From Verrucomicrobiota bacterium (lineage in GTDB: Bacteria > Verrucomicrobiota > Verrucomicrobiia > Verrucomicrobiales > DEV007): DNA of 64,000 nucleotides. A program made the translations under genes and the position numbers. Within the stretch, counting starts at the first letter, position 1. Each line of letters opens with the position of its first letter. This document shows positions 1-64,000 of this stretch, piece after piece. The stretch spans positions 1 through 64,000 of the forward strand of contig JASFYY010000048.1 in NCBI GenBank assembly GCA_045046875.1, given 5' to 3'. Below the pieces are notes generated by a model. The model did no database searches, was not told the DNA's origin, and was given only the letters and a program-made list of their open reading frames with translations.

Positions 1-96
1 CGTTGTCGTCATCGTTGTCGTCATCGTTGTCGTCATCGTTGTCGTCATCGTTGTCGTCATCGTTGTCGTCATCGTTGTCGTCATCGTTGTCGTCAT
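1..96. repeat. Perfect 12-bp tandem repeat (CGTTGTCGTCAT)x8 or more, encoding DDDN on the minus strand
   Basis: Eight exact copies read directly; probably continues beyond the window edge. Confidence 0.97.
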
Positions 97-652
97 CGTC
101 GTCAGCAACATAAGTCGCGCCACGATCAATGATCCAGCCAATGTTTGGCTGCACGCCTTCACGATAAACGATTTGATCGGTTACCAGCTCACCAGTGATT
201 CCTGAATCACCTTCGGTGTCGCTGTCGTCGTCACCGTCGTCGTCATCGTCGCCGTCGTCGTCGTCGTCGTCGTCGTCGTTATCATCATCGCCGTCGTCGT
301 CGTTATCGTCGTCGTTATCGTCGTCGTTATCGTCGTCGTTATCGTCGTCGTTATCTGCAGCAAAAGCGCCTTCGTAACCTTGCTTAGCCGCCATCAGCTT
401 TACGCCTACTTCTTCTTTTTTAGCAGGTCTGCTAGGTGGCAGGGATCCAGATTGTCCAATAGTTCTTCCGAGGTTGTGTGTATCAACGAAAGAATCACCG
501 CCCACCTGATATCCACTATTGAATACAGATTTGGATGCATATAAATCGGTCACGTCTTGTCCGGGCTCAATCACCCTGGACACGGCCTGACTTGGCAAAA
601 TAGAAATAGCGAATATCGCCATTCCTACCATTAACTTTGTCGTTATTTTCAT
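1..652 (-). CDS. Secreted Asp-rich (DDDN)n repeat protein, 3'-partial (runs off the window start)
   Basis: Manual translation from ATG at 652: MKITTKLMVGMAIFAISILPSQA (Sec-like signal), about 75 aa unique, an about 45-aa D/N/G tract, TGELVTDQIVYREGVQPNIGWIIDRG, then (DDDN)n to base 1 with no stop. Absent from the ORF track because no stop falls in the window. Confidence 0.85.
   Translation of the reverse strand, partial: MKITTKLMVGMAIFAISILPSQAVSRVIEPGQDVTDLYASKSVFNSGYQVGGDSFVDTHNLGRTIGQSGSLPPSRPAKKEEVGVKLMAAKQGYEGAFAADNDDDNDDDNDDDNDDDNDDDGDDDNDDDDDDDDGDDDDDGDDDSDTEGDSGITGELVTDQIVYREGVQPNIGWIIDRGATYVADDDDDNDDDNDDDNDDDNDDDNDDDNDDDNDDDN
218..355. repeat. Asp-codon low-complexity tract including (CGTTATCGTCGT)x4.5
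   Basis: Copies at 301-354 plus degenerate TCG/TCA runs; minus strand reads DNDDDNDDD...DDGDDDSD. Confidence 0.93.
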
Positions 653-1320
653 TGTTGTTATTTTTGTCTTTCTTGGTTGTCTTCTTTTTCTTTCCGTCTC
701 GGTCAAATTCTCTCTGCGCTCCCCTCAATCATCCAAAAGAAGCTTTGTTCGTTTCGAACAAAAGCTTTCCAGGGAATAATTTTGATGTTTCACAAGGTCG
801 GGGTTCATCGTTTTTAACAAATTTTTCAATAAAGATATAAATTCTGGCCTAAAGAGCCTGTATAGCCGCCTGCCCTTCTATTTGATCGAGAATATCGATT
901 GAGTTTTTCAAGACAAGCTTTTTTTGCACTTTTTTTAAGAAAGTTTCCAATTTCACCCCTTTTTTAAGACCGTTTGGCTTTAAATCCCCATTAAAGAAGA
1001 AAGTTCCCAATTTGAACACTTGGAAAGGAGTTTGATTCATGGGGGCTTTTTCAATCACTAAAAGACAGATTATTAAGGCCTGAAATTAAATACAAGCCTT
1101 TTTTGCATTTTTTTATGTTTTTTTTGCTATATCCCCCTCAGGACTATTGTTATTGAGATGGATTACCCTGAAAATCCGGTTCCCGATGATCCATTCGGCT
1201 TGCTGCCCAGCCCCCGCCTCAAGCGATTAAAGTCACAGGATTCGTTTTTTGCTTGTATTCCAAACGACTTTCCCAACAGTCTATCCTCAACACACGCAAA
1301 AGCAGCTGCTCCATCTCTCT

Positions 1321-2478
1321 ATGAAATTTCTCAAAAACCTCTTCAAATCAAAACCAAAAATTTACTGTGATCGTAAGGCTGAATGTGCCGCCAAGGCTTT
1401 CAAACTACAAGAACTGCCCTTGAATCACGATGCCAACAAAGCTGAGATGCTATGGATCAGAAAAGGTTACCGCGCGCTGATGCCGCTGCTTGCCCCCAAC
1501 CAACTGATCAACCACTTCCCCAATGAGGGAGCTGTTATCAACAAGGGTTATCTCACCCAGACCCTGAAAGCCTATCAGGAACTCGGCGAAGACAAGGAGG
1601 TCAGCATCGACGACCTCTACCCTGAGAGTTATTGCCTCTACGAGCCGGAAGATCGCAAACGCTTTTTTGATCAACTGCCAAAAGTCGACAGCCGGGATAA
1701 TATCTGGATATACAAACCAGGCAACAACTCCCGTGGCAGAGGTATCGAAATCATGTGGCGCACCGGAAAGCTAAGAAAAAAATATGGCAATCTGAAAGAC
1801 CAATTTATTTCCAGCAAGGACGAACAGGGTATTATCCAGCGCTACATAAAAAACCCGATGCTGCTGAACGAGCGGAAATCGGAGATCCGGGTGTATTGGT
1901 TACTGGCCAGCCTGAACCCTCTCAGGGTATTACTCTTTGATGAAGGAACCGTGCGACTGAACTCCCTGCCCTACCAGCTCGATCAGTTCGACAATCAACT
2001 GATCCACGTCACCAATGTCTACCAACAATACAAACACCCTGACTTCGACCCCAGCGTGGTTCTGAAATGGTCTTTTGCCGAGCTTGACCGTTACCTTCTT
2101 GCGCAAAAAAAAGTAACGGATGAGCATTTCACCAAGAACATCTTGATGCCCAAATTGAAAAAATACCTGGCTTTTGTCGCAAAAGCCGGGCGCAAGGGAT
2201 TTAATAAAAAATACCCCGAACAAGGAGAATGTTTCGGAGTCTATGGTGCCGATGTGATCCTCGATGACCAGCTGAACCCCAACATCAGCGAAATCCAAAA
2301 AGGACCAGGGCTGAGCTTCAGCGATCCGATCAAAAAGAACATCATTCCTCCTATGTTGGGAGAAGCTGCACGGATCATGTTCGAGATCCGCGAAGCACGC
2401 ATCAATAACAAACCTTTACCCGATCTCAAAAACAGGGATCGCTATCAATGGGTCATCAATGAAGCAGCAAATTTATGA
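1321..2478 (+). CDS. Tubulin-tyrosine ligase/TTLL-like ATP-grasp ligase
   Basis: TTL-family motifs in the correct order: INHFPNEGAVINKGYL, YPESYCL, WIYKPGNNSRGRGI, IIQRYIKNPMLL, RKSEIRVY, EGTVR, HVTN, FGVYGADVILDDQLNPNISEIQKGP. ATG 1321 preferred over TTG 1249. No signal peptide seen. Confidence 0.85.
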   Translation: MKFLKNLFKSKPKIYCDRKAECAAKAFKLQELPLNHDANKAEMLWIRKGYRALMPLLAPNQLINHFPNEGAVINKGYLTQTLKAYQELGEDKEVSIDDLYPESYCLYEPEDRKRFFDQLPKVDSRDNIWIYKPGNNSRGRGIEIMWRTGKLRKKYGNLKDQFISSKDEQGIIQRYIKNPMLLNERKSEIRVYWLLASLNPLRVLLFDEGTVRLNSLPYQLDQFDNQLIHVTNVYQQYKHPDFDPSVVLKWSFAELDRYLLAQKKVTDEHFTKNILMPKLKKYLAFVAKAGRKGFNKKYPEQGECFGVYGADVILDDQLNPNISEIQKGPGLSFSDPIKKNIIPPMLGEAARIMFEIREARINNKPLPDLKNRDRYQWVINEAANL

Positions 2479-2481
2479 GTC

Positions 2482-2510
2482 TCGACAAGCTCAAACAAAA
2501 AGTGTAGCGT
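2482..2510 (+). promoter_or_regulatory. Possible sigma70-type promoter upstream of pepM
   Basis: TCGACA-N17-TAGCGT in the 83-nt gap between the TTL-like gene and pepM. Confidence 0.3.
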
Positions 2511-2561
2511 CACACCCAGCAATCTGCTAAAAGAAAACCAACCCCACTTCCAACCATACAC

Positions 2562-3467
2562 GTGAGCCAATCAACTACTTCCTCCTCATCCTCCCCCGGC
2601 GGGTTAAAAAAACTTCTACTCTCTCCGGAATTAGAGTTTTTAATGGAGGCTCACAGTGGTCTCAGTGCAAAAATCGTAGAAGAGGCTGGTTTCAAAGGCA
2701 TCTGGGCCAGCGGACTGGCCATATCGGCGACATTGGGAGTGCGCGACTGCAACGAAGCCAGTTGGACGCAGGTTCTGGATGCCGTCGAATTCATGCGGGA
2801 TGCCTCGACCCTGCCTATCTTGCTCGACGGGGACTCCGGATTCGGTGATTTTAATATTGTGCGGCGCTTGATCCTCAAATTGGAGCAGCGAGGAATAAAC
2901 GGGGTCTGTATAGAAGACAAACTCTACCCCAAAAGAAACTCCTTTATAGAATGCGATCAAACGGTTTGTGACGCAGATGCCTTCACCGGAAAAATCAAAG
3001 CCGCCAAAGACACTCAGAAAGATAATGACTTCTGTGTGGTCGCCCGTTTGGAGGGTTTTATCGTTGGCTTGCCATTTGAACAAGTCATGGAACGCGCCCA
3101 CATGTATGCTGATGCCGGGGCGGACGCCATTCTGGTACACAGCAAAAGAACCGATGCGGAACAAATCCTGGCTTTCACTGACATCTGGGATCGCCCCACG
3201 CCGCTGGTGGTGGTACCAACCACTTATAATAGCACTCCGACTGAAGTATTTGCGAAGGCCGGGGTGAGTCTGGCGATCTGGGCCAACCACAACTTGCGAA
3301 CTTCGATCACCGCGATGCAGGACACCTGCCGCCAAATATACGAAGCGCAATCTACTCTCAAGGCATCGGAAAACATCGCATCGGTGAAGGAAGTCTTTCG
3401 TTTGACCGATATGGAGGAACTGGCCGCTGCCGAGAAACATTACCTCTCAGGATCCGGCGCTGAATAA
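2562..3467 (+). CDS. pepM: Phosphoenolpyruvate mutase
   Basis: Diagnostic EDK-X5-NS motif (EDKLYPKRNS), plus EAHSGLSA, GIWASG, DGDSGFG and WANHNLR; followed by ppd. Confidence 0.97.
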   Translation: MSQSTTSSSSSPGGLKKLLLSPELEFLMEAHSGLSAKIVEEAGFKGIWASGLAISATLGVRDCNEASWTQVLDAVEFMRDASTLPILLDGDSGFGDFNIVRRLILKLEQRGINGVCIEDKLYPKRNSFIECDQTVCDADAFTGKIKAAKDTQKDNDFCVVARLEGFIVGLPFEQVMERAHMYADAGADAILVHSKRTDAEQILAFTDIWDRPTPLVVVPTTYNSTPTEVFAKAGVSLAIWANHNLRTSITAMQDTCRQIYEAQSTLKASENIASVKEVFRLTDMEELAAAEKHYLSGSGAE

Positions 3468-3494
3468 AAACCAAAACCTCTAGCTTCCCGGGCC

Positions 3495-4655
3495 ATGATC
3501 CAATCCTCGTCGTTCCTCGAGCCCATGTCTGCCCTCGGGTATTCATTTTATTCAGGTGTTCCCTGTTCATTTCTGAAGCCCTTCATCAACTCGGTCATCA
3601 ATTCGGAAAGCTTGACCTATGTCGGAGCGGCCAGTGAAGGTGAAGCCGTAGGCATCACATTGGGAGGCTATCTGGCTGGGGAAAAAACGGTGACCATGTG
3701 CCAGAATTCAGGCTTGGGAAACACGGTGAACCCACTGAGTTCTCTTAATTCTCCTTTCAAAATCCCCACCCTACTGATCACCACTTGGCGCGGCGAACCG
3801 GGGCTGCAAGATGAACCCCAGCACGAATTGATGGGACAAATCACCCACCAACTGCTCGACACCCTGCAAATCCCCTGGCTCCCTTTCCCTGATACAAAAG
3901 AAAAAATCCCGGAGGTCATCGAAGAAGCCGATGCCTACATGAATGAGCAACAACTGCCATTTGCCCTGGTTTTAAGTAAAGGAGTGGTCGAAAGCTGCCC
4001 GCTGGACCCACAAAAAAGCTGCCCTCCAGTGGACTGCCACCAACACATCCAGGCCTTTTCCCCGTCTCAAAACCAACTGACCCGCACCCAGGCGATTGAA
4101 CAAATTCTGCAACAGGGCTCGCTGACTGATGCGATCATTGCCACCACAGGGAAAACCGGACGCGAGCTGTTCACCGTCGATGATCGCGACAGCAACCTTT
4201 ACGTCGTGGGCGGCATGGGTACCGCTGCAGCGATCGGACTGGGGATCAATCTGGTACTGCCCGAGCAGCGAGTGATCGTTCTCGATGGCGATGGTGCCGC
4301 CTTGATGAAACTGGGTGCACTGGCCACCATTGGGAACCGGCAGCCCGAAAACCTGCTCCACATCATCCTCGACAACGAAGTCCATGACTCCACCGGGGGA
4401 CAGGCAACCGTTTCGCCCACCACTCAGTTTGCCGCGATTGCCGCCGCTGCAAATTATAAAAATGTCTACACCGCACAGAACCAACAGCAACTGAATGACT
4501 GTCTGGCTGACGAAAAACAACGCCAGGGTCCCAGTTTACTGCACCTCAAAATACGCCCCGGCTCGCCCGAAAAACTCGGCCGGCCGACAATCAAACCTCC
4601 CCAGGTGAAAGAGCGTTTTATGGATTTTTTAGCGTCCATGTCCACCCCTCGCTGA
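3495..4655 (+). CDS. ppd: Phosphonopyruvate decarboxylase (TPP-dependent)
   Basis: GVPCSFLK, EGEAVG, QNSGLGN, RGEPGLQDEPQH, TTGKTGRELF, DGDGAALM...DNEVHDSTGGQ; 27 nt after pepM. Confidence 0.96.
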   Translation: MIQSSSFLEPMSALGYSFYSGVPCSFLKPFINSVINSESLTYVGAASEGEAVGITLGGYLAGEKTVTMCQNSGLGNTVNPLSSLNSPFKIPTLLITTWRGEPGLQDEPQHELMGQITHQLLDTLQIPWLPFPDTKEKIPEVIEEADAYMNEQQLPFALVLSKGVVESCPLDPQKSCPPVDCHQHIQAFSPSQNQLTRTQAIEQILQQGSLTDAIIATTGKTGRELFTVDDRDSNLYVVGGMGTAAAIGLGINLVLPEQRVIVLDGDGAALMKLGALATIGNRQPENLLHIILDNEVHDSTGGQATVSPTTQFAAIAAAANYKNVYTAQNQQQLNDCLADEKQRQGPSLLHLKIRPGSPEKLGRPTIKPPQVKERFMDFLASMSTPR

Positions 4656-4656
4656 T

Positions 4657-5784
4657 ATGCCAAAGCCAGAGCGTAAATGTTTGTTCACCCCGGGGCCACT
4701 CAACACCAGTGATGCCGTGCGCCAGGCGATGTTACTGGATAAGGGCTCGCGAGAACCGGCCTTTATCCAAAGTGTAAAAAACGTCCGCCAAAACATTCTG
4801 AAAATAACGGATCTCGATCCAGACGGACTTTACACTGTCGTCCCGATGCAAGGCAGCGGAACTTTTTCCATCGAAGCCGCCATCGGCACATTCACCGCAA
4901 AAAATGCAAAACTCCTGATCCTGGTGAACGGGGCTTACGGCAGACGCATGGTGAGCATCGCCGAGCACTTGGGCATCGACGTGCAAAGCCTCGAATTTGA
5001 AGAAACCGAGGCCATTTGCCCGCTAAAAGTAGCTGCTCATCTAAAGCTCCATCCCGACATCAGCTTGGTCGCGACCGTTCATTGTGAAACCACCACCGGC
5101 ATAATGAACCCTCTCGAAAAACTAGGCGAAGTGACCGCCGCTGCGAGTGCCCTCTTCATGGTCGATGCCATGAGCAGTTTTGGCGGTATCAAAATCGATT
5201 TCAGCAAATGCCGGATTGATTGCCTGGTCTCCTCCGCCAACAAATGCCTGGAAAGTGTGCCGGGCTTGGGATTTGTCATCGCAAAAAAAACACTTTTGCA
5301 ATCAGCGCAAGGACAAGCCAGAAGCCTGAGCTTTGATCTCCACGCCCAATGGCAGGGCCTGGAAAACAACGGCCAATTCAGATTCACCCCACCCACCCAT
5401 GTCATTCTGGCTTTGGAAAAAGCACTCGAAGTTTTGACTCACGAAGGCGGCATCGAAGCTCGCTCTGAACGTTATCACAACAATCGCCGAATATTAATGT
5501 CAGGCATGACCCGTCTCGGGTTCAGACCTGTCATCGAAGACCGTTTGCAAAGCCCTGTCATCGCCACCTTTCACCACCCCAAAGACTCTCGTTTTAAATT
5601 TACGCCTTTTTATCAATGGCTGGCCGAGCGCGACTTGATCATTTATCCAGGCAAGGTGAGCCGCATCGACAGTTTCCGTATAGGAACCATTGGCGATCTG
5701 CAGTCGCAGGATTTCCATCACCTGCTGGAAAGCATCGAAGAATACCTGAAGCTCACAGGGATTGATTTGCCGTTGAAAAATTAG
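4657..5784 (+). CDS. aepZ: 2-aminoethylphosphonate aminotransferase (AepZ/PhnW family, class V PLP)
   Basis: LFTPGPLNTS, QGSGT, NGAYGRRM, HCETTTG, DAMSSFG, SSANKC, QFRFTPPTH, IYPGK; 1 nt after ppd, so the biosynthetic direction is likely. Confidence 0.93.
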   Translation: MPKPERKCLFTPGPLNTSDAVRQAMLLDKGSREPAFIQSVKNVRQNILKITDLDPDGLYTVVPMQGSGTFSIEAAIGTFTAKNAKLLILVNGAYGRRMVSIAEHLGIDVQSLEFEETEAICPLKVAAHLKLHPDISLVATVHCETTTGIMNPLEKLGEVTAAASALFMVDAMSSFGGIKIDFSKCRIDCLVSSANKCLESVPGLGFVIAKKTLLQSAQGQARSLSFDLHAQWQGLENNGQFRFTPPTHVILALEKALEVLTHEGGIEARSERYHNNRRILMSGMTRLGFRPVIEDRLQSPVIATFHHPKDSRFKFTPFYQWLAERDLIIYPGKVSRIDSFRIGTIGDLQSQDFHHLLESIEEYLKLTGIDLPLKN

Positions 5785-5876
5785 GCTGGCCAGCCAATAG
5801 TCTTTCGAAAACGACACGGTTCTGCTGAGCCCGGAAAAACAAACTGCGTCCATCCCCCTCAAATCGCAATCCAATC

Positions 5877-6464
5877 ATGGCACAAAACCCTCCAGTTAAA
5901 AAAAACTCTTCCCGCAAGCGTTGGATTCAATTTCACGCCTACCTCTCCGTTTTCTTTTTCCCCTTTGCCATTGCCTACACCCTCACCGGCGCACTCTATA
6001 TCTGGGGGGATTTGCCCACCCTCGACAAAACCAATCTGACCCTCTACGATCTGGAACCCAAATCCCCCGCGACTCTTGAGAAGGTCGAAGAGCTCATCCG
6101 GGAGCAGTGCGAAAAAAACCAATGGCCTCTTCCCTCCGGGGAAATCAGAAAAGATGGCAAGGAGTTCAAATGGGGCTCGACCAAAACCCATCAGGTCAAA
6201 TACAAAGCTTCTCGCTCCACCCAAGGCAAAGCCTATCTCACCTACCTCAAAGCCACCCTCTACGGCAGGGTGCTGAACTTTCACAAGGGCAAAGGTGGAA
6301 AATTTCTCGACGTGCTGGGCACGGCCTTCGCTCTTTTGCTGCTCGTATCCTACCTTTCAGGAGTTTACCTCGCCTTCAAATCTTCTGGACTGCGCAACAA
6401 TACGATCATCGCTTTCATTTTAGGCTTTGTGACTCTCACCCTCGCCATTTATTCAGGGTTTTAG
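5877..6464 (+). CDS. PepSY-associated TM-helix membrane protein
   Basis: WIQFHAYLSVFFFP...LTG N-terminal helix, LNFHKGK, then two more TM helices ending LSGVY. Confidence 0.6.
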   Translation: MAQNPPVKKNSSRKRWIQFHAYLSVFFFPFAIAYTLTGALYIWGDLPTLDKTNLTLYDLEPKSPATLEKVEELIREQCEKNQWPLPSGEIRKDGKEFKWGSTKTHQVKYKASRSTQGKAYLTYLKATLYGRVLNFHKGKGGKFLDVLGTAFALLLLVSYLSGVYLAFKSSGLRNNTIIAFILGFVTLTLAIYSGF

Positions 6465-6548
6465 TTTTTGCTACTCAAAAACCCCGCTGATTAAAAACGA
6501 CGCACCCTGCCCAAGCATCTCAGATTTTCTACCTACTCCAGCGGATCG

Positions 6549-6986
6549 CTATTTTTTGCTTTTTTTGCTGCCGGTATTGTCCATGAATACCTTGGCCCCG
6601 GCCAAACCCAGCACACCAATGATGATGATTTGACGGCCTCGCACCCGTTGTCCGGTTTTTGCTCCGTGAATGATCATCGCCAGGAATACCAGCGCCATCA
6701 CAATCATTCCAATTCCGATAACCGCCTTGAGTTTGTTCGTAGTCGCTTTTTTCACCTCGATCTCATTCTGCTCTTCCACACGATCAAAGATCAAGACATA
6801 ATCTGCCGAAAATGTTCCTTCCGTGCCAAGCTTGCGAATGTCCTGCTCCTGGGTAATCTCACCCGTTCCGACCAAGCCCTCTATTTCTTCAAAAGTATAA
6901 GGCCCCTTATCCGGACGGATCACTGCATCGTCGTCATTTTCATCTTCATATTCATCTTCGTCGTAAACGATTTCGTAAATTTTCAT
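6549..6986 (-). CDS. Membrane protein with GYF_2 (DUF4339)-like domain and acidic N-terminus
   Basis: GPYTFEEIEGLVGTGEIT motif, two C-terminal TM segments, N-terminal YDEDEYEDENDDD. Confidence 0.6.
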   Translation of the reverse strand: MKIYEIVYDEDEYEDENDDDAVIRPDKGPYTFEEIEGLVGTGEITQEQDIRKLGTEGTFSADYVLIFDRVEEQNEIEVKKATTNKLKAVIGIGMIVMALVFLAMIIHGAKTGQRVRGRQIIIIGVLGLAGAKVFMDNTGSKKSKK

Positions 6987-7199
6987 GAGCCCGGAGTTTC
7001 AAGTGTCCCCAGAATCAGTCATAACCAAACTCTATTCATTCGTCAACCACATTGAATACGGAATCCAGATCATCCAACCTTCAAGACGACAAGCCATACC
7101 CCCAGCCATACGCTCAAGTATGAAAAACCACCGTATGAAAAACCGCCTCCCCCGGAAGCAACATGCCCTGATCAATCTTTTTATGCTGTAAATGAAAAA

Positions 7200-9329
7200 T
7201 CAATCATCGTCATCGTCAGAATCATCTTCATCATCGCCATCCCCTAAACCACCACCACCACCACCACCGTTAGCAGCGATAGTAACCGCTGTTCCCTGGA
7301 TTTCCTCAATCGTTACCAACCAAGTCATGCGATTGATGGGAGGCAACTCAGCAGGACTAACGATCTGAGACAAATCCGCGCTTATCTTGTTAGCAGAAAT
7401 AGCTTGCCCCGCTACGGTTAAATTAGCTCCCCCCTTGAGATCTAAAGGATTAACCACCGTGCCATCGTCCGCATTTAAACTGGTAATTTGTCCCGACATC
7501 GAAATAGCATCAATAGCTCCATCTACTGTCCCAAAATGTTTGTGCGACGCAAACACGGACACCGGCGGATAGTAGTCTCCGCTTGGCAAACCCGCATTAT
7601 TCGGCACATCCGATGCCAATACTGGTTTTTGATTGAAGTTCTCGGCAAAATAAACTTTATAATCAGTGACAATCGACAGGCCTTTGGTAAAGATCGTTAA
7701 GTCCTCCGCCTGTCTAAAGACCACAGACATCTCCGCACTGTCGTCAATGAGACTGGGCAAAACAACCGATGGATCAGCCGAGGTGTCAGCTGAAATAGAG
7801 AGCGAATTATTCCGGGTAACGTCTCCAGGGCTTAAACCCATACCTGCTAAATAATCAGGTATTTCATCCAAGTTTACAGCCAAAGCCGGATGCCCGGTCG
7901 CTCCAAGATTTTCCCAGTAAAACGGCAATGATTGCGGACCATTAGCAGGAACATCATTTGCAAAATTGACCCAGGTTCCATCTGTAGACTTATAATTTTT
8001 AACCAGCGTTCCTGCTCCTTGTTGACAAGTGAAACGAATCTCAATTGGCCGCGATGTCTGCTGCTTAGTGACTTCCAGTTTCATCTTGCACTGCAAGGCA
8101 CCCATCGCGTATTCATACCAACCAGTGTCGGAAAGAGTGTTCGTTTGAGCTACCGCTCCGCTGGTGCGAATAAACTGATCTCCCTGACTGAGCGGCAGAA
8201 CCGCTACCCTGCCTGAATCACTCGCCACCGATGCTCCGTAAAAATCCGAACCACTTGAAGCCCACCGCGTTTCACGCGTCCCCAATCTATCAAAGCCCGC
8301 AGTAATCGACATCCCCCCCCCCACCGAATTTGTGCCATTCAATTTGACTGAACGCCTGGCGGAAACCCTTGAAGAAGCCCCTAACAAACTAAGGTTTTTT
8401 GCTTCCACTTCTCCAGCAAACACTCCCCCTCGAATAGTAGTATTCTGCCAATTAGTTCCATCTGCAAAAGTTCCCACTTGCAATTTTCCCGCGGCAGACA
8501 AAGCCATTTGCTCAGGCACCTCATAAATCGAGAGTATGTAGTTTTTTTTCATCGTAGGCATCGCATCCGGCCCTGTGCCCCCGCCTCCAAAAGTTAATGA
8601 AAAGGCCCACCAATTACGTTTAGCTACAAACTTGCCACTCTGGTTCGAAAGGCCAAAACGAATATCTGGATAATCAATGATGTTATACACAGGATAACCC
8701 GTCGTCGCATCTGCCGAAGCCCCTAACCCTGGCGTTGAAGAAGGGTACTTTTTATTTAGAGAAATGATCGGATATTCCAGCTCATTAGAATAGCTGCCAG
8801 AGTAAGCTAAAGGGGGGGGAAGCTTTCCTCCTGTCAACCCGTCGGCCAGCAAACCGGTATTCGAAACATTACCAGGCCCCATCAACGAACCATCTCCCGC
8901 AACAACTCCCACAATTTGATTCGTAGAAGACAAATTCATATCCCCTGTATTTGCGTTAATAATACCCGATATACCAAAACCGTCGACTACAGCTGAATTT
9001 AAAGCCCCTCCGGCATTGGACAAAGTGATCGCATCAGTGAAAATTTGATCCCAGGAATAATTGGAAGCATTGCCTGCCGAATTTGGCATCATCGCGCCAA
9101 TCGCTTTATTTGGGACAACGTAAACCAAGGCCCTCAGCAGCGCGTCCTCTTTCTGCCGGTAATCAATCTTCACCTGGTTCATCACTTGCATTTCATGGGA
9201 ACGCATCCCCGTTCGAAACACAAACATCAAACTGAGCAATGCTGTAACTCCAATCACAGCCACCATGGCCATGGCCGCGTAACCCCGTGAATGCCCTCTA
9301 AAAAATGATCCCCTGACTTTTAACTTCAT
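7200..9329 (-). CDS. Large PilX/GspK-like prepilin-type protein with Gly linker and poly-Asp C-terminal tail
   Basis: Basic leader then G|YAAMAMVAVIGVTALLSLMFVF (no E5, as in PilX-type minor pilins); ends GGGGGGGLGDGDDEDDSDDDDD; ATGA overlap with the upstream gene. Confidence 0.7.
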   Translation of the reverse strand: MKLKVRGSFFRGHSRGYAAMAMVAVIGVTALLSLMFVFRTGMRSHEMQVMNQVKIDYRQKEDALLRALVYVVPNKAIGAMMPNSAGNASNYSWDQIFTDAITLSNAGGALNSAVVDGFGISGIINANTGDMNLSSTNQIVGVVAGDGSLMGPGNVSNTGLLADGLTGGKLPPPLAYSGSYSNELEYPIISLNKKYPSSTPGLGASADATTGYPVYNIIDYPDIRFGLSNQSGKFVAKRNWWAFSLTFGGGGTGPDAMPTMKKNYILSIYEVPEQMALSAAGKLQVGTFADGTNWQNTTIRGGVFAGEVEAKNLSLLGASSRVSARRSVKLNGTNSVGGGMSITAGFDRLGTRETRWASSGSDFYGASVASDSGRVAVLPLSQGDQFIRTSGAVAQTNTLSDTGWYEYAMGALQCKMKLEVTKQQTSRPIEIRFTCQQGAGTLVKNYKSTDGTWVNFANDVPANGPQSLPFYWENLGATGHPALAVNLDEIPDYLAGMGLSPGDVTRNNSLSISADTSADPSVVLPSLIDDSAEMSVVFRQAEDLTIFTKGLSIVTDYKVYFAENFNQKPVLASDVPNNAGLPSGDYYPPVSVFASHKHFGTVDGAIDAISMSGQITSLNADDGTVVNPLDLKGGANLTVAGQAISANKISADLSQIVSPAELPPINRMTWLVTIEEIQGTAVTIAANGGGGGGGLGDGDDEDDSDDDDD

Positions 9330-9922
9330 TCTCCTGTTCCTCCATAGGTAACCTGTTCACCATTCGGCCCGGTCAAGGTTACCAGTAGTATTCCGGTGTC
9401 GTCAGCAAAAGTCACAGTGCTCGCCTGTTGAGTGATCGTCCAATTCGGTGTCACGTTCCAAGCCCCATCAAAACTATAAAAATTCAACTTGGCTTCACCT
9501 GCCACAACTTCAAACGCCACAATCCCCTCATCATAACTCCCATCAGGGCTGCGAAAACTCAGACGCACAGCTTTGCCGTCGACATTAATACTTCCGGTAT
9601 TCGCTTTTGCGTTACCCACGGAAGAATAGATCCGGTAAGAATTTGCCTTACCAAAGATGCCGGTCAGCATATTATTAACCTGGGGGGCATCATCACGTAA
9701 AAAAGTATACGATTGCAATATTCTCATGAAGGTCACGTGAGACTGCAACATCATGATCAAAGCAGCCGCCAGCAGCATCAACATAGCCATCACCATTGAT
9801 ATTTCCACCAAGGTGAATGCGCCCATACGTTCCTTCCTAACAGTCACACCGCTATCACCTTGCCGACCGGCTAATGGCCTTAGTCGCCTTGCCTTTCTAC
9901 GACTGTGTTCCAGCAGTCTCAT
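9326..9922 (-). CDS. Prepilin-type N-terminal methylation domain protein (pseudopilin)
   Basis: Basic leader, A|FTLVEISMVMAMLMLLAAALIMML with E at +5; ATGA overlaps on both sides. Confidence 0.8.
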   Translation of the reverse strand: MRLLEHSRRKARRLRPLAGRQGDSGVTVRKERMGAFTLVEISMVMAMLMLLAAALIMMLQSHVTFMRILQSYTFLRDDAPQVNNMLTGIFGKANSYRIYSSVGNAKANTGSINVDGKAVRLSFRSPDGSYDEGIVAFEVVAGEAKLNFYSFDGAWNVTPNWTITQQASTVTFADDTGILLVTLTGPNGEQVTYGGTGE

Positions 9923-10413
9923 CGTGCTCTCAGAATAGTTCTGGATTTGATATAATCCCTGCCTGAAATTTTATAAGTCAGGTAAGACTGTAATTGATAC
10001 GCCTGCGAACTTGTGGGATTTGATGCCAACGTCCCCGTCCCCCCGTTAGCTGGAAGGTTGTTCGAAGCGGGGATCCGTGTGCGCCGCAGTGATCCGGTGA
10101 TTGCCCGCCCTCCTGGCAAAGAGCCTATCGTAACACCTGATACACTCACTGCTGGATAAGCTGGAAATAACGATCCTGCTGCCAAAAATCCATCTCCACC
10201 CTCAAAAGGCAAGCGTTTACCTAACGCCACCTCCCTGCTCATATACGCATCGGAGACTCCTTGTATCACCGTCCAGCGTTGCACACTGGTTACGGTCAGA
10301 GCTGACTTCAACAACAGTAGACTAACGACCAACATCGCCCCAAAACCGGCTGCCACCTCTATCAATACAGAGGCCCGGATTTGGACTTGGCGATGTGCGC
10401 TATCAACCTTCAT
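9919..10413 (-). CDS. Pseudopilin-like protein
   Basis: IRA|SVLIEVAAGFGAMLVVSLLLL with E5 and a hydrophobic helix; coupled to the next gene. Confidence 0.65.
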   Translation of the reverse strand: MKVDSAHRQVQIRASVLIEVAAGFGAMLVVSLLLLKSALTVTSVQRWTVIQGVSDAYMSREVALGKRLPFEGGDGFLAAGSLFPAYPAVSVSGVTIGSLPGGRAITGSLRRTRIPASNNLPANGGTGTLASNPTSSQAYQLQSYLTYKISGRDYIKSRTILRAR

Positions 10414-10472
10414 GAACGTTTACCTAAAACTCTACTTAATTCCTATTTGGAATAGATCTCTGGTCAGGTTTT

Positions 10473-11630
10473 TTATTTAGCTCCAATTTGCCCTTTAACG
10501 CTTAAAGAACGATTCAGAGTGAATTTGATAACAGCCAGTCTTTCACTGCCCCCATTGGTGAAATCTGCAGGCATGTCTGAAGCAATGATTTCAAGCGTGT
10601 ATACGCCACTCCCTCCCTGCTCAAAAAATGGCTGCAAATACGACTCTTTAATGGTAATGCCATCAGCAGAATAAATCGTTTTAGTATCCTGTGGTTCCAC
10701 AGCACCTTCCGCATTCAACATGGTGACAGGCACCACCCCGCCTACGGTGCCCAATGAAGGCTCTCCCTTATAAATTTGCACGTAGGTTTTGGAATTTGGA
10801 TAAACCGAAGTGTAATGGACAAAAATGTCGCGCACTCTATCATTAAACACCTGCCCCTCGGCAAAGGGTTCCTGACCGCCATCATCAGCTTGCTGCCTGA
10901 ACAATCCTGTTCCTACTGGAAATATTTTCACAATAGCTGATCCTACGTTCCACCGAGCTGAAACCGTTTCATCGGCATAAGAACGCATCTCAAACTTTTC
11001 TTCACCGTTCCTCAAGGTGATATCACTGGCGAAACCAGGCAAGCTGGGTCCGGTATAACTAAATGTGTCACTTCCAGTGAACACCAATGACTGCAGAGTC
11101 TGCTGGTTTTCCTGTTCCACCAAATAGCCTCCTGTAGTGGCCGGTGTTGCCAAATGTAAAAAATTCACCTCACGGGCTGCTCGCGGAGCAGTCAGATCGG
11201 TTAGCAAATTTGACACGGTGCCCGTTACGGTAAAAGGCTGATCTGCCCGAGTGCGATAAACCGGACGTTGCACGGTTTTTCCGCTCACTTGATCCGTCAC
11301 AGAACCAATCCAATCCTTGTCTTTGACATCAACATTAAAAACCCCCTTGGGCATATAAAGCCCAATCACCTTACTATCGACAAGGGTTTTGGTGCCCGCA
11401 TCATCGCCCTCTCCATCTGCCCACAATTCGAACAAAGCCCCTGTCCCCTCAATCGGAGCAGCCACCTGTTGTGAACCGGTATCGCCAAGATTATACATAA
11501 ACTGCACCGGCAAACCCGGATCCAAAGGAATCTGGCGAATCTCATTTGCCACCTCAGCATGTGCTGACATGCTAACTGCTGTCACAAAAGTTGCTAATAT
11601 TCCGGCTATGCCCATTTTTCTTATTTTCAT
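10473..11630 (-). CDS. Secreted hypothetical protein (beta-rich)
   Basis: Start reassigned to MKIRKMGIAGILATFVTAVSMSAHA (signal peptide, AxA) after an A-rich leader. Confidence 0.75.
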   Translation of the reverse strand: MKIRKMGIAGILATFVTAVSMSAHAEVANEIRQIPLDPGLPVQFMYNLGDTGSQQVAAPIEGTGALFELWADGEGDDAGTKTLVDSKVIGLYMPKGVFNVDVKDKDWIGSVTDQVSGKTVQRPVYRTRADQPFTVTGTVSNLLTDLTAPRAAREVNFLHLATPATTGGYLVEQENQQTLQSLVFTGSDTFSYTGPSLPGFASDITLRNGEEKFEMRSYADETVSARWNVGSAIVKIFPVGTGLFRQQADDGGQEPFAEGQVFNDRVRDIFVHYTSVYPNSKTYVQIYKGEPSLGTVGGVVPVTMLNAEGAVEPQDTKTIYSADGITIKESYLQPFFEQGGSGVYTLEIIASDMPADFTNGGSERLAVIKFTLNRSLSVKGQIGAK

Positions 11631-11703
11631 CTTATTATATTTTAGTTTTGTAGTTATCAACCAACCGCCTCTTTTAAAATGTCTTGTCATAAGGATTAAA
11701 CCC

Positions 11704-12696
11704 CTATTTTCCGTTCCCCTTTCGCGCTCGCGAACCATCGGATGCCACCGATCCAGCTACCACGCCGTCCTCCTCCTCCAGCTTTGCTTCAATTACCGAA
11801 ATTGGATTTTTATTGAAAACGGCTACTACCACTTTGCCGCCAATCATGAATGCTTTTTTTTCCTTATCTGAAATAGGGTCCTCCCCTTTGGCCGTCTGCC
11901 AACTCACCTCTCTGGTTGTCACAAATCGTGCATATTTTTTTATAAACTCAGGCCAGATCAACAACGCCCCCTTGGGCTTTTTCACCACCATTGCCGCCAA
12001 TTTTGTCGGTAAATTGATAACCGCTCCCTCCGGCACAACCGTGTGCTCGTCCCCTGCCACTAGAATGGTCGTACCATCATAATAATCTCTCTTTTTAGCA
12101 ATCCCTTTCGATTTGAGATCTTTCTTCAAAGGATTCACCCCCGACCGTTGTTTTTTCAGCTTGTGTGAAGATGCCTCTTTGGACAAACGCTCTGTCAACT
12201 CTGCCGCAGTGATTCGATCTCCACCTGGAGCCACTCCCTTTATTCGCGTGGGATCAACAAACGCATCGCCCTTCATGCTAAAGCCAGCATCACCCGGCAT
12301 TTTTGTAAATGTTCGCCCCTCATTGCTATGGGGAAGCTTCTTGATAAATTCTCCCCACTTTGCATCCCGCTGTAGCTCATTACGATTCTCAGGAGTCATT
12401 TTCTCAGTAGCTACCCGAGTGTCCAAATCGGCCATTTTGTTTAACTCGGCAATTGCCAAATTGCGCTCTTCCAAAGAAATCTGTCCGTCTTTATTCCGAT
12501 CCTGTCGATTCAGAAAATCAACCGCTTTGCCTTTTTCCAAGCCCGTAAGCGATCCATCCAAACTGGAATCGAACTTTCGGATCAAAAGCTTCTTAAATAG
12601 CCCCTCGCCTCCAACCCCTGCATCTTGAGCAAAAAGATCTCCTGCACCTCCGTAGGATATAACGATCAAAACCAATCCACAAAATAGATATTTCAT
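11704..12696 (-). CDS. Secreted protein with an EF-hand-like pair
   Basis: MKYLFCGLVLIVIS signal; DSSLDGSLTGLE and DRNKDGQISLEE loops. Confidence 0.65.
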   Translation of the reverse strand: MKYLFCGLVLIVISYGGAGDLFAQDAGVGGEGLFKKLLIRKFDSSLDGSLTGLEKGKAVDFLNRQDRNKDGQISLEERNLAIAELNKMADLDTRVATEKMTPENRNELQRDAKWGEFIKKLPHSNEGRTFTKMPGDAGFSMKGDAFVDPTRIKGVAPGGDRITAAELTERLSKEASSHKLKKQRSGVNPLKKDLKSKGIAKKRDYYDGTTILVAGDEHTVVPEGAVINLPTKLAAMVVKKPKGALLIWPEFIKKYARFVTTREVSWQTAKGEDPISDKEKKAFMIGGKVVVAVFNKNPISVIEAKLEEEDGVVAGSVASDGSRARKGNGK

Positions 12697-12797
12697 CGCC
12701 TTTTCCGATTTATTAACAGAGTCTGATCGCATCATATTGATCAGTTTCCCGAAGGTGCAGAAGTTTTTCATAACAACCAATTTAGTTATGTAACATC

Positions 12798-13451
12798 TTA
12801 TTGTTCGCCACGATCAATCACCCAGCTTATAACAGGCTGAGCACCTTCCTGGTAAACGATTTGCCCAGTAAGCAACTCCCCTGTTGGCTCTGGTTTATCT
12901 TTGATCAATGTACCAAGGATCTTCATATAACCATCTATATCCCTAGAGTTAGAGTCTATGATCCATTTCAGCTTAACGTTTTTGTTTTCAAACACTTTAG
13001 GAGTTCCCCTCAGCGAAGTTTGCACAGCCCCTTGATAACCTACCGCTGAAGTAGCAAAATATATAGATCCGCCATTCACCCATCCGCTTCCGTCATTGGC
13101 CTTACCTTTAAAGTTCCACTTTCCAACTTCCGAACACTGAAACACTCCAAATCCTCTTTCACTTGCATAAGCTTCTGAAAAAGTCTGCATGTGCCCGCCC
13201 CATGTATACCAACCAGGAACCCCATCAGCGTCAGCCAAAGCTTCTACGCCAATTAAGCTGAATCGATAAACTCCACCAAGATTAACTGTCTTAGTATATC
13301 TATCTGTAGTATTTTTATTTGCATCTGGAAGCGCGCTACTTGGCATGGTCGTCGAAACTCCAGGACCAAGCAATTGCAGCTCTGCCCGACTTGTTCCAAC
13401 AGACACCGCCAATACCCCCAGACCTATCATCAGTTTTTGTCTTATATTCAT
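12798..13451 (-). CDS. Secreted hypothetical protein, first gene of the pseudopilin cassette
   Basis: MNIRQKLMIGLGVLAVSVGTSRA signal; C-terminal TGELLTGQIVYQEGAQPVISWVIDRG motif shared with the 1..652 protein. Confidence 0.8.
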   Translation of the reverse strand: MNIRQKLMIGLGVLAVSVGTSRAELQLLGPGVSTTMPSSALPDANKNTTDRYTKTVNLGGVYRFSLIGVEALADADGVPGWYTWGGHMQTFSEAYASERGFGVFQCSEVGKWNFKGKANDGSGWVNGGSIYFATSAVGYQGAVQTSLRGTPKVFENKNVKLKWIIDSNSRDIDGYMKILGTLIKDKPEPTGELLTGQIVYQEGAQPVISWVIDRGEQ

Positions 13452-13990
13452 CGTTTTTATTTTTTTGGTTATCACTTATCTCTCCGCTTCATTTAAATTC
13501 TTCAAACCCAATTTCACAATCAACTCAACTCATCACTCCCACACATGAGATCTAAATTTATTATTTCAATTATTAGGACTCTTTCATGAGTTAGCAGATA
13601 ACCCACCACCTCTTACTCATTACTTTTTTAGCTAGAGCGCTTTTTTTTCACAAGATTTTTTGCACCTATTTTGCATTTTAAATCAATCTTGTTTTATTAA
13701 ACGACATTTCATTATTAGCCCGCTCACTCCCCCCCTATTTATCCATCAATGTTTCATAAATAGGCCACGCCTTATCTAGCCTTATAAAATAACCAATCCC
13801 ACCTGCACCCACCCGGGCACCTCATAATCCCATGCCCCCCCACATCTTTAGACCAAGGCTTCACAAACCCTCAAATCCCTGCATCACCGCAAAAAAACGC
13901 CTGCCTGTAGCGAATCCGAGCAGGATCCACGCCTACAGCCTTGATATATAAAGGCTGCATCCCTTCTCCCCACCTTAATGATCTGCAAAG

Positions 13991-14557
13991 CTATTCCACC
14001 AGATCCATCAACGGAGACTTCTCACGGTGAGCGTCATGGCAAGTCGAACAGGATTGGGTCAATTTGCCAAATGCTGTTCTCGCCACCACTTGGTTTTTCT
14101 CCTCTGCAGCGGAAATGATCACTTGCGCGCAATATCTCAAAGTTTGCGTAGCGGCGCCTGACCACACTTCATCCGGACAACGGCCGTCCGACATCAGAAT
14201 AAAACTCGCCTCGCTCAATATTTCCGCCTGGGAAATCACTTCAGCCCACTCTTCCTCCGTTTTAAGGTTGCCTTTGAGCACCTTTCTCAAGGCTCCACAA
14301 TGCGGCCGGATCACACTTTTCATCACCGTGCTGGTCTTTAAAGGGCGCTTCTTGCCTTTTTTTCCTGCTTTTATTTCAGGCTTCGTCCCCTTATCTGCGT
14401 CGGCATTTATTTTTACAGGGATTTCAACCGCCTCAATTTTTTTTGCGGTAGACTTGCTCTTACTTTTATTATCATCTGCCAAAACATTCATCAAAGCGGC
14501 CCAACCAAATGTTACTATGTATAATATAGTAAAGTATCTCCCTATGTTTTTTTTCAT
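13991..14557 (-). CDS. Cytochrome c'-like (class II) protein
   Basis: Signal/anchor, helical body, C-terminal CSTCH heme motif. Confidence 0.75.
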   Translation of the reverse strand: MKKNIGRYFTILYIVTFGWAALMNVLADDNKSKSKSTAKKIEAVEIPVKINADADKGTKPEIKAGKKGKKRPLKTSTVMKSVIRPHCGALRKVLKGNLKTEEEWAEVISQAEILSEASFILMSDGRCPDEVWSGAATQTLRYCAQVIISAAEEKNQVVARTAFGKLTQSCSTCHDAHREKSPLMDLVE

Positions 14558-14595
14558 CTGTAACAATCTTTGATTGAATAATGTTAATCACCTAA

Positions 14596-14680
14596 ATCAT
14601 CTTCTGAGCAATCTTTTTTGTCAATGACAATCAACCGCACGCTGTAATGATTGACAAACATCCTTATATCATAATAGATT
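14596..14680. promoter_or_regulatory. Back-to-back sigma70-like promoters
   Basis: Perfect TTGACA on + (14651-14656) and on - (14619-14624) between divergent genes; -10 matches are weak (TAGATT, GATGAT). Confidence 0.4.
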
Positions 14681-14743
14681 TTAATCACAATCCAAAGTGA
14701 CCGTCCAGGATAAGATATCCTAGTTCCTAAATTTCGTAGTTAT

Positions 14744-16366
14744 ATGAAACTAAACTCAATTGAAACACGACCGCTCCTCCCGCACAGGCGCACTGCTTTT
14801 GCGTCCACCCGAATTATCACTGCCGCGGTGATTTATGCATCGATCTCAATTTGCACGGCATCCGACACCGTGCAGATTGGTCAGGAAATCTCTGCTAAAC
14901 GCCATTTAAAGGACGGAGAGGCGCCGCGTCTCGCTCTACCGGAATTACTCAAACAAGGACACGATCTGTTCACTGCAATGTGGACGGTGCAAGAAGGCGC
15001 AGGTCGCCCACAAAGCAAAGGCACCGGCCTACCACTCAGTGATCCCGAGCGGCCTTTGGTTTTCCCTCGGAATTTCAACCGCATCTCCGGCCCCGACTCG
15101 AACAGTTGTGCGGGCTGCCACAACTCCCCCTTTGGGGTATCAGGCGGAGGTGGAGATATTGTCACCAATGCCTTGGTGCTAGGTCAGCGCTTCGATTTCA
15201 TCACCTTTGACCGCAATGACAAAAAACCCACCAGTGGCAGCGTCAATGAAGAAGGAGTGGAGATCACTTTCCAATCTCTAGGAAACTTTCGCAGCACTCT
15301 GGGTATGTATGGATCAGGTTACATTGAAATGCTGGCCCGCCAAATGACTGCCGATTTACAAAAAATCCGAGATATGATCAAACCCGGCCAAGCACGGCGT
15401 CTGAAATCAAAAGGCGTTTCCTTTGGTATCCTCGGCAGATACAAAGACGGCTTCTGGGATACTTCGCGAACGGAAGGCATCCCTCCTGCCGCCTTGGCGT
15501 CATCTGATCCGGATGACCCTCCGGATTTGGTCATCCGCCCATTCCACCAAAGCGGATCAGTTATTTCCCTGCGGGAGTTCACCAACAACGCCTTTAACCA
15601 CCACCACGGCATCCAGTCGAGTGAACGCTTTGGCAAAAATGTCGATGAAGACCAGGACGGCTTTGCCAATGAACTGACCCGTGGAGACATCACCGCCGTA
15701 TCGGTCTATCAAGCAGTGATGGCAGTTCCCGGCCAAGTCATCCCCAACCACCCGGAAATCGAAGCCGCCATCCAATTGGGAAACAAAAAATTCACTGAAA
15801 TTGGCTGCACCGCCTGCCACCTGCCCACTCTACCTCTGGACAACAAAGGCTGGATTTTCAGTGAACCTAATCCCTACAACTTCTACGGCAACCTGCGACC
15901 CGGCGAAGCAGAGGAAATCTCCATCAATCTCAATGACCCAACTCTGCCCTCCCCACGATTAAAAGAATCTAACGGCATCGTCCAGGTCCCTGCCTACACC
16001 GACCTGAAATTGCACGACATAACTACCGGCCCCGATGATCCCAATGCCGAACCACTGGATATGAACGATACCTTTGTTCAACAAAATCGCCGATTTCTAA
16101 CCAAAAAGCTCTGGGGGGCGGCCAATGAGCCCCCTTATTTTCACCACGGCAAGTTCACCACCCTACGCCAAGCGGTGCTGGCCCACTCGGGCGAAGCTCT
16201 GGCATCTCGCAAGGCTTTTGAAACAATGAGCAAAATAGAAAAAGATTCACTGATCGAGTTTTTAAAATCCCTGCAAATTCTGCCACCCGGAACAAAGTCC
16301 CTGACCGTAGACGAAAACGGCAAAGCCAAAAAATGGCCACCCAGCCCTAGCCAGGCAAAAAACTAA
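14744..16366 (+). CDS. Di-heme oxidoreductase (DHOR/thiol oxidoreductase) family protein
   Basis: CAGCH and CTACH; YTDLKLHD, FLTKKLWG, PYFHHG, AVLAHSGEA, LIEFLKSL. Confidence 0.85.
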   Translation: MKLNSIETRPLLPHRRTAFASTRIITAAVIYASISICTASDTVQIGQEISAKRHLKDGEAPRLALPELLKQGHDLFTAMWTVQEGAGRPQSKGTGLPLSDPERPLVFPRNFNRISGPDSNSCAGCHNSPFGVSGGGGDIVTNALVLGQRFDFITFDRNDKKPTSGSVNEEGVEITFQSLGNFRSTLGMYGSGYIEMLARQMTADLQKIRDMIKPGQARRLKSKGVSFGILGRYKDGFWDTSRTEGIPPAALASSDPDDPPDLVIRPFHQSGSVISLREFTNNAFNHHHGIQSSERFGKNVDEDQDGFANELTRGDITAVSVYQAVMAVPGQVIPNHPEIEAAIQLGNKKFTEIGCTACHLPTLPLDNKGWIFSEPNPYNFYGNLRPGEAEEISINLNDPTLPSPRLKESNGIVQVPAYTDLKLHDITTGPDDPNAEPLDMNDTFVQQNRRFLTKKLWGAANEPPYFHHGKFTTLRQAVLAHSGEALASRKAFETMSKIEKDSLIEFLKSLQILPPGTKSLTVDENGKAKKWPPSPSQAKN

Positions 16367-16449
16367 CTCTGGTAAATGGACGGTCCTGACCTCCATAATT
16401 TCAGCAAAACAAGCGCTCTTGACCATCATAACCGCAGTAAAACAGGCGG

Positions 16450-16485
16450 TCCTGAGCGCCATAGCCTCGGCGAAGGCGGTTCGCA
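16450..16485. repeat. REP-like element (CGCCATAGCCTCGGCGAAGG core)
   Basis: Related copies at 54630-54694; intergenic. Confidence 0.6.
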
Positions 16486-16554
16486 TTTTTTTCTTTTCTC
16501 CTCGCGCACCGAGCAAAAAGCTGTTTCCTTCCCTGTCACCTCAATGCTAATACA

Positions 16555-17712
16555 ATGAAACGCAGACATTTCATCAAAACCCTCACCACAACTGCCGCCG
16601 GGTCCTCTTTGGTTGGCTGCCAGTCCTTGTCCCCCTCCGCATCCATGTCCACGATCACTCAAAAACCCTTTGGCCAGCTCAATGGGCAAACGGTCCAACT
16701 CTACACCCTGCAAAACAAAAATGGCATGACCGCCAAAATCACCAACTACGGCGGCACCGTGGTTTCTCTGATGGCAGCGGATCGCAATGGTCATTTCTCT
16801 GATGTGGTGCTCGGTTTCGACACCCTCGAAGAATATGTCGATCACAGCCCTTTTTTTGGCTGCATCACTGGTCGCTACGCCAATCGTATCGCCAATGCCA
16901 GCTTTTCCCTCGACGGACAAAAATACCAACTCGCAGCTAACAATGGCGCCAACCACCTGCATGGGGGTAAACGGGGTTTTGATAAAAAAGTATGGGGCGC
17001 CTCTACTCGCGGCGGACGCCTGCATCTCAGCTACACCAGCCCCGATGGAGAGGAAAACTACCCCGGCACACTGATTACAGAAGTCACCTACACACTCACC
17101 AACGACAACGAACTGCGCATCGACTATCTGGCGACCACGGACAAAGCCACCATCGTCAATCTCACCAATCACAGTTATTTCAATCTCGCCGGCCTCGATA
17201 ACGAAGCGGTTGAAGTGGATGCCGCTACCATTCTCAATCACGAATTGACCCTCTACGCTGATCGTTATACCCCCATCGACGCCGCATCGATTCCTTTGGG
17301 AAACCTTGCTACGGTAGCAGGCACGCCTTTTGACTTCCGCCACTCCACTGCCATCGGTGCACGTATCAACAGCAAAGATCCTCAGCTAAAAAACGGCAAA
17401 GGTTACGACCACAACTTCGTGCTGAAAAACCAAAAAGACCATAAGCTGATACGGGCGGCCCGGGTTTACGACTCGATGTCAGGCCGACTGATGGAAGTGG
17501 ATACCACCGAACCTGGCATCCAACTCTATAGCGGTAATTTCCTCAAAAACATCAAAGGCAAAAATGGAGAGAATTACCCCCGACGCTCCGCTCTTTGCCT
17601 CGAAGCCCAAACCTTCCCCGATTCCCCGAACCAGCCGACTTTTCCTTCACCCATCCTGCGCCCGGGAAAAAAATACCGTCAAACCACCATTTACCGCTTC
17701 AGTGTAGCCTGA
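16555..17712 (+). CDS. galM: Aldose 1-epimerase (mutarotase), Tat-type lipoprotein signal
   Basis: GRYANRI, HLHGG, NLTNHSYFNL, GYDHNF, QLYSGNFL, CLEAQ; N-terminus KRRHFIK...LVGC. Confidence 0.93.
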   Translation: MKRRHFIKTLTTTAAGSSLVGCQSLSPSASMSTITQKPFGQLNGQTVQLYTLQNKNGMTAKITNYGGTVVSLMAADRNGHFSDVVLGFDTLEEYVDHSPFFGCITGRYANRIANASFSLDGQKYQLAANNGANHLHGGKRGFDKKVWGASTRGGRLHLSYTSPDGEENYPGTLITEVTYTLTNDNELRIDYLATTDKATIVNLTNHSYFNLAGLDNEAVEVDAATILNHELTLYADRYTPIDAASIPLGNLATVAGTPFDFRHSTAIGARINSKDPQLKNGKGYDHNFVLKNQKDHKLIRAARVYDSMSGRLMEVDTTEPGIQLYSGNFLKNIKGKNGENYPRRSALCLEAQTFPDSPNQPTFPSPILRPGKKYRQTTIYRFSVA

Positions 17713-17834
17713 ATGATCCGACAAACCTTCTACAAGATCGAAAATCTTCGTCTGTGGGCAGCTGAACAACTTATACTATTTCAACGATCATTGAATCTGG
17801 TATCTTTTTGATACCACGCGACCACCTCAACCCG

Positions 17835-19133
17835 CTAGGCCATCTCCAGTCCCTCAACTGTCGATTTTGTGCTGTGCCCAAAAGACTTGACCGCCACTCC
17901 CATTCGCTGTGCAAGCGGCACAAACAAATTCGCCAGTGGCGTATTATCCTTTTTGTCATGCGCCACGTAGGCTCCATGTTTGTAGCCACCTCCCGCGAGA
18001 ATAATCGGCAAATTTTTCCAGCTATGGGATGAGGCATTACCTAGATTCGATCCAAAAAGAACCGAAGTGTGGTCGAGCAGATTCCCCCCGCCATCCTCAA
18101 TCCCTTTCAAGCGGGTCAGGAACTCATTAAAAGCCACAAATTCCGCCTGCTCAATAAGCCGCAACTCCTCGATTTTATTCTCATCCTTACCATGATGGGA
18201 AAGATTGTGCCAATCTGTCTGCACACCCTTCAAATTGCTCGGCACCGCGTTCATTGCACCCAGATCAAAAGTGACCGTGCGGGTAGAATCCGTCTGCAGA
18301 GCCAGGGCAATCATTTCATACATCAAACGCTGCCTGGCCATGACATCCGTTTTGTCATCGATATCCTTGGGCTGTTCCGCATCCACTTCGGGCTTGGCTT
18401 TGGTCTCCCATTCCTCTGACTGCTGAATACTGACTTCCAGATCCCTCACCGAAGTGAAATATTCATCCAGCTTTTCCTGATCCCGGTGCCCCAAAGATCT
18501 CTGAAGCTGTTTGGCATCCCCCAACACTGTATCGAGAATACTGCGCCCCTGTTTGAGCTCACGCATCGTTTGCCCGACCTCTGATTCGGTGCCATCAATG
18601 AAAAGAGTTTTAAACAACTTCGCAGGCGAAGACTGGGACGGAATCTGAACCCCGTTGGCAGTCCAGGAAAGAGAGGACCCGCGTGTCGTCAGTGCCAGAT
18701 AAGGCACCCGGGTCTTCCCCCTGAGATGACGTGCAATCAATTGATCGAGGGAAATGGTGTTCTTGAAACCAGCAAGCCCGGGACGTTGAGCCGAAGTCAA
18801 CCAGGTCATCTCCGAGGCATGACCATTATTACCATTCTGATTCGCGTGGGAAAGCCCGGAAAACACCGTGAAGTCATTACGGTGATCTTTCAGCTTTTCC
18901 AAATAAGGCGTGAGCTTGTAATCGGTGCCAACGGCTTCGGGAAACAGATGTTGTGCATGGAAACCCAAGGCCGCATTCATCGCCATGAAACGGGGCACGG
19001 CGGCTGGAGCGGCTTGAGCTCGGAAAGCGGGGCACATGGCATCGAGTAACGGCAGCGCCACGCAAGATCCCAGACCTTTAAGAAAGTGACGTCTGTTCAG
19101 CGCCGCTTGAATCGAAATATAGGGGGCTTTCAT
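17835..19133 (-). CDS. DUF1552 (HXXSH) family protein
   Basis: NRRHFLKGLGSCVALPLLDAM Tat-like leader, ISLDQ, SILD, DSTR, HNLSHHG, LPIILAGG; start moved to MKAPY at 19133. Confidence 0.88.
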   Translation of the reverse strand: MKAPYISIQAALNRRHFLKGLGSCVALPLLDAMCPAFRAQAAPAAVPRFMAMNAALGFHAQHLFPEAVGTDYKLTPYLEKLKDHRNDFTVFSGLSHANQNGNNGHASEMTWLTSAQRPGLAGFKNTISLDQLIARHLRGKTRVPYLALTTRGSSLSWTANGVQIPSQSSPAKLFKTLFIDGTESEVGQTMRELKQGRSILDTVLGDAKQLQRSLGHRDQEKLDEYFTSVRDLEVSIQQSEEWETKAKPEVDAEQPKDIDDKTDVMARQRLMYEMIALALQTDSTRTVTFDLGAMNAVPSNLKGVQTDWHNLSHHGKDENKIEELRLIEQAEFVAFNEFLTRLKGIEDGGGNLLDHTSVLFGSNLGNASSHSWKNLPIILAGGGYKHGAYVAHDKKDNTPLANLFVPLAQRMGVAVKSFGHSTKSTVEGLEMA

Positions 19134-19152
19134 AGGATCAGGTGGTGCTGGT

Positions 19153-21555
19153 TTATTTGGTGAGGAAGATTTCAGAAGTGACAACCAGATGAAACAGGTC
19201 ACGCACACGATACCCCTTACTGCCCGCTTGTTTGACGATCCGGGTGATTTCCGGACGATCAGAGAAACCCATTTCACGACCCGTGGCAAAAGTCAGTAAT
19301 TTAGTCGCAAAGGATCGGGCGAGAACGGCTTCATCCTCCGCCAAATAATCCCGAAACTGCTCCAAGCTGGAAAACTTTCGTCCATCGGCCAGATTGCCAG
19401 AGCAATCAACATCCGGACCCAGACGATAACCTACCCGACGCCCTTTGATGATCGTATCCACTTTATCCCCATTGCCCAATGACCGGAAACGCTCACGAAA
19501 ACCCCCGATTGGATTGAATGACTCCAGCGCAAAACCCGGCGGATCGATTTTTTTATGGCAAGCGGCACAGCTGGTGGAATCCCGGTGTTGGTCGAGAATT
19601 TGGCGAAGAGTTTCAGCCCCCCTGATGTCAGGTTCGACGCCGGAAATGCCCGGAGGCGGAGGCGACGGCGGGTCTCCCAGGATTCTCTCCATCACCCATA
19701 CGCCACGCAAAACCGGAGAAGTATTGGTACCGTTGGCAGAAACTTTCAGCACACTGGCCTGGGTCAGAAAACCTCCGCGAATGCTACCGGTCGGCAATTT
19801 AACTCTTCTGATTTGTGAACCCGTTAGCTGAGGCAATCCATAGTGCTCTGCCAGCCTGCTGTTGAGCATGGCAAACTCCGATTTCACCACATTGGTAACC
19901 GGCAGATTGGAAATAATCAGTTCCCGTAAAAAAGCTTCCGTTTCCAACGGCAAAGAATAACGCAGGTAAGGATCAAATTCCGGAAACAAGGTTTTGTCTG
20001 GTGCCGTAAAATCTATTTCGCGCAAGTTGAGCCAAGCCTCGGTGAAGTCGGTGATGAAACGATCGAAGTGCGGCCCCTTCATGAGACGCTCCGCTTGCGC
20101 GATCATCACCTTGTCATCTTTTATCATTTTTTTCTGCGTGGCCAGACTCAGCAGTTGTTTATCCGGTGCCGTTCGAGTCAGAAAATACGCCAACCGATTG
20201 ACCACCGCTAAATCATCCAAACGTCCCGGGGTTTCACGTAGGTAAAGAAAGTTCGGCGAAACAAACAAAGCCGTCACCGCAGTGCGCAAGGCCTCTTCGA
20301 AAGATGCGTCTTGAGCCCGCTCATTTTCAAACAGCTTGAGGTAACTTTCCAGATCCGCATCACTCACTGGGCGCCGCCAGGCAAAAGCCGCTACCCGCTT
20401 GATCGACAGAAGGACATCGGCACGCTCGTCTGTGGTGATAATTTCAAACTTGGGTTTATACCACTCTTTCTTTTTAGTTTCCGGATCCCTTGGTTCGATT
20501 TCCTGGCGCTTCAAGCCATCAAAAACCAGCTTGTGACCGCGTGACGGGTAGTCCCCATACAAAGGACCTTCTATCGATGCTGATACAAAGGCAAATCCAG
20601 GACCTTCATACTCATTAAGGATTTTCGGGCGCGGCTGCGGCAAGGCAATGCCCTGCGGCTCCACCACCAGCATGCTGTGTTTCTCAATATAGATTTTAAA
20701 CTCCACCGTCGTAGCTTTTCCCGGGGAGAAAGACACATACTTATAAATCGGCTTTTTACTGCCGTGCGCATAACTCTCTCCACCAATGGAACACACGATG
20801 GCTTTGTCGGACTGGTAGGCGTATCCCCTGACCTTCACCTGATACCATCCGGATTCAGGAGCTCCGGAATTGCGCAACAAACCAGAGGGATAACCTCCCC
20901 CCTGAAAACGCACAATCGCACCATCATCCAGCTTCTTAAACGTTTTACCCAATGCCTTTTCAATCTCCGAATCACGGAAATTTCCCGGAATAAGTTTAGC
21001 CGCTGGTGGCTGGGTCCACTTTGCCACCGACGCATCAAAGACCAAACGTGCACCTTCCAAATAACGCTCAAGGTGAGTCATCGAAATCCCCAACGCTTCC
21101 CCGACATTATCAAATTCGTGGGAGCGTCCGTCCTCAGGCAATAAACCTTCCAGATCGAGGCTCGTTCCAAACAAATCATTCAGTGTGTTTTGATATTCCC
21201 GGCGATTCAATCGTCTCAAAACTGCCCCCTTGCTGGCCAGATGTGATCTGTTCAGTGATTCCCCCAGAACTTTGCCAAGCTCGGCTTTCCCTTCACTGCT
21301 TGGCCGGGTTTTAACCTTCTCCGGCGGCATCTCCCCTTTCCTCACCCGGTCAAATACCATCTCCCACTTGGCAAAGGTCGCCGGATCGGAAAGATTTGAT
21401 CCCAACTTGTCAAAATCCAGCCCCCCTTTGTCCATGCCATCGGCGTGACAATCATAACAATGATCCTCTAGAAAAGGCCTAAGCTCCTCTTCAAATGCAA
21501 ATCCCGAAGATGAAAGCAGCAGCAATAAAAATACAGACTGACAGAAAAGCTTCAT
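19153..21555 (-). CDS. Planctomycete-type cytochrome c / DUF1587-1592-1588-1585 protein
   Basis: CYDCH, MPP, LRRLNRREYQNT, SPNFLY, RGGFLTQASVL, TSPVLRGVWV, CAACHKKIDPPGFALE, TFATGR. Confidence 0.9.
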   Translation of the reverse strand: MKLFCQSVFLLLLLSSSGFAFEEELRPFLEDHCYDCHADGMDKGGLDFDKLGSNLSDPATFAKWEMVFDRVRKGEMPPEKVKTRPSSEGKAELGKVLGESLNRSHLASKGAVLRRLNRREYQNTLNDLFGTSLDLEGLLPEDGRSHEFDNVGEALGISMTHLERYLEGARLVFDASVAKWTQPPAAKLIPGNFRDSEIEKALGKTFKKLDDGAIVRFQGGGYPSGLLRNSGAPESGWYQVKVRGYAYQSDKAIVCSIGGESYAHGSKKPIYKYVSFSPGKATTVEFKIYIEKHSMLVVEPQGIALPQPRPKILNEYEGPGFAFVSASIEGPLYGDYPSRGHKLVFDGLKRQEIEPRDPETKKKEWYKPKFEIITTDERADVLLSIKRVAAFAWRRPVSDADLESYLKLFENERAQDASFEEALRTAVTALFVSPNFLYLRETPGRLDDLAVVNRLAYFLTRTAPDKQLLSLATQKKMIKDDKVMIAQAERLMKGPHFDRFITDFTEAWLNLREIDFTAPDKTLFPEFDPYLRYSLPLETEAFLRELIISNLPVTNVVKSEFAMLNSRLAEHYGLPQLTGSQIRRVKLPTGSIRGGFLTQASVLKVSANGTNTSPVLRGVWVMERILGDPPSPPPPGISGVEPDIRGAETLRQILDQHRDSTSCAACHKKIDPPGFALESFNPIGGFRERFRSLGNGDKVDTIIKGRRVGYRLGPDVDCSGNLADGRKFSSLEQFRDYLAEDEAVLARSFATKLLTFATGREMGFSDRPEITRIVKQAGSKGYRVRDLFHLVVTSEIFLTK

Positions 21556-21666
21556 TGAGAAATAGCGTTGCCACCCATCTGCAGCGTTTAGAGCTTAACA
21601 ACACGATCCTCAAACAAATCCCCCCCTTTTTAGAGAGACGTTTTCATCTGTAGCAGTGTTTCCAAC

Positions 21667-22497
21667 TCACTTCGCCCGATCAGGATCAACGCCCTGCCAG
21701 AAACGCGTTTTATCCCGTCCTGTCATCCCTAGTATTTCCTTCGTGCTCATGCGTTGCACATGACCATCAAGAAAAGCCACCAACAAAAACTTATTGCGGT
21801 AACGCGCCGCCGCCTCTCCTAAAAGACTACCCTCGCCATCACCATTTATCATAGAGGCATCGATCACATTCACTGAGGCATCCATGTATATCATCGCACT
21901 TGGCAGAAATTTAATGTTAGTTATCGATTTTTCAGTCAGCCAGGGATCCGAAGAACTCGCACTGAGTTCATCGTAAACCAGATTCTTGTTCATCGCATAG
22001 CTGTGATTATACCAATTTGTGTTTTCTGAATCGGATTTTATACTCGCTTTACTTTCAAACTGAGTATCGACTAAATGCCCTCCTTCCGTTGCACGGGATG
22101 GCGGTGGGGAAGTTGGATCAGTCTCTGGGTATAAAAGTTTGAAAATCACCCCATCACACCACAAGCCCGTGCCGGTTGTGATCGCATTGTCAGGAAAAGG
22201 CTCGCTTTCGCCTCCTGGATAGATGGGGCTAGGGATACGATTACTATTATCTACCGACCAGTTGATTGTTGCATTAGTTATGTCCCGCAAGGCTCCCGCA
22301 GCGACGGTTGCCCGAGCTGAAGAAATCACCCCTGTCGCCGCCGGAATCACCATACTCGCTAATAACACAATGATAGAAATCACAATCAATAACTCGATCA
22401 ACGTAAACGCACTATCCCGACTGAGACTGCGCAAATTTCGCTCATTCCCTCCTAAATTCTTATCTAATACCGTCATTTTTATCATTTTTAACGTCAC
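21667..22497 (-). CDS. Prepilin N-terminal methylation domain protein with H-X9-DG-like C-terminus
   Basis: A|FTLIELLIVISIIVLLASM; SYAMN; VAFLDGHV. Start uncertain. Confidence 0.8.
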   Translation of the reverse strand: MTLKMIKMTVLDKNLGGNERNLRSLSRDSAFTLIELLIVISIIVLLASMVIPAATGVISSARATVAAGALRDITNATINWSVDNSNRIPSPIYPGGESEPFPDNAITTGTGLWCDGVIFKLLYPETDPTSPPPSRATEGGHLVDTQFESKASIKSDSENTNWYNHSYAMNKNLVYDELSASSSDPWLTEKSITNIKFLPSAMIYMDASVNVIDASMINGDGEGSLLGEAAARYRNKFLLVAFLDGHVQRMSTKEILGMTGRDKTRFWQGVDPDRAK

Positions 22498-22623
22498 TCA
22501 CCATCAAATTAGCATTTTTTGAAAGCTGAAGTCAAGCGGCGTATGCCCGTAAGGCGAAGTTAATTGCGACCGAGACCTATTTCTGATTAATTCCCAGTAG
22601 TAAACCCAACACCTCACATCCTC

Positions 22624-24447
22624 ATGTCACATCCGCGCTCAAAAAACACGTGTCCTCAAAAACAACCAAACGGCAAGCTGCGGTCCTTGTTATTGCTACT
22701 TTTTTTGCTACCACTTTGCACCATTCAAGCCGCAGACACCCGCCCCAACGTCATCATCGTCATGACCGATGACCAGGGTTACGGCGATCTATCCTGCCAC
22801 GGCAACCCACGCTTAAAAACACCCAATCTAGACAAGCTCTTCCAACAAAGCTTGCGATTCACCGATTACCACGTCAGTCCCACCTGCGCCCCTACCCGCT
22901 CGGCCCTGATGTCCGGCCATTTTGCCAACCGCACCGGCGTCTGGCACACCATCAACGGTCGCTCGATCATCCGCTCCAACGAAGTCCTGATGCCGCAGGT
23001 GTTCAGCGATTCCGGATACCAAACGGCGATGTATGGCAAATGGCATCTCGGGGACAACTACCCCTCACGACCAGAAGATCGCGGATTCCAGGAGGTCTTC
23101 CGTCATGGCGGCGGCGGCATCGGCCAAACCCCTGATCACTGGGACAACGCCTACTTCGATTGCACTTACACCCACAACCACAAAAAAGAAGCTGTGCCCG
23201 GATTCTGCACTGATGTGTATTTTTCCCAGGCGATGCAATGGATGAAAAGCAGCAAGGAAAAAAACCAGCCTTTTTTCACCTACATCGCCACCAATGCCCC
23301 GCACGGCCCCAACCATTCGCCCAGCCAGTTTTCCGAACCCTACGCCGACCTCGGCACCAAAACCGCCAACTTTCTTGGCATGATCAGCAACATCGATAAC
23401 AACATGGGCAAGCTGATGAGCTTCCTCGATGACGAAGCACTGAGCGAAAACACCATCCTGATCTTCACCACCGACAACGGCACCGCCGGTGGTAAAAAAA
23501 TCTGGAACGCCGGCATGCGCTCGCAAAAAGGATCAGAATACGAAGGTGGCCACCGGGTCCCGTTTTTTGTTCGCTGGCCAGCGGGCAAGCTCGGAGGAGG
23601 GCAAGATCTGCCCCAGCTCACCGCCCACGTCGATATCCTACCCACTTTCATCGAATTGCTCAATCTGAAAAAACCCGCTGACGTTTCCTTCGATGGCCGC
23701 AGTCTCGTCCCCTTGTTGCGCGGTGATGACAAAAACTGGCCCGACCGTATTCTAGTCACCGACAGCCAGCGTATCCGCGATCCCGAGAAATGGCGCAAAT
23801 CCGCCGTGATGGCTTCCGGCTGGCGCTTGATCAACGGCAAAGAACTCTACGACATCAAAACCGATCCCGGGCAGAAAGAAAACCTGGCCTCAGCTCATCC
23901 TGAAAAAGTAGCGCAATTCCGTCAAGCCTACGAAAAATGGTGGGACAGCATGGTGGAGAGCTTCAAAGATGATGTCGAAATCGTCGTCGGTAATGATCAC
24001 GAAAACCCCGCCACCCTCACCGCCCACGACTGGTTCCTTCACCAAGAATACGCCCCTTGGAACCACTCCGGCATCCGCGCCCAAAAAGGGGCACAAAGCG
24101 GATTCTGGAACATCAAGGTGGATCAAGCCGGGACTTACCGGATCGAACTGCGCCGCTGGCCCAAAGAATCCGGTGCGACCATCGCAGCCGACCTGCCGCC
24201 CGGTGCCGACGTACCCGGCGTGCCCGCCTACCGCACCACCCCCGGAAAAGGTTTTGCCGCAATCAACGCCTCCCTCACCATCGGCGAACAGCAGCTACAA
24301 AAAAACATTGCTGATGCTGGCAAGGAAAACCACGTCAGCTTCGAACTCGACCTCAAAGCCGGCGATACCCGGCTCTCCGGCCTGTTCACCGATGCCAAAG
24401 GCAAAAAACTAGGCGCCTACTACGCCTACGTAACTCGATTAAAGTAA
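22624..24447 (+). CDS. Arylsulfatase (Cys-type formylglycine sulfatase)
   Basis: PNVIIVMTDDQG, CAPTRSALMSG, GKWHLG, TDNG, YEGGHRVP. Confidence 0.95.
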   Translation: MSHPRSKNTCPQKQPNGKLRSLLLLLFLLPLCTIQAADTRPNVIIVMTDDQGYGDLSCHGNPRLKTPNLDKLFQQSLRFTDYHVSPTCAPTRSALMSGHFANRTGVWHTINGRSIIRSNEVLMPQVFSDSGYQTAMYGKWHLGDNYPSRPEDRGFQEVFRHGGGGIGQTPDHWDNAYFDCTYTHNHKKEAVPGFCTDVYFSQAMQWMKSSKEKNQPFFTYIATNAPHGPNHSPSQFSEPYADLGTKTANFLGMISNIDNNMGKLMSFLDDEALSENTILIFTTDNGTAGGKKIWNAGMRSQKGSEYEGGHRVPFFVRWPAGKLGGGQDLPQLTAHVDILPTFIELLNLKKPADVSFDGRSLVPLLRGDDKNWPDRILVTDSQRIRDPEKWRKSAVMASGWRLINGKELYDIKTDPGQKENLASAHPEKVAQFRQAYEKWWDSMVESFKDDVEIVVGNDHENPATLTAHDWFLHQEYAPWNHSGIRAQKGAQSGFWNIKVDQAGTYRIELRRWPKESGATIAADLPPGADVPGVPAYRTTPGKGFAAINASLTIGEQQLQKNIADAGKENHVSFELDLKAGDTRLSGLFTDAKGKKLGAYYAYVTRLK

Positions 24448-24493
24448 GAGCCGCAGCCTCCCCTTCTACTAGGCTACCCCTCCCTCTTATATT

Positions 24494-24524
24494 ATTCGTG
24501 TTGATTAGTGTCCATTAGCGGTTC
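24494..24524 (+). repeat. ATTCGTG-type intergenic repeat copy
   Basis: ATTCGTGTTGATTAGTGTCCATTAGCGGTTC; close match to 34587-34617. Confidence 0.75.
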
Positions 24525-24556
24525 TCTACATTCCTTCATCCAATTCACCCCCAACA

Positions 24557-25963
24557 ATGCTCCAAAAAACCCTCATCTTCACCCTGCTCTGCCTCACCCA
24601 ACTGCAAGCAGCCCCCCAGCCCAACATCCTCTTCATCTACGCCGATGATCTCGGCTGGCGTGACACCTCCTTCATGGGCTCGGATTTCTATGAAACCCCA
24701 CACCTCGATCAACTGGCCAGCCAGGGCATGGTCTTCACCGACGCCTACTCAGCTGCCGCCAACTGCGCCCCGGCCCGCGCCGCTTTGTTATCCGGCCAAT
24801 ACTCTCCCCGTCACGAGATTTACAACGTCGGCACCCGCCCGCGCGGCCAGGCCGAAGACCGCAAATTAATCCACATTCCCGGCGTCGCCACACTGCGCCC
24901 CGACATCACCACCTGGGCTCAACAACTGCAAAAAGCAGGTTACCAAACGGCGAGCATCGGCAAGTGGCACCTCAGCAAAGACCCTGTCCCCTACGGATTT
25001 CACCACAACATCGCAGGCACCCATTCCGGCTCCCCTCCCAAGGGTTATTACCCACCTCATGGTAATGTGCCGGGACTGAAAAACTCCCCACCCGGCGAAT
25101 ACCTGACCGACCGCCTCAATACCGAAGCCATCCGGTTCATCAAAAAAAACAGTGAACAACCATGGATGATCTACCTCACTCACTTTGCCGTTCACACTCC
25201 GCTGCAACCAAAAAAAGAACTGCTCGAAAAATACCAGCAAAAGAAAAAGGGCAAGCTTCACCAGAATGCCATCATGGCCACCATGATCCAAGCCGTGGAC
25301 GACGGCGTAGGCCGATTGATACAAACCCTCAAGGAGTTGAAAATCGAAAAGCAAACCCTGATCATTTTTTACTCCGATAATGGTGGTTATGGCCCCGCCA
25401 CCGACATGGCTCCGCTCAAAGGTTACAAGGGCACCTATTACGAAGGCGGTATCCGCGTTCCCCTGATGATCAAATGGCCGGGCGTGGTGAAAGCCGGATC
25501 GCGCAGCTCCATCCCCGTAACCGGAGTCGATATTTACCCCACTCTGTGCGAAATCGCTGACGCCAAGCTGCCTGAACAACAAAACCTCGATGGAGTCAGC
25601 CTGGTTCCGATCTTACAAGGCAAGGTTTCTCCCACCTGGCAAAACCGTCCGATCTTCTGGCACTTCCCCGCCTACCTGCAAAGTTATGGCGGCGAGCAAA
25701 ACAATCTTGAACAACGCGACCCCCTGTTCCGAAGTCGCCCCTGTTCCATCGTCCGCCTTGGCAACTGGAAGTTACACGAATACTTCGAAGACGGCGGCCT
25801 CGAACTCTACAATCTCAAAGACGACATTGGCGAAAGCCACAACCTCGCCCAAAAGAAACCCGTCAAAACCAAACAACTGCATCAACTGCTGAAAGACTGG
25901 CGCAAAAAAACCAAAGCCCCCGTGCCTGCAATGAAAACCGCAGAGCCCCCTCCCTCTCAATAA
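24557..25963 (+). CDS. Sulfatase (Cys-type)
   Basis: PNILFIYADDLG, CAPARAALLSG, GKWHL, SDNGG, YEGGIRVP, ELYNLKDDIGE. Confidence 0.95.
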   Translation: MLQKTLIFTLLCLTQLQAAPQPNILFIYADDLGWRDTSFMGSDFYETPHLDQLASQGMVFTDAYSAAANCAPARAALLSGQYSPRHEIYNVGTRPRGQAEDRKLIHIPGVATLRPDITTWAQQLQKAGYQTASIGKWHLSKDPVPYGFHHNIAGTHSGSPPKGYYPPHGNVPGLKNSPPGEYLTDRLNTEAIRFIKKNSEQPWMIYLTHFAVHTPLQPKKELLEKYQQKKKGKLHQNAIMATMIQAVDDGVGRLIQTLKELKIEKQTLIIFYSDNGGYGPATDMAPLKGYKGTYYEGGIRVPLMIKWPGVVKAGSRSSIPVTGVDIYPTLCEIADAKLPEQQNLDGVSLVPILQGKVSPTWQNRPIFWHFPAYLQSYGGEQNNLEQRDPLFRSRPCSIVRLGNWKLHEYFEDGGLELYNLKDDIGESHNLAQKKPVKTKQLHQLLKDWRKKTKAPVPAMKTAEPPPSQ

Positions 25964-26007
25964 ACTCTCTCTTCCCATCCGCGTTATCCACGGTCACCTT
26001 CCTCCCT

Positions 26008-27213
26008 TCAAGGCACCAATTTCACACACACCACCTGACCATTGCCATTGCGGCAATAAACTTTCCCATTGGCTAGAATCGGCGCGGTCCAGCACTTGCC
26101 TGCCATCACTTTCTTTTTCACCCGGCTTTTAAAACCCTCCGACGAAGCCTTGCCGATCATCAGTTCTCCGCCTTCGCTCAATACCAGTAAATCCCCATCT
26201 TCAGTCGCCGTCACCGCTCCCTGTCCCACACTGGCATCCGTCCATTGGCTCTCGCCACTGGCAAAGTCCATGCACTTCAGTCCAGTGCCATCCTTACCCT
26301 CATTGCCACTCACCCCATACAAAAAACCTTCGATCAATACACAAGCATTCATCTGGCTTTTCATTTCACGATTCTTCCACAAGGTTTTTGGCTTTCCTTG
26401 CCCTTCCCAATTCAGCAAAGTTGATCCTTTGTCATAACCGGAAGAGATAAACAACTTGTCCCCCTGCACAACCGGATCCGCCGCATTCACCCCGTAGCGG
26501 GTCAACCATTTCACCCGCCACCACTCCTGACCGTTTTTCGCTTCCACACAAACATAACCCCGTTTATTGGAAAAAATAACCACATCCGTTCCACCCCGTT
26601 GCACCAAATAAGGCGTCGAATAAGAAGCTTCCCCGTTTTTGGATTTCCACACCTGCGATCCATCCTCCTTGCGCAAAGCCAATCCCGCGTCCCCCGCATT
26701 CAATAACAACAAAGCTCCGTGCACCCTCGGACTGCCGGTAAAACCCCAGGCCGGCATGTCATAGCCAAAATCCTTCATCAGATTTTTTTGCCACTTCACT
26801 TTGCCGGTAGCCGCCTCAAAACAAAACAACTCGCCCGCCCGCGCCAACGAATAAACCACCTCACCATCCACTGACGGTGTGCCGGTCGAACCACCAGGGA
26901 AATACAAATCCCCCAAAGGCTGGGGATAAGAATGTTTCCACAACACCTTACCGGAATCCGCGTCCAGACACCAAACCGTATCCGTTTCCTTGCCATCGTG
27001 CCCCATGGTGAACACCCGCCCGTCAGCCACCGCAAAACCAGAAAAGCCCAAACCCATTTCCGCTTTCCACGTCACCTTTAAATCCGTGATACCTTGCACC
27101 GACTCCTTGGAGATTCCATTAGCATCAGGGCCACGCCACTGTTTCCAATCCCCGGCATTCAAACCACTTGCACCCAGCACTGCTGCCACTAAAATAATAA
27201 AACCAATTTTCAT
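26008..27213 (-). CDS. PQQ-like beta-propeller repeat protein
   Basis: Signal peptide, DWKQWRGP, repeated CLDADSGKVLW-type blades, WTAPILANGKVYCR. Confidence 0.85.
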   Translation of the reverse strand: MKIGFIILVAAVLGASGLNAGDWKQWRGPDANGISKESVQGITDLKVTWKAEMGLGFSGFAVADGRVFTMGHDGKETDTVWCLDADSGKVLWKHSYPQPLGDLYFPGGSTGTPSVDGEVVYSLARAGELFCFEAATGKVKWQKNLMKDFGYDMPAWGFTGSPRVHGALLLLNAGDAGLALRKEDGSQVWKSKNGEASYSTPYLVQRGGTDVVIFSNKRGYVCVEAKNGQEWWRVKWLTRYGVNAADPVVQGDKLFISSGYDKGSTLLNWEGQGKPKTLWKNREMKSQMNACVLIEGFLYGVSGNEGKDGTGLKCMDFASGESQWTDASVGQGAVTATEDGDLLVLSEGGELMIGKASSEGFKSRVKKKVMAGKCWTAPILANGKVYCRNGNGQVVCVKLVP

Positions 27214-27295
27214 TCTGCCAATCTGGCTCATCTTTTCATAATTTCCACGACCAATCCCTCTCCCTAGCCTCATTTTTCATCCAAAAACCGCCAAG

Positions 27296-28396
27296 ATGTC
27301 ACTGCTCATTCTCTTTTTCCTCTTATCCATCAGCTTCTCCTTCCTCTGTTCCATCTGGGAGGCCGTATTACTGAGTATCTCGCCCTCCCACATCAAAAGC
27401 CTCGAAAGCAGCAATCCCAAGCTTGGTAAAAAAATCCACCAACTGAAAGAGGAAATCGACCGACCGCTCTCGGCCATCCTCAGTCTTAATACCATCGCCC
27501 ACACCGTCGGTGCGATCGGGGTTGGTGCCCAGGCCGGTAAAGTCTTTGGCAGCCACGCCCTGTCCCTCGGACCGATCACGCTCAGCGCCGAGGCTATCAT
27601 CGCCGCCATCATGACCATGGCCATTTTGATTTTATCCGAAATCATCCCCAAAACCATCGGCGCCAACTACTGGAAAAAACTCACCCCTTTCACCATCCGC
27701 TCGGTCAGCCTGCTGATGACCTTGCTCGCCCCTTTGGTCTGGTTAAGCCAATGGGTCACCAAGCACCTCAAAAGCGACAAAAACCTAAGTGTTCTGAGCC
27801 GTTCGGATCTCGCCGCCTATGCTGAAATCGGTGAAGAAAGCGGAGCCATCAATTCCGGTGAATCGCGTATCATCGCCAACCTGCTCAAAATGAAAACCCT
27901 ACGAGCCAAGGACATCATGACTCCGCGCACCGTCGTTTTCATGATGGATCAAAATGCCACTGTTGAAGAATACCACAAAACCCAGCAGGGTTCCCCTTTC
28001 TCCCGGATACCCGTTTACAATGAAACCCGTGACCACGTCACTGGCATCGCACTCAAAGACGACATCCTGCAAGCCCTCGCCGATGACAAGGATGACACTC
28101 TGCTCAAAGATTTAAAAAGGGACACCATGACCGTTAGCGATCAGACCCTGCTTCCCAACCTGTTCGAAAAGCTACTGGAGAAAAAAATCCACCTCAGTCT
28201 CGTCACCGATGAATTTGGCAGCCTGCTGGGACTGGTCACGCTTGAGGATGTCATGGAAACCCTACTCGGCATCGAGATCGTCGACGAGACCGATCAAGCC
28301 CCCGACCTGCAAGCCCTCGCCCGCAAAAAATGGAAACAAAGAGCTAAAGGGCTAGGCTTATTACCCGAAGAAGGTGAAATCGAAGAAGGGAAATAG
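27296..28396 (+). CDS. CNNM (DUF21)-CBS membrane protein (CorB/HlyC family)
   Basis: SFLCSIWEAVLLS, SEIIPKTIG, IMTPR, FSRIPVY, DEFG...GLVTLEDVMETLLG. Confidence 0.92.
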   Translation: MSLLILFFLLSISFSFLCSIWEAVLLSISPSHIKSLESSNPKLGKKIHQLKEEIDRPLSAILSLNTIAHTVGAIGVGAQAGKVFGSHALSLGPITLSAEAIIAAIMTMAILILSEIIPKTIGANYWKKLTPFTIRSVSLLMTLLAPLVWLSQWVTKHLKSDKNLSVLSRSDLAAYAEIGEESGAINSGESRIIANLLKMKTLRAKDIMTPRTVVFMMDQNATVEEYHKTQQGSPFSRIPVYNETRDHVTGIALKDDILQALADDKDDTLLKDLKRDTMTVSDQTLLPNLFEKLLEKKIHLSLVTDEFGSLLGLVTLEDVMETLLGIEIVDETDQAPDLQALARKKWKQRAKGLGLLPEEGEIEEGK

Positions 28397-28447
28397 TCTG
28401 GTGGTTACTGGGGAAGATTACGCATGCTCTCACGCTTAATCGCATGC

Positions 28448-28472
28448 GGTGCTCCCGACGGGTGGGAGCACC
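28448..28472. terminator. Hairpin between convergent genes
   Basis: GGTGCTCCC-N7-GGGAGCACC perfect 9-bp stem; no U-tract. Confidence 0.4.
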
Positions 28473-28476
28473 TGCG

Positions 28477-28800
28477 CTACTGACGCGGATCATTTTTTTC
28501 CACCTCATCCTCTCCGCTCCACTCTTTCAACCAAACCCGGGTCGCACCCCAGCTGCCGCTGGTCGCATCCCCCAATTTGAATCCCTCCACCTCGGGCAAT
28601 CTCTCCAACAAACGATGCACCCCCTCGCGCAAGGCTCCGCTGCCCTTGCCATGGATCACTCTCACCTCACGCCAACCCCGCATCCGGCACTCGCGGAAAT
28701 ATTCCGGTAACAGAGAGCCGATCTCCTTCGGTCGAAAGGCGTGCAAATCCAGTTCGTGCCTTATCGGAACTTCAACCGGCTCGTCCTCATCACTCTTCAT
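28477..28800 (-). CDS. Smr/MutS2 C-terminal domain protein
   Basis: LDLHAF, VRVIHGKGSGALR, GSWGATRV. Confidence 0.92.
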   Translation of the reverse strand: MKSDEDEPVEVPIRHELDLHAFRPKEIGSLLPEYFRECRMRGWREVRVIHGKGSGALREGVHRLLERLPEVEGFKLGDATSGSWGATRVWLKEWSGEDEVEKNDPRQ

Positions 28801-29435
28801 TTTTCCATCCCTTCATCCAACCCGCTAAGCGCTTGCTGCCATATTTTCAACTCCCCCGCAATTCCCTCCCGCTCCAGCATCTCCCCGATTTCCTCCCAAC
28901 CCGGTTCCACCACCCCCTCTTCGCTGATTTGTTTGTCATCCGCCGGATAATCAGGGAACACCCGGCAAGCCATATACCAACAAGCCCACGCCCGCGCCGT
29001 CCGTCGGGCTTTACGCGGCTCCACCATCCGTGTTGCCAGATGTTGAAAATGCCGCCGTGGATTACCAATAAACTGATCCTGCTCACGATGCCGCATCACC
29101 CAGCCCACCGCAGCATAAGGCAAAGGCCATTGCTCAAAAACCGCCACCCCTGCCTGCAAATCCGCGCCCAAAGCCCGATTGAACATCAACAAAGCCTGCG
29201 CCGGCAAACCTTGCCGCCACAAAGACTGACCACATTTCAAAGCCTGCAGGTAAAAACGTTCGCCATAAACATCGTCCTTCACCTCACGCATCACCGCCGC
29301 CGACAAGGGCTCATCCACCATCGGCAGGTAAGGGCAGCTCTCCAAATTCGTCTGGTGAAAAACGAGCCTGCGCTTTCTTGACTCCCTACCACTTGAACCC
29401 TCCCCGTTGTTAGCACTATATTTTTGACTGTCCAT
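28797..29435 (-). CDS. Hypothetical protein
   Basis: Open frame with ATGA overlap into the Smr gene; FIGNPRRHFQHLATRM looks like a conserved block; start uncertain. Confidence 0.65.
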   Translation of the reverse strand: MDSQKYSANNGEGSSGRESRKRRLVFHQTNLESCPYLPMVDEPLSAAVMREVKDDVYGERFYLQALKCGQSLWRQGLPAQALLMFNRALGADLQAGVAVFEQWPLPYAAVGWVMRHREQDQFIGNPRRHFQHLATRMVEPRKARRTARAWACWYMACRVFPDYPADDKQISEEGVVEPGWEEIGEMLEREGIAGELKIWQQALSGLDEGMEK

Positions 29436-29490
29436 TGTCGCTGCAATTTGTATAATCACCTATACCTCACCCTCACTACCTTGTTCGAAA

Positions 29491-30804
29491 ATGACCACTG
29501 CTGCAACTGATACCCCTAACGATCTTTTCCAAGACGCACTAAAAAACCTCGACGACGCATTCGCTTATGCCGAGATCCACCCTGAAGCGCTCGAACGACT
29601 GCGCCATCCGCGCACCTCGATCGAAGTCTCCATCCCGGTGCGCATGGACTCCGGTGAGATCCGGGTTTTCACCGGCTACCGGGTTCGTCACGACGATACC
29701 CGCGGACCCGGCAAGGGCGGCATCCGCTTTCACCCCAGAGTTGACATCGCCGAAGTCAAAGCCCTCGCTTTCTGGATGACCTGCAAATGCGCGGTGATGA
29801 GCCTGCCCTTCGGTGGCGCCAAAGGCGGCATCAAAGTGGATCCCAAGGAACTGTCCAAACTCGAACTCGAACGCCTCTCTCGCCGTTTCATCCAACGCAT
29901 CGCCGACTTCATCGGCCCCGATGTTGATGTCCCCGCCCCCGACGTTTATACCAATCCGATGATCATGGGATGGATGATGGACGAGTATTCCAAAATCACC
30001 CGCCACCACACCCCCGCCGTCATCACCGGCAAACCCATCCCCCTCGGTGGTAGCCTGGGACGCAACGAAGCCACTGGCCGTGGCGCTTATTTTTGCATCA
30101 AGGAACACGAATTGCACCGTGGTTGGGATCCCAAAACCACCACCGTCGCCATCCAGGGTTTTGGCAACGCCGGTCAAGCCGTGGCGCAATTGCTGCATGC
30201 CGATGGCTATCAAATCGTCGCGGTCAGCGATTCCAAAGGAGGTATCCACCGCAGAGAAGGTTTCCACATCCCCAGTCTGATCCAAGCAAAAAATGACAGC
30301 CATCGCCTACAGGCCGTTTACTGTCAGAATGGTTTGTGCACCCTGATGGAAGCACAAAGCATCAGCAACGAAGATCTGCTCGAACTCGATGTCGACATCC
30401 TCATCCCCGCAGCGCTTGAAAATGTGATCACCTCTGCCAACGCCGAAAAAATCAAAGCCCGCACTCTGGTCGAAGTCGCCAACGGCCCGGTCAGCACGGA
30501 TGCTTCTCCCATACTCAGAAAAAATGACGTTTACGTGATTCCTGACATCCTAGCCAACGCCGGCGGGGTCACCGTCAGTTATTTTGAGTGGGTGCAAAAC
30601 AAAGCCGGTTTCTACTGGACGGAAGACGAGGTCAACCAGCGCTTACTCGAAAAAATGCGCACCGAATTTCACAACGTTTACGATCTCAGCCAAACCCACG
30701 ACATCGACATGCGCACCGCCGCTTACGTGCTCGCCCTGAAACGCATCGGAGCCGCCCTCACCGCCCAAGGCACCAAAGATTATTTTGAGGCCCAGCAGCC
30801 CTGA
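29491..30804 (+). CDS. gdhA: Glu/Leu/Phe/Val dehydrogenase (glutamate dehydrogenase)
   Basis: GPGKGGIRF, PFGGAKGG, DVPAPD, ATGRG, IQGFGNAG, EVANGP, PDILANAGGVTVSYFEWVQN. Confidence 0.95.
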   Translation: MTTAATDTPNDLFQDALKNLDDAFAYAEIHPEALERLRHPRTSIEVSIPVRMDSGEIRVFTGYRVRHDDTRGPGKGGIRFHPRVDIAEVKALAFWMTCKCAVMSLPFGGAKGGIKVDPKELSKLELERLSRRFIQRIADFIGPDVDVPAPDVYTNPMIMGWMMDEYSKITRHHTPAVITGKPIPLGGSLGRNEATGRGAYFCIKEHELHRGWDPKTTTVAIQGFGNAGQAVAQLLHADGYQIVAVSDSKGGIHRREGFHIPSLIQAKNDSHRLQAVYCQNGLCTLMEAQSISNEDLLELDVDILIPAALENVITSANAEKIKARTLVEVANGPVSTDASPILRKNDVYVIPDILANAGGVTVSYFEWVQNKAGFYWTEDEVNQRLLEKMRTEFHNVYDLSQTHDIDMRTAAYVLALKRIGAALTAQGTKDYFEAQQP

Positions 30805-30825
30805 TCACCAAAAAGCCACCAAAGC

Positions 30826-30867
30826 AAAAATGCACTTCACATGTCCGGCCGGACATACGAAGTGCAT
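30826..30867 (-). terminator. Long palindromic intrinsic terminator between convergent genes
   Basis: ATGCACTTC-AC-ATGTCCGG/CCGGACAT-AC-GAAGTGCAT; the two mismatches become G-U pairs on the minus-strand RNA, followed by a U-run. Confidence 0.7.
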
Positions 30868-30901
30868 CCTGTTGTGTCGGAAATTTTAAGCTCAAGCGAC
30901 C

Positions 30902-31333
30902 CTAGATCCGCCCCTCCTCGATGTCATAAACATCAAACCAACGGTAAACCATTTTTCCAGCTGGAATGAATTGTGGGATATAGGTCTCTAGAAACTCTTG
31001 CAACTCAATCGGCATCTCGCTGATGCGTTTATCCCGCAAATCATTATTCCAACGAATCACTTCCCGCAGCTCTTTCACCTTGGAGTTTTCCAAAATCCAT
31101 TCCGCCACAGCCTCATCATCCGCGCCACTGGCTACCAAGTCTTTGAACTGGTCTGCGTTGATGCCTGAAAAATCGAAGAAAACATTGTCCAACGGGCAAG
31201 CAAAATTATACTCACCTTGCGTTCCTGCGATAACCGCCCGGCATTTATCCAAAGCCCGCCCGGCGATCACATACCCTGCTAACAACTCACGTGGGCTTCG
31301 AGGGAATTCTGTATTTAAGTCTAATGTTTTCAT
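30902..31333 (-). CDS. DUF5069 family protein
   Basis: PRSPRELLAGY...DKCRA...GEYNFACPLD, C-terminal DIEEGR. Confidence 0.75.
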   Translation of the reverse strand: MKTLDLNTEFPRSPRELLAGYVIAGRALDKCRAVIAGTQGEYNFACPLDNVFFDFSGINADQFKDLVASGADDEAVAEWILENSKVKELREVIRWNNDLRDKRISEMPIELQEFLETYIPQFIPAGKMVYRWFDVYDIEEGRI

Positions 31334-31376
31334 ATCGGCTTTACCGACGCCGAAGCAAACAACTTCTTACAAAAAA

Positions 31377-32753
31377 TCAATCCACCAACTCCTTCACCGC
31401 CTGCAGATAATCGGCCAGCGTTTCACTGGGCTTAAGCGCTTGAGATTTTTCCAAATGCTCAACGGCCTTTTCATATTCAGCTACATTCACCAATAATTTT
31501 CCATGCGCACGATGCGCCGCCGCCGATTCAGGCAAACCTTGCGCTCTCTCCAGCAACATCTCAGCTTCCTCGCGCGCGCCACCATCCTCCTTGAATCGTG
31601 CCAACAGAATCAAAGCCTGGCCATCCATAGGCTCTTTGATCAACCAGTCACTGATCAGTTTTTCACCCACTTTGATGTCTCCGGTTCTCAATTCGATCAA
31701 CGCTTGTTGGCGGAAAAAACGCGAGCGCACTTTATTGTCCGTTTGCTCTGCAGCGAGCTGCTTTTGAAAAAAATCATGTTTTGCCAAACGCTTGGAAAAT
31801 ATGGAAGCATTTTCCCACTGGCCGACATTGCTCATCAATTCCACAACCTCGACCATCCGGCTCAAGGTCGCCGGTTCAGGCTGATTCAACGCCAAGAGGT
31901 AACGTTGCAGAGCTAATTCCGGCAGGCCATTCTGAAGGTAAAGGTGCCCCAAAGACAAAGTGGCCTCAGCGGTAAGTCCACCCGCACGATGGGCCAGCTC
32001 CAGATTCACCATCGCATCCTGCGGCTGTTGCAAAACAATCAAACTATCAGCCTGCCTCAACCAAAGAACCAAGTCATCGGGCTGCTCATCGATGAGCTGT
32101 TGGAAAATCGACGCCGCCTGTCGCGGACGTTTCAAGGCCTGCAATGCCTGGGCTTCACCCATTTTCCACTGCCGCTGCGTCGGCTGAGTCAAAGCCGCCA
32201 GGCGGTAGGCATCGAGTGCTGCCTGATGATGATTCTGCACCGCATGGCAGTAACCCAGCAAACCCATAGTGAGAGACTCACGCGAACCCAATTCCATCGC
32301 ACGTGCAAGATGCTCAACTGCATCCTGGTATTTTTCCTGCTGCACAAGAACAATAGCCAGGTTGCGGTGGGCATCACGGAAATTGGGAAACTTTTGCAGA
32401 GCTTTGTCAAAATGAATCACTGCCGAATCCAAGTCAGCCGCTTCGAACTCGAAGGTCGCCAATGAAAACAACAAAGCCGGACTCTCCGCAAGCAAGCTGC
32501 ATTCAGCAAGAAGCTTGATCGCTCCCTTACGATCCTTGTCCGCCATTTTTTTAGCCGCTTCATCGAGATAGAACTCCTCGTCAACGGTGATTCGTGGCTC
32601 AATCCTCGAATCGATACCAAAACTCCCCGTCACTGTCTGGCGAAACAAATCGCTCTGCCAAAGCGAGTCGATCGGTAAGGGCGCCGCAGGCGAGACCGGC
32701 CCGGCGTGAACCCAAGTGGTCAAAAATAACAAAATTACAGTGAATCGAATCAT
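31377..32753 (-). CDS. Tetratricopeptide repeat protein of the TonB operon
   Basis: Signal peptide, TPR helices; ATGA overlap with tonB. Confidence 0.85.
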   Translation of the reverse strand: MIRFTVILLFLTTWVHAGPVSPAAPLPIDSLWQSDLFRQTVTGSFGIDSRIEPRITVDEEFYLDEAAKKMADKDRKGAIKLLAECSLLAESPALLFSLATFEFEAADLDSAVIHFDKALQKFPNFRDAHRNLAIVLVQQEKYQDAVEHLARAMELGSRESLTMGLLGYCHAVQNHHQAALDAYRLAALTQPTQRQWKMGEAQALQALKRPRQAASIFQQLIDEQPDDLVLWLRQADSLIVLQQPQDAMVNLELAHRAGGLTAEATLSLGHLYLQNGLPELALQRYLLALNQPEPATLSRMVEVVELMSNVGQWENASIFSKRLAKHDFFQKQLAAEQTDNKVRSRFFRQQALIELRTGDIKVGEKLISDWLIKEPMDGQALILLARFKEDGGAREEAEMLLERAQGLPESAAAHRAHGKLLVNVAEYEKAVEHLEKSQALKPSETLADYLQAVKELVD

Positions 32754-33391
32754 GGACGTAAAATGAGTGGCCATTTAAAAAGCGCGGTGACGGCTCGACC
32801 GTCTTTTTGTGGTGGAGTGAAACGCGAACCTGTCGCAAACAGCCTCGCCATTTCAGTGAATTCCGGGTGACTGCTTTTAACCACTTTACGAACAGTCACT
32901 TTGCCACTGGGTCGGATGAGCACCTCCAGAGTGACCCGCCCTTCCTTGACCCCCCGGGCTTGCTGGCTCTTGGGGAAAGGCACCGTGGGACGGTTGACCA
33001 GTCGTGGCTGACGGTCGAGACTCTTTGACGAAAACGTCATAAACTCACGCGCCTGCTCCACTTGCGGGGCAAAGTCAGTCACATCGAGCTGCAATTTCAA
33101 TTCAGGATTTCGCGCGGCTTGAATCGCTGGAGCCACGGGATCAAAGCGGATATCCAGCTTGGGCAGATCCGGACTCTGGACCGGCGGCGGCGCCTGCTCG
33201 GCTTTCGGCGGCGGTGGCGCTGGCAAACTAACAGGCGAAGTCGTCTCAAGCGAACGAATGGTCAGCGTTGGCACCTGAGACGCACGACTGAGGCGTGCCG
33301 CCGCCAGGAAAACCAGCAGACCAAAAGTCAGGACGACCGCCAAAGCCACCCGTGCAATCAAACTGAAAGATATGGATCGGGACTCAGTCAT
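32750..33391 (-). CDS. tonB: Energy transducer TonB
   Basis: N-terminal TM, Pro-rich linker, [10 protein letters not shown]...[13 protein letters not shown]-terminal domain. Confidence 0.88.
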
Positions 33392-33804
33392 TTGTCATTA
33401 GTGGTAGAAACAAAAACCCGTTTGGCACCGGCCAACTTAGCCTCATCCAGCACCTGCACCGTGGCCTCCGTAGGGGTGCTGCGATCCGCCTGGATAATAA
33501 CCGGCATCTCCTCCTGTCGAATCAAACGACTGACCGTCGATCGCACCCCCGCCACCCCGATCTCACGTCCGCCATAAAACACCTGCCCCGCCGGAGTGAT
33601 ACCGATAAGAATGCTATTTTTTTCAAGATCCTGCTGACTAGCCGCACGCGGTTTGTTGATCTCCACCCCGCTCTCTTCGACAAAAACCGTGGTGACAATG
33701 AAAAAAATCAGCAAAATGAATACCACGTCAATAAGCGACGAGATATTGATCTCGCTGCTCTCTTCACTGCTTGGTTCGCCAAAGCGCTGGAATCGTCGGG
33801 ACAT
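33388..33804 (-). CDS. exbD: Biopolymer transporter ExbD
   Basis: [27 protein letters not shown]. Confidence 0.93.
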
Positions 33805-33852
33805 GGATGATAAGGAGATAGAATTTAGAACAAAGGAGTTAGGAGGTGGAAA

Positions 33853-34440
33853 TCAGAATTCTGGATTCTGTAACAATTGTGATTCGAGTTGGCGGAATTT
33901 TGTGGTGAGATCGCGGTGACGGCTGCGCAGCCAGGCGCAGACGATGTAAGTTGGCACGCCAATAATGAGGCCGGTCTGCGTCGTGATCAGTGCTTCCGAA
34001 ATACCACCGGAAATAATATCAATAGGTGCTGTGGCCGAAGCCGTCGACATGCCAAAAAAAGTGGTGAACATTCCCGAAACCGTTCCCAACAAACCCAACA
34101 AAGGCGCCGCGCCAATCATAATAAAAGCAAAAGGAAAACGACGCTCTGATTTGGCGAAAAGGCGCTGTGCCACCTCCTGCAGTCGCCGGGGCAGATCCCC
34201 CGTTTTGTTTAACTGACTACGCAAACGCTCACGGATTTCATCAGCCCCACTGCTCCCCTTCAACAAAGTCAACCATTCATCCGATGCCAACAACGGAGCA
34301 TCCGGCAAACGCATCGAATGCCACAGCGATAACAAAGAAAAAGCAATGCCACAAGCCAGCGAAAGCAGCGCCACAAACACCCATCCCCCCGCCCCCGCAA
34401 GCAGCCGAACCTCCTCAACAATCTGTAAAAAATATTCCAT
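33853..34440 (-). CDS. exbB: MotA/TolQ/ExbB proton channel protein
   Basis: APLLGLLGTVSGM, GISEALITTQTGL. Confidence 0.9.
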   Translation of the reverse strand: MEYFLQIVEEVRLLAGAGGWVFVALLSLACGIAFSLLSLWHSMRLPDAPLLASDEWLTLLKGSSGADEIRERLRSQLNKTGDLPRRLQEVAQRLFAKSERRFPFAFIMIGAAPLLGLLGTVSGMFTTFFGMSTASATAPIDIISGGISEALITTQTGLIIGVPTYIVCAWLRSRHRDLTTKFRQLESQLLQNPEF

Positions 34441-34458
34441 CCCAAATCCTCCTATCCT

Positions 34459-34617
34459 ATCCGTGTCATCCGTGGTTAAATTCTTATTCCCTATTTTCTA
34501 TTTCTTATCCGCGCCATCCGCGGTTCAATTCCCTACCTCTTATTCGTGTCTACCAGTGTCCACTCGTGGTTCAATTCTCATCTCTTATTCGTGTCTATTA
34601 GTGTCCATTCGTGGTTC
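34459..34617 (+). repeat. Cluster of four ATCCGYG/ATTCGTG-type repeats
   Basis: Copies at 34459-34477, 34507-34526, 34542-34572 and 34587-34617, all ending GGTT. Confidence 0.85.
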
Positions 34618-36019
34618 TCCCCTCATCTCCTCCCTCCGGAATCCCATTCAAAAAAGCCAAACTCGTCATTTCCATCGCCGACTTAATCCCCTGCACCTTC
34701 CGCGACAGCAGCGCGTGCAATATCAAAGCCGGAATCGCCACGATCAGTCCAAACTCCGTCGTCACCAAAGCCTCCGAAATCCCCGATGCCAGCGACTTCG
34801 CATCCCCGGTGCCAAAGATATTGATCAAACGAAAAGTCTCAATCATCCCCGTCACCGTTCCCAACAGTCCCAGCAAAGGGGCCGTCGCCGAAGCAATCGC
34901 CACCAGCGGCAATCCTTTATTCAATGGCGGCACCGCTGCTAAAAACTTTTCATACAACGATTCTTCAAGATCATCACGACTGGTATCCGGTACCTTGCTC
35001 AATATCTCAACCCCACGCTGCAAAATTTCCCTAGCCGGGTGGCGAATCCCATCGACCGTCGAACGAGCTGTCTCAAAATCCCCTTTCCCAACCGCATCGA
35101 TCACCGCTTGCACCACCGTCGGGCGCAGATCACGGATCTTCAACAGTTGCAGCCATTTTCTAATCGCCGCAAACAGCGCGATGGCGGCGAGTATCAAAAT
35201 TGGAAAAATCCAAAAACCCCCTTGCTGGATATGTCCAATAATTGACGTGCTGGAACTGGTCAAAGCCACCGCTGTTCCAAGCGTGGGGTCAAAACTCGGC
35301 TTCGCGTTTTGACCACTCAACAAAAGTCCGATATTTTCACCGTCTTCCGTGCCTGGCACCAAGCGCGGATTCAGGTTATTGTCCGCCGAAATCAAGCCCG
35401 AGGCCTTGCCGTCCTGTGAAAGAAACCAAGTGAGCGGCCCTGCCTCAGCAAAACGTCCTTGCACCATCACCCCTTCTGCATTGAGCGCCTGCCCGGCAAT
35501 CACACCAACCTGCCCCGCACCTTTTATTTGTCCAACAGCCTGCTCGACCAAAGCCAAGCGGGACTTCAAATTACTTCCCTTCAACAAGTCCCCTTGCGCT
35601 TCAATTCGAGCGAGACTCTGACTGCTTTGATAAGTCTTGGAAAAATCGAGCAACAAACCTTCAATATACTGCCGCTCCTCACGCCAGGATTTGAGCTCAC
35701 CGTCCGTTTTGGCAAACTCCGTATCCACCGCATCACGGCGGCTTCGAGCAAGATCAGCTTGGCGACGCGCTTCGCGCAAGTCAGCGGCGATGCGATTGGA
35801 CTGCTTCGCCAGAACAGGTTTTTGTTTGGCTATTTCCAACTGAACTTTTGCCAGTTCATCAAGAGCCTCTCGCAAGTCTTTTTCCACCGAAGCCGCCGCT
35901 TCAGTGTAACGCACTGCGGCCGGTGCTTTTTCTACCACCGGACTCACTGCCTTCTCCTGCGCTTCAAGCAAAGAGGCGAGCAGCACAAAGGGCAAAATAT
36001 ATAAAATTACTTTCATCAT
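34598..36019 (-). CDS. Long MotA/TolQ/ExbB protein with periplasmic coiled coil (TtpC-like)
   Basis: Signal peptide, coiled coil, FDPTLG, QQGGFW, APLLGLLGTVTGMIETF, GISEALVTTEFGL. Confidence 0.88.
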   Translation of the reverse strand: MMKVILYILPFVLLASLLEAQEKAVSPVVEKAPAAVRYTEAAASVEKDLREALDELAKVQLEIAKQKPVLAKQSNRIAADLREARRQADLARSRRDAVDTEFAKTDGELKSWREERQYIEGLLLDFSKTYQSSQSLARIEAQGDLLKGSNLKSRLALVEQAVGQIKGAGQVGVIAGQALNAEGVMVQGRFAEAGPLTWFLSQDGKASGLISADNNLNPRLVPGTEDGENIGLLLSGQNAKPSFDPTLGTAVALTSSSTSIIGHIQQGGFWIFPILILAAIALFAAIRKWLQLLKIRDLRPTVVQAVIDAVGKGDFETARSTVDGIRHPAREILQRGVEILSKVPDTSRDDLEESLYEKFLAAVPPLNKGLPLVAIASATAPLLGLLGTVTGMIETFRLINIFGTGDAKSLASGISEALVTTEFGLIVAIPALILHALLSRKVQGIKSAMEMTSLAFLNGIPEGGDEGRTTNGH

Positions 36020-36825
36020 TTACTACGAGCTGATGCGGAAGCATTGGAAAAAGGCAAACGGACAAAAGCCGGAGTGGCCTGACGACTCTGAATGGCAATC
36101 GCCTGGCGAATCGATGTAGCCAAAGCAGGCTCCTCCGTCCAAGTCCACCCTTTCAACCCAGGAGTTCCATAACCACTGTATTCTCCGGTTTGATCCACAT
36201 ACCAAGCCTGGGTCAGGCCCATGTAGAGCACATCCACTTCCCGATCCTCCCCATCGATGCTGCGAATTTCCGTATCAAGAGTGATGCTATTTTGAAAATT
36301 CAGATAAGCCTGCATCAGCAGCAACACATCCCGCGTGCGGTGCTGCAAAGGCTCCTGGGCATCCGCTGTTTCGAACCGGCCAATCACCTCAGCCATCTTG
36401 CTGCGCAAGGGAGTAGGAAAAATTACTAACAAAGGCCGCAGTTCGTTTTCCAGTTTTGTTATTTGCGCCTTCAAATCCCTGCGCCATTTTTTAAGCTCCG
36501 TTTCCTCTTCACTGAACTGTTTGCGTTTTTTTTCAATCTCCGCAATTCTCACTCCCGCAGTCTTAGTGAACTCGCCCAACTGCTTGATCTCCCGCTGACG
36601 CACGCCATTAAGATCCGTAAGCGTCTGCTGCTGTTCTTCCCATCCGGCTTGCTCCCGACTGATCATTTGTTTGGTCAGCACCCATTGTTTTAACCCCGTC
36701 CTCACTTCGCTCGCCTGCGGAAGATCTTTCGCAAGCTTAGACAGATCAGCTTCCTGCCCGAGCAACAAAAGCGGACATAACAACAGCACAAAAAAAGCGG
36801 CTGAACTGACAGTTACATTTTGCAT
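36016..36825 (-). CDS. DUF3450-like periplasmic protein
   Basis: Signal peptide, coiled coil, EVDVLYMG...WTW...AIAI...FVRLP; typical position between the receptor and the long ExbB. Confidence 0.75.
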   Translation of the reverse strand: MQNVTVSSAAFFVLLLCPLLLLGQEADLSKLAKDLPQASEVRTGLKQWVLTKQMISREQAGWEEQQQTLTDLNGVRQREIKQLGEFTKTAGVRIAEIEKKRKQFSEEETELKKWRRDLKAQITKLENELRPLLVIFPTPLRSKMAEVIGRFETADAQEPLQHRTRDVLLLMQAYLNFQNSITLDTEIRSIDGEDREVDVLYMGLTQAWYVDQTGEYSGYGTPGLKGWTWTEEPALATSIRQAIAIQSRQATPAFVRLPFSNASASARSK

Positions 36826-36834
36826 ACAAAAAAC

Positions 36835-39300
36835 TTATTTAGATAACACTGACTTGCCTGACAAAACGGAGCGAGGCTCCCACAATATTTCCACCCCGAC
36901 ATAAAACATCCTCGGCGCATTCACCCGCGGCCCCTCGGGAACCCGGCTGGTGATCATCACCTCCTCAAACACATTCTGCACTCCACCGATGAATTTGACC
37001 CGATCATTCATGTGATAATAAACCGCTAGATCCACAATGATGCCTCCGTCAACTCTGCCTTGCCTAGAGGAGTCCACCGGCCGGGACGAATTCAAGGCCG
37101 TGCCAAAAGTATCACTCACATAAGTAGCCGCGATATCCATGCCCCAGGTCTCCGTTTCGAGGCCAATGCCAGCAGCCAGCTTCCACTCCGGAATGTAGGG
37201 CATGTTGGCACCAGCGATACCCGGCCCGCCATTGCCATCTCCATAGATATCTTCGCCGCCGCCGCCAGCCAAAGCATTATCGAGTGTCGCGTCCGTCCAG
37301 GTTCCACTGAAATACATCGGCAGACGCACCGCTTTATCCTGCCAAGGATCATAACTGACCAAAGCTTCGATCCCCTTGACGGTTCCAGTCCCCGCATTTT
37401 GACTCGCTGATTGCCCCAAACCGGCGGAGGTGCTGATAATATTATCAAAATCAGAGAAAAAACCAACCAGCTCACCATTAAGGTTACCACTGCGATGGCG
37501 AAAGCCGAGTTCGTAGTTGGTGCTGCGCTCCAGATCCACCCCGTCCTTGAGAATCGCCCGCGGTGAGGGCATCGACGCCCCTTCATAGATCCCCGCGAAC
37601 ACTGCATTCTGATCGTTCACATCGTAATTGCCGCCGATACCAAAAACCCACCAGTCCACATTACCATCGCGAATGTCTGTAGGTGTATTGCTCGCATCAC
37701 TAAGGTAATCCGTGTTATGCAGTTTGACACTCTCGCGACGAACCCCAGGAGTCAAAGTCAGATTCCCCATCTCAACTGAATCCTGCAACCACACCGCGGT
37801 CGCCTCGGATTTCTGCAATCGATTGCCACCCGTGCCGGGGCCAAGATTTTTAATCAGCGGCGACGAGCCTCCAAGGATCACATTCGTATCCTCCTGAAAA
37901 CGGCGAACCTCATCCCTATGCTCACGCACCCCGAAATTAAAGTCGTGATCCAGAGCCCCGGTGCTCACTCGCCAATCACCCGAAGCCTGAACTCCATAGG
38001 CTTCGTATTCACGCGCATTGTGCCGGTAACCCAAAGTCCCCGCCGTGCGCCCCTTCAAGGTGGCTAGATCCGCCGGATCTCCCGTCGGCCCCAAAGTCCG
38101 ATGAATCGCCGAGCCGTTGACTTTACGGATTTTAAACCAGTCGCGTTTGAAGCGGTTGTAATAACCCGCAACCTGGATATCAAAATCATCATTCAAGGAA
38201 AGGTCATATTTCACATAAGATCGGTGCTGACGGGTATCCATGTTATCAAGAAACGTCCCTGCATAACGGCGATATGGATTAGCGGAAAGGTCAGTGTCGG
38301 TCTGCCCGACATAAGTTTCGTCTGCATCGAGCTTGGTGTAACCATATTTGAACTCAAAACGCTGCTCAAGCACGGTATCCGGCTCCCAGAAAAACTTAAC
38401 CATCGGCTCGAATATTTTATAACCAGTTTGATCAGATTCTTCTATGCCATACTGCGGGGCTCCCTGAATGGTGCGAAACCCATCCGAACGTTTATAATAC
38501 ACTTCCGCAAGAAACCCTACCTTCCCGATCGAAGTCTCCAAAGTATTACCGTAATGGGAAAAAATCTGAGTTTCGTTGTAACTGCCGTAAGTGGTGCGCA
38601 AGTAAAACTGCTCCTGTTCTGGAATCGGAGTGGAAAGGTAATTGATCACCCCACCTGTGGTATTGGGACCGTATTTGATCTGACTCGAACCTTTTAAAAT
38701 CTCCACTCCCGCCATGCGACCCACATTCGGCGAATAATATGCACTCGGTGCAGCATAGGGAGCCGGAGCCTGGAGAATGCCGTCCTCCATAATGGTGACC
38801 TTCTCACCACGAGTGCCATCCACCCCGCGAATAGAAATATTGGGAAACAAACCCGCTCCATCCTCTTCGCGCACATACACCCCGGGCACTTTGGCAAACA
38901 CCCGGTTCACATTGGTGTAGTTCTGATCACGAATATCCTGCGCCGTAATAAAAAATCCCGATCCCGGCAAATCAAAAGTATGACTCGCCCCGCCAGTGAT
39001 CACCTCGGGAGTCAAAGTGTCGTAAATTTCCACCTCAACCGGACGGGTCGCTGTCGCCTGACGAACGGTTTGCCGCGGCTCGGGCTTGCGCGCCGGAGTC
39101 GTCGATACCACGGTCGCCTCCAACTCTCCAGCTTCGTCTTCTCCCGAATCAGCTTGCACTTGCTGAACTTGATCTTCCGCACGAACACTCGGGCTCGACC
39201 ACAAAGTCGCCAAACCGACCACCACCGCCAAACCATTTAGCTTTAGCCACCCAGCCCCATGGCCAGGTAAAATTTTCTTGCTAAGTTGAATCATCTTCAT
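36835..39300 (-). CDS. TonB-dependent receptor (FecA-like)
   Basis: VPGVYVREEDG, NISIRG, MEDG...APAPYAAPSAYY, EILKG, YGPNTTGGVINY, GVQNVF...APRMFYVG. Confidence 0.93.
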   Translation of the reverse strand: MKMIQLSKKILPGHGAGWLKLNGLAVVVGLATLWSSPSVRAEDQVQQVQADSGEDEAGELEATVVSTTPARKPEPRQTVRQATATRPVEVEIYDTLTPEVITGGASHTFDLPGSGFFITAQDIRDQNYTNVNRVFAKVPGVYVREEDGAGLFPNISIRGVDGTRGEKVTIMEDGILQAPAPYAAPSAYYSPNVGRMAGVEILKGSSQIKYGPNTTGGVINYLSTPIPEQEQFYLRTTYGSYNETQIFSHYGNTLETSIGKVGFLAEVYYKRSDGFRTIQGAPQYGIEESDQTGYKIFEPMVKFFWEPDTVLEQRFEFKYGYTKLDADETYVGQTDTDLSANPYRRYAGTFLDNMDTRQHRSYVKYDLSLNDDFDIQVAGYYNRFKRDWFKIRKVNGSAIHRTLGPTGDPADLATLKGRTAGTLGYRHNAREYEAYGVQASGDWRVSTGALDHDFNFGVREHRDEVRRFQEDTNVILGGSSPLIKNLGPGTGGNRLQKSEATAVWLQDSVEMGNLTLTPGVRRESVKLHNTDYLSDASNTPTDIRDGNVDWWVFGIGGNYDVNDQNAVFAGIYEGASMPSPRAILKDGVDLERSTNYELGFRHRSGNLNGELVGFFSDFDNIISTSAGLGQSASQNAGTGTVKGIEALVSYDPWQDKAVRLPMYFSGTWTDATLDNALAGGGGEDIYGDGNGGPGIAGANMPYIPEWKLAAGIGLETETWGMDIAATYVSDTFGTALNSSRPVDSSRQGRVDGGIIVDLAVYYHMNDRVKFIGGVQNVFEEVMITSRVPEGPRVNAPRMFYVGVEILWEPRSVLSGKSVLSK

Positions 39301-39305
39301 TCCTT

Positions 39306-39324
39306 ATTGATACTGAGTCTCAAT
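39306..39324. promoter_or_regulatory. Fur-box-like 9-1-9 inverted repeat
   Basis: ATTGATACT-G-AGTCTCAAT (one mismatch), immediately upstream of the receptor start codon and adjoining its RBS. Confidence 0.7.
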
Positions 39325-39558
39325 TGCAATAACAAATTATGCGATCTTTGGCTTACGTCAAATTTTTTTCTAGGCCAATTTTAGAATCACCGCAAAAGAG
39401 GGTCACTGCTTGGCAGGATACGCTCAAAAGAATCAGGGAAATCCTGCACTAAGGCCAAAAATTCTCCCTCGGATAAAACCTCTTTCATCCTTTGCCCAGC
39501 TCGAAGCCACTTGCATATTCGGGTAAACTCGAACACAATAAGTCCTCTTGCCCAAGCT

Positions 39559-40455
39559 ATGAAAAACGACGCAGCCCCGATTCACATCTCCCTCTACGAA
39601 GGAAAAGAAGCCTCCACGCTACCCCCCTCTCATAGTTTCTCCATCATCAGCACTTTGCTTGATCGGGGCTACACCGTGACCCGCACTGCTGAGTTGGAAG
39701 AAGTTTCTTTATCAAATGACCGTTTATTGCTCATCCTCGGAGAGTTTGCCTCCCCTCCAACAAAAATGCCTGAAACCACTCATCCAGTGGAGATACTTAA
39801 TATCAGCGGATTGGACTCTTTTGCCATTCTGGAACAGGTGGAAAAAAGCCGGGCAAGCTTTGAGCGCCCAATGAACCAACCTCCCGCTTCACTGGAAAAC
39901 ACCAGCGCCAACACTGCAAAAACCTGGAAACCCTGGTTCCCTGTCATCGACTTCGATCGCTGCACCAACTGCATGCAGTGTCTCAGCTTTTGCCTCTTCG
40001 ACGTTTACAGTGTGGATGACGATCAACAAATCGAAGTCCGCAGTCAGGACAACTGCAAAACCAACTGCCCTGCCTGCTCACGGGTCTGCCCCGAAGTCGC
40101 CATCATGTTTCCAAAGTACAGCGGTGGCCCGATCAACGGAGACCAGGTCAGCGAGAGCGACCTCAACCGCGAGAAAATGAAAGTCGACATTTCATCCCTG
40201 CTCGGTGGCGATATCTACAGCTCCCTGCGCAATCGCAGCGAAGCAGCCAAATCACGTTTTTCCAAAGAGCGCAGCCCCGACAAAGCCCTCGCCGAACGCA
40301 CCAAGTGCCTGAAAAAACTCCAGACCGACGGCCTGATCCCCGCCGAAGTGCTTGCCGACATCGACCTCGCCTCACTTCCTTCTCCCGAGGAAATCAAACG
40401 CAAGGCGGAAGAAGCCGCCGCATTGGCTGAACAGGCAAAAAAAGCGACCATCTGA
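39559..40455 (+). CDS. 4Fe-4S dicluster (ferredoxin-like) protein
   Basis: CTNCMQCLSFC and CKTNCPACSRVCP; start moved to ATG 39559. Confidence 0.85.
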   Translation: MKNDAAPIHISLYEGKEASTLPPSHSFSIISTLLDRGYTVTRTAELEEVSLSNDRLLLILGEFASPPTKMPETTHPVEILNISGLDSFAILEQVEKSRASFERPMNQPPASLENTSANTAKTWKPWFPVIDFDRCTNCMQCLSFCLFDVYSVDDDQQIEVRSQDNCKTNCPACSRVCPEVAIMFPKYSGGPINGDQVSESDLNREKMKVDISSLLGGDIYSSLRNRSEAAKSRFSKERSPDKALAERTKCLKKLQTDGLIPAEVLADIDLASLPSPEEIKRKAEEAAALAEQAKKATI

Positions 40456-40460
40456 TCAAC

Positions 40461-41831
40461 TCATTGCAAGATCGCCTGAATAATCTCCGAACGTTGTTTA
40501 TAATGTAACGCTTCTTTTTTCCTGCCGAGGGCATAATACAGCTCCGCCATGTTCATCAGAGTTTGAGCCACTTCCAATGTATTAAAACCCAAAGCTTTTT
40601 CCCTGATCGCTAGTGACCGCTTGTAGAGAGGCTCAGCTTGCTCATATTTCTGCTGTGCTGCATAAACCCAAGCTAAATTATTCAACGACAACCCTACTTC
40701 AACCGCATCGCCACCTAGCTCTTTCTCTTGAATCGCAAGCACCTTTGCCAAATAAGGTTCAGCTAGTGCATGCTTGCCTTGCATATGGTAAAGCGTCAGC
40801 AATTCACCCATGGCATCAAGCAAATCCGGATGTTTTTTCCCCAAGACTTTTTCCTGAAGTATCACCGAGCGAATAAAAAATACTTCTGCTTTTTGGTATT
40901 CTCCTTGAGCTTGATATAACTTTCCCACGTTACCCAGATTAAAGCATAACTCCCCAATATCATCTCCAGGCTCTGCGTTAATCGTCAGCATTCGCATGCC
41001 CATTTTTTCAGCGATAGCCAACTCCCCTTTTTTAAAATAGATTAAAATCAGATAAGAAAAATCATAACTCAAGTCAGCGTGCTCTCTGCCCAACTTCTCT
41101 TCCTTTACCTTCAATGATCTTAGAAACAATGGTCTGGCTTGCTCATATTGCTCCAAAACCGCATGAGCTTCACCTAAGTGACTTGCAATCATAGCTACCT
41201 CCAGATGACCGCTCCCCAAGGCTTGCTCCTTAATCTTCAATTCCCTCCCATAATAAATAACCGTTTTTTCATATTGATCCCGAAACTTACCTATACAACC
41301 TAGCGTATGCAGCACTGCCACCAGATCAATATGGTCTACCCCCAACTTCTTTTCTTTAATTTCCAGAGCTCGCTTAAGAAAAGGTTCCGCTTTGATGACC
41401 AAATCGAGATCATTCACCCCCGCTTCAGAATAACCCTGGCTATAATAAAACCCTCCCAGCGCAGCAAGGCTTTCCGCCACTGCAAGATGATCGGCAGGCA
41501 AAAGCTTTTCATTGAGTACTAAAGCACGTTTATATAGCGCCTCCGCTTCAGCAATCCCCCCTTGGTTTTGTTCAAGCCAAGCCAATAAGCTCATGCAAAC
41601 CACCAAGTCAGCTCGACGTTTGCCTGCCATGGCTTCGACCTCTTTCAAAGCCTGGCGAGCAGCGGAGAGCGCAAGTTGTTCCTGCCCCTTATCCTGAAGC
41701 TGTATTACCCGCTGAATGTTATGCTTAACCGAAGCACTAACAACAATCGAATCACTCGCAGCTTGACTTGGAGTCTTCAGCGTCAGCAAAATGACTGTAA
41801 AAAAAATGACCCCTCTGGTGGTGATATTCAT
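40461..41831 (-). CDS. Secreted TPR protein (kinesin-light-chain-type repeats)
   Basis: Signal peptide; repeated AEPLYKRSLAIREKALG...LNNLA units. Confidence 0.85.
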   Translation of the reverse strand: MNITTRGVIFFTVILLTLKTPSQAASDSIVVSASVKHNIQRVIQLQDKGQEQLALSAARQALKEVEAMAGKRRADLVVCMSLLAWLEQNQGGIAEAEALYKRALVLNEKLLPADHLAVAESLAALGGFYYSQGYSEAGVNDLDLVIKAEPFLKRALEIKEKKLGVDHIDLVAVLHTLGCIGKFRDQYEKTVIYYGRELKIKEQALGSGHLEVAMIASHLGEAHAVLEQYEQARPLFLRSLKVKEEKLGREHADLSYDFSYLILIYFKKGELAIAEKMGMRMLTINAEPGDDIGELCFNLGNVGKLYQAQGEYQKAEVFFIRSVILQEKVLGKKHPDLLDAMGELLTLYHMQGKHALAEPYLAKVLAIQEKELGGDAVEVGLSLNNLAWVYAAQQKYEQAEPLYKRSLAIREKALGFNTLEVAQTLMNMAELYYALGRKKEALHYKQRSEIIQAILQ

Positions 41832-41843
41832 TCAGTTCCCTTC

Positions 41844-43067
41844 TTACAGCTGCGCTTTAATATAGTCAGAGCGTTTCCTATATGACAAAGCCTTGTCATC
41901 CTTGCCCATTGCATGGTACAAAATCGACAGGTTATGTAATATCGGAGCCAAATCCGGGTGGGTGTCCCCTTGTTTTTTCTCCCTGATCACAAGCGCTTTG
42001 ACATACAAAGGCTCAGCCTTTTGGTATTGCCCCTGTTTGTGATAAAGCAAAGCCAACTGAAATTGATGGTAAGCCAGCTCAATGTTGTCAGCATCCAGAT
42101 GCTTCGTTTTGATTGCCAAAGCGCGAACAGCATAAGGCTCGGCTTCGTTCAGCTTGTCCTGCTGCAAATACAGTGCCGTCAGTCCAGAAAGAGCACCCCC
42201 CAAAGCAGGGTCTTCAAGACCTTGTTTTTTCTCCCGAATCTGCAACACCTTTTTAAACAAAGGCTCAGCTTCGCTCCCTTTATCCATCATTCTATAAACA
42301 TCCGCTAATGCTCCCGCAGCAATAGCCAGTTGCAGGTCGTCCTGCTGCAACTGCTCTTTTTTAATCAACCAAGCCTGTTTAAAATGCGGCACCGCCAGAT
42401 CGTAACGCTTATCTCGAAATTGATAGATGGTGCCCAAAAAAATGTGCAACTGCGCCACCTCAAGATGATTTGCTCCCATTTTTTCCTGCTTGATCTTCAA
42501 AGCCTGTTGCAAAGGCGACCTAGCCGATTCCAACCACTTCGCTTCATTTTTTTTATCATCAAATGCCCGCCCACAATAAAACACCCCTAACCGTTCAAGG
42601 CCATCTGCCTGCTCAAGCGGGTTACCACCCTGCACGGTTTTATTGACATTGACCACCCGCTTAAAATACATCTCTGCCTTCTCATTGTTCTCTTGCTGAT
42701 AATGCAAGCGAGCAAGCAGGTTCAAACTTGCCGCTATCTCCGTCCGATTTGCTGCCCCTTTGATTTCAGCGGACTCCAACAATACCTCCGCGACAATAAT
42801 AGCCCGTTCCGTTTGCCCTTCACTATACAGCCGGATCACCTTGTTCACCTCCCTCCCAAATGGAGTGATGACCCTTCGCCCCGTATTAACCGAACCATTA
42901 ATCCCCTGCCCCGCATTAACCGGCAATCCAGGTGTGGTAATGGTAAAAGTCTTAAATGCAGAACCAATACCAAAATAACGGCCTTTATCAATAATCTGCC
43001 CCGAAACCGGAGCGGCGACAGACATCAAAAACAAACAAGTTATCAAATAGTTAGGGAGATATTTCAT
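41844..43067 (-). CDS. Secreted TPR protein (kinesin-light-chain-type repeats)
   Basis: Signal peptide; AEPLYVKALVIREKKQGDTHPDLA...LHNL units; similar C-terminus to its neighbour. Confidence 0.85.
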   Translation of the reverse strand: MKYLPNYLITCLFLMSVAAPVSGQIIDKGRYFGIGSAFKTFTITTPGLPVNAGQGINGSVNTGRRVITPFGREVNKVIRLYSEGQTERAIIVAEVLLESAEIKGAANRTEIAASLNLLARLHYQQENNEKAEMYFKRVVNVNKTVQGGNPLEQADGLERLGVFYCGRAFDDKKNEAKWLESARSPLQQALKIKQEKMGANHLEVAQLHIFLGTIYQFRDKRYDLAVPHFKQAWLIKKEQLQQDDLQLAIAAGALADVYRMMDKGSEAEPLFKKVLQIREKKQGLEDPALGGALSGLTALYLQQDKLNEAEPYAVRALAIKTKHLDADNIELAYHQFQLALLYHKQGQYQKAEPLYVKALVIREKKQGDTHPDLAPILHNLSILYHAMGKDDKALSYRKRSDYIKAQL

Positions 43068-43315
43068 TTTTCTACACACAAAGCCAAGGCTTCACTGCCA
43101 TCATCCAAGCGCCTACCAACTAAGTCAACCCAAAATAGGGGTCAGGCAACAATTCTTGACAAATGAATAACAAGTGAGTCAAAACGTCTCTTTTTCTTGA
43201 TCATTTGCCAAAATTTGCGAGGCTTCTTGAGATTCCGCATTCAGCCACCCATTTTTCCTGATACCTCAGGCCTACCATCCCGATCACCCACTTTCGAACT
43301 TCCCCAATTTCCACG

Positions 43316-45112
43316 ATGGCATCATCCAAAATTCAGTCGGTAAAGCTCCCCACAACGATTCCCTTTACCACCACCCGCCTTCGTCCGCCGAAGAAAAACA
43401 TCCCTCAGACCAAACCCGAACGCGACGCGTTACTGGCTTGCATCCGGGATTATGTCGAACGGGAAGTGCCTGTGCCACCAATGCCACAGGATGAGCTGGA
43501 AGTGCATGCGCGGAAAATCCTCGCCGATACCAATACGGACGAAGCCTATCTGCACTACACCGCCGTGGTGCTCAACAACGAAATGTGGCGCGAAACCCTC
43601 GCCAGCATCCCCTACGAACGCCGCCTGTTATTGATGCCTAAGTGCCTGCGTGTAGAAGATAAGTGCCCAGCACCTTTTGACGAATTCGGCCTGCTCTGCA
43701 AACAATGCGGTCTGTGCACCATCGAAGATTTTCAAAACGAAGCCGAGCGCCTCGGTTACGCCGTACTGGTTGCCGAAGGCTCTGCGGTGGTCATGTCACT
43801 GATCCAAACAGGCAAAATCGAAGCCATTGTCGGCATCTCCTGCTTGCCAGTGCTAGAGCGAACTTTCCCCTACGTCGAAGCCGCAGCGATCCCGTCGATC
43901 GCCGTGCCCTTGTTACAAGACGACTGCATCAATACCACCGTTGATAACGACTGGGTATGGGAATACATCCACCTCACCAGTGACGATCAAACGCGCCGCC
44001 TCAATCTGAATGCTCTGCACGAAGATATCCGCGAGTGGTTTGATCAGGATTCGCTCACCGAGATCATGGGAGAAGCCGCCAATCAACAGGAAAAAATCGC
44101 CCGTGAGTGGCTCGCTTTGGCAGGCAACCGCTGGCGCCCCTTCCTCACGGTCGCTACCTACCAAGCGCTACGCGATGACCGCGGCGAACCCATCCCCGAG
44201 GACATTAAAAAAATCGCCGTGGCGGTGGAATGTTTTCACAAAGCATCGCTGATCCACGACGACATCGAAGACGAAGATCACCACCGCTATGACCAGCCCA
44301 CCCTACATGCCCAACACGGCGTCGCCGTCGCGCTTAATGCTGGCGACTTGCTGATAGGTGAGGGCTACCGCTTGATCAGTGAATGCGCCATCTCCGCCGA
44401 ACAAAAAAACCAAATGATCGCCGCCGCTTCAATCGGCCAGCGTGAATTGTGCCTTGGCCAGGGAGCCGAGCTGATCTGGGCACAAAATCCAGAGCCACTC
44501 AAAACCTCCCAAGTGCTTGAGATTTTTCGCCAAAAAACCTCGCCCGCGTTTGAAGTTGCCCTGCAACTGGGAGCCGCCTACGCAGGCAAACTGGACGAAG
44601 TCGCCGAGGTCATCCGCAGCTACAGCGAAAACCTCGGCATCGCTTACCAGATTCGCGATGACATGGACGATCTGCACGAAGATTCCGGTGACAATGCTCT
44701 GCAGCGCATCCGCCCCAGCGTCCTTCTCTCCACCACCCTCGAACGCGCCAAGGGAGACGACAAAAAATTCATGCAAGATGTCTGGTCGGCAAAAGGAGGC
44801 GATCACTTTGAACCCATCAACGGATTCAAACAACCGATCGACCGCATCCGCCACATCGTACGTGACACCAAAACCGACGAACGCACCCTGCTCCTGCTCG
44901 AAACCTACAAAGAAACTGCCATCCGCAGCCTTCAGGATGTGGACAACGCTAACTTAAAAGGCTTGCTTCGACGAGTTCTCGGCAAAGTTTTCAACGATCT
45001 GGAAATCAAAGGCTGGTGCCGGGAGTTTGAAGTGAAACAAGGTCTGAGAGAAGATGAAGCAGCCGTAAAAAAAGCTCCTATCGAAACGGCAGAAACCGCT
45101 GCAAGCTCATAA
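43316..45112 (+). CDS. DUF116-like Cys-rich domain fused to a trans-polyprenyl diphosphate synthase
   Basis: LLMPKCLR...CPA...CKQCGLC...GISC; GNRWRP, FHKASLIHDDIED, ALNAGD, GQ, KT, LGIAYQIRDDMDD. Confidence 0.88.
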   Translation: MASSKIQSVKLPTTIPFTTTRLRPPKKNIPQTKPERDALLACIRDYVEREVPVPPMPQDELEVHARKILADTNTDEAYLHYTAVVLNNEMWRETLASIPYERRLLLMPKCLRVEDKCPAPFDEFGLLCKQCGLCTIEDFQNEAERLGYAVLVAEGSAVVMSLIQTGKIEAIVGISCLPVLERTFPYVEAAAIPSIAVPLLQDDCINTTVDNDWVWEYIHLTSDDQTRRLNLNALHEDIREWFDQDSLTEIMGEAANQQEKIAREWLALAGNRWRPFLTVATYQALRDDRGEPIPEDIKKIAVAVECFHKASLIHDDIEDEDHHRYDQPTLHAQHGVAVALNAGDLLIGEGYRLISECAISAEQKNQMIAAASIGQRELCLGQGAELIWAQNPEPLKTSQVLEIFRQKTSPAFEVALQLGAAYAGKLDEVAEVIRSYSENLGIAYQIRDDMDDLHEDSGDNALQRIRPSVLLSTTLERAKGDDKKFMQDVWSAKGGDHFEPINGFKQPIDRIRHIVRDTKTDERTLLLLETYKETAIRSLQDVDNANLKGLLRRVLGKVFNDLEIKGWCREFEVKQGLREDEAAVKKAPIETAETAASS

Positions 45113-45314
45113 GTTCCGGCACCTCCGTAGCGGTTTCGTAGCGCGAACCTCAAACCCGCCTACATCAACGCACTTGGCGGGTGAGCCTCCTCCCTACGAC
45201 CTCTCATTTCCCTCTCTCTAGCCGCTTTTCGATCATGGCTTTTCATTTTTACCTGCTCCATCATTGACTGTAAACCTAGGATAAGCCTTCTTTCCCCAAA
45301 TCTCTCAACTACAC

Positions 45315-46598
45315 ATGAAAAAAGAAACACTCTGTCTACACGGCGGCCAACAAGCCGACCCCACCACTAACGCCTGCGCTGTCCCAGTCTATCGCACCGC
45401 TTCTTTTGTTTTCGACTCCACCGAACACGCCGCCGATCTTTTTGCGCTAAGGGAACTCGGCAACATCTACAGCCGCATCATGAACCCTACCAACGACGTG
45501 CTGGAAAAACGCGTCGCTCTGCTCGAAGGGGCACCCGAACCCGCCGGCCTCGCTGTCGCTTCCGGCACCGCCGCCATTTTTAATACCATTGTCAATCTCG
45601 CTCGCAAAGGAGACAACATCGTCTCTGCGCAGAATCTCTACGGTGGCAGCTACACCCAGTTCAAAGACATCCTGCCCGGCTTCGGCATCGAAACCAAATT
45701 TGTCGATTCTACCACCCCGCAAAACTTCGCCGATGCCATCGACGAAAATACCCGTGCGCTGTTCTGCGAAACCGTCTCCAACCCGGCGCTCGAAATCGCC
45801 GATCTCGACGCCATCTCTAAAATTGCCCATGACCACGGTCTGCCACTGATCGTCGACAGCACCTTCTCCACCCCATGGCTGACCAACCCAATCGAACACG
45901 GCGCCGACATCGTGGTGCACTCCCTGACCAAATGGTTCGGCGGTCACGGCACCGGAATCGGCGGCATCGTCATCGATTCGGCAAAATTCAATTGGGCCGG
46001 CGGCAAACACCCGATGTTTGACGAACCCGACAACTCCTATCACGGCTTACGCTGGGCGCACGACCTGCCCGCGCCACTGGCTCCGCTCGCTTTCATCCTG
46101 CGTCTGCGCACCGGTCCGCTGCGTAATCTTGGCGCCTGCATCAGCCCTGACAACTCATGGATGTTCCTGCAAGGCATCGAAACCCTGCCGCTACGCATGG
46201 ACCGCCATTGCGAAAACTCTCTGGCTGTCGCCAAACACCTCAAAGCCCATGACTCCGTCGAATGGGTTCGTTACCCCGGCCTCGAAGATGATCCCGAGTT
46301 CGAGAAAAACCAAAAATACCTCAAAGGCAAAGGCGGTGGCATGGTGGTATTCGGCATCAAAGGAGGCACTGAAGCAGGCTGTAAATTCATCGAATCGCTC
46401 GGTTTGTTCAAACATCTCGCCAACGTCGGCGATGCCAAATCACTCGCCATTCACCCGGCATCGACCACTCACTCACAGCTCACCGAAGAGCAACAGCTCG
46501 CTGGTGGCATCAATCCCGAAATGATTCGCCTCAGCATTGGTATCGAAAATATCGACGACATCCTCGCCGACATCGACCAGGCCCTGTCCTCGAGTTAA
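45315..46598 (+). CDS. metY: O-acetylhomoserine aminocarboxypropyltransferase (sulfhydrylase)
   Basis: IYSRIMNPT, ASG, LYGG, HSLTKWFGGHG, HLANVGDAKSLAIHPASTTH. Confidence 0.93.
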   Translation: MKKETLCLHGGQQADPTTNACAVPVYRTASFVFDSTEHAADLFALRELGNIYSRIMNPTNDVLEKRVALLEGAPEPAGLAVASGTAAIFNTIVNLARKGDNIVSAQNLYGGSYTQFKDILPGFGIETKFVDSTTPQNFADAIDENTRALFCETVSNPALEIADLDAISKIAHDHGLPLIVDSTFSTPWLTNPIEHGADIVVHSLTKWFGGHGTGIGGIVIDSAKFNWAGGKHPMFDEPDNSYHGLRWAHDLPAPLAPLAFILRLRTGPLRNLGACISPDNSWMFLQGIETLPLRMDRHCENSLAVAKHLKAHDSVEWVRYPGLEDDPEFEKNQKYLKGKGGGMVVFGIKGGTEAGCKFIESLGLFKHLANVGDAKSLAIHPASTTHSQLTEEQQLAGGINPEMIRLSIGIENIDDILADIDQALSSS

Positions 46599-46617
46599 AG
46601 CCCGTCACAACACACGG

Positions 46618-46653
46618 CAAAAAAGGGCGGTCTTTCCTAGACTGCCCTTTTTG
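46618..46653. terminator. Intrinsic terminator after metY
   Basis: AAAAAGGGCGGTCT-TTCCT-AGACTGCCCTTTTT. Confidence 0.85.
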
Positions 46654-46766
46654 TTACCCATCCTCCTCAAAAAATACTTCTTAATTTCGGGTGCATGAGC
46701 GGCTCCCAATTCCCCCACCCACAAACTCCACTTGAGCCACGTCCACAACTGGCTAAACTACCCATC

Positions 46767-47975
46767 ATGAAAGTCTTTCGCCCCACCTCATTTTTCACTA
46801 CTCCCTTGATCGCGCTACTGATACTTGGGAGCCACAGCATCCCCAGGCTCGACGCCGCCCTACCCGCCGATCTGCAAAAATCAATCACCGCCATCAACGC
46901 CGTCGGCCTCGAAGGCAAAGGCAACGTTCAAGCAGGCCCCGCTTGGAAACTTCTCAGCCAAGCAGACAGCTCCGCCATCCTGCCCCTGCTACAAGCGATG
47001 AATGGCGCCAGCCCGATGGCGAGTAATTGGTTCCGCTCAGCCCTCGAAGCCATCGTCACTCGTGAGATGAAATCAGGCAAGACCTTGCCACTCAATACTA
47101 TCGGAGATTTTTTACTCAATAACAGCAACAGCCCGCAGGGTCGTCGACTGGCCTATGAACTGATTGCCCAATCCGATCCGGACACCGCCGCTAAACTGAT
47201 CCCCGGCATGCTCAATGACCCCTCACCGCAATTGCGACGCGACGCGGTGGAAGGTCTGATCACTCAAGCCGCCGAACTCAAAACAGCAAAAAAAGACAGC
47301 GCCGCCGGCTTGCTCTACCGACAGGCGCTCAACAATGCACGCGACGCCGATCAAATCAAAAAAATCGCCAGTCAACTCAAATCCCTGGGCAAACAAGTGG
47401 ATCTACCCCGTCATTTTGGCTTTCTCACCCACTGGAAAGTGATTGCCCCTTTTGATAACACCGACCGCGAAGGATTCGCCGCGGTGTTCCCACCCGAAAA
47501 AGAAGTCAAGCTCGATGCAAAATACCCCGACAAAGACGGCAAGCAAGTCGGCTGGCAGGATCTCGCAGTGAGCGATGACTACGGCATGCTCGACCTCAAC
47601 CAGCCTTTTGGCCTACTGAAAGAAGTCACCGGCTACGCCTACACAGAAATGAAATTCGACAGCGCCCGCCCTGCAGAACTCCGCATCGGTTGTAAAAACG
47701 CCTGGAAAATCTGGTTCAACGGCGAACTCATTTTTGCCCGTGACGAATACCACCGAGGCATGGAGATCGACCAATACAGCCTGCCTATTCAATTAAAAAA
47801 GGGCAATAACACCCTGCTGCTCAAGCTCTGCCAAAATGAGCAAACCCAAAGCTGGACAGTAGAATGGCAAGCTCAGATCCGCATTTGTGATTCGACCGGA
47901 ACCGCCATCCTCGCCAGCGACCGCCTGCCCACCCCGCAAGCGAAAAAAGCCACCCGCCGCCAACTGAAAAAATAA
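46767..47975 (+). CDS. Secreted hypothetical protein, helical-repeat N-half and beta-sandwich C-half
   Basis: Signal peptide; LNDPSPQLRRDAV HEAT-like segment; WKVIAPFDN...LKKGNNTLLLK. Confidence 0.75.
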   Translation: MKVFRPTSFFTTPLIALLILGSHSIPRLDAALPADLQKSITAINAVGLEGKGNVQAGPAWKLLSQADSSAILPLLQAMNGASPMASNWFRSALEAIVTREMKSGKTLPLNTIGDFLLNNSNSPQGRRLAYELIAQSDPDTAAKLIPGMLNDPSPQLRRDAVEGLITQAAELKTAKKDSAAGLLYRQALNNARDADQIKKIASQLKSLGKQVDLPRHFGFLTHWKVIAPFDNTDREGFAAVFPPEKEVKLDAKYPDKDGKQVGWQDLAVSDDYGMLDLNQPFGLLKEVTGYAYTEMKFDSARPAELRIGCKNAWKIWFNGELIFARDEYHRGMEIDQYSLPIQLKKGNNTLLLKLCQNEQTQSWTVEWQAQIRICDSTGTAILASDRLPTPQAKKATRRQLKK

Positions 47976-48030
47976 CCTACCTCCGCAGCCAACCCATTCT
48001 TCGCCAAGCCCTTCACCCGTCTACACGATC

Positions 48031-49242
48031 ATGAAAAGCCTTTTCCCTCTCACCGCCCTCTGCGCCACCCTATTCACCGCCACCCCGTCCGCCCAAGCCG
48101 ACTGGCTGCAATTCCGCGGCCCCAACGGCAACGGCTACATCGAAGGAGCCCAGCCACCGACCCAACTGAGTCAGAAAAGCATCGCCTGGAGCGCCGAACT
48201 TCCCGGACGCGGACTGGCCAGCCCGATCGTCGTCGGTGACAATGTCATCGTCACCTGCGCCAGCGGGCCGAATCAGAAACAACTTCACATTTACAGCTTC
48301 GATAACAAAAGCGGAGCCCTACGCTGGCACCGCCAGTTCCGCGCGACCGGACGCACCATGACCCAGTCCAAAACCTGCGTCGCTGCGCCCAGCCCGGCCA
48401 GTGACGGCAAACACATCTACGCTCTGTTTTCCTCCAACGACCTCTACTGCTTCAGTCTCGACGGCGATTTGGTCTGGATGCGCAGCCTCACCCTCGACTA
48501 CCCCAACGCCTCCAATTCCCTCGGCCTCGCTTCGTCCCCCATCATTGCCGGGGATCGGCTGATCGTGCAAATTGAAAACGACAGCGACTCCTTTGCCGCC
48601 GGTCTCAACCTCAAAACCGGGATCAATGAATGGAAGATCGCCCGGCCCAAAGCCGCCAACTGGACCAGCCCGGTCGCCCTGAAATCCGAGCAACAAATCG
48701 TCGTCGCCCTACAATCTTCCAAAGGTGTGTTAGGCGTGTTGCCCGCCACTGGCAGTGAAGTGTGGAACTTCAGCAAAGGCGCATCAACCATCCCTTCGGC
48801 AGCAGCAGCCGGAGACCAACTCTACATCCCCTCCAACGGTATCACCGCCATCCAAAGCTCCAAGCTCACCGGCGAAGATCCCAAAAAACTCTGGAACGAA
48901 AGTCAACAACGCCCCGGCACCGCATCACCTCTGATCCTCGGCGATAAAATCCTCGTGATCAACGGAGCTGGTGTGCTCACCTGCGCCGACCGCAACAGCG
49001 GCGAGCGTTTGTGGCGCTTACGACTCAAAGGACCTTTTTCAGGGTCTCCCGTAAGTTCTGGCAACAACTTATTTATCTTCAACGAACAAGGAGTTGGCCA
49101 ATGTGTTGAAATTGGAGCCAAGGAAGGCAAGGTCATCAGCGAAGTTGATTTGAAAGAAACCATCCTCGGCACCGCCGCCCTGTCCGGCTCCGCCATCTAC
49201 GTGCGCAGTGACGGCCACCTGTGGAAACTCGCCCAGCCTTGA
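48031..49242 (+). CDS. PQQ-like beta-propeller repeat protein
   Basis: ADWLQFRGPNG, LPGRGLASP, SPASDG, repeated blades. Confidence 0.85.
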   Translation: MKSLFPLTALCATLFTATPSAQADWLQFRGPNGNGYIEGAQPPTQLSQKSIAWSAELPGRGLASPIVVGDNVIVTCASGPNQKQLHIYSFDNKSGALRWHRQFRATGRTMTQSKTCVAAPSPASDGKHIYALFSSNDLYCFSLDGDLVWMRSLTLDYPNASNSLGLASSPIIAGDRLIVQIENDSDSFAAGLNLKTGINEWKIARPKAANWTSPVALKSEQQIVVALQSSKGVLGVLPATGSEVWNFSKGASTIPSAAAAGDQLYIPSNGITAIQSSKLTGEDPKKLWNESQQRPGTASPLILGDKILVINGAGVLTCADRNSGERLWRLRLKGPFSGSPVSSGNNLFIFNEQGVGQCVEIGAKEGKVISEVDLKETILGTAALSGSAIYVRSDGHLWKLAQP

Positions 49243-49314
49243 TTTTATTAAAAAATCCCCTCGTAAAGCAGATTTCCATACCTGCTTTCATAATCGCTGA
49301 ATCCCCCCCTCCTA

Positions 49315-49345
49315 ATTCGCATTCATTACCGTGCATTCGCGGTTC
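49315..49345 (+). repeat. ATTCGTG-type intergenic repeat copy (diverged)
   Basis: ATTCGCATTCATTACCGTGCATTCGCGGTTC, same 31-nt length and ends as the other copies. Confidence 0.6.
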
Positions 49346-49398
49346 TCTCACTCTCTTCACTTGCAAAAAGCCCTTATTGCGATTAAACAAGCGGCGTT

Positions 49399-50433
49399 AT
49401 GCCAATCGCAACACCAAAACAATTCGCCGCAATGCTGGACTCTGCGCAGGAGGGCAACTACGCCTACCCTGCCATCAATTGCTCCAGCATTCCTACACTC
49501 AACGCCGCATTCAAAGCTTTTGTTGATCAAAAGTCCGACGGTATCATCCAGTTCTCTACCGGAGCAGGTCAGTTCGCTTCCGGCTTGAACCACAAAAACG
49601 CCACGCTGGGAACCATCGTGCTGGCCGAAGCCGCCCACCGTCTAGCCGAGCAATACGACGTATTGGTCGCACTGAACACCGACCACTGCCAACCGCACGT
49701 CGCACCTGACTTCCTCGATCCACTGATCGAAGCCACCGCCGCCCGTCGCGCCCGTGGTGAAAACAACTTGTTCCAAAACCACATGCTCGACGCTTCGGGA
49801 CTGCCACTGGACGAAAACATGGCGATCTCGAAAGAATACCTCGCCAAGTGTGTCGAAAACGAAATCATCCTTGAAGTGGAAGCCGGTGTGGTTGGCGGAG
49901 AAGAAGACGGTGCTGCCGGCACCGAAGACACTCCTGCGGAAAAGCTCTACACCACCACCGAGGACATGATCGCGGTGCACGAAGCCCTGGCACCCATCGG
50001 CCGTTACACCTTTGCTGCTACATTTGGCAACGTTCACGGCATCTACAAACCCGGCTCGGTCAAACTCGATCCAAGCATCCTGAAAAAAGGCCAAGACGCA
50101 GTGATCGCCAAATACGGCGAAGAAGCCGCTTTTGACCTCGTATTCCACGGTGGATCAGGATCTACTCTGGAGGATATCCGCGAGACCCTTGGTTATGGCG
50201 TGATCAAAATGAATGTCGATACCGACACTCAATACTGGTTCACCCGCCCCATCGCCAGCCACATGATGCAGAACTGCGAAGGCGTCTTCATGATCGACGG
50301 CGAAGTTGGTAACAAAAAAGTTTACGATCCACGCAGCTACCTCAAAAAAGGCGAAGAAAACATGGCGACCCGTATCGCCCAAGCCTGTGACGATCTGCTC
50401 TCAAGTGGAAAATCAATCTACGGCGACGTATAA
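49399..50433 (+). CDS. fbaA: Class II fructose-bisphosphate aldolase
   Basis: YAYPAIN, TDHC, HMLDAS, GGEEDG, FGNVHG, FHGGSG, KMNVDTDTQ, YDPR. Confidence 0.95.
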   Translation: MPIATPKQFAAMLDSAQEGNYAYPAINCSSIPTLNAAFKAFVDQKSDGIIQFSTGAGQFASGLNHKNATLGTIVLAEAAHRLAEQYDVLVALNTDHCQPHVAPDFLDPLIEATAARRARGENNLFQNHMLDASGLPLDENMAISKEYLAKCVENEIILEVEAGVVGGEEDGAAGTEDTPAEKLYTTTEDMIAVHEALAPIGRYTFAATFGNVHGIYKPGSVKLDPSILKKGQDAVIAKYGEEAAFDLVFHGGSGSTLEDIRETLGYGVIKMNVDTDTQYWFTRPIASHMMQNCEGVFMIDGEVGNKKVYDPRSYLKKGEENMATRIAQACDDLLSSGKSIYGDV

Positions 50434-50463
50434 ATCCCGCCTAGGCAGATTTAAAAATCTAGG

Positions 50464-50491
50464 AAAGCCCGGTTCATACCGGGCTTTTTTT
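50464..50491. terminator. Intrinsic terminator after fbaA
   Basis: AAAGCCCGGT-TCAT-ACCGGGCTTTTTTT. Confidence 0.9.
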
Positions 50492-50611
50492 ATGCTCATG
50501 AATACCAAACTCCCCTAGCCATATTTTACAGTTTTTATAAAATTAATGATTATTACTAGTAATATTGTCATTATCAGCGTATAATCTGCCTGTTTACCTA
50601 TTTAATCTATT

Positions 50612-51154
50612 ATGAAAACCAAAACCACATTAGCAAGTCTGGCCATTGCCCTGCTGTTCACTGGGGTCTCCCACGCAGGGCCTCCGGTACAATACAACAA
50701 CGCACCGGCCTCATCGGCCGAGCTGTTCAGCCCTGGATTCAGTGCTAGCGCCTTCGCAGCCTACCTGAAACCCGACGGCAACTTAGCAGAAGATACTTGG
50801 GGTGGAGGTATTGGCGGTGAATACTTCTTCACTTCTATGCTCGGACTTGCAGCATCTGGAACTTGGGTGGATCCCGGCACCGACGAAATCTGGCACAACT
50901 ACGTGACCGATGTTGTTTTCCGCATTCCTTTTGAATCGTTACACATTGCTCCTTACGCCCTCGCGGGCATCGGGGTGATCATAGAAGATGATACATCCAT
51001 TCTGGGTCGTGCAGGTGCAGGAATCGACATGCGCTTCACTCCAGCATTCGGCATCTTCTCCGACTGGATCTACACATTCCCTAGTGGTGGTGGCAGAAAA
51101 GCCAACACCGAAGACTACCAGTTCATTCGCATCGGAGCTAAAATCAACTTCTAA
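50612..51154 (+). CDS. Small outer-membrane beta-barrel protein
   Basis: Signal peptide SHA, amphipathic strands, APYALAGIG, terminal IGAKINF. Confidence 0.8.
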   Translation: MKTKTTLASLAIALLFTGVSHAGPPVQYNNAPASSAELFSPGFSASAFAAYLKPDGNLAEDTWGGGIGGEYFFTSMLGLAASGTWVDPGTDEIWHNYVTDVVFRIPFESLHIAPYALAGIGVIIEDDTSILGRAGAGIDMRFTPAFGIFSDWIYTFPSGGGRKANTEDYQFIRIGAKINF

Positions 51155-51175
51155 GCTGCGAAGCAAAAACTTCAC

Positions 51176-51209
51176 AAAATCCCGGTGTTTGCACACCGGG
51201 ATTTTTTTT
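51176..51209. terminator. Bidirectional intrinsic terminator
   Basis: AAAATCCCGGTGT-TTGC-ACACCGGGATTTTTTTT between convergent genes. Confidence 0.9.
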
Positions 51210-51227
51210 GCCTAAATTTCCCACACT

Positions 51228-51809
51228 TCAATATTCCACTCGCGGTTTCCACCCATCGACGCCGTCTTTCAGCCTGCCAATGAAATGCCACAGCGGTGAA
51301 AACAAATCAAAAGGCCCGAAGGACTCGGTAGAAATGTGCTCGATTCCCCCGCTCTCGTTCAGATGAAAAGTCGACATCCCCGGCCACGGCTCCCCTGTTC
51401 CATTGGGATCCATGCCCATCGCAGCAAAAAAACCCGAGTCGGCGTTGGCTGCCACTGGAAATTTCCACTCACGCTCGCGGCAGGTTTTTGCCAAGGTCTC
51501 CATATCATCAGCTGAAATCAAAACCAAACCTGCGCGATCACGCATATGGGCCTGCACCCCGTTGATGCCATCCGCCCATACCGTGCAATAGGGACACCCA
51601 ATCCCCATGTTGTAGATCACGATCAAATCACGCTTGCCCTCAAAACACTCGCTGAGCTTGATAGTCCCCTCACTCTGTTGCAGCACAAAGTCATCAACTG
51701 GAACGGGTTTCGACGCCCTGCTTACCTTTGCCAAATTTTGAGTAAGAGCCTCATGTTCGATGTAACGTTTTTCAGCATCTTGCTGATTGTTAGATAATTC
51801 TGCAGACAT
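51228..51809 (-). CDS. DUF899 thioredoxin-like protein
   Basis: LSECFEGKRDLIVIYNM, CPYCTVWADG, PGMSTF. Confidence 0.8.
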   Translation of the reverse strand: MSAELSNNQQDAEKRYIEHEALTQNLAKVSRASKPVPVDDFVLQQSEGTIKLSECFEGKRDLIVIYNMGIGCPYCTVWADGINGVQAHMRDRAGLVLISADDMETLAKTCREREWKFPVAANADSGFFAAMGMDPNGTGEPWPGMSTFHLNESGGIEHISTESFGPFDLFSPLWHFIGRLKDGVDGWKPRVEY

Positions 51810-51937
51810 AAACCAAGGCTAGTTTTTTAAACTGTGGCTTAAAAGCTAAAATTTATAATTTTCCTGCAACAAAAATCTCGATTCCCGCGTTATTTCCCTT
51901 AAAGTCCTCTACACCCCTCGTTCCCCGAACCATTCAC

Positions 51938-53992
51938 ATGCTCACCCATTTTCGCAGTAAAGAGATCAGCTGGCTTTCCTTTAATGAGCGTGTTCTACAA
52001 GAAGCCGCCAATCTTGAAGTCCCGCTGCTCGAACGAGTCAAATTCCTCGGCATCTACTCATCCAACCTTGATGAGTTTTTCCGTGTTCGTGTCGCCACCT
52101 TAAAACGACTGGCGACCTTAGGTGATCGTTATCAGGAGCTCAACATCCCCAATCCGATTGAAACGCTCAAGCAGATCAATACCATCGTCGCCCGGGAGAA
52201 CCAGTCTTTCAACCGGGCTTACACCCAGGTAATGAAAGATCTGGCGGAGCAGCATATCCAGGTAATTGACAACCGAAGCGTGCCCTCCCAACACCAGGCA
52301 TGGTTGCAAGCCTACTTCCAAGACAATGTGGCTCCGCGCCTGATGCCCATCATGCTAAAAACGAGCGCCAAATTGCCGCAGCTCAAGGATAATCCGATGT
52401 ATCTAGCCGTACGGCTCGACAAAAAAAACGGTACCGGTCGCCCCTCCCATTCCATTATCGAGATCCCCGGTGATTTGCCCCGTTTTGTCGTTTTGCCCAA
52501 GTCCGGCAAATCCACCCTCATCATGTATCTCGATGACATCATTCGTTACGGATTGTCAGACATTTTCCTCCACCTGCCCTACGATCATTTTGAGTCCTAC
52601 GCGATCAAGTTCACCCGTGACTCCGAACTCGAATTTGATGACGACTTCACCGATTCCGTTTATGACAAAGTCGCCGAAGGTTTGCTAGCCCGCGAGGGAG
52701 GCTTCCCAGTACGAGCCAATTATGACTCCTCCATTCCTCCACAGTTCCTGCGCCTATTGACTAAAAAGCTCAACCTCGCCGGATCGGACAACCTTTATCC
52801 AGGCGCGCGCTACCACAACCGCAAGGACTTGATCGACTTCCCCCAACTGGGCCGCAGTGACCTGCTCTATGCGCCACAAGCGAAAGCAGTGCCAAAGGGA
52901 CTCAAACGCATCGTCAAAGAAGGTTTTTTTTCCGCACTGAAAAAAAAGGATCTGTTATTACACATCCCCTATCACAGTTTCCTCACCTTTATCGACTTCC
53001 TGCGCGAAGCCTCGATGGATCCCTTGGTTCAAAGCATCCAGGTCACCCAATACCGCCTGGCCAAAAATTCCTTTGTGGCCCGTGCACTGATGGCCGCCGC
53101 CCATAACGGCAAGGATGTCACTATTTTGGTTGAACCCCAAGCACGTTTTGACGAAGGCGCCAACATCGCCTGGGCTAATGAATACCAACGCAATGGCGTG
53201 CGCGTGATCCTCGGCGTACCCGGGTTGAAAGTTCATTCAAAACTCTGCCTCATCAGCCGCCGCGAACACGGCACCCTTCGCCGCTACACGGCTCTAGGAA
53301 CCGGCAACTTCAACGAGTTGAGCGCCAAGGTATTTTCCGACCATCTATTACTTACCGCGAACCGGGAAATCGGTGATGACGCCAGCGCCATCTTTGAGTT
53401 TTTTGAACGCACTTACAAAGCACCCAAGCTCAAACAACTGATTGCTGCTCCTTTTCATCTGCGTGACTTCATCAGAAAACGCATTCAGACTGAAATCAAA
53501 AACGCCGAACAAGGGATCCCGGCAGGTATCTCGATCAAAGTCAACAACCTGTCGGATCTGGAAACCATCAACCTGCTCTATGATGCCGCCAATGCAGGGG
53601 TCAAAGTGCGCTTGATCGTGCGCGGTATGTTCTCGATGATCACCGGCCCCGACAGCCCCGCTCCCAGTATCGAAGCGATCGGCATCGTCGATAAATACCT
53701 CGAACATTCCCGCATGTTTATCTTCCAGAATGGTGACACCCCCTTGATCTATCTATCTTCCGCCGACTTTCTCCCACGTAATTTTGACGGCCGGATCGAA
53801 ACCATCTTCCCCATCCTCGATAACAAGTTAAAAAAACAGCTCATCGACTTTTTCGAACTCCAATGGAGCGACAATGTCAAAGCCCGCATCCTCAACAAAA
53901 CCCTTTCCAACCGTTTCCGCAAAGCCAAAGAAGGCGAAGAAGAAGTGCGCTCACAATTTGCCTTGGAAAGTCAATTCCGCTCGCTAAGCTGA
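51938..53992 (+). CDS. ppk1: Polyphosphate kinase 1
   Basis: EISWLSFNERVL, SSNLDEFFRVRVA, ARFDE, LKVHSK, GTGNFN, LEHSR, SSAD. Confidence 0.96.
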   Translation: MLTHFRSKEISWLSFNERVLQEAANLEVPLLERVKFLGIYSSNLDEFFRVRVATLKRLATLGDRYQELNIPNPIETLKQINTIVARENQSFNRAYTQVMKDLAEQHIQVIDNRSVPSQHQAWLQAYFQDNVAPRLMPIMLKTSAKLPQLKDNPMYLAVRLDKKNGTGRPSHSIIEIPGDLPRFVVLPKSGKSTLIMYLDDIIRYGLSDIFLHLPYDHFESYAIKFTRDSELEFDDDFTDSVYDKVAEGLLAREGGFPVRANYDSSIPPQFLRLLTKKLNLAGSDNLYPGARYHNRKDLIDFPQLGRSDLLYAPQAKAVPKGLKRIVKEGFFSALKKKDLLLHIPYHSFLTFIDFLREASMDPLVQSIQVTQYRLAKNSFVARALMAAAHNGKDVTILVEPQARFDEGANIAWANEYQRNGVRVILGVPGLKVHSKLCLISRREHGTLRRYTALGTGNFNELSAKVFSDHLLLTANREIGDDASAIFEFFERTYKAPKLKQLIAAPFHLRDFIRKRIQTEIKNAEQGIPAGISIKVNNLSDLETINLLYDAANAGVKVRLIVRGMFSMITGPDSPAPSIEAIGIVDKYLEHSRMFIFQNGDTPLIYLSSADFLPRNFDGRIETIFPILDNKLKKQLIDFFELQWSDNVKARILNKTLSNRFRKAKEGEEEVRSQFALESQFRSLS

Positions 53993-54072
53993 AGCATAAA
54001 GCTCCTCTATACCCCGGCATTTCTAACCCTTTTCTAACAATTTCTAGATTCCCCTGCTCTCGCAAACACTCA

Positions 54073-54620
54073 TCATCCGCCCCTTAGCACATCCACTTTC
54101 AGGTCACGCAATACGCGCAGATCTCCCCACTGCGCTCCACGCAGTTTACTTCCCCCATCTTTCCTCACTCCAAACTGATCTCTCTTGCTCTCAAAAAAGT
54201 CATCCACATAACGTTGACTCCCTAAAACCGACCCATCGGTAAATTACCTGACTCGGCATCGCAAAACCTCCGCCACCGGCAGCCTCCCTCCCGACTCCAA
54301 CACCTCCTTGATTTCTGTTCGACTGAATCCTCCCTTTCCCCCGTTGTAACCATCCACTGTCTGATCAGCCGTCAGCTCTTCACCTTTGGAATACAGCAAA
54401 CAACGATACTCCTGCGCCACCCTTTCCCACGCCACGCGGCTGCGCCCCGTCACCGCATAACACAGCCCCTGACGCGCCCCTCGCACTCCGGCCACGGCTG
54501 CCGCATAACGAGCCACCAACGATAACCCTCCGGCTCCTGCGCCAACCCCGCCCGAATCGGATTCAAATCAATGTAAGCCGCCACCATGCGCAACGCATCG
54601 CTGCTTTCACCTCGCTCGCA
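54073..54620 (-). pseudogene. Decayed REP-associated/IS200-like tyrosine (Y1) transposase, C-terminal part
   Basis: AAYIDLNPIRAGL...YRW, then a frameshift to YAAAVAG...LRCRVR, an in-frame TAA, and FTDGSVLGS...LRDLKVDVL. The N-terminal HUH part is not seen. Confidence 0.8.
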
Positions 54621-54629
54621 ATCCGGACC

Positions 54630-54694
54630 TCCTGACCACCGAAGCCTCTTGTTCGCCGTAGCTTTAGCGAAGGAGAATGGCGAAGGAGGTTGCA
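54630..54694. repeat. Nested REP-like repeats (one copy inside another)
   Basis: Inner CGCCGTAGCTTTAGCGAAGG (54654-54673) interrupts outer TCCTGACCACCGAAGCCT...TGGCGAAGGAGGTTGCA. Confidence 0.65.
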
Positions 54695-54862
54695 AAAAAG
54701 CTCGGGGTTCCCATAACCCTTGCCATCCACCTTGATCTTTGCCGCGTGCGAGTCGTCACCCGCAACCAATAGCAAACCCCTATCACCAACAACCGTCTAC
54801 CATTCATCATTCCCGTCATTAATTTAACTTCTAAATCCTGACTCCGCCTCCTTTATTCCCCG

Positions 54863-56584
54863 CTACAAACAACGGTTTTTCTTCACCCCCACATAAGCGG
54901 CAAACATACCCACCGCAAAATGGATCGTCAATACCAGTAAACACAACCAGGAAGCTTGCAAGGATGTGTCGATCACACTGTCCACCGCACCCAGTGTTTT
55001 GCTATCCAGCGAAGAAACCCCGCCCGACCAAGCCCAGTATGCCGAAATAAACGGACGACTCAGCCACTCGGCAAAACTCGGCAAAGCCAACACCGCACCT
55101 GACAAAGGCAGTTGGAATCCCACCAGATAAACACTCAGCAGGGATGACTGTTCCGCCGACTTACTCATCGCCGATATGCCCAGACAAATCGCCGTCATCG
55201 CGGCATTGACCGCCAACAACAAAGCTAGATGCATACTAAAATTGGCCGTTGGCAAATGACAAATATTCTGTACAAAAATAGCCATCCAAAACGATTGCAC
55301 CACCACCAACACACCAAGAAATGCCACTTTGCTGGCAAGGTAACTCAGCGGATTCAGCCCCCCAAAACGCTCTTTCTCGTAAATCTGCCTTTCACCGGCA
55401 ATTTCCCGCGCAGAGTTATTGGATGCCATCAAGGTCAGCAGAATAACCTGGAACATGATCAAACCGGAAATCAAACCGCCGGTTTTCAGGTGGTTTTTAA
55501 AAATATCCGCCTGTTGATTCGCTTCCTCTATCGGGTTCGCCGCGATGCTCTCCGACAAACTTTTGATCGGCTCGATGCCATCCAAGGCAAAAATCACCAC
55601 CAGCACAGGAAATCCAATCAGAATGGCAATCTGAAGAAAAAGCTGCCCACCGTCACGAAGGAAAAGTTTCCAACGGCGAAACAGTAGAGTCAGAAACTGG
55701 ACAAAAAAACCAGGCATCGCCGCTGACAAAGTGATCGTGCCATCCACGGGAACCCCCTCATTTTTCTGTGGAGCGACCTGGGCGGCAGAATCCAAAGCTT
55801 CGTAATAATTGGCCCGGTGTTTCTTCCATGACTGCGCCCAATCGTCGCTCTCTCGTTTTGCCAGTCGTGGATAAACATCCTCGGCTATTGTCACGCTGAA
55901 ATAATGCTCTAACGCGCGTGGTTGCCCATGATAAACCACCTTACCTTCATGCAACACCAATACCGAATCATAAAGATCGAGATTCGCCAAACTATGCGTC
56001 ACGTTGATCACTATACGCCCGGATTCCCGCGACAATTTATGCAAAAGCTTCACCACTTCCTGCTCGGATTTGGGATCCAAACCACTGGTCACCTCATCAC
56101 AGAGCAGTAACACAGGATTGGTCACCAACTCCAAGGCAAGGGACAAGCGTCGTCGCTGCCCCCCGGAAAGCACTCTGACTGGCCGCCCCCTGATAGCAGT
56201 CAGCCCCGTATCCTCCATCACTTTTTCGAGCAAGTCGTGAAACGCTGCCCGGCCGCGGGTTCGAACCCTCAAGCGGATCGCCCCCCTGATGCTTTCTTCC
56301 ACGGTCAGCAATTCGTAAGCAATACTGAACTGGGGAACGTAACCAATCTCGGAAGGTTCAAGATCCCCTTCCTCTGACAAGTCCCTGCCATTCCAATAAA
56401 GATTGCCTTTACTCTCCACATTCAAGCCCGCGATCACCTTTAACAAAGTGGTTTTACCGCAGCCCGATGGGCCAACGATCGCCATGAAATGACCGGGATG
56501 GATCTTTAAAGTGGCATCATCAATGAGATGCACTTCTTCGTCATCTTTCTCAATCGAGAAATAAATATCTTTTAGTTCGAGCAC
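54863..56584 (-). CDS. ABC transporter, fused ATPase + ABC-2 permease (ABCG-like)
   Basis: GPSGCGKTT, LSGGQRRR, CDEVTSGLD, TH; six TM helices in the C-terminal half. Confidence 0.92.
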   Translation of the reverse strand: MLELKDIYFSIEKDDEEVHLIDDATLKIHPGHFMAIVGPSGCGKTTLLKVIAGLNVESKGNLYWNGRDLSEEGDLEPSEIGYVPQFSIAYELLTVEESIRGAIRLRVRTRGRAAFHDLLEKVMEDTGLTAIRGRPVRVLSGGQRRRLSLALELVTNPVLLLCDEVTSGLDPKSEQEVVKLLHKLSRESGRIVINVTHSLANLDLYDSVLVLHEGKVVYHGQPRALEHYFSVTIAEDVYPRLAKRESDDWAQSWKKHRANYYEALDSAAQVAPQKNEGVPVDGTITLSAAMPGFFVQFLTLLFRRWKLFLRDGGQLFLQIAILIGFPVLVVIFALDGIEPIKSLSESIAANPIEEANQQADIFKNHLKTGGLISGLIMFQVILLTLMASNNSAREIAGERQIYEKERFGGLNPLSYLASKVAFLGVLVVVQSFWMAIFVQNICHLPTANFSMHLALLLAVNAAMTAICLGISAMSKSAEQSSLLSVYLVGFQLPLSGAVLALPSFAEWLSRPFISAYWAWSGGVSSLDSKTLGAVDSVIDTSLQASWLCLLVLTIHFAVGMFAAYVGVKKNRCL

Positions 56585-56676
56585 AGCGTGAGTTATGTTG
56601 AAGTTCGTTTAACGTGGGGTTTTAGACACAAGACTAATAATAATGTTCGGCAATGACGAATTAAAGCTAGGAAAAA

Positions 56677-58149
56677 ATGGGCACGAAATCACGTAAGAAT
56701 AGAAAAAAGAGCAAACAACAGTCCTCCACAGCCTTAAAATGGCTGCTCGTTACCTGTGGTTTGTTGGCTGTCGTTGTTTTTATCGGTGTTTTTGTGATCA
56801 AAAATTTCGCAATCAACTTTCTCAAAAGTGATTCCTTTCGTGATTATATAATCACCGCAACGGAAGAAAAGTTGCACGCAGATATTGAGCTACAACAACT
56901 GCGCTGGGAAGGCTCCACCGTTTACGCCGATACTTGGCGCGCGCAAGGCCATGCGAATGCCGCCTTTTCTAAAATAGAAATGGACGGCATGCGTGCCACT
57001 CTCGACGGGGTGGAGGACGCGGCCTTACAGATTCCCGAGATCCGCATCAATCAAGTTTCCCTGGAGTTTTCCAAACAAAAACGAGCAAACGACCCCTCAA
57101 CTGAAGTCAAAGCACCAAGCCGCGACACAAAAACAAGCTCCTCCCCCATTCCCTCCTGGTTGAAAAACTGGGTCCCCAACAGAGTCGAAACCGGTGTGAT
57201 TCACGTCGGGGCCACCAACCTGACCTTTCGAGATGAACAAGGAACCCAACAACTCGCCCTCACTTCTGTGGAAACTCAATCCAAGCCAATGAGCAGTCCC
57301 GGTTCCTGGGAGATCCAAGCGCGCAATGGTCAACTCTCATTAGCCAACTTCCCCACCCTCTCCATCCGCAAGTTTGAAACCCGCTGGAACCACAATGACA
57401 TTTTCATCAACCAGGCTGAACTCGTTTTTTATGACAGCGCTGAAATCAGCGGCAGTGGCGACATTCTGCTTGGCTCCCGCCCTGAGTTGAACCTCGATTT
57501 GAAACTCAGCAATCTCGACACAGCAAACCTGCTCTCCGCCGATTGGAAGAAAAAAATCACCGGCACTCTTCACGGAGATTTCACCATCAAGGGCGAACCA
57601 GGCAAAAGAAGCAGTCTTATCAGTAAAGGTAAACTCCAGTTGAAAAACGGAGTCATTGAAGGACTGCCCATGCTCGAACTGATCGCCACTTACACCAAGA
57701 TGCAACGGTTCAAACGCCTCGCGCTGCATCAAGCCAGTGCTGATTTTGTGAAAAAAGGCGACCGTATCGAGATCAGCAAGCTGATCCTGCAATCCGATGG
57801 CCTCACCCGCTTAGAAGGATCTTTCACCCTCGTAAACCGCCAAATCAGTAATGGTAAATTTCGTCTAGGTGTGACACCCGGCACCTTGCGCTGGATCCCC
57901 GGTGCCGAACAAAAAGTGTTCACCCAGGCTCAAGACGGATTTTTATGGACCCCACTGGTGATCAGCGGCAGCCTTGACCAACCTAAAGAAGATCTCACCG
58001 CCAGACTCACCGGTGCCGCGATCGAAACCCTGGTCAACGACGCTCCCGCTCAAGCCACCGATGCCGCCAAAAAAATACTTAGCAACCCTTCGGGCGCAAT
58101 TGACACAGGAAAAAAACTGATCGACTCATTGATCCCGCTGCTGAAATAA
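56677..58149 (+). CDS. AsmA-like protein
   Basis: N-terminal TM anchor, long beta-rich body, PLVISGSLDQP near the C-terminus. Confidence 0.6.
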   Translation: MGTKSRKNRKKSKQQSSTALKWLLVTCGLLAVVVFIGVFVIKNFAINFLKSDSFRDYIITATEEKLHADIELQQLRWEGSTVYADTWRAQGHANAAFSKIEMDGMRATLDGVEDAALQIPEIRINQVSLEFSKQKRANDPSTEVKAPSRDTKTSSSPIPSWLKNWVPNRVETGVIHVGATNLTFRDEQGTQQLALTSVETQSKPMSSPGSWEIQARNGQLSLANFPTLSIRKFETRWNHNDIFINQAELVFYDSAEISGSGDILLGSRPELNLDLKLSNLDTANLLSADWKKKITGTLHGDFTIKGEPGKRSSLISKGKLQLKNGVIEGLPMLELIATYTKMQRFKRLALHQASADFVKKGDRIEISKLILQSDGLTRLEGSFTLVNRQISNGKFRLGVTPGTLRWIPGAEQKVFTQAQDGFLWTPLVISGSLDQPKEDLTARLTGAAIETLVNDAPAQATDAAKKILSNPSGAIDTGKKLIDSLIPLLK

Positions 58150-58177
58150 TTCGTAGCCCCCACCAAGCCTGCCCGTC

Positions 58178-59491
58178 ATGATGTTTGAACACATTTTCAG
58201 AGGATTCATCGGAGTCACGATCCTGATCACCCTCTGCTTTTTGTTAAGCAGTGGACGCAAACAAATCAACTGGCGACTGGTCACTAACGGTTTGTTACTG
58301 CAGCTCACTCTCGCCGTCCTGATTCTCAAAGTGCCCGGCTTCGAATCCTTCATCGGTTGGGTTTCGTCACTCTTTCTGGTGCTCATCGAATTCACCGAAG
58401 CCGGATCCCGCGTCGTATTTGGCGATCTGCTGGACGTCCGCCACTACGGCATCGCCTTCAAATTACTGCCCACCATCATTTTTGTATCCGCGCTGACTTC
58501 GGCGCTCTACTACCTCGGCATTCTGCAACGCGTGGTGATGGTTTTTGCCTGGATCATGAAACGACTGATGCATCTGTCCGGCGCCGAAAGCCTCGCCACA
58601 GCAGCCAATGTGTTTGTCGGTCAAACCGAAGCTCCTCTGTTGATCAAACCTTACATCGCCGGCATGACCCGCTCCGAAATCATGGCCCTGATGACCGGTG
58701 GCATGGCCACCATCGCCGGCAGTGTGTTTGCCCTCTATGTCGGCATCCTCGGCGGAGATGATCCAGTCGCCCAACAACGTTTTGCCAAACTGCTGCTCAC
58801 CGCTTCGATGATCAATGCGCCCGCCGCCCTGTTGGTGGCAAAAATCATGCTTCCTGAAACGGGCAAGGTGAATACGCGGATGGAAATCTCCCGCGAGCAA
58901 CTGGGCAGCAATCTGCTCGACGCCATAGCCAGTGGCACCACCCAGGGTGCCAAACTCGCCATCAACGTAGCAGCTATGCTGATCGTCTTCATCGCCATGA
59001 TCGCCATGGTGAATTATTTTCTCGGTTGGGTAGGGAATCTGGTTTTTATCGGCAGCGACGCGCAGGTCGGCCTGGTCGATTCCTGGATTCAACAATTGAG
59101 CGATGGCACTTTCAAACACCTATCGCTGCAAGCCCTTGTAGGTTTTCTCTTTGCTCCACTCGCCTGGGCGATCGGCGTGAGCGGCGGCGACACCTTGCAA
59201 GTCGGCCAACTGCTCGGCATCAAAACCGTCACCAACGAATTCATCGCCTACCAACAGATGGGCGAACTCATGAGCACTGGCAGTCTCAGCGGAAAAACCA
59301 TCTTTGTCACCACCTTCGCGCTGTGCGGATTTGCCAACTTCGGCTCAGTCGGCATCCAACTCGCCGGCATCGGAGGCCTGGCCCCCGAACAACGCCCCAC
59401 CCTGGTCGCACTCGGCATCAAAGCCATGATCGGTGGCACCATCGCCAGCCTGTTAACCGCCAGCATCGCCGGCATGTTTTATTCCCAATAA
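58178..59491 (+). CDS. nupC: Concentrative nucleoside transporter (NupC/CNT family)
   Basis: LPTIIF, FVGQTEAPL, GGMATIAGSV, NEFIAY, FALCGFANFGS. Confidence 0.93.
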   Translation: MMFEHIFRGFIGVTILITLCFLLSSGRKQINWRLVTNGLLLQLTLAVLILKVPGFESFIGWVSSLFLVLIEFTEAGSRVVFGDLLDVRHYGIAFKLLPTIIFVSALTSALYYLGILQRVVMVFAWIMKRLMHLSGAESLATAANVFVGQTEAPLLIKPYIAGMTRSEIMALMTGGMATIAGSVFALYVGILGGDDPVAQQRFAKLLLTASMINAPAALLVAKIMLPETGKVNTRMEISREQLGSNLLDAIASGTTQGAKLAINVAAMLIVFIAMIAMVNYFLGWVGNLVFIGSDAQVGLVDSWIQQLSDGTFKHLSLQALVGFLFAPLAWAIGVSGGDTLQVGQLLGIKTVTNEFIAYQQMGELMSTGSLSGKTIFVTTFALCGFANFGSVGIQLAGIGGLAPEQRPTLVALGIKAMIGGTIASLLTASIAGMFYSQ

Positions 59492-59498
59492 AAACAAG

Positions 59499-60047
59499 TT
59501 ACTGTTTTTTTGGATTGATCCGCAATTTATTGCTCTGGCCACGCCCTCTTTCCTCAGCCCAAACCCGGTGAATATGTTTATAGATTCGATCAAGGATCTC
59601 CACTGCCTCCACTCGGAATTCCGCCGTGCGGGCATGGGTCGTGGTTGGGTAATGTTTGATCACCTGGGTCCAGACTTCATCGGTTCCGGTTCGGCTGGTC
59701 ACGCCCTCGGCGACACTTTTTAGCCGGTCAATCGCATTTTTCCCCAAGGCCAGCGGAGAGCCTTCGCCCACCGCTTCAATAAAATAAAACCTCGCCGTCT
59801 GGGAGCCCGTGGTATCAACCGTCACCTCGTACACCCGAGCCGCGCCATCGACAACATACTGGTGCTGACTGACCGAGCTGATTGTATCCAATCGAGCAAG
59901 AAAACGTCCGCCTGGCAATTCAATTTCCCAAAAACCTTTGATGCCCGCATCTCCACCATTGTTTGCCTGGGCCGCCAGATTCCCCGTGCTAACAAAAAAC
60001 AAGGCTAATAAAATCAGGCAAATCGTTGGAAGTTTAGTTTTCATCAT
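59499..60047 (-). CDS. Secreted hypothetical protein
   Basis: MMKTKLPTICLILLALFF signal; globular body. Confidence 0.7.
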   Translation of the reverse strand: MMKTKLPTICLILLALFFVSTGNLAAQANNGGDAGIKGFWEIELPGGRFLARLDTISSVSQHQYVVDGAARVYEVTVDTTGSQTARFYFIEAVGEGSPLALGKNAIDRLKSVAEGVTSRTGTDEVWTQVIKHYPTTTHARTAEFRVEAVEILDRIYKHIHRVWAEERGRGQSNKLRINPKKQ

Positions 60048-60157
60048 ATTCAGGTGTCGTGGGGTTGATATAAGTTTGAGATCAAGCCAATATCCACCTA
60101 GCTTGCCCATTCCCCTAGCCTTTTTTTAAATCGCTCGAATTTTTCTAGCAAACAAAC

Positions 60158-60610
60158 ATGACATCCAAAGCTTACCGTCCCAACGTCGCTGCCATCCTAC
60201 AGAAAAGCGATGGCAAAATCCTGATCTGCCAGCGCGCCGATTTCCCCGACTGCTGGCAGTTCCCCCAGGGCGGCATCGATGAGGGCGAAATCGCTCTGCA
60301 AGCCCTGCACCGTGAGCTTGAAGAAGAAACCGGTTTGCAAATTTCGCACTACGAAGTGCTCGATAGCCATGATGGTTATCGTTATGATTTCCCCGCAGGC
60401 TCTCCACTTAAAAAAGGATTCATCGGACAAGAGCAAACTTATTACCTCTGTCGTTTCACCGGCCAGAACAGTGACATCGACCTCAACACTCACAACATCG
60501 AGTTCACCCATTTCCGCTGGATCAATCCCAACGAATTTCAAGCCGACTGGCTACCCGATTTCAAACAAAAGGTCGTCCTGCAAGCGATGAAAGATCTGCT
60601 CAAGATTTAA
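60158..60610 (+). CDS. Nudix hydrolase, RppH-like
   Basis: YRPNV, WQFPQGGIDEGE...RELEEETG, GQEQ. Confidence 0.88.
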   Translation: MTSKAYRPNVAAILQKSDGKILICQRADFPDCWQFPQGGIDEGEIALQALHRELEEETGLQISHYEVLDSHDGYRYDFPAGSPLKKGFIGQEQTYYLCRFTGQNSDIDLNTHNIEFTHFRWINPNEFQADWLPDFKQKVVLQAMKDLLKI

Positions 60611-60873
60611 TCTCGTTTAAACAGGCGATAAAAAGCAATCGCAAGCACTGCTACGCAAGTCCCTTTCCACAGCAACAACCACCAAGGCCGCCACCACGCC
60701 CCCGTTTGCACTTCGACCAGATCACTGATCCCGAAGGCAAAAAAGGCCATCGCGAAAACCAGAAATAATCCATGCTGATCCGCCTTCCCCTTAAAAATAC
60801 AAAAGGCAAAAAAAACCGCCATCCCCATCCACAAAACCGCCTCAGCGTAATTGAACCAAAGAAATATCTGCAT
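60607..60873 (-). CDS. Small membrane protein
   Basis: Three hydrophobic helices; FGISDLVEVQTGAWWRPWWLLLWK. Confidence 0.7.
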   Translation of the reverse strand: MQIFLWFNYAEAVLWMGMAVFFAFCIFKGKADQHGLFLVFAMAFFAFGISDLVEVQTGAWWRPWWLLLWKGTCVAVLAIAFYRLFKRD

Positions 60874-60942
60874 CCTCCCTACTCTCCCCATTCGCGTCCA
60901 TTTTGACCATCGAAATCTTGGCGCAGTTGCTTCGCAGCCCCC

Positions 60943-61884
60943 TTAATTCCCAATCCCCAGCTCCCCCAACCACTGCGCACAAATCTCCGGCCATTTGGCC
61001 ACCCGGTCATCGGTCTTTTTCATCCCAAACCCATGCCCGCCCTTGGCAAAAATATGCAATTCGGTCGGCACCCCGGCTCGCTTGAGGGCAATATACAAAT
61101 GCGCACTGCCTTCCCCCCAGGCTTTGTCATTATGGGCCGCCACTAAAAAAACCGGTGGGGTGTTTTTATTCACCGCGATACCGCTCGCCAGTTTATCAGG
61201 ATTTTTTTCATCCTGAATGTAGGCCGCATAAACCAGCACCGCAAAATCAGGCCGACTGCTGACCGAATCGATTTCCGCATCCTGAGGATATGTGCGTGGC
61301 TTATCATACTGAGACAAAACCATTGTCGCCAAATGCCCGCCAGCCGAAAAACCAAGAATGCCAATTTTTTTGGGATCGATCCCCCACTCTCCAGCTCGTT
61401 TGCGCACCAGACTCATCGCTCGCTGTGCGTCCTGCAGCGGTGCCTGGCTTTTATCCAAACCCTTTCGCCGCGGCACCCGGTATTTTAACAACACCGCAGT
61501 GATACCCAGTTGATTCAACCACTTACAAACCTCAGTGCCTTCATGGGACATCGCCAGAATATTGTAACCACCTCCGGGACAGACCAAAACCGCCGCACCA
61601 CTGTTCTCAATCCCTTTCCCAGGACGGTAAAGTGTGATGGTCGCTTGGGTCACATTGGTCAGCCTCACCAAGCCGTCTCCCCGTTCAATCGTTTTTTCAG
61701 CAGCCACATCACCCTTCTCACCCGGCACCTCACCCGCCCAAAGCGGAATCGGCTCTCCTACCACCGAGCTCGGATCGGCAGTCAAATCACCAGCCGCAAG
61801 AAAAGTCACGGCCAGCAAAGCCGCCATTTGAAAGTTCAAGCGGCGCTTCAGCGTCGGGCAAATAAGGGGAGTCATTAGTTTCAT
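60943..61884 (-). CDS. Alpha/beta hydrolase (carbohydrate esterase-like)
   Basis: CPGGGY, GFSAGGH nucleophile elbow, GGHGFG. Confidence 0.88.
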   Translation of the reverse strand: MKLMTPLICPTLKRRLNFQMAALLAVTFLAAGDLTADPSSVVGEPIPLWAGEVPGEKGDVAAEKTIERGDGLVRLTNVTQATITLYRPGKGIENSGAAVLVCPGGGYNILAMSHEGTEVCKWLNQLGITAVLLKYRVPRRKGLDKSQAPLQDAQRAMSLVRKRAGEWGIDPKKIGILGFSAGGHLATMVLSQYDKPRTYPQDAEIDSVSSRPDFAVLVYAAYIQDEKNPDKLASGIAVNKNTPPVFLVAAHNDKAWGEGSAHLYIALKRAGVPTELHIFAKGGHGFGMKKTDDRVAKWPEICAQWLGELGIGN

Positions 61885-62106
61885 CGTTATAATAAGAAGA
61901 TCAGCAAAACCTCGCAGATTGTGTAGTTTTAAAAACTATTATAATTCATCGACAAATAAACCAAGGATAAAACGCTTTTAAAAGTAGAAATCAACGAACA
62001 AAACCTGAGCAAAAATCGTCCAAATATCAGAAGTAACACATCGACAAGGCTTCCCCTTTTTTGATAATATCCAAATAATAAGAGCAGCCTAGATAAAGCA
62101 CGGCGA

Positions 62107-63147
62107 ATGACAGCCAATAAACACGCCCCCTTCACTCGAGAAACCGAACGCCGCACCAGGCGCTGGTTTCCGTGGAATCTACTGCGACCTGGCCGGGGTA
62201 CTGCCAAATTCTCCCGCAAACCCACTGCCGAGTCCGCTCCCAAGCAAATACGCATCGGCTTGGCTTTATCCTCCGGCGGCGCCAAAGGTCTTGCTCACGT
62301 CGGGGTTATACAAGTGCTCGAAGAAAATGACATCCACATCGACGCCATTGCCGGGTGCAGCATGGGCGCTTATGTAGGATCGTTATGGGCGGCTGGTTTT
62401 AACGGGCAACAAATGGCTAAACTAGCAGCGGAGTTGGACACCAATCGCGACATGCTCAAACTGGTCGACCCGATCTTCCCTCCCCGCCGCGGTTTCATTC
62501 ACGGTGACAAGCTCGAAGACTGGCTGGCTCGCTCGCTCAAAGACGCCAGCTTCGACCAATTAGAAAAACCGCTCTACGTGGTCGCCACCGAACTCGACGG
62601 TTTTGCCCGTAAGGTTTTTCATCAGGGAGACGTGGTCTCAGCCGTGCGCGCCAGCCTGTCGATCCCCGGCATCTTGGAACCGGCAGTGCGTGATGGGGTG
62701 GAATATGTCGACGGTGGTGTCTCCGATCCCTTACCCGTCGACGTGTTGAAAGATCACGGTATCGATGCCGTTATCGCCGTGAATGTCATCCCCTCGATTG
62801 AAGATTTAAAAAACTGCCGTCTCAAAGCGCAGTTGATCCAAAAAAACAAACGTTGGTGGCAGCACCCCGCCTCCTGGCTCAATCAGAAACTCAACTATTT
62901 TGCCAAAGGCAACCTGCTCGACATCCTGCGCGGAGCGGCCATGGGTTCACAGATTCGCCTACTCGAAGAATGTTCCAAACGCGCCGACGTATTGCTGCGT
63001 CCCATCGTCTGCGATTCGAGTTGGCACAACTACACCAATTACGAAGAATACATTCAAACCGGTCGTGAAATCGCCACAGCCAAACTACCGGAAATCAAAG
63101 CCCTGATCGCGGCCTGCGATCAGGCTAAAACGCTAAACGCCCAATGA
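62107..63147 (+). CDS. Patatin-like phospholipase
   Basis: LSSGGAKGLAHVG, GCSMG, ASLSIPG, VDGG. Confidence 0.92.
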   Translation: MTANKHAPFTRETERRTRRWFPWNLLRPGRGTAKFSRKPTAESAPKQIRIGLALSSGGAKGLAHVGVIQVLEENDIHIDAIAGCSMGAYVGSLWAAGFNGQQMAKLAAELDTNRDMLKLVDPIFPPRRGFIHGDKLEDWLARSLKDASFDQLEKPLYVVATELDGFARKVFHQGDVVSAVRASLSIPGILEPAVRDGVEYVDGGVSDPLPVDVLKDHGIDAVIAVNVIPSIEDLKNCRLKAQLIQKNKRWWQHPASWLNQKLNYFAKGNLLDILRGAAMGSQIRLLEECSKRADVLLRPIVCDSSWHNYTNYEEYIQTGREIATAKLPEIKALIAACDQAKTLNAQ

Positions 63148-64000
63148 GCACCTTGTCAGCCAGACATCCATTGCGAAAAAACTGGGATCAACTGGATTCG
63201 GCTACCCTGCGCGAGTTGCAACTGAAACAGCTGCGGCATTTCCTCAAACAAACCGTCTTACCCTTCTCCAAACACTACCGCGAGCTTTTCCACCAACACG
63301 GCCTGAGTCCCGATGACCTGCAATCTTGGAATGATCTCACCAAGATTCCTTTCACCTCAAAGAAGGATCTACTGACTTCCCCCGAGCACCCCGACCGAAA
63401 CAAGGACTTCGTCATCGTTCCCGATGAAGCTCTGCTCAAACGTCGCCCGGCCACTATTTTCCGAGCCCTTACCCGCGGTGCAGCGAACGCAAAAGCCAGC
63501 CTCGAACAAGAATACCGCCCCATCATGATGACCAGCACCACCGGTCGATCCAGCGAACCTGTGCCGTTTTTCTACACTCATCACGACATCGAGAATCTCA
63601 AGCTCACCGGTCGCCGCTTGATGGAGATCTGCGAGTCGCAGCCGGACTTCCGTCACATCAACATGTTCCCCTTTGCCCCGCACCTGGCTTTTTGGCAGGC
63701 CCACTACGCAGGCACCGGTTTTAATACCTTCTGCATCAGCACCGGAGGCGGCAAGGTGATGGGCACCTCGGGCAATGTGATGCTGTTGGGCAAAATCAAA
63801 CCCGATGCGCTGATCGGCATGCCCACTTTTATCTATCACGTCCTGACCGAGGCGATCAGCGAAGGCGTGCGCTGCGACAGTCTCAAGCGTTTTGTGCTCG
63901 GTGGCGAAAAAGTTCCCAATGGCATGAGACGCAAACTGCGCGCGCTCGCGGCTAAACTGGGATCCGACAATGTCGAAGTGATGGCCACCTACGCCTTCAC
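63144..64000 (+). CDS. Phenylacetate-CoA ligase (PaaK)-like AMP-binding protein, 3'-partial
   Basis: Manual translation from ATG 63144: LRELQLKQLR, IPFTSKKDL, TSTTGRSSEP, GMPTFIYH, LGGEK, ATY; open to the window end. Confidence 0.75.
   Translation, partial: MSTLSARHPLRKNWDQLDSATLRELQLKQLRHFLKQTVLPFSKHYRELFHQHGLSPDDLQSWNDLTKIPFTSKKDLLTSPEHPDRNKDFVIVPDEALLKRRPATIFRALTRGAANAKASLEQEYRPIMMTSTTGRSSEPVPFFYTHHDIENLKLTGRRLMEICESQPDFRHINMFPFAPHLAFWQAHYAGTGFNTFCISTGGGKVMGTSGNVMLLGKIKPDALIGMPTFIYHVLTEAISEGVRCDSLKRFVLGGEKVPNGMRRKLRALAAKLGSDNVEVMATYAF

Follow-up and report, generated by a model that had tools for sequence, protein, structure and literature searches.

In chaperone–usher pili, strands from a second polypeptide complete an Ig-like fold that is unfinished on its own; the subunits polymerise, and one strand is donated from an N-terminal extension. 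Subunits of the type V pilus (FimA/Mfa1 of Bacteroidota) are joined by strand exchange, each filling a groove of its neighbour with C-terminal strands; this assembly requires lipoprotein precursors and the cleaving off of an N-terminal strand by proteolysis. Sorting signals of the PEP-CTERM, LPXTG and GlyGly-CTERM types have a fixed place at the C-terminus, where the motif is followed by a hydrophobic helix, then a basic tail.

The closest described system is the pairing of PilC/PilY1 with PilK, in which a β-sheet of the minor pilin PilK/GspK is completed by the ~10 C-terminal residues of a large adhesin, and in which the strand may be supplied in trans (PilC/PilY1) or in cis (type II secretion system PilK homologues and CpaL). 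In Kingella kingae, the C-terminal tails of PilC1 and PilC2 join the core minor pilin complex by β-strand augmentation (mSphere 2026, PMC13711793); conserved short tails tie two paralogous, variable adhesins to the scaffold of one pilus.

Here, we describe a gene cassette in a 64,000-nucleotide stretch of DNA (the window) from a Verrucomicrobiota bacterium, beginning at base 1 of its contig (C48), in which two secreted proteins – A and B – share a 26-residue motif predicted to form a two-strand hairpin. We consider it likely, if by no means assured, that this hairpin is a docking element of head proteins that completes the split N-terminal sandwich of a further secreted protein, p385, and that A and B head two paralogous cassettes.

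The cassette in the window

All features given below lie on the reverse (−) strand. The cassette runs in the order head, EF-hand-like protein, p385 and three pseudopilin-like proteins. Its head, protein B (12798..13451; described from an AF2 model, VIA-align comparisons and orthologues found at 77–83% identity), comprises a signal peptide, a jelly-roll-like β-sandwich core (residues ~31–183), a Pro-rich linker (KPEP) and the C-terminal motif. Modelled alone, B has a mean pLDDT of 65.6 and an ordered core; residues 192–217, which include most of the motif (190–215), show no secondary structure, their pLDDT staying under 50. VIA-align matches the core to jelly-roll domains (best Z 8.7), the aligned ranges mostly ending by residue 192 and at most at 199, so that most of the motif lies outside them; Foldseek matches of the B model reach a TM of 0.36 or less.

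The second gene (11704..12696) encodes a secreted protein that we call EF-hand-like from a Pfam EF-hand_5 match below the cut-off (E 0.0078; 16.1 bits vs 25.9), a match to calerythrin (E 0.026) and two D-x-[DNS]-x-D-G loops, found by eye and absent from homologues outside the genus. Conservation of this protein across the family is confined to its C-terminal domain, and its homologue adjoins the head gene in 8/9 and 20/20 loci examined. The third gene (10473..11630) encodes p385, the predicted acceptor of the motif: a 385-residue protein with a Sec-type signal peptide, tandem Ig-like β-domains (from the model of a fused homologue) and a C-terminal tail, ..GQIGxK, conserved in the alignment. 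Sequence searches of Pfam, NCBIfam and the PDB give no match to it.

The remaining genes encode a 164-residue protein with an N-terminal hydrophobic helix (9919..10413; placed by synteny, without a family match, and conserved in both cassettes of congeners), a 198-residue protein with a G-AFTLVE N-terminus (9326..9922) and p709 (7200..9329), a large protein of 709 residues with an acidic Gly/Asp C-terminal tail, the last two placed by conserved synteny. 'Pseudopilin' is used for them only as a resemblance, judged from sequence: tested against Pfam N_methyl (PF07963/TIGR02532 type), the 198-residue protein scores E 0.28 (11.3 bits vs a cut-off of 21.2), and the 164- and 709-residue proteins have no N_methyl prepilin match. 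For p709, the ESM Atlas gives large clusters from Verrucomicrobiota to which no family is assigned, together with one named after the PilX family (score 0.93), a lead only, as PilX_N is found on just 14% of its members.

A motif shared by two otherwise unrelated proteins

Protein A (2..652 in the ORF list) is a partial coding sequence whose C-terminus lies beyond the contig start. A signal peptide and an N-domain of ~75 residues – without a homologue at near lengths in a set of 5.8 billion proteins – are followed by the motif TGELVTDQIVYREGVQPNIGWIIDRG (119..196; 50.2 bits against the 17-row profile A5), set between two tracts read from the ORF translation: an Asp-rich one preceding it (203..355) and an Asp/Asn-rich one after it (2..103), which continues past the contig edge. 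The copy in B, TGELLTGQIVYQEGAQPVISWVIDRG (12807..12884), found by BLASTP and profile search, stands among the last residues of the protein, which ends two residues past it. Neither A nor B has a Pfam or NCBIfam match.

The earlier note on this DNA, made from the sequence itself, had reported 19/26 identities between these two stretches, similar signal peptides and otherwise unrelated proteins, and a pairwise BLASTP comparison bears out all three: the motif aligns with 19/26 identities (E 2e-11), the signal peptides form a second local match (13/35 identities, E 4e-6), and nothing else is returned. A weaker internal copy in B, VFENKNVKLKWIID, which the same note had proposed, does not survive scrutiny, scoring 0.1 and −3.5 bits over four residues with two profiles, no better than chance. 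Within the whole genome, a profile of the two copies retrieves just A and B from 128,123 six-frame ORF fragments (E 1.7e-18 and 2.9e-18; next-best match E 0.15), and a broader profile of 48 sequences finds the same two ORFs.

The motif core, G-x-L-x9-G-x2-P-x3-W, is the sole conserved element of the cassette head gene. Its five invariant columns are the same across an alignment of 17 sequences – B-type heads, A, one p385 fusion and N-terminal-type heads – and in the B family, too, the invariant positions cluster in the motif (G191, L193, G203, P206 and W210). Portability of the two-strand element, as first suggested, is borne out by its placement: heads of the jelly-roll B type have it at the C-terminus behind a Pro-rich linker, those of another genus have it at the N-terminus, A has it between Asp tracts, and p385 can carry it by fusion. 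As the signal peptides of A and B are alike too, the two proteins, judged on their sequences, are better seen as diverged paralogous heads that have kept only signal peptide and hairpin than as unrelated proteins that acquired a tag.

Linkage to p385 and alternation between cis and trans

Among 134 genomes of the family, profile A5 finds the motif in 56, all of them within the 58 that encode the p385 body; these counts overstate independence, because the genomes are kin. The two p385-positive genomes without a profile match are G004, which has a fused motif variant (E 0.0029 in another search), and G136, which is 70% complete. Read from the two tables of sites, 62/66 motif sites lie on the same contig as a p385 site and within 5 kb of it, a tight linkage to the cassette. 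At 20/20 further p385 loci, hand-picked from the list of p385 matches, the EF-like gene and p385 are directly preceded by an ORF with the motif. Synteny as strict as this demonstrates a function in common, not physical contact.

Two paralogous cassettes are present in congeners. In one of these, G005, the motif carrier of cassette 2 is an orthologue of A (96% identity over the N-domain), in which ~35 Asp/Asn-rich residues follow the motif before 'AS' and a stop, and the second cassette comes directly after it. The genome studied here (G000) has the same protein A with cassette 2 unassembled, the contig ending inside the poly-Asp gene. The presumed partner of A, the cassette 2 paralogue p385', was not found in this assembly, so the link between the two comes from one congener. 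Comparative genomics thus upholds the proposal that the poly-Asp protein belongs to such a cassette, but assigns it to a second, paralogous one and not to that of the window. The two motif proteins had also been described as bracketing a phosphonate locus, an arrangement present in this genome and one congener; in another congener, a lone β-helix gene lies between the two cassettes.

In cassette 2 of two further congeners, G001 and G004, it is p385' that carries the motif. No head gene precedes the EF-like gene of G001, and upstream of the G004 fusion there is no EF-like gene in the 1.18 kb that the contig holds. In all, the motif stands N-terminal to p385 in ten database proteins of 461–502 residues, those of G001 and G004 included.

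Predicted docking of the hairpin on p385

Both the hairpin fold of the motif and its interface with p385 are predictions, drawn from two kinds of model. The AF2 model of a p385-fused homologue is all-β, and its Foldseek matches are multi-Ig-domain proteins. In this model, the motif forms strands at residues 49–54 and 66–72, with 10-residue blocks averaging 57–85 in confidence, and the N-terminal unit of p385 has five strands (residues 130–185). The raised confidence of the hairpin suggests that it touches this unit.

Complex modelling covered one pairing, p385 residues 26–385 with a 31-residue motif peptide, using small, unpaired alignments (10 and 21 rows). In this complex with the 10473..11630 protein, one of those that the earlier note had proposed to predict, the motif docks, with an ipSAE of 0.71 (0.69, 0.71 and 0.71 in the individual runs) against a best of three of 0.02 for the controls; the runs share at least 76% of contacts, with a partner pLDDT of 73 or more. 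The score mark is reached by 116/157 solved complexes and 2/215 mismatched pairs, counts that are only a rough guide here because our own alignments were used; as p385 has no solved homologue by sequence, a pass through memorised structures is unlikely. The predicted docking surface is the small five-strand N-terminal unit, residues 29–91 (11358..11546), which includes the invariant D85. Of all contacts, those that W24 of the 31-mer, the invariant Trp, makes with p385 residues 48, 51–53, 69, 85 and 31 have the lowest error. Docking by strand complementation, one of the functions first suggested for the motif, is thus favoured by the models, with the N-terminal unit of p385, the one partner modelled, as the predicted acceptor in place of the pseudopilin-like proteins.

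In the mechanism that we favour, the hairpin of a head protein would insert into the N-terminal unit of p385, itself only five-stranded, and turn it into a seven-strand sandwich. The hairpin would be donated either in trans, by A and B as separate heads, or in cis, in the p385 fusions, and the rest of the head would be variable cargo – Asp tracts in the case of A, a jelly roll in that of B, and different domains in further heads. We infer that a fibre with the pseudopilin-like proteins as building blocks would display the complex.

Alternative explanations

The hairpin might instead bind the C-terminal domain of the EF-like protein or p709, or let heads self-associate, the p385 model being a false pass. 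The EF-like gene, after all, directly adjoins the head in 8/9 and 20/20 loci, two of the 215 mismatched pairs also passed the calibration mark, and fusion to p385 could occur as well if the motif needed mere proximity to bind something else. Yet it is p385 that the motif is fused to, although the EF-like gene usually lies between head and p385; the G004 fusion does without an EF-like gene in the upstream sequence available, and the hairpin is more ordered in the p385 fusion model, all of which makes a different partner improbable. We regard as quite improbable, too, that the hairpin is not a p385 ligand at all but a sorting or recognition signal for an export or assembly machinery (pseudopilin-like, or of a type II/IV system), fused p385 then carrying it for its own export. 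The hairpin is indeed always found in Sec-signal proteins of a cassette with pseudopilin-like genes, and flexible or low-complexity linkers flank it. However, its position varies (N-terminal, internal or C-terminal), unlike that of position-bound signals; most p385 and all EF-like proteins of the same cassette are without it; and the complex model, which scores far better than the controls, places it on p385. Signals of the PEP-CTERM, LPXTG or GlyGly-CTERM type in particular can be set aside, given the variable position and the lack of a hydrophobic helix after the motif; A continues past it into Asp tracts, and there is no match to an NCBIfam sorting domain.

A partnerless relic of common descent – the best-conserved strands of an ancestral head domain – would account for the similar signal peptides of A and B and for their heading paralogous cassettes, and in N-terminal-type heads the β-rich sequence right after the motif could make it the first strands of a domain. 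Against this stand the isolation of the motif between Asp tracts in A, its place in B behind a Pro linker and beyond the jelly-roll core, its lack of order there when the monomer is modelled, the persistence of five invariant residues while all flanking sequence was replaced, and its move onto p385; we find a relic decidedly unlikely. The motif is short, at 26 residues, which might invite an explanation by chance or composition, but this is negligible in view of the pairwise E value, the two matches among all ORF fragments and the occurrence in 56/134 genomes, always with the same neighbours.

Comparison with described systems

Docking of the hairpin on p385 would resemble the PilC/PilY1–PilK pairing in that a short peptide of a secreted non-pilin completes a β-sheet in another protein of the cassette, in that heads and p385 fusions mirror its trans and cis forms, and in that the genes lie beside minor-pilin-like genes. 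The parallel is an analogy of mechanism rather than a sign of homology. The donor here is a two-strand hairpin of 26–31 residues at variable positions in proteins of ~200–500 residues, not the end of a large adhesin; the predicted acceptor is Sec-exported and Ig-like, not a minor pilin; and no cassette protein matches PilY1, PilK or GspK families in Pfam or NCBIfam. We therefore do not place the cassette in that family. The K. kingae system shares the tying of variable adhesins to a scaffold by conserved short elements, but unites two paralogous adhesins on one pilus, whereas here two paralogous cassettes have a head each; it otherwise differs from this cassette as PilC/PilY1 does.

As in chaperone–usher pili, an incomplete Ig-like fold is predicted to be completed by strands of another polypeptide, and Foldseek, run on the fusion model, lists the donor-strand fusion CfaE–CfaB (3f83) at rank 45. 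Two strands are donated here, however, and polymerisation is not indicated; membership is rejected, as the 12 proteins scanned in window positions 1–16.4 kb (Pfam, NCBIfam) include no chaperone or usher domain. The likeness to type V pili would lie in C-terminal strands filling a groove in another subunit; nothing like their lipoprotein precursors or N-terminal strand removal is seen in this cassette.

Implications

A wider and rather doubtful extension is that the cassette encodes an undescribed pilus-tip-like display of Verrucomicrobiota. In this arrangement, p385 would be a three-Ig-domain stalk with a split sandwich, taking hairpins from fast-evolving, interchangeable heads, so that one scaffold could present a lectin-like jelly roll or a poly-Asp tract binding cations or minerals. 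The ..GQIGxK tail of p385 would plug into p709, as PilY1 does into PilK, making a two-step strand-addition chain from fibre to cargo.

Docking of the hairpin on p385 would extend β-strand addition, just described for PilY1/PilK, to a new donor–acceptor pair that occurs naturally both in cis and in trans within one genus, and it proposes a specific, mutable interface between the invariant Trp of a 26-residue hairpin and a five-strand unit of p385. Should this binding be real, hairpin and unit would be a small natural split-domain pair, usable as a protein-docking tool. For the organisms themselves, the analysis offers a testable role for six genes without a curated family above threshold, present in 58/134 genomes of one verrucomicrobial family: variable cargo can probably, on the evidence of the models, be attached to one scaffold by a hairpin plugging into p385, which would explain how surface cargo is swapped quickly while the assembly parts are kept.

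A motif shared by two secreted proteins

Proteins A and B are both secreted and both encoded on the minus strand. A (2..652, partial), the poly-Asp protein, consists of a signal peptide, an N-terminal domain of ~75 residues, an Asp-rich tract, the motif (119-196) and an Asp/Asn tract that runs past the start of the contig; B (12798..13451) carries its copy (12807-12884) two residues before the end of the protein. BLASTP aligns the 26-residue motif with 19/26 identities (E 2e-11) and the signal peptides with 13/35 (E 4e-6), and returns no further match between the two proteins outside these parts. For the N-terminal domain of A, a protein database search gave no homologues at near lengths.

When the own assembly (5.59 Mb in 163 contigs, the window being the initial 64 kb of contig C48) was searched as 128,123 six-frame ORF fragments, a profile built from the two copies found A and B alone (E ~1e-18), with the third-best match at E 0.15; a profile of 48 sequences again found just these two. 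The similarity described in the earlier note is thus real, and the prospect that it arose by chance is negligible. The same two profiles rule out a genome-wide tag. With the profiles, the weaker internal copy once read in B reaches just 0.1 and -3.5 bits and is unsupported.

The cassette that begins with B

B is the product of the first of six tightly packed minus-strand genes. It is followed by an EF-hand-like protein (11704..12696), by p385 (385 residues, 10473..11630) and by three proteins of 164, 198 and 709 residues with N-terminal hydrophobic helices, which complete the run. No Pfam or NCBIfam family was found above cut-off for A, B, p385, the EF-hand-like protein or the three pseudopilin-like proteins. 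The label 'pseudopilin' itself rests on three weak points – a G-AFTLVE-like N-terminus, a sub-threshold N_methyl match (E 0.28) and a lead in the ESM Atlas. The 709-residue protein (7200..9329) leads there to a PilX-named cluster (score 0.93, with the family on 14% of members), and p385 to Ig-like proteins, with scores below 0.9. Searched by sequence, the PDB held no solved relative of p385, and the best match of the EF-hand-like protein had an E-value of 0.026. Within the genus only, the latter has two EF-hand-like loops close to its N-terminus; its homologues elsewhere retain just the C-terminal domain of ~110 residues.

Two cassettes in congeners, and a motif supplied in trans or in cis

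The congeners G001 and G005 each have two paralogous cassettes, the first of which is orthologous to that of the window and headed by a B orthologue. In G005, the orthologue of A is split between contigs: its N-terminal part ends the contig with cassette 1 and the phosphonate genes, and its C-terminal part, which ends another, is directly followed by the genes for EF-hand-like, p385 and three pseudopilin-like paralogues. The overlap of these contig ends within the gene (L012 8944-9243; L082 7888-8411) gives the order cassette 1, then the phosphonate locus, then A and cassette 2, which makes A the head of cassette 2. In the own assembly, all six cassette proteins match only themselves by blastp; as its contig also ends inside A, cassette 2 is here either unassembled or lost. 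Both this contig (at window position 1) and those of G005 break inside the Asp-codon repeat of the gene.

Between the 709-residue proteins of cassette 2, identity is 62% (G001 versus G005), and to those of cassette 1 it is 50-53%; for p385 it is 35-39% in every between-cassette comparison. The secreted cassette proteins diverge much faster than the 709-residue ones.

In G001, no head gene precedes the EF-hand-like gene of cassette 2, its place being taken by a plus-strand beta-helix gene. The p385 paralogue of this cassette is a protein of 496 residues, with the motif and a linker of the type NNGHGNN..DGVDSSNPG..DDE fused to its N-terminus. The same motif-p385 fusion occurs in a third congener, G004, and ten database proteins in all (461-502 residues) are built in this way, with signal peptides closer to those of head proteins than to those of p385. 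A Pfam hit of the G001 fusion to a clostridial receptor-binding domain (E 0.17) was taken as noise.

Distribution and linkage to p385

A narrow profile of 10 rows matched 13 of the 134 genomes of the host's family, and nine new loci were examined. The EF-hand-like gene adjoins the motif-bearing ORF in eight of them; the remaining locus is that of the G004 fusion, whose contig has no EF-hand-like gene in the 1.18 kb present upstream. Three of the nine encode a second type of head, in which the motif lies right behind the signal peptide. The motif is a portable element. Across 17 sequences – from B-type heads, A, one p385 fusion and N-terminal-type heads – its core aligns without gaps, with G, L, G, P and W in five invariant columns.

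The p385 profile matched 71 of the 134 genomes with an E-value of 1e-5 or lower: the body of the protein in 58 (best E 4.8e-36 or better) and the linker part alone in the other 13. In twenty further p385 loci, chosen from this list from distinct genomes and not examined before, a motif-bearing ORF (23-43 bits) lies directly upstream of the EF-hand-like gene and p385 in every case. A combined motif profile matched 56 of the 134 genomes, each of which is one of the 58 with p385, and the family holds no genome with the motif and without p385, counts that overstate the support because the genomes are kin and not independent. The two p385 genomes without a match are G004, which has a variant motif (E 0.0029 with the narrow profile), and G136, a genome 70% complete. 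As we read the tables, 62 of 66 motif sites have p385 no more than 5 kb away; the others are A itself and sites in G093, G086 and G063, on other, mostly small contigs. The search of this genome and its relatives, as the earlier note had suggested it, therefore links the motif to the cassette.

Outside the family, in 400 genomes drawn from the rest of the phylum, the narrow profile (31 positions) gave no match with an E-value of 0.001 or lower; a query with the whole of B found one B-like head with a variant motif in G029, from another family of the order.

Some loci depart from the usual arrangement. At one (L063, G138:C10:39253-44300), three motif-bearing head-like ORFs of 284, 220 and 331 residues stand in tandem upstream of a single EF-hand-like and p385 pair, which suggests several alternative heads for one acceptor. 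At three loci from other genera (L069, L079 and L080), the three pseudopilin-like genes are divergent from the head, EF-hand-like and p385 genes rather than following them; the two trios are linked yet separable.

Predicted structures

Modelled alone with AF2 (mean pLDDT 65.6), B has an ordered beta-sandwich core (residues 31-183), and residues 192-217 – most of the motif, which spans 190-215 – fall below pLDDT 50 and have no secondary structure. The core matches generic jelly rolls alone (TM at most 0.36 in Foldseek, Z at most 8.7 in VIA-align), and no specific family can be named. In the AF2 model of the G001 fusion (mean pLDDT 72.8), the motif is predicted to form two strands (residues 49 to 54 and 66 to 72, where block means lie between 57 and 85), followed by a disordered linker, a small unit of five strands (130-185) and more beta domains; its Foldseek matches are multi-Ig-domain proteins at low TM. 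Together, the five strands of this unit and the two of the motif would make a sandwich of Ig size.

ESMFold2 was then given residues 26-385 of p385 with a 31-residue motif segment of B. The complex scored 0.71 (runs at 0.69, 0.71 and 0.71), compared with 0.02 for the best of three controls. In the calibration, 116 of 157 solved complexes and two of 215 mismatched pairs passed the mark, counts that hold roughly because our own alignments were used. Contacts agree to at least 76% between runs, and the pLDDT of the partner is at least 73. The predicted interface joins p385 residues 29-91 to motif residues 2-28, and the invariant Trp, W210 in B, makes the contacts of lowest error. The model supports binding of the hairpin to p385, as a prediction.

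Relation to known systems

Strand exchange in chaperone-usher and type V systems offers analogies only. The closest case is PilC/PilY1, whose C-terminus adds a beta-strand to minor pilins of the PilK family, in trans or in cis, according to excerpts of PMC13533445. The mechanism would be alike, but here the donor has two strands, its position varies, the predicted acceptor is not a pilin and no family matches. The PilC tails of Kingella, as excerpted from PMC13711793, are a related case that works alike; by the same tests, the present system is not a member.

The p385 family has a conserved C-terminal tail of its own (window 10473-10510, minus strand): SV..RGQIGTK is kept in most of 21 aligned sequences, and ..NGQVFSSE, at the C-terminus of distant ones, also fits. 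This tail (..GQIGxK) is coil in the AF2 fusion model; by analogy, it could act towards the 709-residue protein as that of PilY1 does.

A second portable module, NNGHGNNxDGVDSSNPGxGGGGPN...DDE, is found at N-termini, at C-termini (often then with a basic KKRGRRKK tail) or inside loops. It occurs in the G001 fusion (L009:232-1719), L004, L005, P0008 and many further proteins, as well as in a loop of the B-like core in G007 and in the N-terminal p385 unit in P0172, P0178, P0179 and P0188. In many of 164 search matches, to proteins of 87 to 1890 residues, it is the sole matched part. It has no Pfam family, and a literature search found no paper containing 'NNGHGNN'. A regex detects no copy in the own genome, where Asp tracts occupy equivalent places. 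The 709-residue protein ends in GGGGGGGLGDGDDEDDSDDDDD (window 7200-7270, minus strand) and its G001 orthologue in GNGNGDDGNNGHGNDPGGSDPSNPGGGG; as these ends differ, acidic and NNGHGN-type tails seem interchangeable in pseudopilin-like proteins too.

Neighbourhood of A and B

Between the cassette and A lie a 145-residue ORF and genes for a PepSY_TM protein, a PEP mutase, a TPP-dependent decarboxylase, a class-V aminotransferase and a TTL-family protein. The mutase, decarboxylase and aminotransferase (2562-5784, plus strand) make up the 2-aminoethylphosphonate biosynthesis triad. The two motif-bearing proteins were described as bracketing this locus. The triad lies between the two cassettes in the own genome and G005 but not in G001, so such bracketing is not conserved.

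The TTL-family gene (1249-2478, plus strand; Pfam TTL, E 4.6e-46) is divergent from A, and the pair is retained in G005 at 98% identity. With an amino-acid ligase of TTL type beside the acidic-tailed A, the tail might be modified after translation. Just upstream of B, and upstream of B in G001 and G005 too, a gene (13991-14566, minus strand) encodes a secreted cytochrome c'-like protein of 191 residues with a C-terminal CxxCH (Pfam Cytochrom_C_2, E 2e-4, below cut-off). In Myxococcus, a noncanonical cytochrome c stimulates calcium binding by PilY1, according to excerpts of PMC8833165; the parallel is a mere lead.

Mechanism and alternatives

The hairpin probably completes a split N-terminal sandwich of p385, and would be supplied in trans by the head proteins or in cis by the fusions. 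Among the alternatives, a different partner, or self-association, is a doubtful role for a motif that modelling places on p385 and that gene fusion joins to it. A sorting signal might be read from its presence in secreted proteins of a cassette with pseudopilin-like genes, and is unlikely for an element whose position varies and which the complex model places on p385. As for a mere relic of paralogy, the similar signal peptides of A and B and the paralogous cassettes that they head speak for it, and the five invariant residues amid otherwise changed flanks, with the presence of the motif on p385, make it improbable. Modelling and comparative genomics uphold docking or strand complementation, as first proposed, with two amendments: p385 is the acceptor that the models predict, and the cassette of the poly-Asp protein is a paralogous one.

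Among the papers listed by a literature search that combined Verrucomicrobia with minor pilins and strand complementation, none mentions Verrucomicrobia. The mechanism would be a modified form of a known one, beta-strand addition, and the cassette that uses it has no described family. Variable head cargo would thereby be tethered to p385 and, we infer, displayed on a fibre that the pseudopilin-like proteins help to build.

What the first reader, a model, noticed from the sequence alone, without database searches (positions are those of the whole stretch)
1321..5784. TTL/TTLL-like ligase heading a minimal AEP phosphonate operon: candidate protein 'AEPylation' system
Seen: a gene carrying the TTL-family motifs lies 83 nt upstream of, and co-oriented with, pepM-ppd-aepZ. 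Established: these three enzymes make 2-aminoethylphosphonate, a primary amine and the phosphonate analogue of taurine/beta-alanine. TTL/TTLL enzymes use ATP to ligate amino-acid amines onto carboxylates of acidic, disordered protein tails. Inference: the ligase may amide-link AEP to Asp/Glu carboxylates of the acidic proteins encoded on both sides (1..652, 7200..9329, 6549..6986), a phosphonate protein modification I do not know to be described. Alternative: it joins AEP to an amino acid to make a phosphonopeptide, as ATP-grasp ligases do in rhizocticin-type pathways.
Basis: partly seen in the sequence, partly recalled or inferred. Interest (0 to 1): 0.92.

Follow-up and report, generated by a model that had tools for sequence, protein, structure and literature searches.

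The report
TTL-like ligase wired to phosphonate synthesis
A bacterial relative of the enzymes that decorate tubulin tails sits in front of the three genes that make 2-aminoethylphosphonate, is fused to each of those enzymes in other microbes, and often lies beside genes for exported proteins with long aspartate runs, which points to an undescribed way of attaching a phosphonate to proteins.

Summary
Window 1321-2478 encodes a 385-aa PF03133 (TTL) protein, 83 nt upstream of and co-oriented with pepM, ppd and aepZ, all three above NCBIfam cut-offs.

The link to 2-aminoethylphosphonate (AEP) is not chance.
- AEP genes lie within 4 kb of the ligase in 13 of 79 dereplicated lineages, in at least four gene orders.
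- Single metagenomic proteins fuse this ligase to PepM, to Ppd and to a degenerate AepZ-like domain.
- Ligase-linked PepMs lack the nucleotidyltransferase that is fused to PepM elsewhere.

A second link emerged. Genes for proteins with signal-peptide-like N-termini and poly-Asp tracts lie within 1 kb of the ligase in 7 of 79 lineages. In this genome the only strong poly-Asp ORF is the ligase's divergent neighbour. A specific SET methyltransferase is fused or adjacent in 4 of 79.

Best reading (0.45): the ligase amide-links AEP to carboxylates of exported Asp-rich proteins.

Against this:
- 22 of 38 ligase genomes show no PepM.
- No residue separates linked from unlinked enzymes.
- The ligase looks cytoplasmic while the candidate substrates are exported.
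- There is no biochemistry.

Rivals are a small phosphonopeptide, glycan amidation, or an indirect link. I found no description in the papers searched.

The parts
2..652 (-). Asp-rich protein, candidate substrate. It is cut by the contig start. It has a signal-peptide-like N-terminus MKITTKLMVGMAIFAISILPSQA, about 100 aa, a (DDDN/DDDG)n tract, a 45-aa module (GITGELVTDQIVYREGVQPNIGWIIDRG) and a second (DDDN)n tract. It is divergent from the ligase gene.
   Evidence: One search gives the ORF. It is the only ORF of 22,101 (>=80 aa) in the 5.59-Mb assembly with >=70% D/E in 30 aa. All 10 genome matches to the DDDxDDDxDDDxDDD codon pattern lie at C48:5-349. A paralogue at 12798-13475 shares the N-terminus and the module. 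The relative's copy ends ...DDDDDDNDDDDAS. The signal peptide was judged by eye; no predictor was run.
1321..2478 (+). TTL-family ATP-grasp ligase (385 aa, core only), first gene of the cluster
   Evidence: PF03133 at E 4e-46. The profile against PDB sequences gives TTLL3 5vlq at 6.6e-44, TTLL6 at 2e-38 and TTL at 1.4e-33. The AF2 model has pLDDT 92.4. Foldseek gives TTLL6 6vzt at E 1.2e-24, TM 0.72. It is the only TTL gene in the genome.
2562..3467 (+). PEP mutase (PepM), unfused (301 aa)
   Evidence: TIGR02320 at 347.5 bits, above the cut-off. The only Pfam domain is PEP_mutase. It is single copy in the genome.
3495..4655 (+). Phosphonopyruvate decarboxylase (Ppd)
   Evidence: TIGR03297 at 430.9 bits, above the cut-off.
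4657..5784 (+). 2-aminoethylphosphonate aminotransferase (AepZ/PhnW)
   Evidence: TIGR03301 at 445 bits and NF010006 at 467 bits, both above their cut-offs.
5877..6464 (+). PepSY_TM membrane protein, co-oriented 92 nt after aepZ. Membership in the system is uncertain.
   Evidence: PF03929 at E 3.5e-9. Among the loci it is conserved only in the 98%-identical relative L002.
6549..6986 (-). Small membrane protein with an acidic N-terminus (YDEDEYEDENDDD).
   Evidence: ORF. No Pfam family. A homologue was found only in L002.
7200..9329 (-). 709-aa protein with an N-terminal hydrophobic anchor and a C-terminal tail GGGGGGGLGDGDDEDDSDDDDD. It is a second candidate substrate.
   Evidence: ORF. It is one of 5 ORFs in the genome with >=10 D in 20 aa. 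Analogous tails are a pseudopilin with a C-terminal D12 tail 3.2 kb from the ligase in L035 and a TadG-like protein with (DDDK)n in the Nitrosomonas MAG.
12798..13475 (-). Paralogue of the 2..652 protein without poly-Asp tracts. It supports that ORF as a real gene.
   Evidence: tblastn at 73% identity over 26 aa, E 5e-6. Translation.

Best explanation
The four genes 1321-5784 form one unit. PepM, Ppd and AepZ make free 2-aminoethylphosphonate (AEP) in the cytoplasm. The TTL-family ATP-grasp ligase activates a carboxylate as an acyl phosphate and lets the AEP amine attack it, forming an amide. In these clusters the ligase replaces the cytidylyl/nucleotidyl activation step that normally follows AEP synthesis. 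The most likely acceptors are Asp side chains, or the C-terminal carboxylate, of Asp-rich tracts in exported proteins encoded beside the ligase. Here these are the (DDDN)n protein at 2..652 and possibly the Asp-tailed protein at 7200-9329. The proteins would be modified before export. Where the repeat is DDDK, a partner SET methyltransferase may methylate the lysines.

Shown: the enzyme families, the gene order, the recurrent linkage, the fusions and the poly-Asp neighbours.

Inferred: AEP as the nucleophile, protein Asp as the acceptor, timing before export, and the role of SET.
For: (1) Family and fold. PF03133 at 158 bits. The model has pLDDT 92.4 and aligns to TTLL6, TTL and TTLL11 over the full length with TM about 0.7. 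ATP-grasp motifs align with TTLL3 and TTLL6. To my recollection, every characterised member of this family ligates an amine to a protein carboxylate in an acidic tract.

(2) Linkage to AEP genes. They are adjacent in 7 of 38 genome loci and 6 of 80 metagenome contigs, which is 13 of 79 lineages after dereplication at 90%. Four gene orders occur: TTL-pepM-ppd-aepZ; pepM-ppd-[SET-TTL]-aepZ (L044); divergent (L011, L015, L031, L061); and aepZ-TTL (L054). On the tree the linkage needs at least 4-5 changes.

(3) PepM is enriched in ligase genomes. 11 of 38 are over the cut-off and 5 more score 273-299 bits, against 24 of 400 ligase-negative genomes of the same phylum.

(4) Fusions. P0138 is TTL+PepM (39% identical to the window ligase). 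P0133 is Ppd+TTL (37% identical; Ppd at 318.8 bits, above the cut-off). P0121 is TTL plus an AepZ-like domain without the PLP lysine (TIGR03301, E 3.5e-18).

(5) No nucleotidyltransferase. 4 of 4 unlinked PepMs examined in ligase-bearing genomes carry NTP_transf_3. 4 of 4 PepMs sampled from ligase-negative genomes of the phylum carry CTP_transf_like. Neither domain gives a tblastn hit in any of the 118 ligase loci, and G000 gives only weak generic hits on other contigs.

(6) Poly-Asp neighbours. ORFs with >=12 D in 20 aa lie within 1 kb of the ligase in 7 of 79 lineages and within 10 kb in 10 of 79. Several have signal-peptide, lipobox or pilin-like N-termini. In L047 and L046 a (DDDK)n gene is co-oriented directly upstream of TTL-pepM-ppd-aepZ. 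The DDDx codon pattern occurs in 13 of 39 ligase genomes, and in 6 of 8 with a linked pepM, usually at one locus per genome. It occurs in 22 of 400 ligase-negative genomes of the phylum.

(7) Protein-modifying partner. An orthologous SET subfamily (52-56% identical to each other) is fused to the ligase (L044, P0004, P0009) or adjacent to it (L047, L004, L008 group).
Against: - 22 of 38 ligase-bearing genomes show no PepM, including three Thiotrichales isolate drafts. Ten of those 22 do have a PhnW/AepZ above the cut-off.
- No alignment column separates pepM-linked from unlinked ligases, either family-wide or within the mixed 10-member clade. There is therefore no sign of a specificity switch.
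- The ligase has no signal peptide and needs ATP, yet the candidate substrates look exported (judged by eye).
- Poly-Asp genes are absent from 9 of 13 AEP-linked lineages within the DNA held. For L003 and L007 they lie elsewhere in the genome.
- One AEP-linked locus (L011) sits in a polysaccharide gene cluster.
- Each fusion protein is a single metagenomic gene call. P0121's extra domain found no second example.
- There are no expression or biochemical data.
Confidence: 0.45

Rival explanations
1. The ligase joins AEP to a free amino acid or short peptide, for example X-AEP or gamma-Glu-AEP, making a small phosphonopeptide. The poly-Asp neighbours are unrelated surface proteins.
For: ATP-grasp ligases beside AEP cores are read this way in the phosphonate literature (PMC8942020, passages seen). 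Fusion of a tailoring enzyme to PepM or Ppd is typical of metabolic pathways. The conserved unit is just four genes. No specificity-determining residues were found.
Against: The window protein matches only PF03133 and none of the other ATP-grasp Pfam families at E<=0.01. No exporter or resistance gene recurs in the clusters. The SET fusions and adjacency and the poly-Asp neighbours point to protein substrates. To my recollection, no TTL-family enzyme is known to act on free amino acids.
Confidence: 0.2
2. The ligase amidates a carboxylate of a glycan or of the cell wall with AEP, for example a uronic acid. This would parallel C. jejuni Cj1438C, which amidates glucuronate with ethanolamine phosphate.
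For: Cj1438C uses ATP to amidate GlcA with ethanolamine phosphate, a near-isostere of AEP (PMC12409886, passages seen). L011's ligase-AEP unit lies among Wzz, Wzy, Wzx, glycosyltransferase and pyruvyl-transferase genes, and L007 has three GT2 genes downstream.
Against: Glycan genes are near the ligase in only a few loci and none is in the window's first 12 kb. The enzyme family, the SET partner and the poly-Asp neighbours fit proteins better.
Confidence: 0.12
3. The ligase adds an ordinary amino acid such as Glu, Gly or Asp to acidic proteins in all lineages. Its linkage to AEP genes reflects co-regulation of surface remodelling and not shared chemistry.
For: 22 of 38 ligase genomes lack PepM. 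No residue distinguishes linked from unlinked enzymes, and 50 positions are near-invariant across 34 sequences. The nearest solved relatives are glycylases and glutamylases.
Against: Three different fusions to AEP enzymes, and a ligase gene placed between ppd and aepZ, are hard to explain by co-regulation alone. Ligase-linked AEP clusters would then have no enzyme that uses AEP.
Confidence: 0.13
4. The ligase, with SET, is a eukaryote-like effector that acts on host or prey tubulin or histones.
For: The family occurs in Chlamydiales and in Thiotrichales drafts that also carry a RasGEF-domain neighbour. SET plus TTL recalls the eukaryotic TTLL12 architecture (PMC3520985, abstract seen).
Against: Most carriers are Verrucomicrobiota, Nitrosomonas, Sorangium and Rhodobacteraceae. 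This reading gives no reason for the fusions to AEP enzymes or for the poly-Asp neighbours.
Confidence: 0.05

Closest known systems
Eukaryotic TTL/TTLL protein ligases (TTLL3 glycylase, TTLL6/7 glutamylases, TTL)
   Same: Same Pfam family, PF03133. Same three-domain ATP-grasp fold over the whole length (TM about 0.7). Aligned ATP-grasp motifs. The substrates of the known enzymes are acidic protein tracts, as proposed here.
   Different: It is bacterial and core-only (385 aa), with no microtubule-binding extension. About 20% identical to TTLL6 in the structural alignment. The E-x-N metal motif reads E-I-Q and is invariant in the family. The predicted amine is a phosphonate and not an amino acid. 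The candidate substrates are Asp-rich, not Glu-rich, and exported.
Nucleotidyl activation of AEP (PntC/LicC-type cytidylyltransferases, often fused to PepM; PMC6697681, abstract and one passage seen)
   Same: It occupies the same genomic slot, fused to or beside PepM, and is the presumed consumer of AEP.
   Different: The chemistry differs completely: an ATP-grasp amide ligation versus CMP-AEP formation. The nucleotidyltransferase domain is missing from all ligase-linked clusters held.
C. jejuni Cj1438C glucuronamide amidoligase
   Same: ATP-dependent amide bond between a carboxylate and ethanolamine phosphate, a near-isostere of AEP (PMC12409886, passages seen).
   Different: Its acceptor is a capsule sugar. 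Its sequence relation to the window protein was not tested here.
ATP-grasp ligases of phosphonopeptide clusters (Paenibacillaceae AEP clusters, phosphonoalamides; PMC8942020, passages seen)
   Same: An ATP-grasp enzyme beside an AEP or phosphonate core.
   Different: They belong to other ATP-grasp families and give small-molecule products. The main text of that inventory mentions neither 'tubulin' nor 'TTL'.
RimK (poly-glutamylation of ribosomal protein S6) and cyanophycin (Arg on poly-Asp side chains); both recalled, not tested
   Same: Bacterial ATP-dependent addition of an amine to acidic protein tails (RimK) or to Asp beta-carboxylates of a poly-Asp chain (cyanophycin).
   Different: The window protein gives no RimK Pfam hit. 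Here the poly-Asp is ribosomally encoded and the amine is a phosphonate.

Membership tests
TTL/TTLL family (PF03133) | Profile match above the curated cut-off | tested here: met
   158 bits against a cut-off of 20.1, E 4.1e-46, covering profile positions 8-277 of 292.
TTL/TTLL family (PF03133) | TTL-type ATP-grasp fold | tested here: met
   AF2 model with pLDDT 92.4 and pTM 0.91. Foldseek top hits are TTLL6, TTL and TTLL11, E down to 1.2e-24, TM 0.65-0.73.
TTL/TTLL family (PF03133) | Conserved nucleotide, Mg and acyl-phosphate motifs | tested here: inconclusive
   The WIxKP, GRGI, K-x-[DE]-x-R and GxD motifs align with TTLL3 and TTLL6 and are invariant in the family. The E-x-N motif is E-I-Q in all 34 sequences, and the effect of this is unknown.
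TTL/TTLL family (PF03133) | Ligates an amino acid (Tyr, Glu, Gly) to a protein carboxylate | not testable with these tools
   Only context is available: poly-Asp neighbours, the SET partner and the AEP genes.
AEP biosynthesis core (PepM-Ppd-AepZ) | All three enzymes above the equivalog cut-offs, contiguous and co-oriented | tested here: met
   TIGR02320 at 347.5, TIGR03297 at 430.9 and TIGR03301 at 445 bits. Coordinates.
Nucleotidyl-activated phosphonate tailoring (PntC type) | Nucleotidyl/cytidylyltransferase fused to or beside PepM | tested here: not met
   The window PepM has only the PEP_mutase domain. Neither domain type gives a tblastn hit in the 118 ligase loci. G000 gives only 25-38% identical generic hits on other contigs.
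L-amino-acid-ligase or RimK-type ATP-grasp (phosphonopeptide ligases) | Match to those ATP-grasp Pfam families | tested here: not met
   PF03133 is the only family at E<=0.01 for the window protein. Some relatives show weak sub-threshold YheCD hits.
Cj1438C-type glucuronamide amidoligase | Sequence or fold relation to Cj1438C | not tested

The most novel reading that the evidence does not exclude
Ribosomally encoded (DDDx)n tracts of exported, pilus-associated or lipid-anchored proteins are converted residue by residue into N-(2-phosphonoethyl)asparagine by a bacterial TTL ligase. The ligase draws on its own AEP operon, and lysines of DDDK repeats are methylated by a partner SET enzyme. The product is a genetically templated phosphonate polyelectrolyte on the cell surface. 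This would be the first direct protein-phosphonate linkage, the first assigned function for bacterial TTL homologues, and a possible source of protein-bound phosphonate in nature.
Probability: 0.35. Interest if true: 0.95.

Novelty: new variant of a known kind. Interest (0 to 1): 0.85.

Why it matters
- Phosphonates are a large pool of marine organic phosphorus. In Prochlorococcus SB they were recovered in the high-molecular-weight protein fraction, and the linkage was only proposed to run through glycans (10.1101/2020.11.04.368217, passages seen). A ligase that puts AEP directly on protein carboxylates would give a second, testable route.
- It would give bacterial TTL homologues a function, to my knowledge for the first time.
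- It would extend TTL chemistry to a non-amino-acid amine.
- It would define an alternative to nucleotidyl activation in phosphonate tailoring.
- A four-gene cassette plus a (DDDx)n tag could also be used to make phosphonate-rich, metal-binding proteins.

Tried and rejected
- Specificity-determining positions. No column separates pepM-linked from unlinked ligases, either family-wide (8 against 20) or inside the mixed clade (5 against 5).
- Ligase charge. pI ranges from 4.8 to 9.4 across 34 sequences. The enzymes with an immediate poly-Asp neighbour are basic (9.07-9.32), but those with looser adjacency are acidic (L028 at 4.8, L021 at 6.2). This is too weak to use.
- Promoter and terminator scan of 1-7200. 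Counts do not exceed shuffles. No + strand terminator-like site lies between TTL and pepM, which shows nothing either way.
- Expression. No RNA holder was listed.
- Complex prediction for ligase plus AepZ.
- A second example of P0121's AepZ-like domain. Only P0121 itself was returned.
- The 'longer' homologue search by words found only P0121. The other fusions came from the exhaustive profile search.
- The 'DDPDDP' ORFs after the ligase in L084, L087 and L088 were dropped. They are a 9-nt tandem repeat without a start codon inside a duplicated element.
- The single SET gene of G000 (C44) belongs to a different subfamily, about 30% identical to the ligase-partner SETs. The partner SET was not found in G002, G006, G010 or G014 with that query. 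The pairing of DDDK repeats with SET is therefore only partial.
- A shared motif before the poly-Asp tract (window GITGELVTDQI, Sorangium IDGELVQDIQ) was seen by eye only and not pursued.
- ESM Atlas for the paralogue at 12798-13475 gave scores of 0.83 and no family.
- Earlier findings of this scan returned nothing.
- Apart from the AEP genes, no neighbour family recurs widely around the ligase.
- Literature. Searches of the held library found no paper that links TTL-family genes with phosphonate genes or describes AEP amide-linked to protein. Subscription journals are largely outside that library.

Full report
WHAT IS THERE.
- Window 1321-2478(+) is a 385-aa protein whose only Pfam match is PF03133 TTL (E 4.1e-46).
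- After an 83-nt gap come PepM at 2562-3467 (TIGR02320, 347.5 bits), Ppd at 3495-4655 (TIGR03297, 430.9 bits) and AepZ/PhnW at 4657-5784 (TIGR03301, 445 bits). All three are above the curated cut-offs and co-oriented.
- A PepSY_TM gene follows at 5877-6464.
- The ligase is the only TTL gene in the 5.59-Mb assembly. pepM, ppd and aepZ are single copy.
- A profile of 34 homologues hits TTLL3 (6.6e-44), TTLL6/7 (about 1e-38) and TTL (1.4e-33) among solved structures, with the ATP-grasp motifs aligned.
- An AF2 model (pLDDT 92.4) superposes on TTLL6, TTL and TTLL11 over its whole length (TM about 0.7).
- One oddity: the E-x-N metal motif reads E-I-Q and is invariant in the family.

THE FAMILY. The word-based search returned 157 relatives, nearly all unnamed, down to 41% identity among the 120 listed. 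Two are fused to a SET domain. A pattern scan of one genome per species gave 38 loci from Verrucomicrobiota, Nitrosomonas, Rhodobacteraceae, Sorangium, Thiotrichales, Chlamydiales, Planctomycetota and others. The family is rare: 0 of 400 other genomes sampled from the window's phylum have it.

LINK TO AEP SYNTHESIS.
- tblastn with the window's enzymes finds pepM-ppd-aepZ directly beside the ligase in 7 of 38 genome loci and AEP genes in 6 of 80 metagenome contigs, many of them only 1-5 kb long.
- After merging loci with >=90% identical ligases, this is 13 of 79 lineages.
- The gene order varies. It is TTL-pepM-ppd-aepZ in the window, L002-L004, L007 and L045-L047. It is divergent in L011, L015, L031 and L061. 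It is aepZ-TTL in L054. In L044 a SET-TTL fusion gene lies between ppd and aepZ, 3 nt before aepZ.
- On a maximum-likelihood tree of 34 ligases, the linked ones fall in three places and need at least 4-5 changes. Four short fragments were dropped, and L013, L038 and L039 were not in the ORF cluster.
- No other neighbour family recurs comparably.
- Whole-genome searches show PepM over the cut-off in 11 of 38 ligase genomes, plus 5 at 273-299 bits. The figure is 24 of 400 in ligase-negative genomes of the phylum.
- The exhaustive profile search uncovered single predicted proteins in which this ligase is fused to AEP enzymes. P0138 is TTL+PepM. P0133 is Ppd+TTL, with Ppd above its cut-off. These add to P0121, which is TTL plus a degenerate AepZ-like domain that has lost the PLP lysine.

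THE LIGASE STANDS WHERE THE NUCLEOTIDYLTRANSFERASE USUALLY STANDS. In four ligase-bearing genomes where pepM is not linked to the ligase, PepM is fused to an NTP_transf_3 domain (4 of 4 examined). In four PepMs sampled from ligase-negative genomes of the phylum, it is fused to a CTP_transf_like domain (4 of 4). This matches the published predominance of nucleotidyl activation (PMC6697681, abstract seen). Ligase-linked PepMs are unfused. Neither transferase domain gives a tblastn hit in any of the 118 ligase loci, and G000 has only weak generic hits on other contigs. These clusters therefore encode no other enzyme that could use AEP.

LINK TO POLY-ASP PROTEINS.
- The ORF divergent from the ligase (2..652, cut by the contig start) has a signal-peptide-like N-terminus and two (DDDN)n tracts.
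- It is the only ORF of 22,101 in the assembly with >=70% D/E in 30 aa.
- It holds all 10 genome matches to a DDDxDDDxDDDxDDD codon pattern.
- A paralogue without the tracts lies at 12798-13475. The relative's copy ends in an Asp tail.
- Non-homologous proteins of the same design lie beside the ligase elsewhere. L004 has a signal peptide plus (DDDK)n, divergent, 165 nt away. Sorangium L012/L013 have a lipobox plus (DDDDDH/R)n about 600 nt away. L046 and L047 have (DDDK)n co-oriented just upstream of TTL-pepM-ppd-aepZ. L066 has (DDDDDK)n. L059 has a D/G-rich C-terminal tail.
- Further away are L021 (PKD domain plus poly-Asp), L028 (C-terminal tail) and L035 (a pseudopilin with a D12 tail).
- Counted by lineage, the neighbour is within 1 kb in 7 of 79 and within 10 kb in 10 of 79. 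Four lineages have both AEP genes and poly-Asp.
- The codon pattern occurs in 13 of 39 ligase genomes, and in 6 of 8 with a linked pepM, usually at a single locus. In G000 and G003 that locus is the ligase's neighbour; in G020 it lies 6 kb away.
- It occurs in 22 of 400 ligase-negative genomes of the phylum, mostly pure poly-Asp within one family. These comparisons cross phyla and ignore relatedness, so I give no p-value.
- In the Nitrosomonas and Puniceicoccaceae MAGs the tract lies elsewhere, in a TadG-like pilus protein and in a PEP-CTERM protein.

SET PARTNER. An orthologous SET subfamily (52-56% identical to each other) is fused N-terminally to the ligase (L044, P0004, P0009). It is convergent after aepZ in L047 and L004, and lies upstream in the L008 population. 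L047 and L004 carry DDDK repeats. The window has DDDN repeats and no partner SET. The pairing is not strict, because the partner SET was not found in the Nitrosomonas MAG.

READING. The linkage, the fusions and the missing transferase make it likely (I put it near 0.8) that the ligase consumes AEP. An ATP-grasp enzyme activates a carboxylate, so AEP would be the amine. The family's known chemistry, the SET partner and the poly-Asp neighbours favour protein Asp or a C-terminal carboxylate as the acceptor. The overall confidence for the full statement is 0.45.

AGAINST.
- 22 of 38 ligase genomes lack PepM, although 10 of these have a PhnW/AepZ above the cut-off.
- No residue distinguishes linked from unlinked ligases.
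- The ligase looks cytoplasmic and the candidate substrates look exported (judged by eye; no predictor run).
- Most AEP-linked loci show no poly-Asp gene in the DNA held.
- L011 sits in a polysaccharide cluster.
- The fusions are single gene calls.

COMPARISON AND NOVELTY. The protein is a member of the TTL family by profile and by fold. Whether it shares the family's substrates cannot be tested here. It works like a TTLL, or like the Cj1438C amidoligase that joins ethanolamine phosphate to a carboxylate. It fills the slot of PntC. Four full-text searches and term searches in two phosphonate surveys found no description of a TTL-phosphonate link or of AEP amide-linked to protein. That library omits most subscription journals, and I did not open supplements. 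I rate it a new variant of a known kind: ATP-grasp protein ligation with a new amine, new substrates and a new genomic system.

Noticed in passing
L018:6954-9563: A Polyangiaceae MAG carries two tandem paralogues of the ligase (L018_5 and L018_6), sister to each other on the tree.
   Followed up: no
P0144 (701 aa): A relative has two TTL/ATP-grasp stretches in one protein (Pfam TTL 294.9 bits over 2 stretches, plus GSH-S_ATP and YheCD hits in the N-terminal part).
   Followed up: no
L084:3300-4100, also L087 and L088: Directly after the ligase gene lies a 9-nt tandem repeat (GACCCCGAT)n inside a duplicated element of about 60 nt. It reads as 'DDPDDP' but has no start codon, so it is probably non-coding.
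   Followed up: partly
L007:14553-21142: Downstream of the ligase-AEP unit, on the opposite strand, lie three GT2 glycosyltransferases, an ABC exporter, an NTP_transf_5 protein and a PqqD-like protein. This looks like a peptide- or glycan-modification cluster.
   Followed up: no
L003:1027-3900: In the Nitrosomonas MAG the gene upstream of the ligase encodes a 957-aa spermidine-synthase-like domain fused to TPR repeats. TadE/TadG-like pilus genes follow the AEP genes.
   Followed up: no
L017:11996-13654: A PKMT-type protein lysine methyltransferase (PKMT_2nd and MethyTransf_Reg domains) lies downstream of the ligase in an Opitutales MAG. It is a second kind of lysine methyltransferase near this ligase.
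   Followed up: no
window 17835-21555; L016:9345-13129: A DUF1552 (HXXSHH) gene paired with a DUF1592/DUF1588/cytochrome-like gene occurs 15 kb from the ligase in the window and immediately after it in L016. This may be coincidence in these phyla.
   Followed up: no
L126:1316-2035: The only DDDx-type tract in the Chlamydiales MAG, (DDDF)n, lies in a very acidic protein whose C-terminus looks like a FliN/SctQ (SpoA) domain. This was judged by eye.
   Followed up: no
window 9326-11738: Three further genes on the minus strand next to the Asp-tailed 709-aa protein encode proteins with prepilin-like hydrophobic N-termini and no Pfam family. They may form a pseudopilus set with it.
   Followed up: no
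window 22624-25963: Two adjacent sulfatase genes (PF00884).
   Followed up: no
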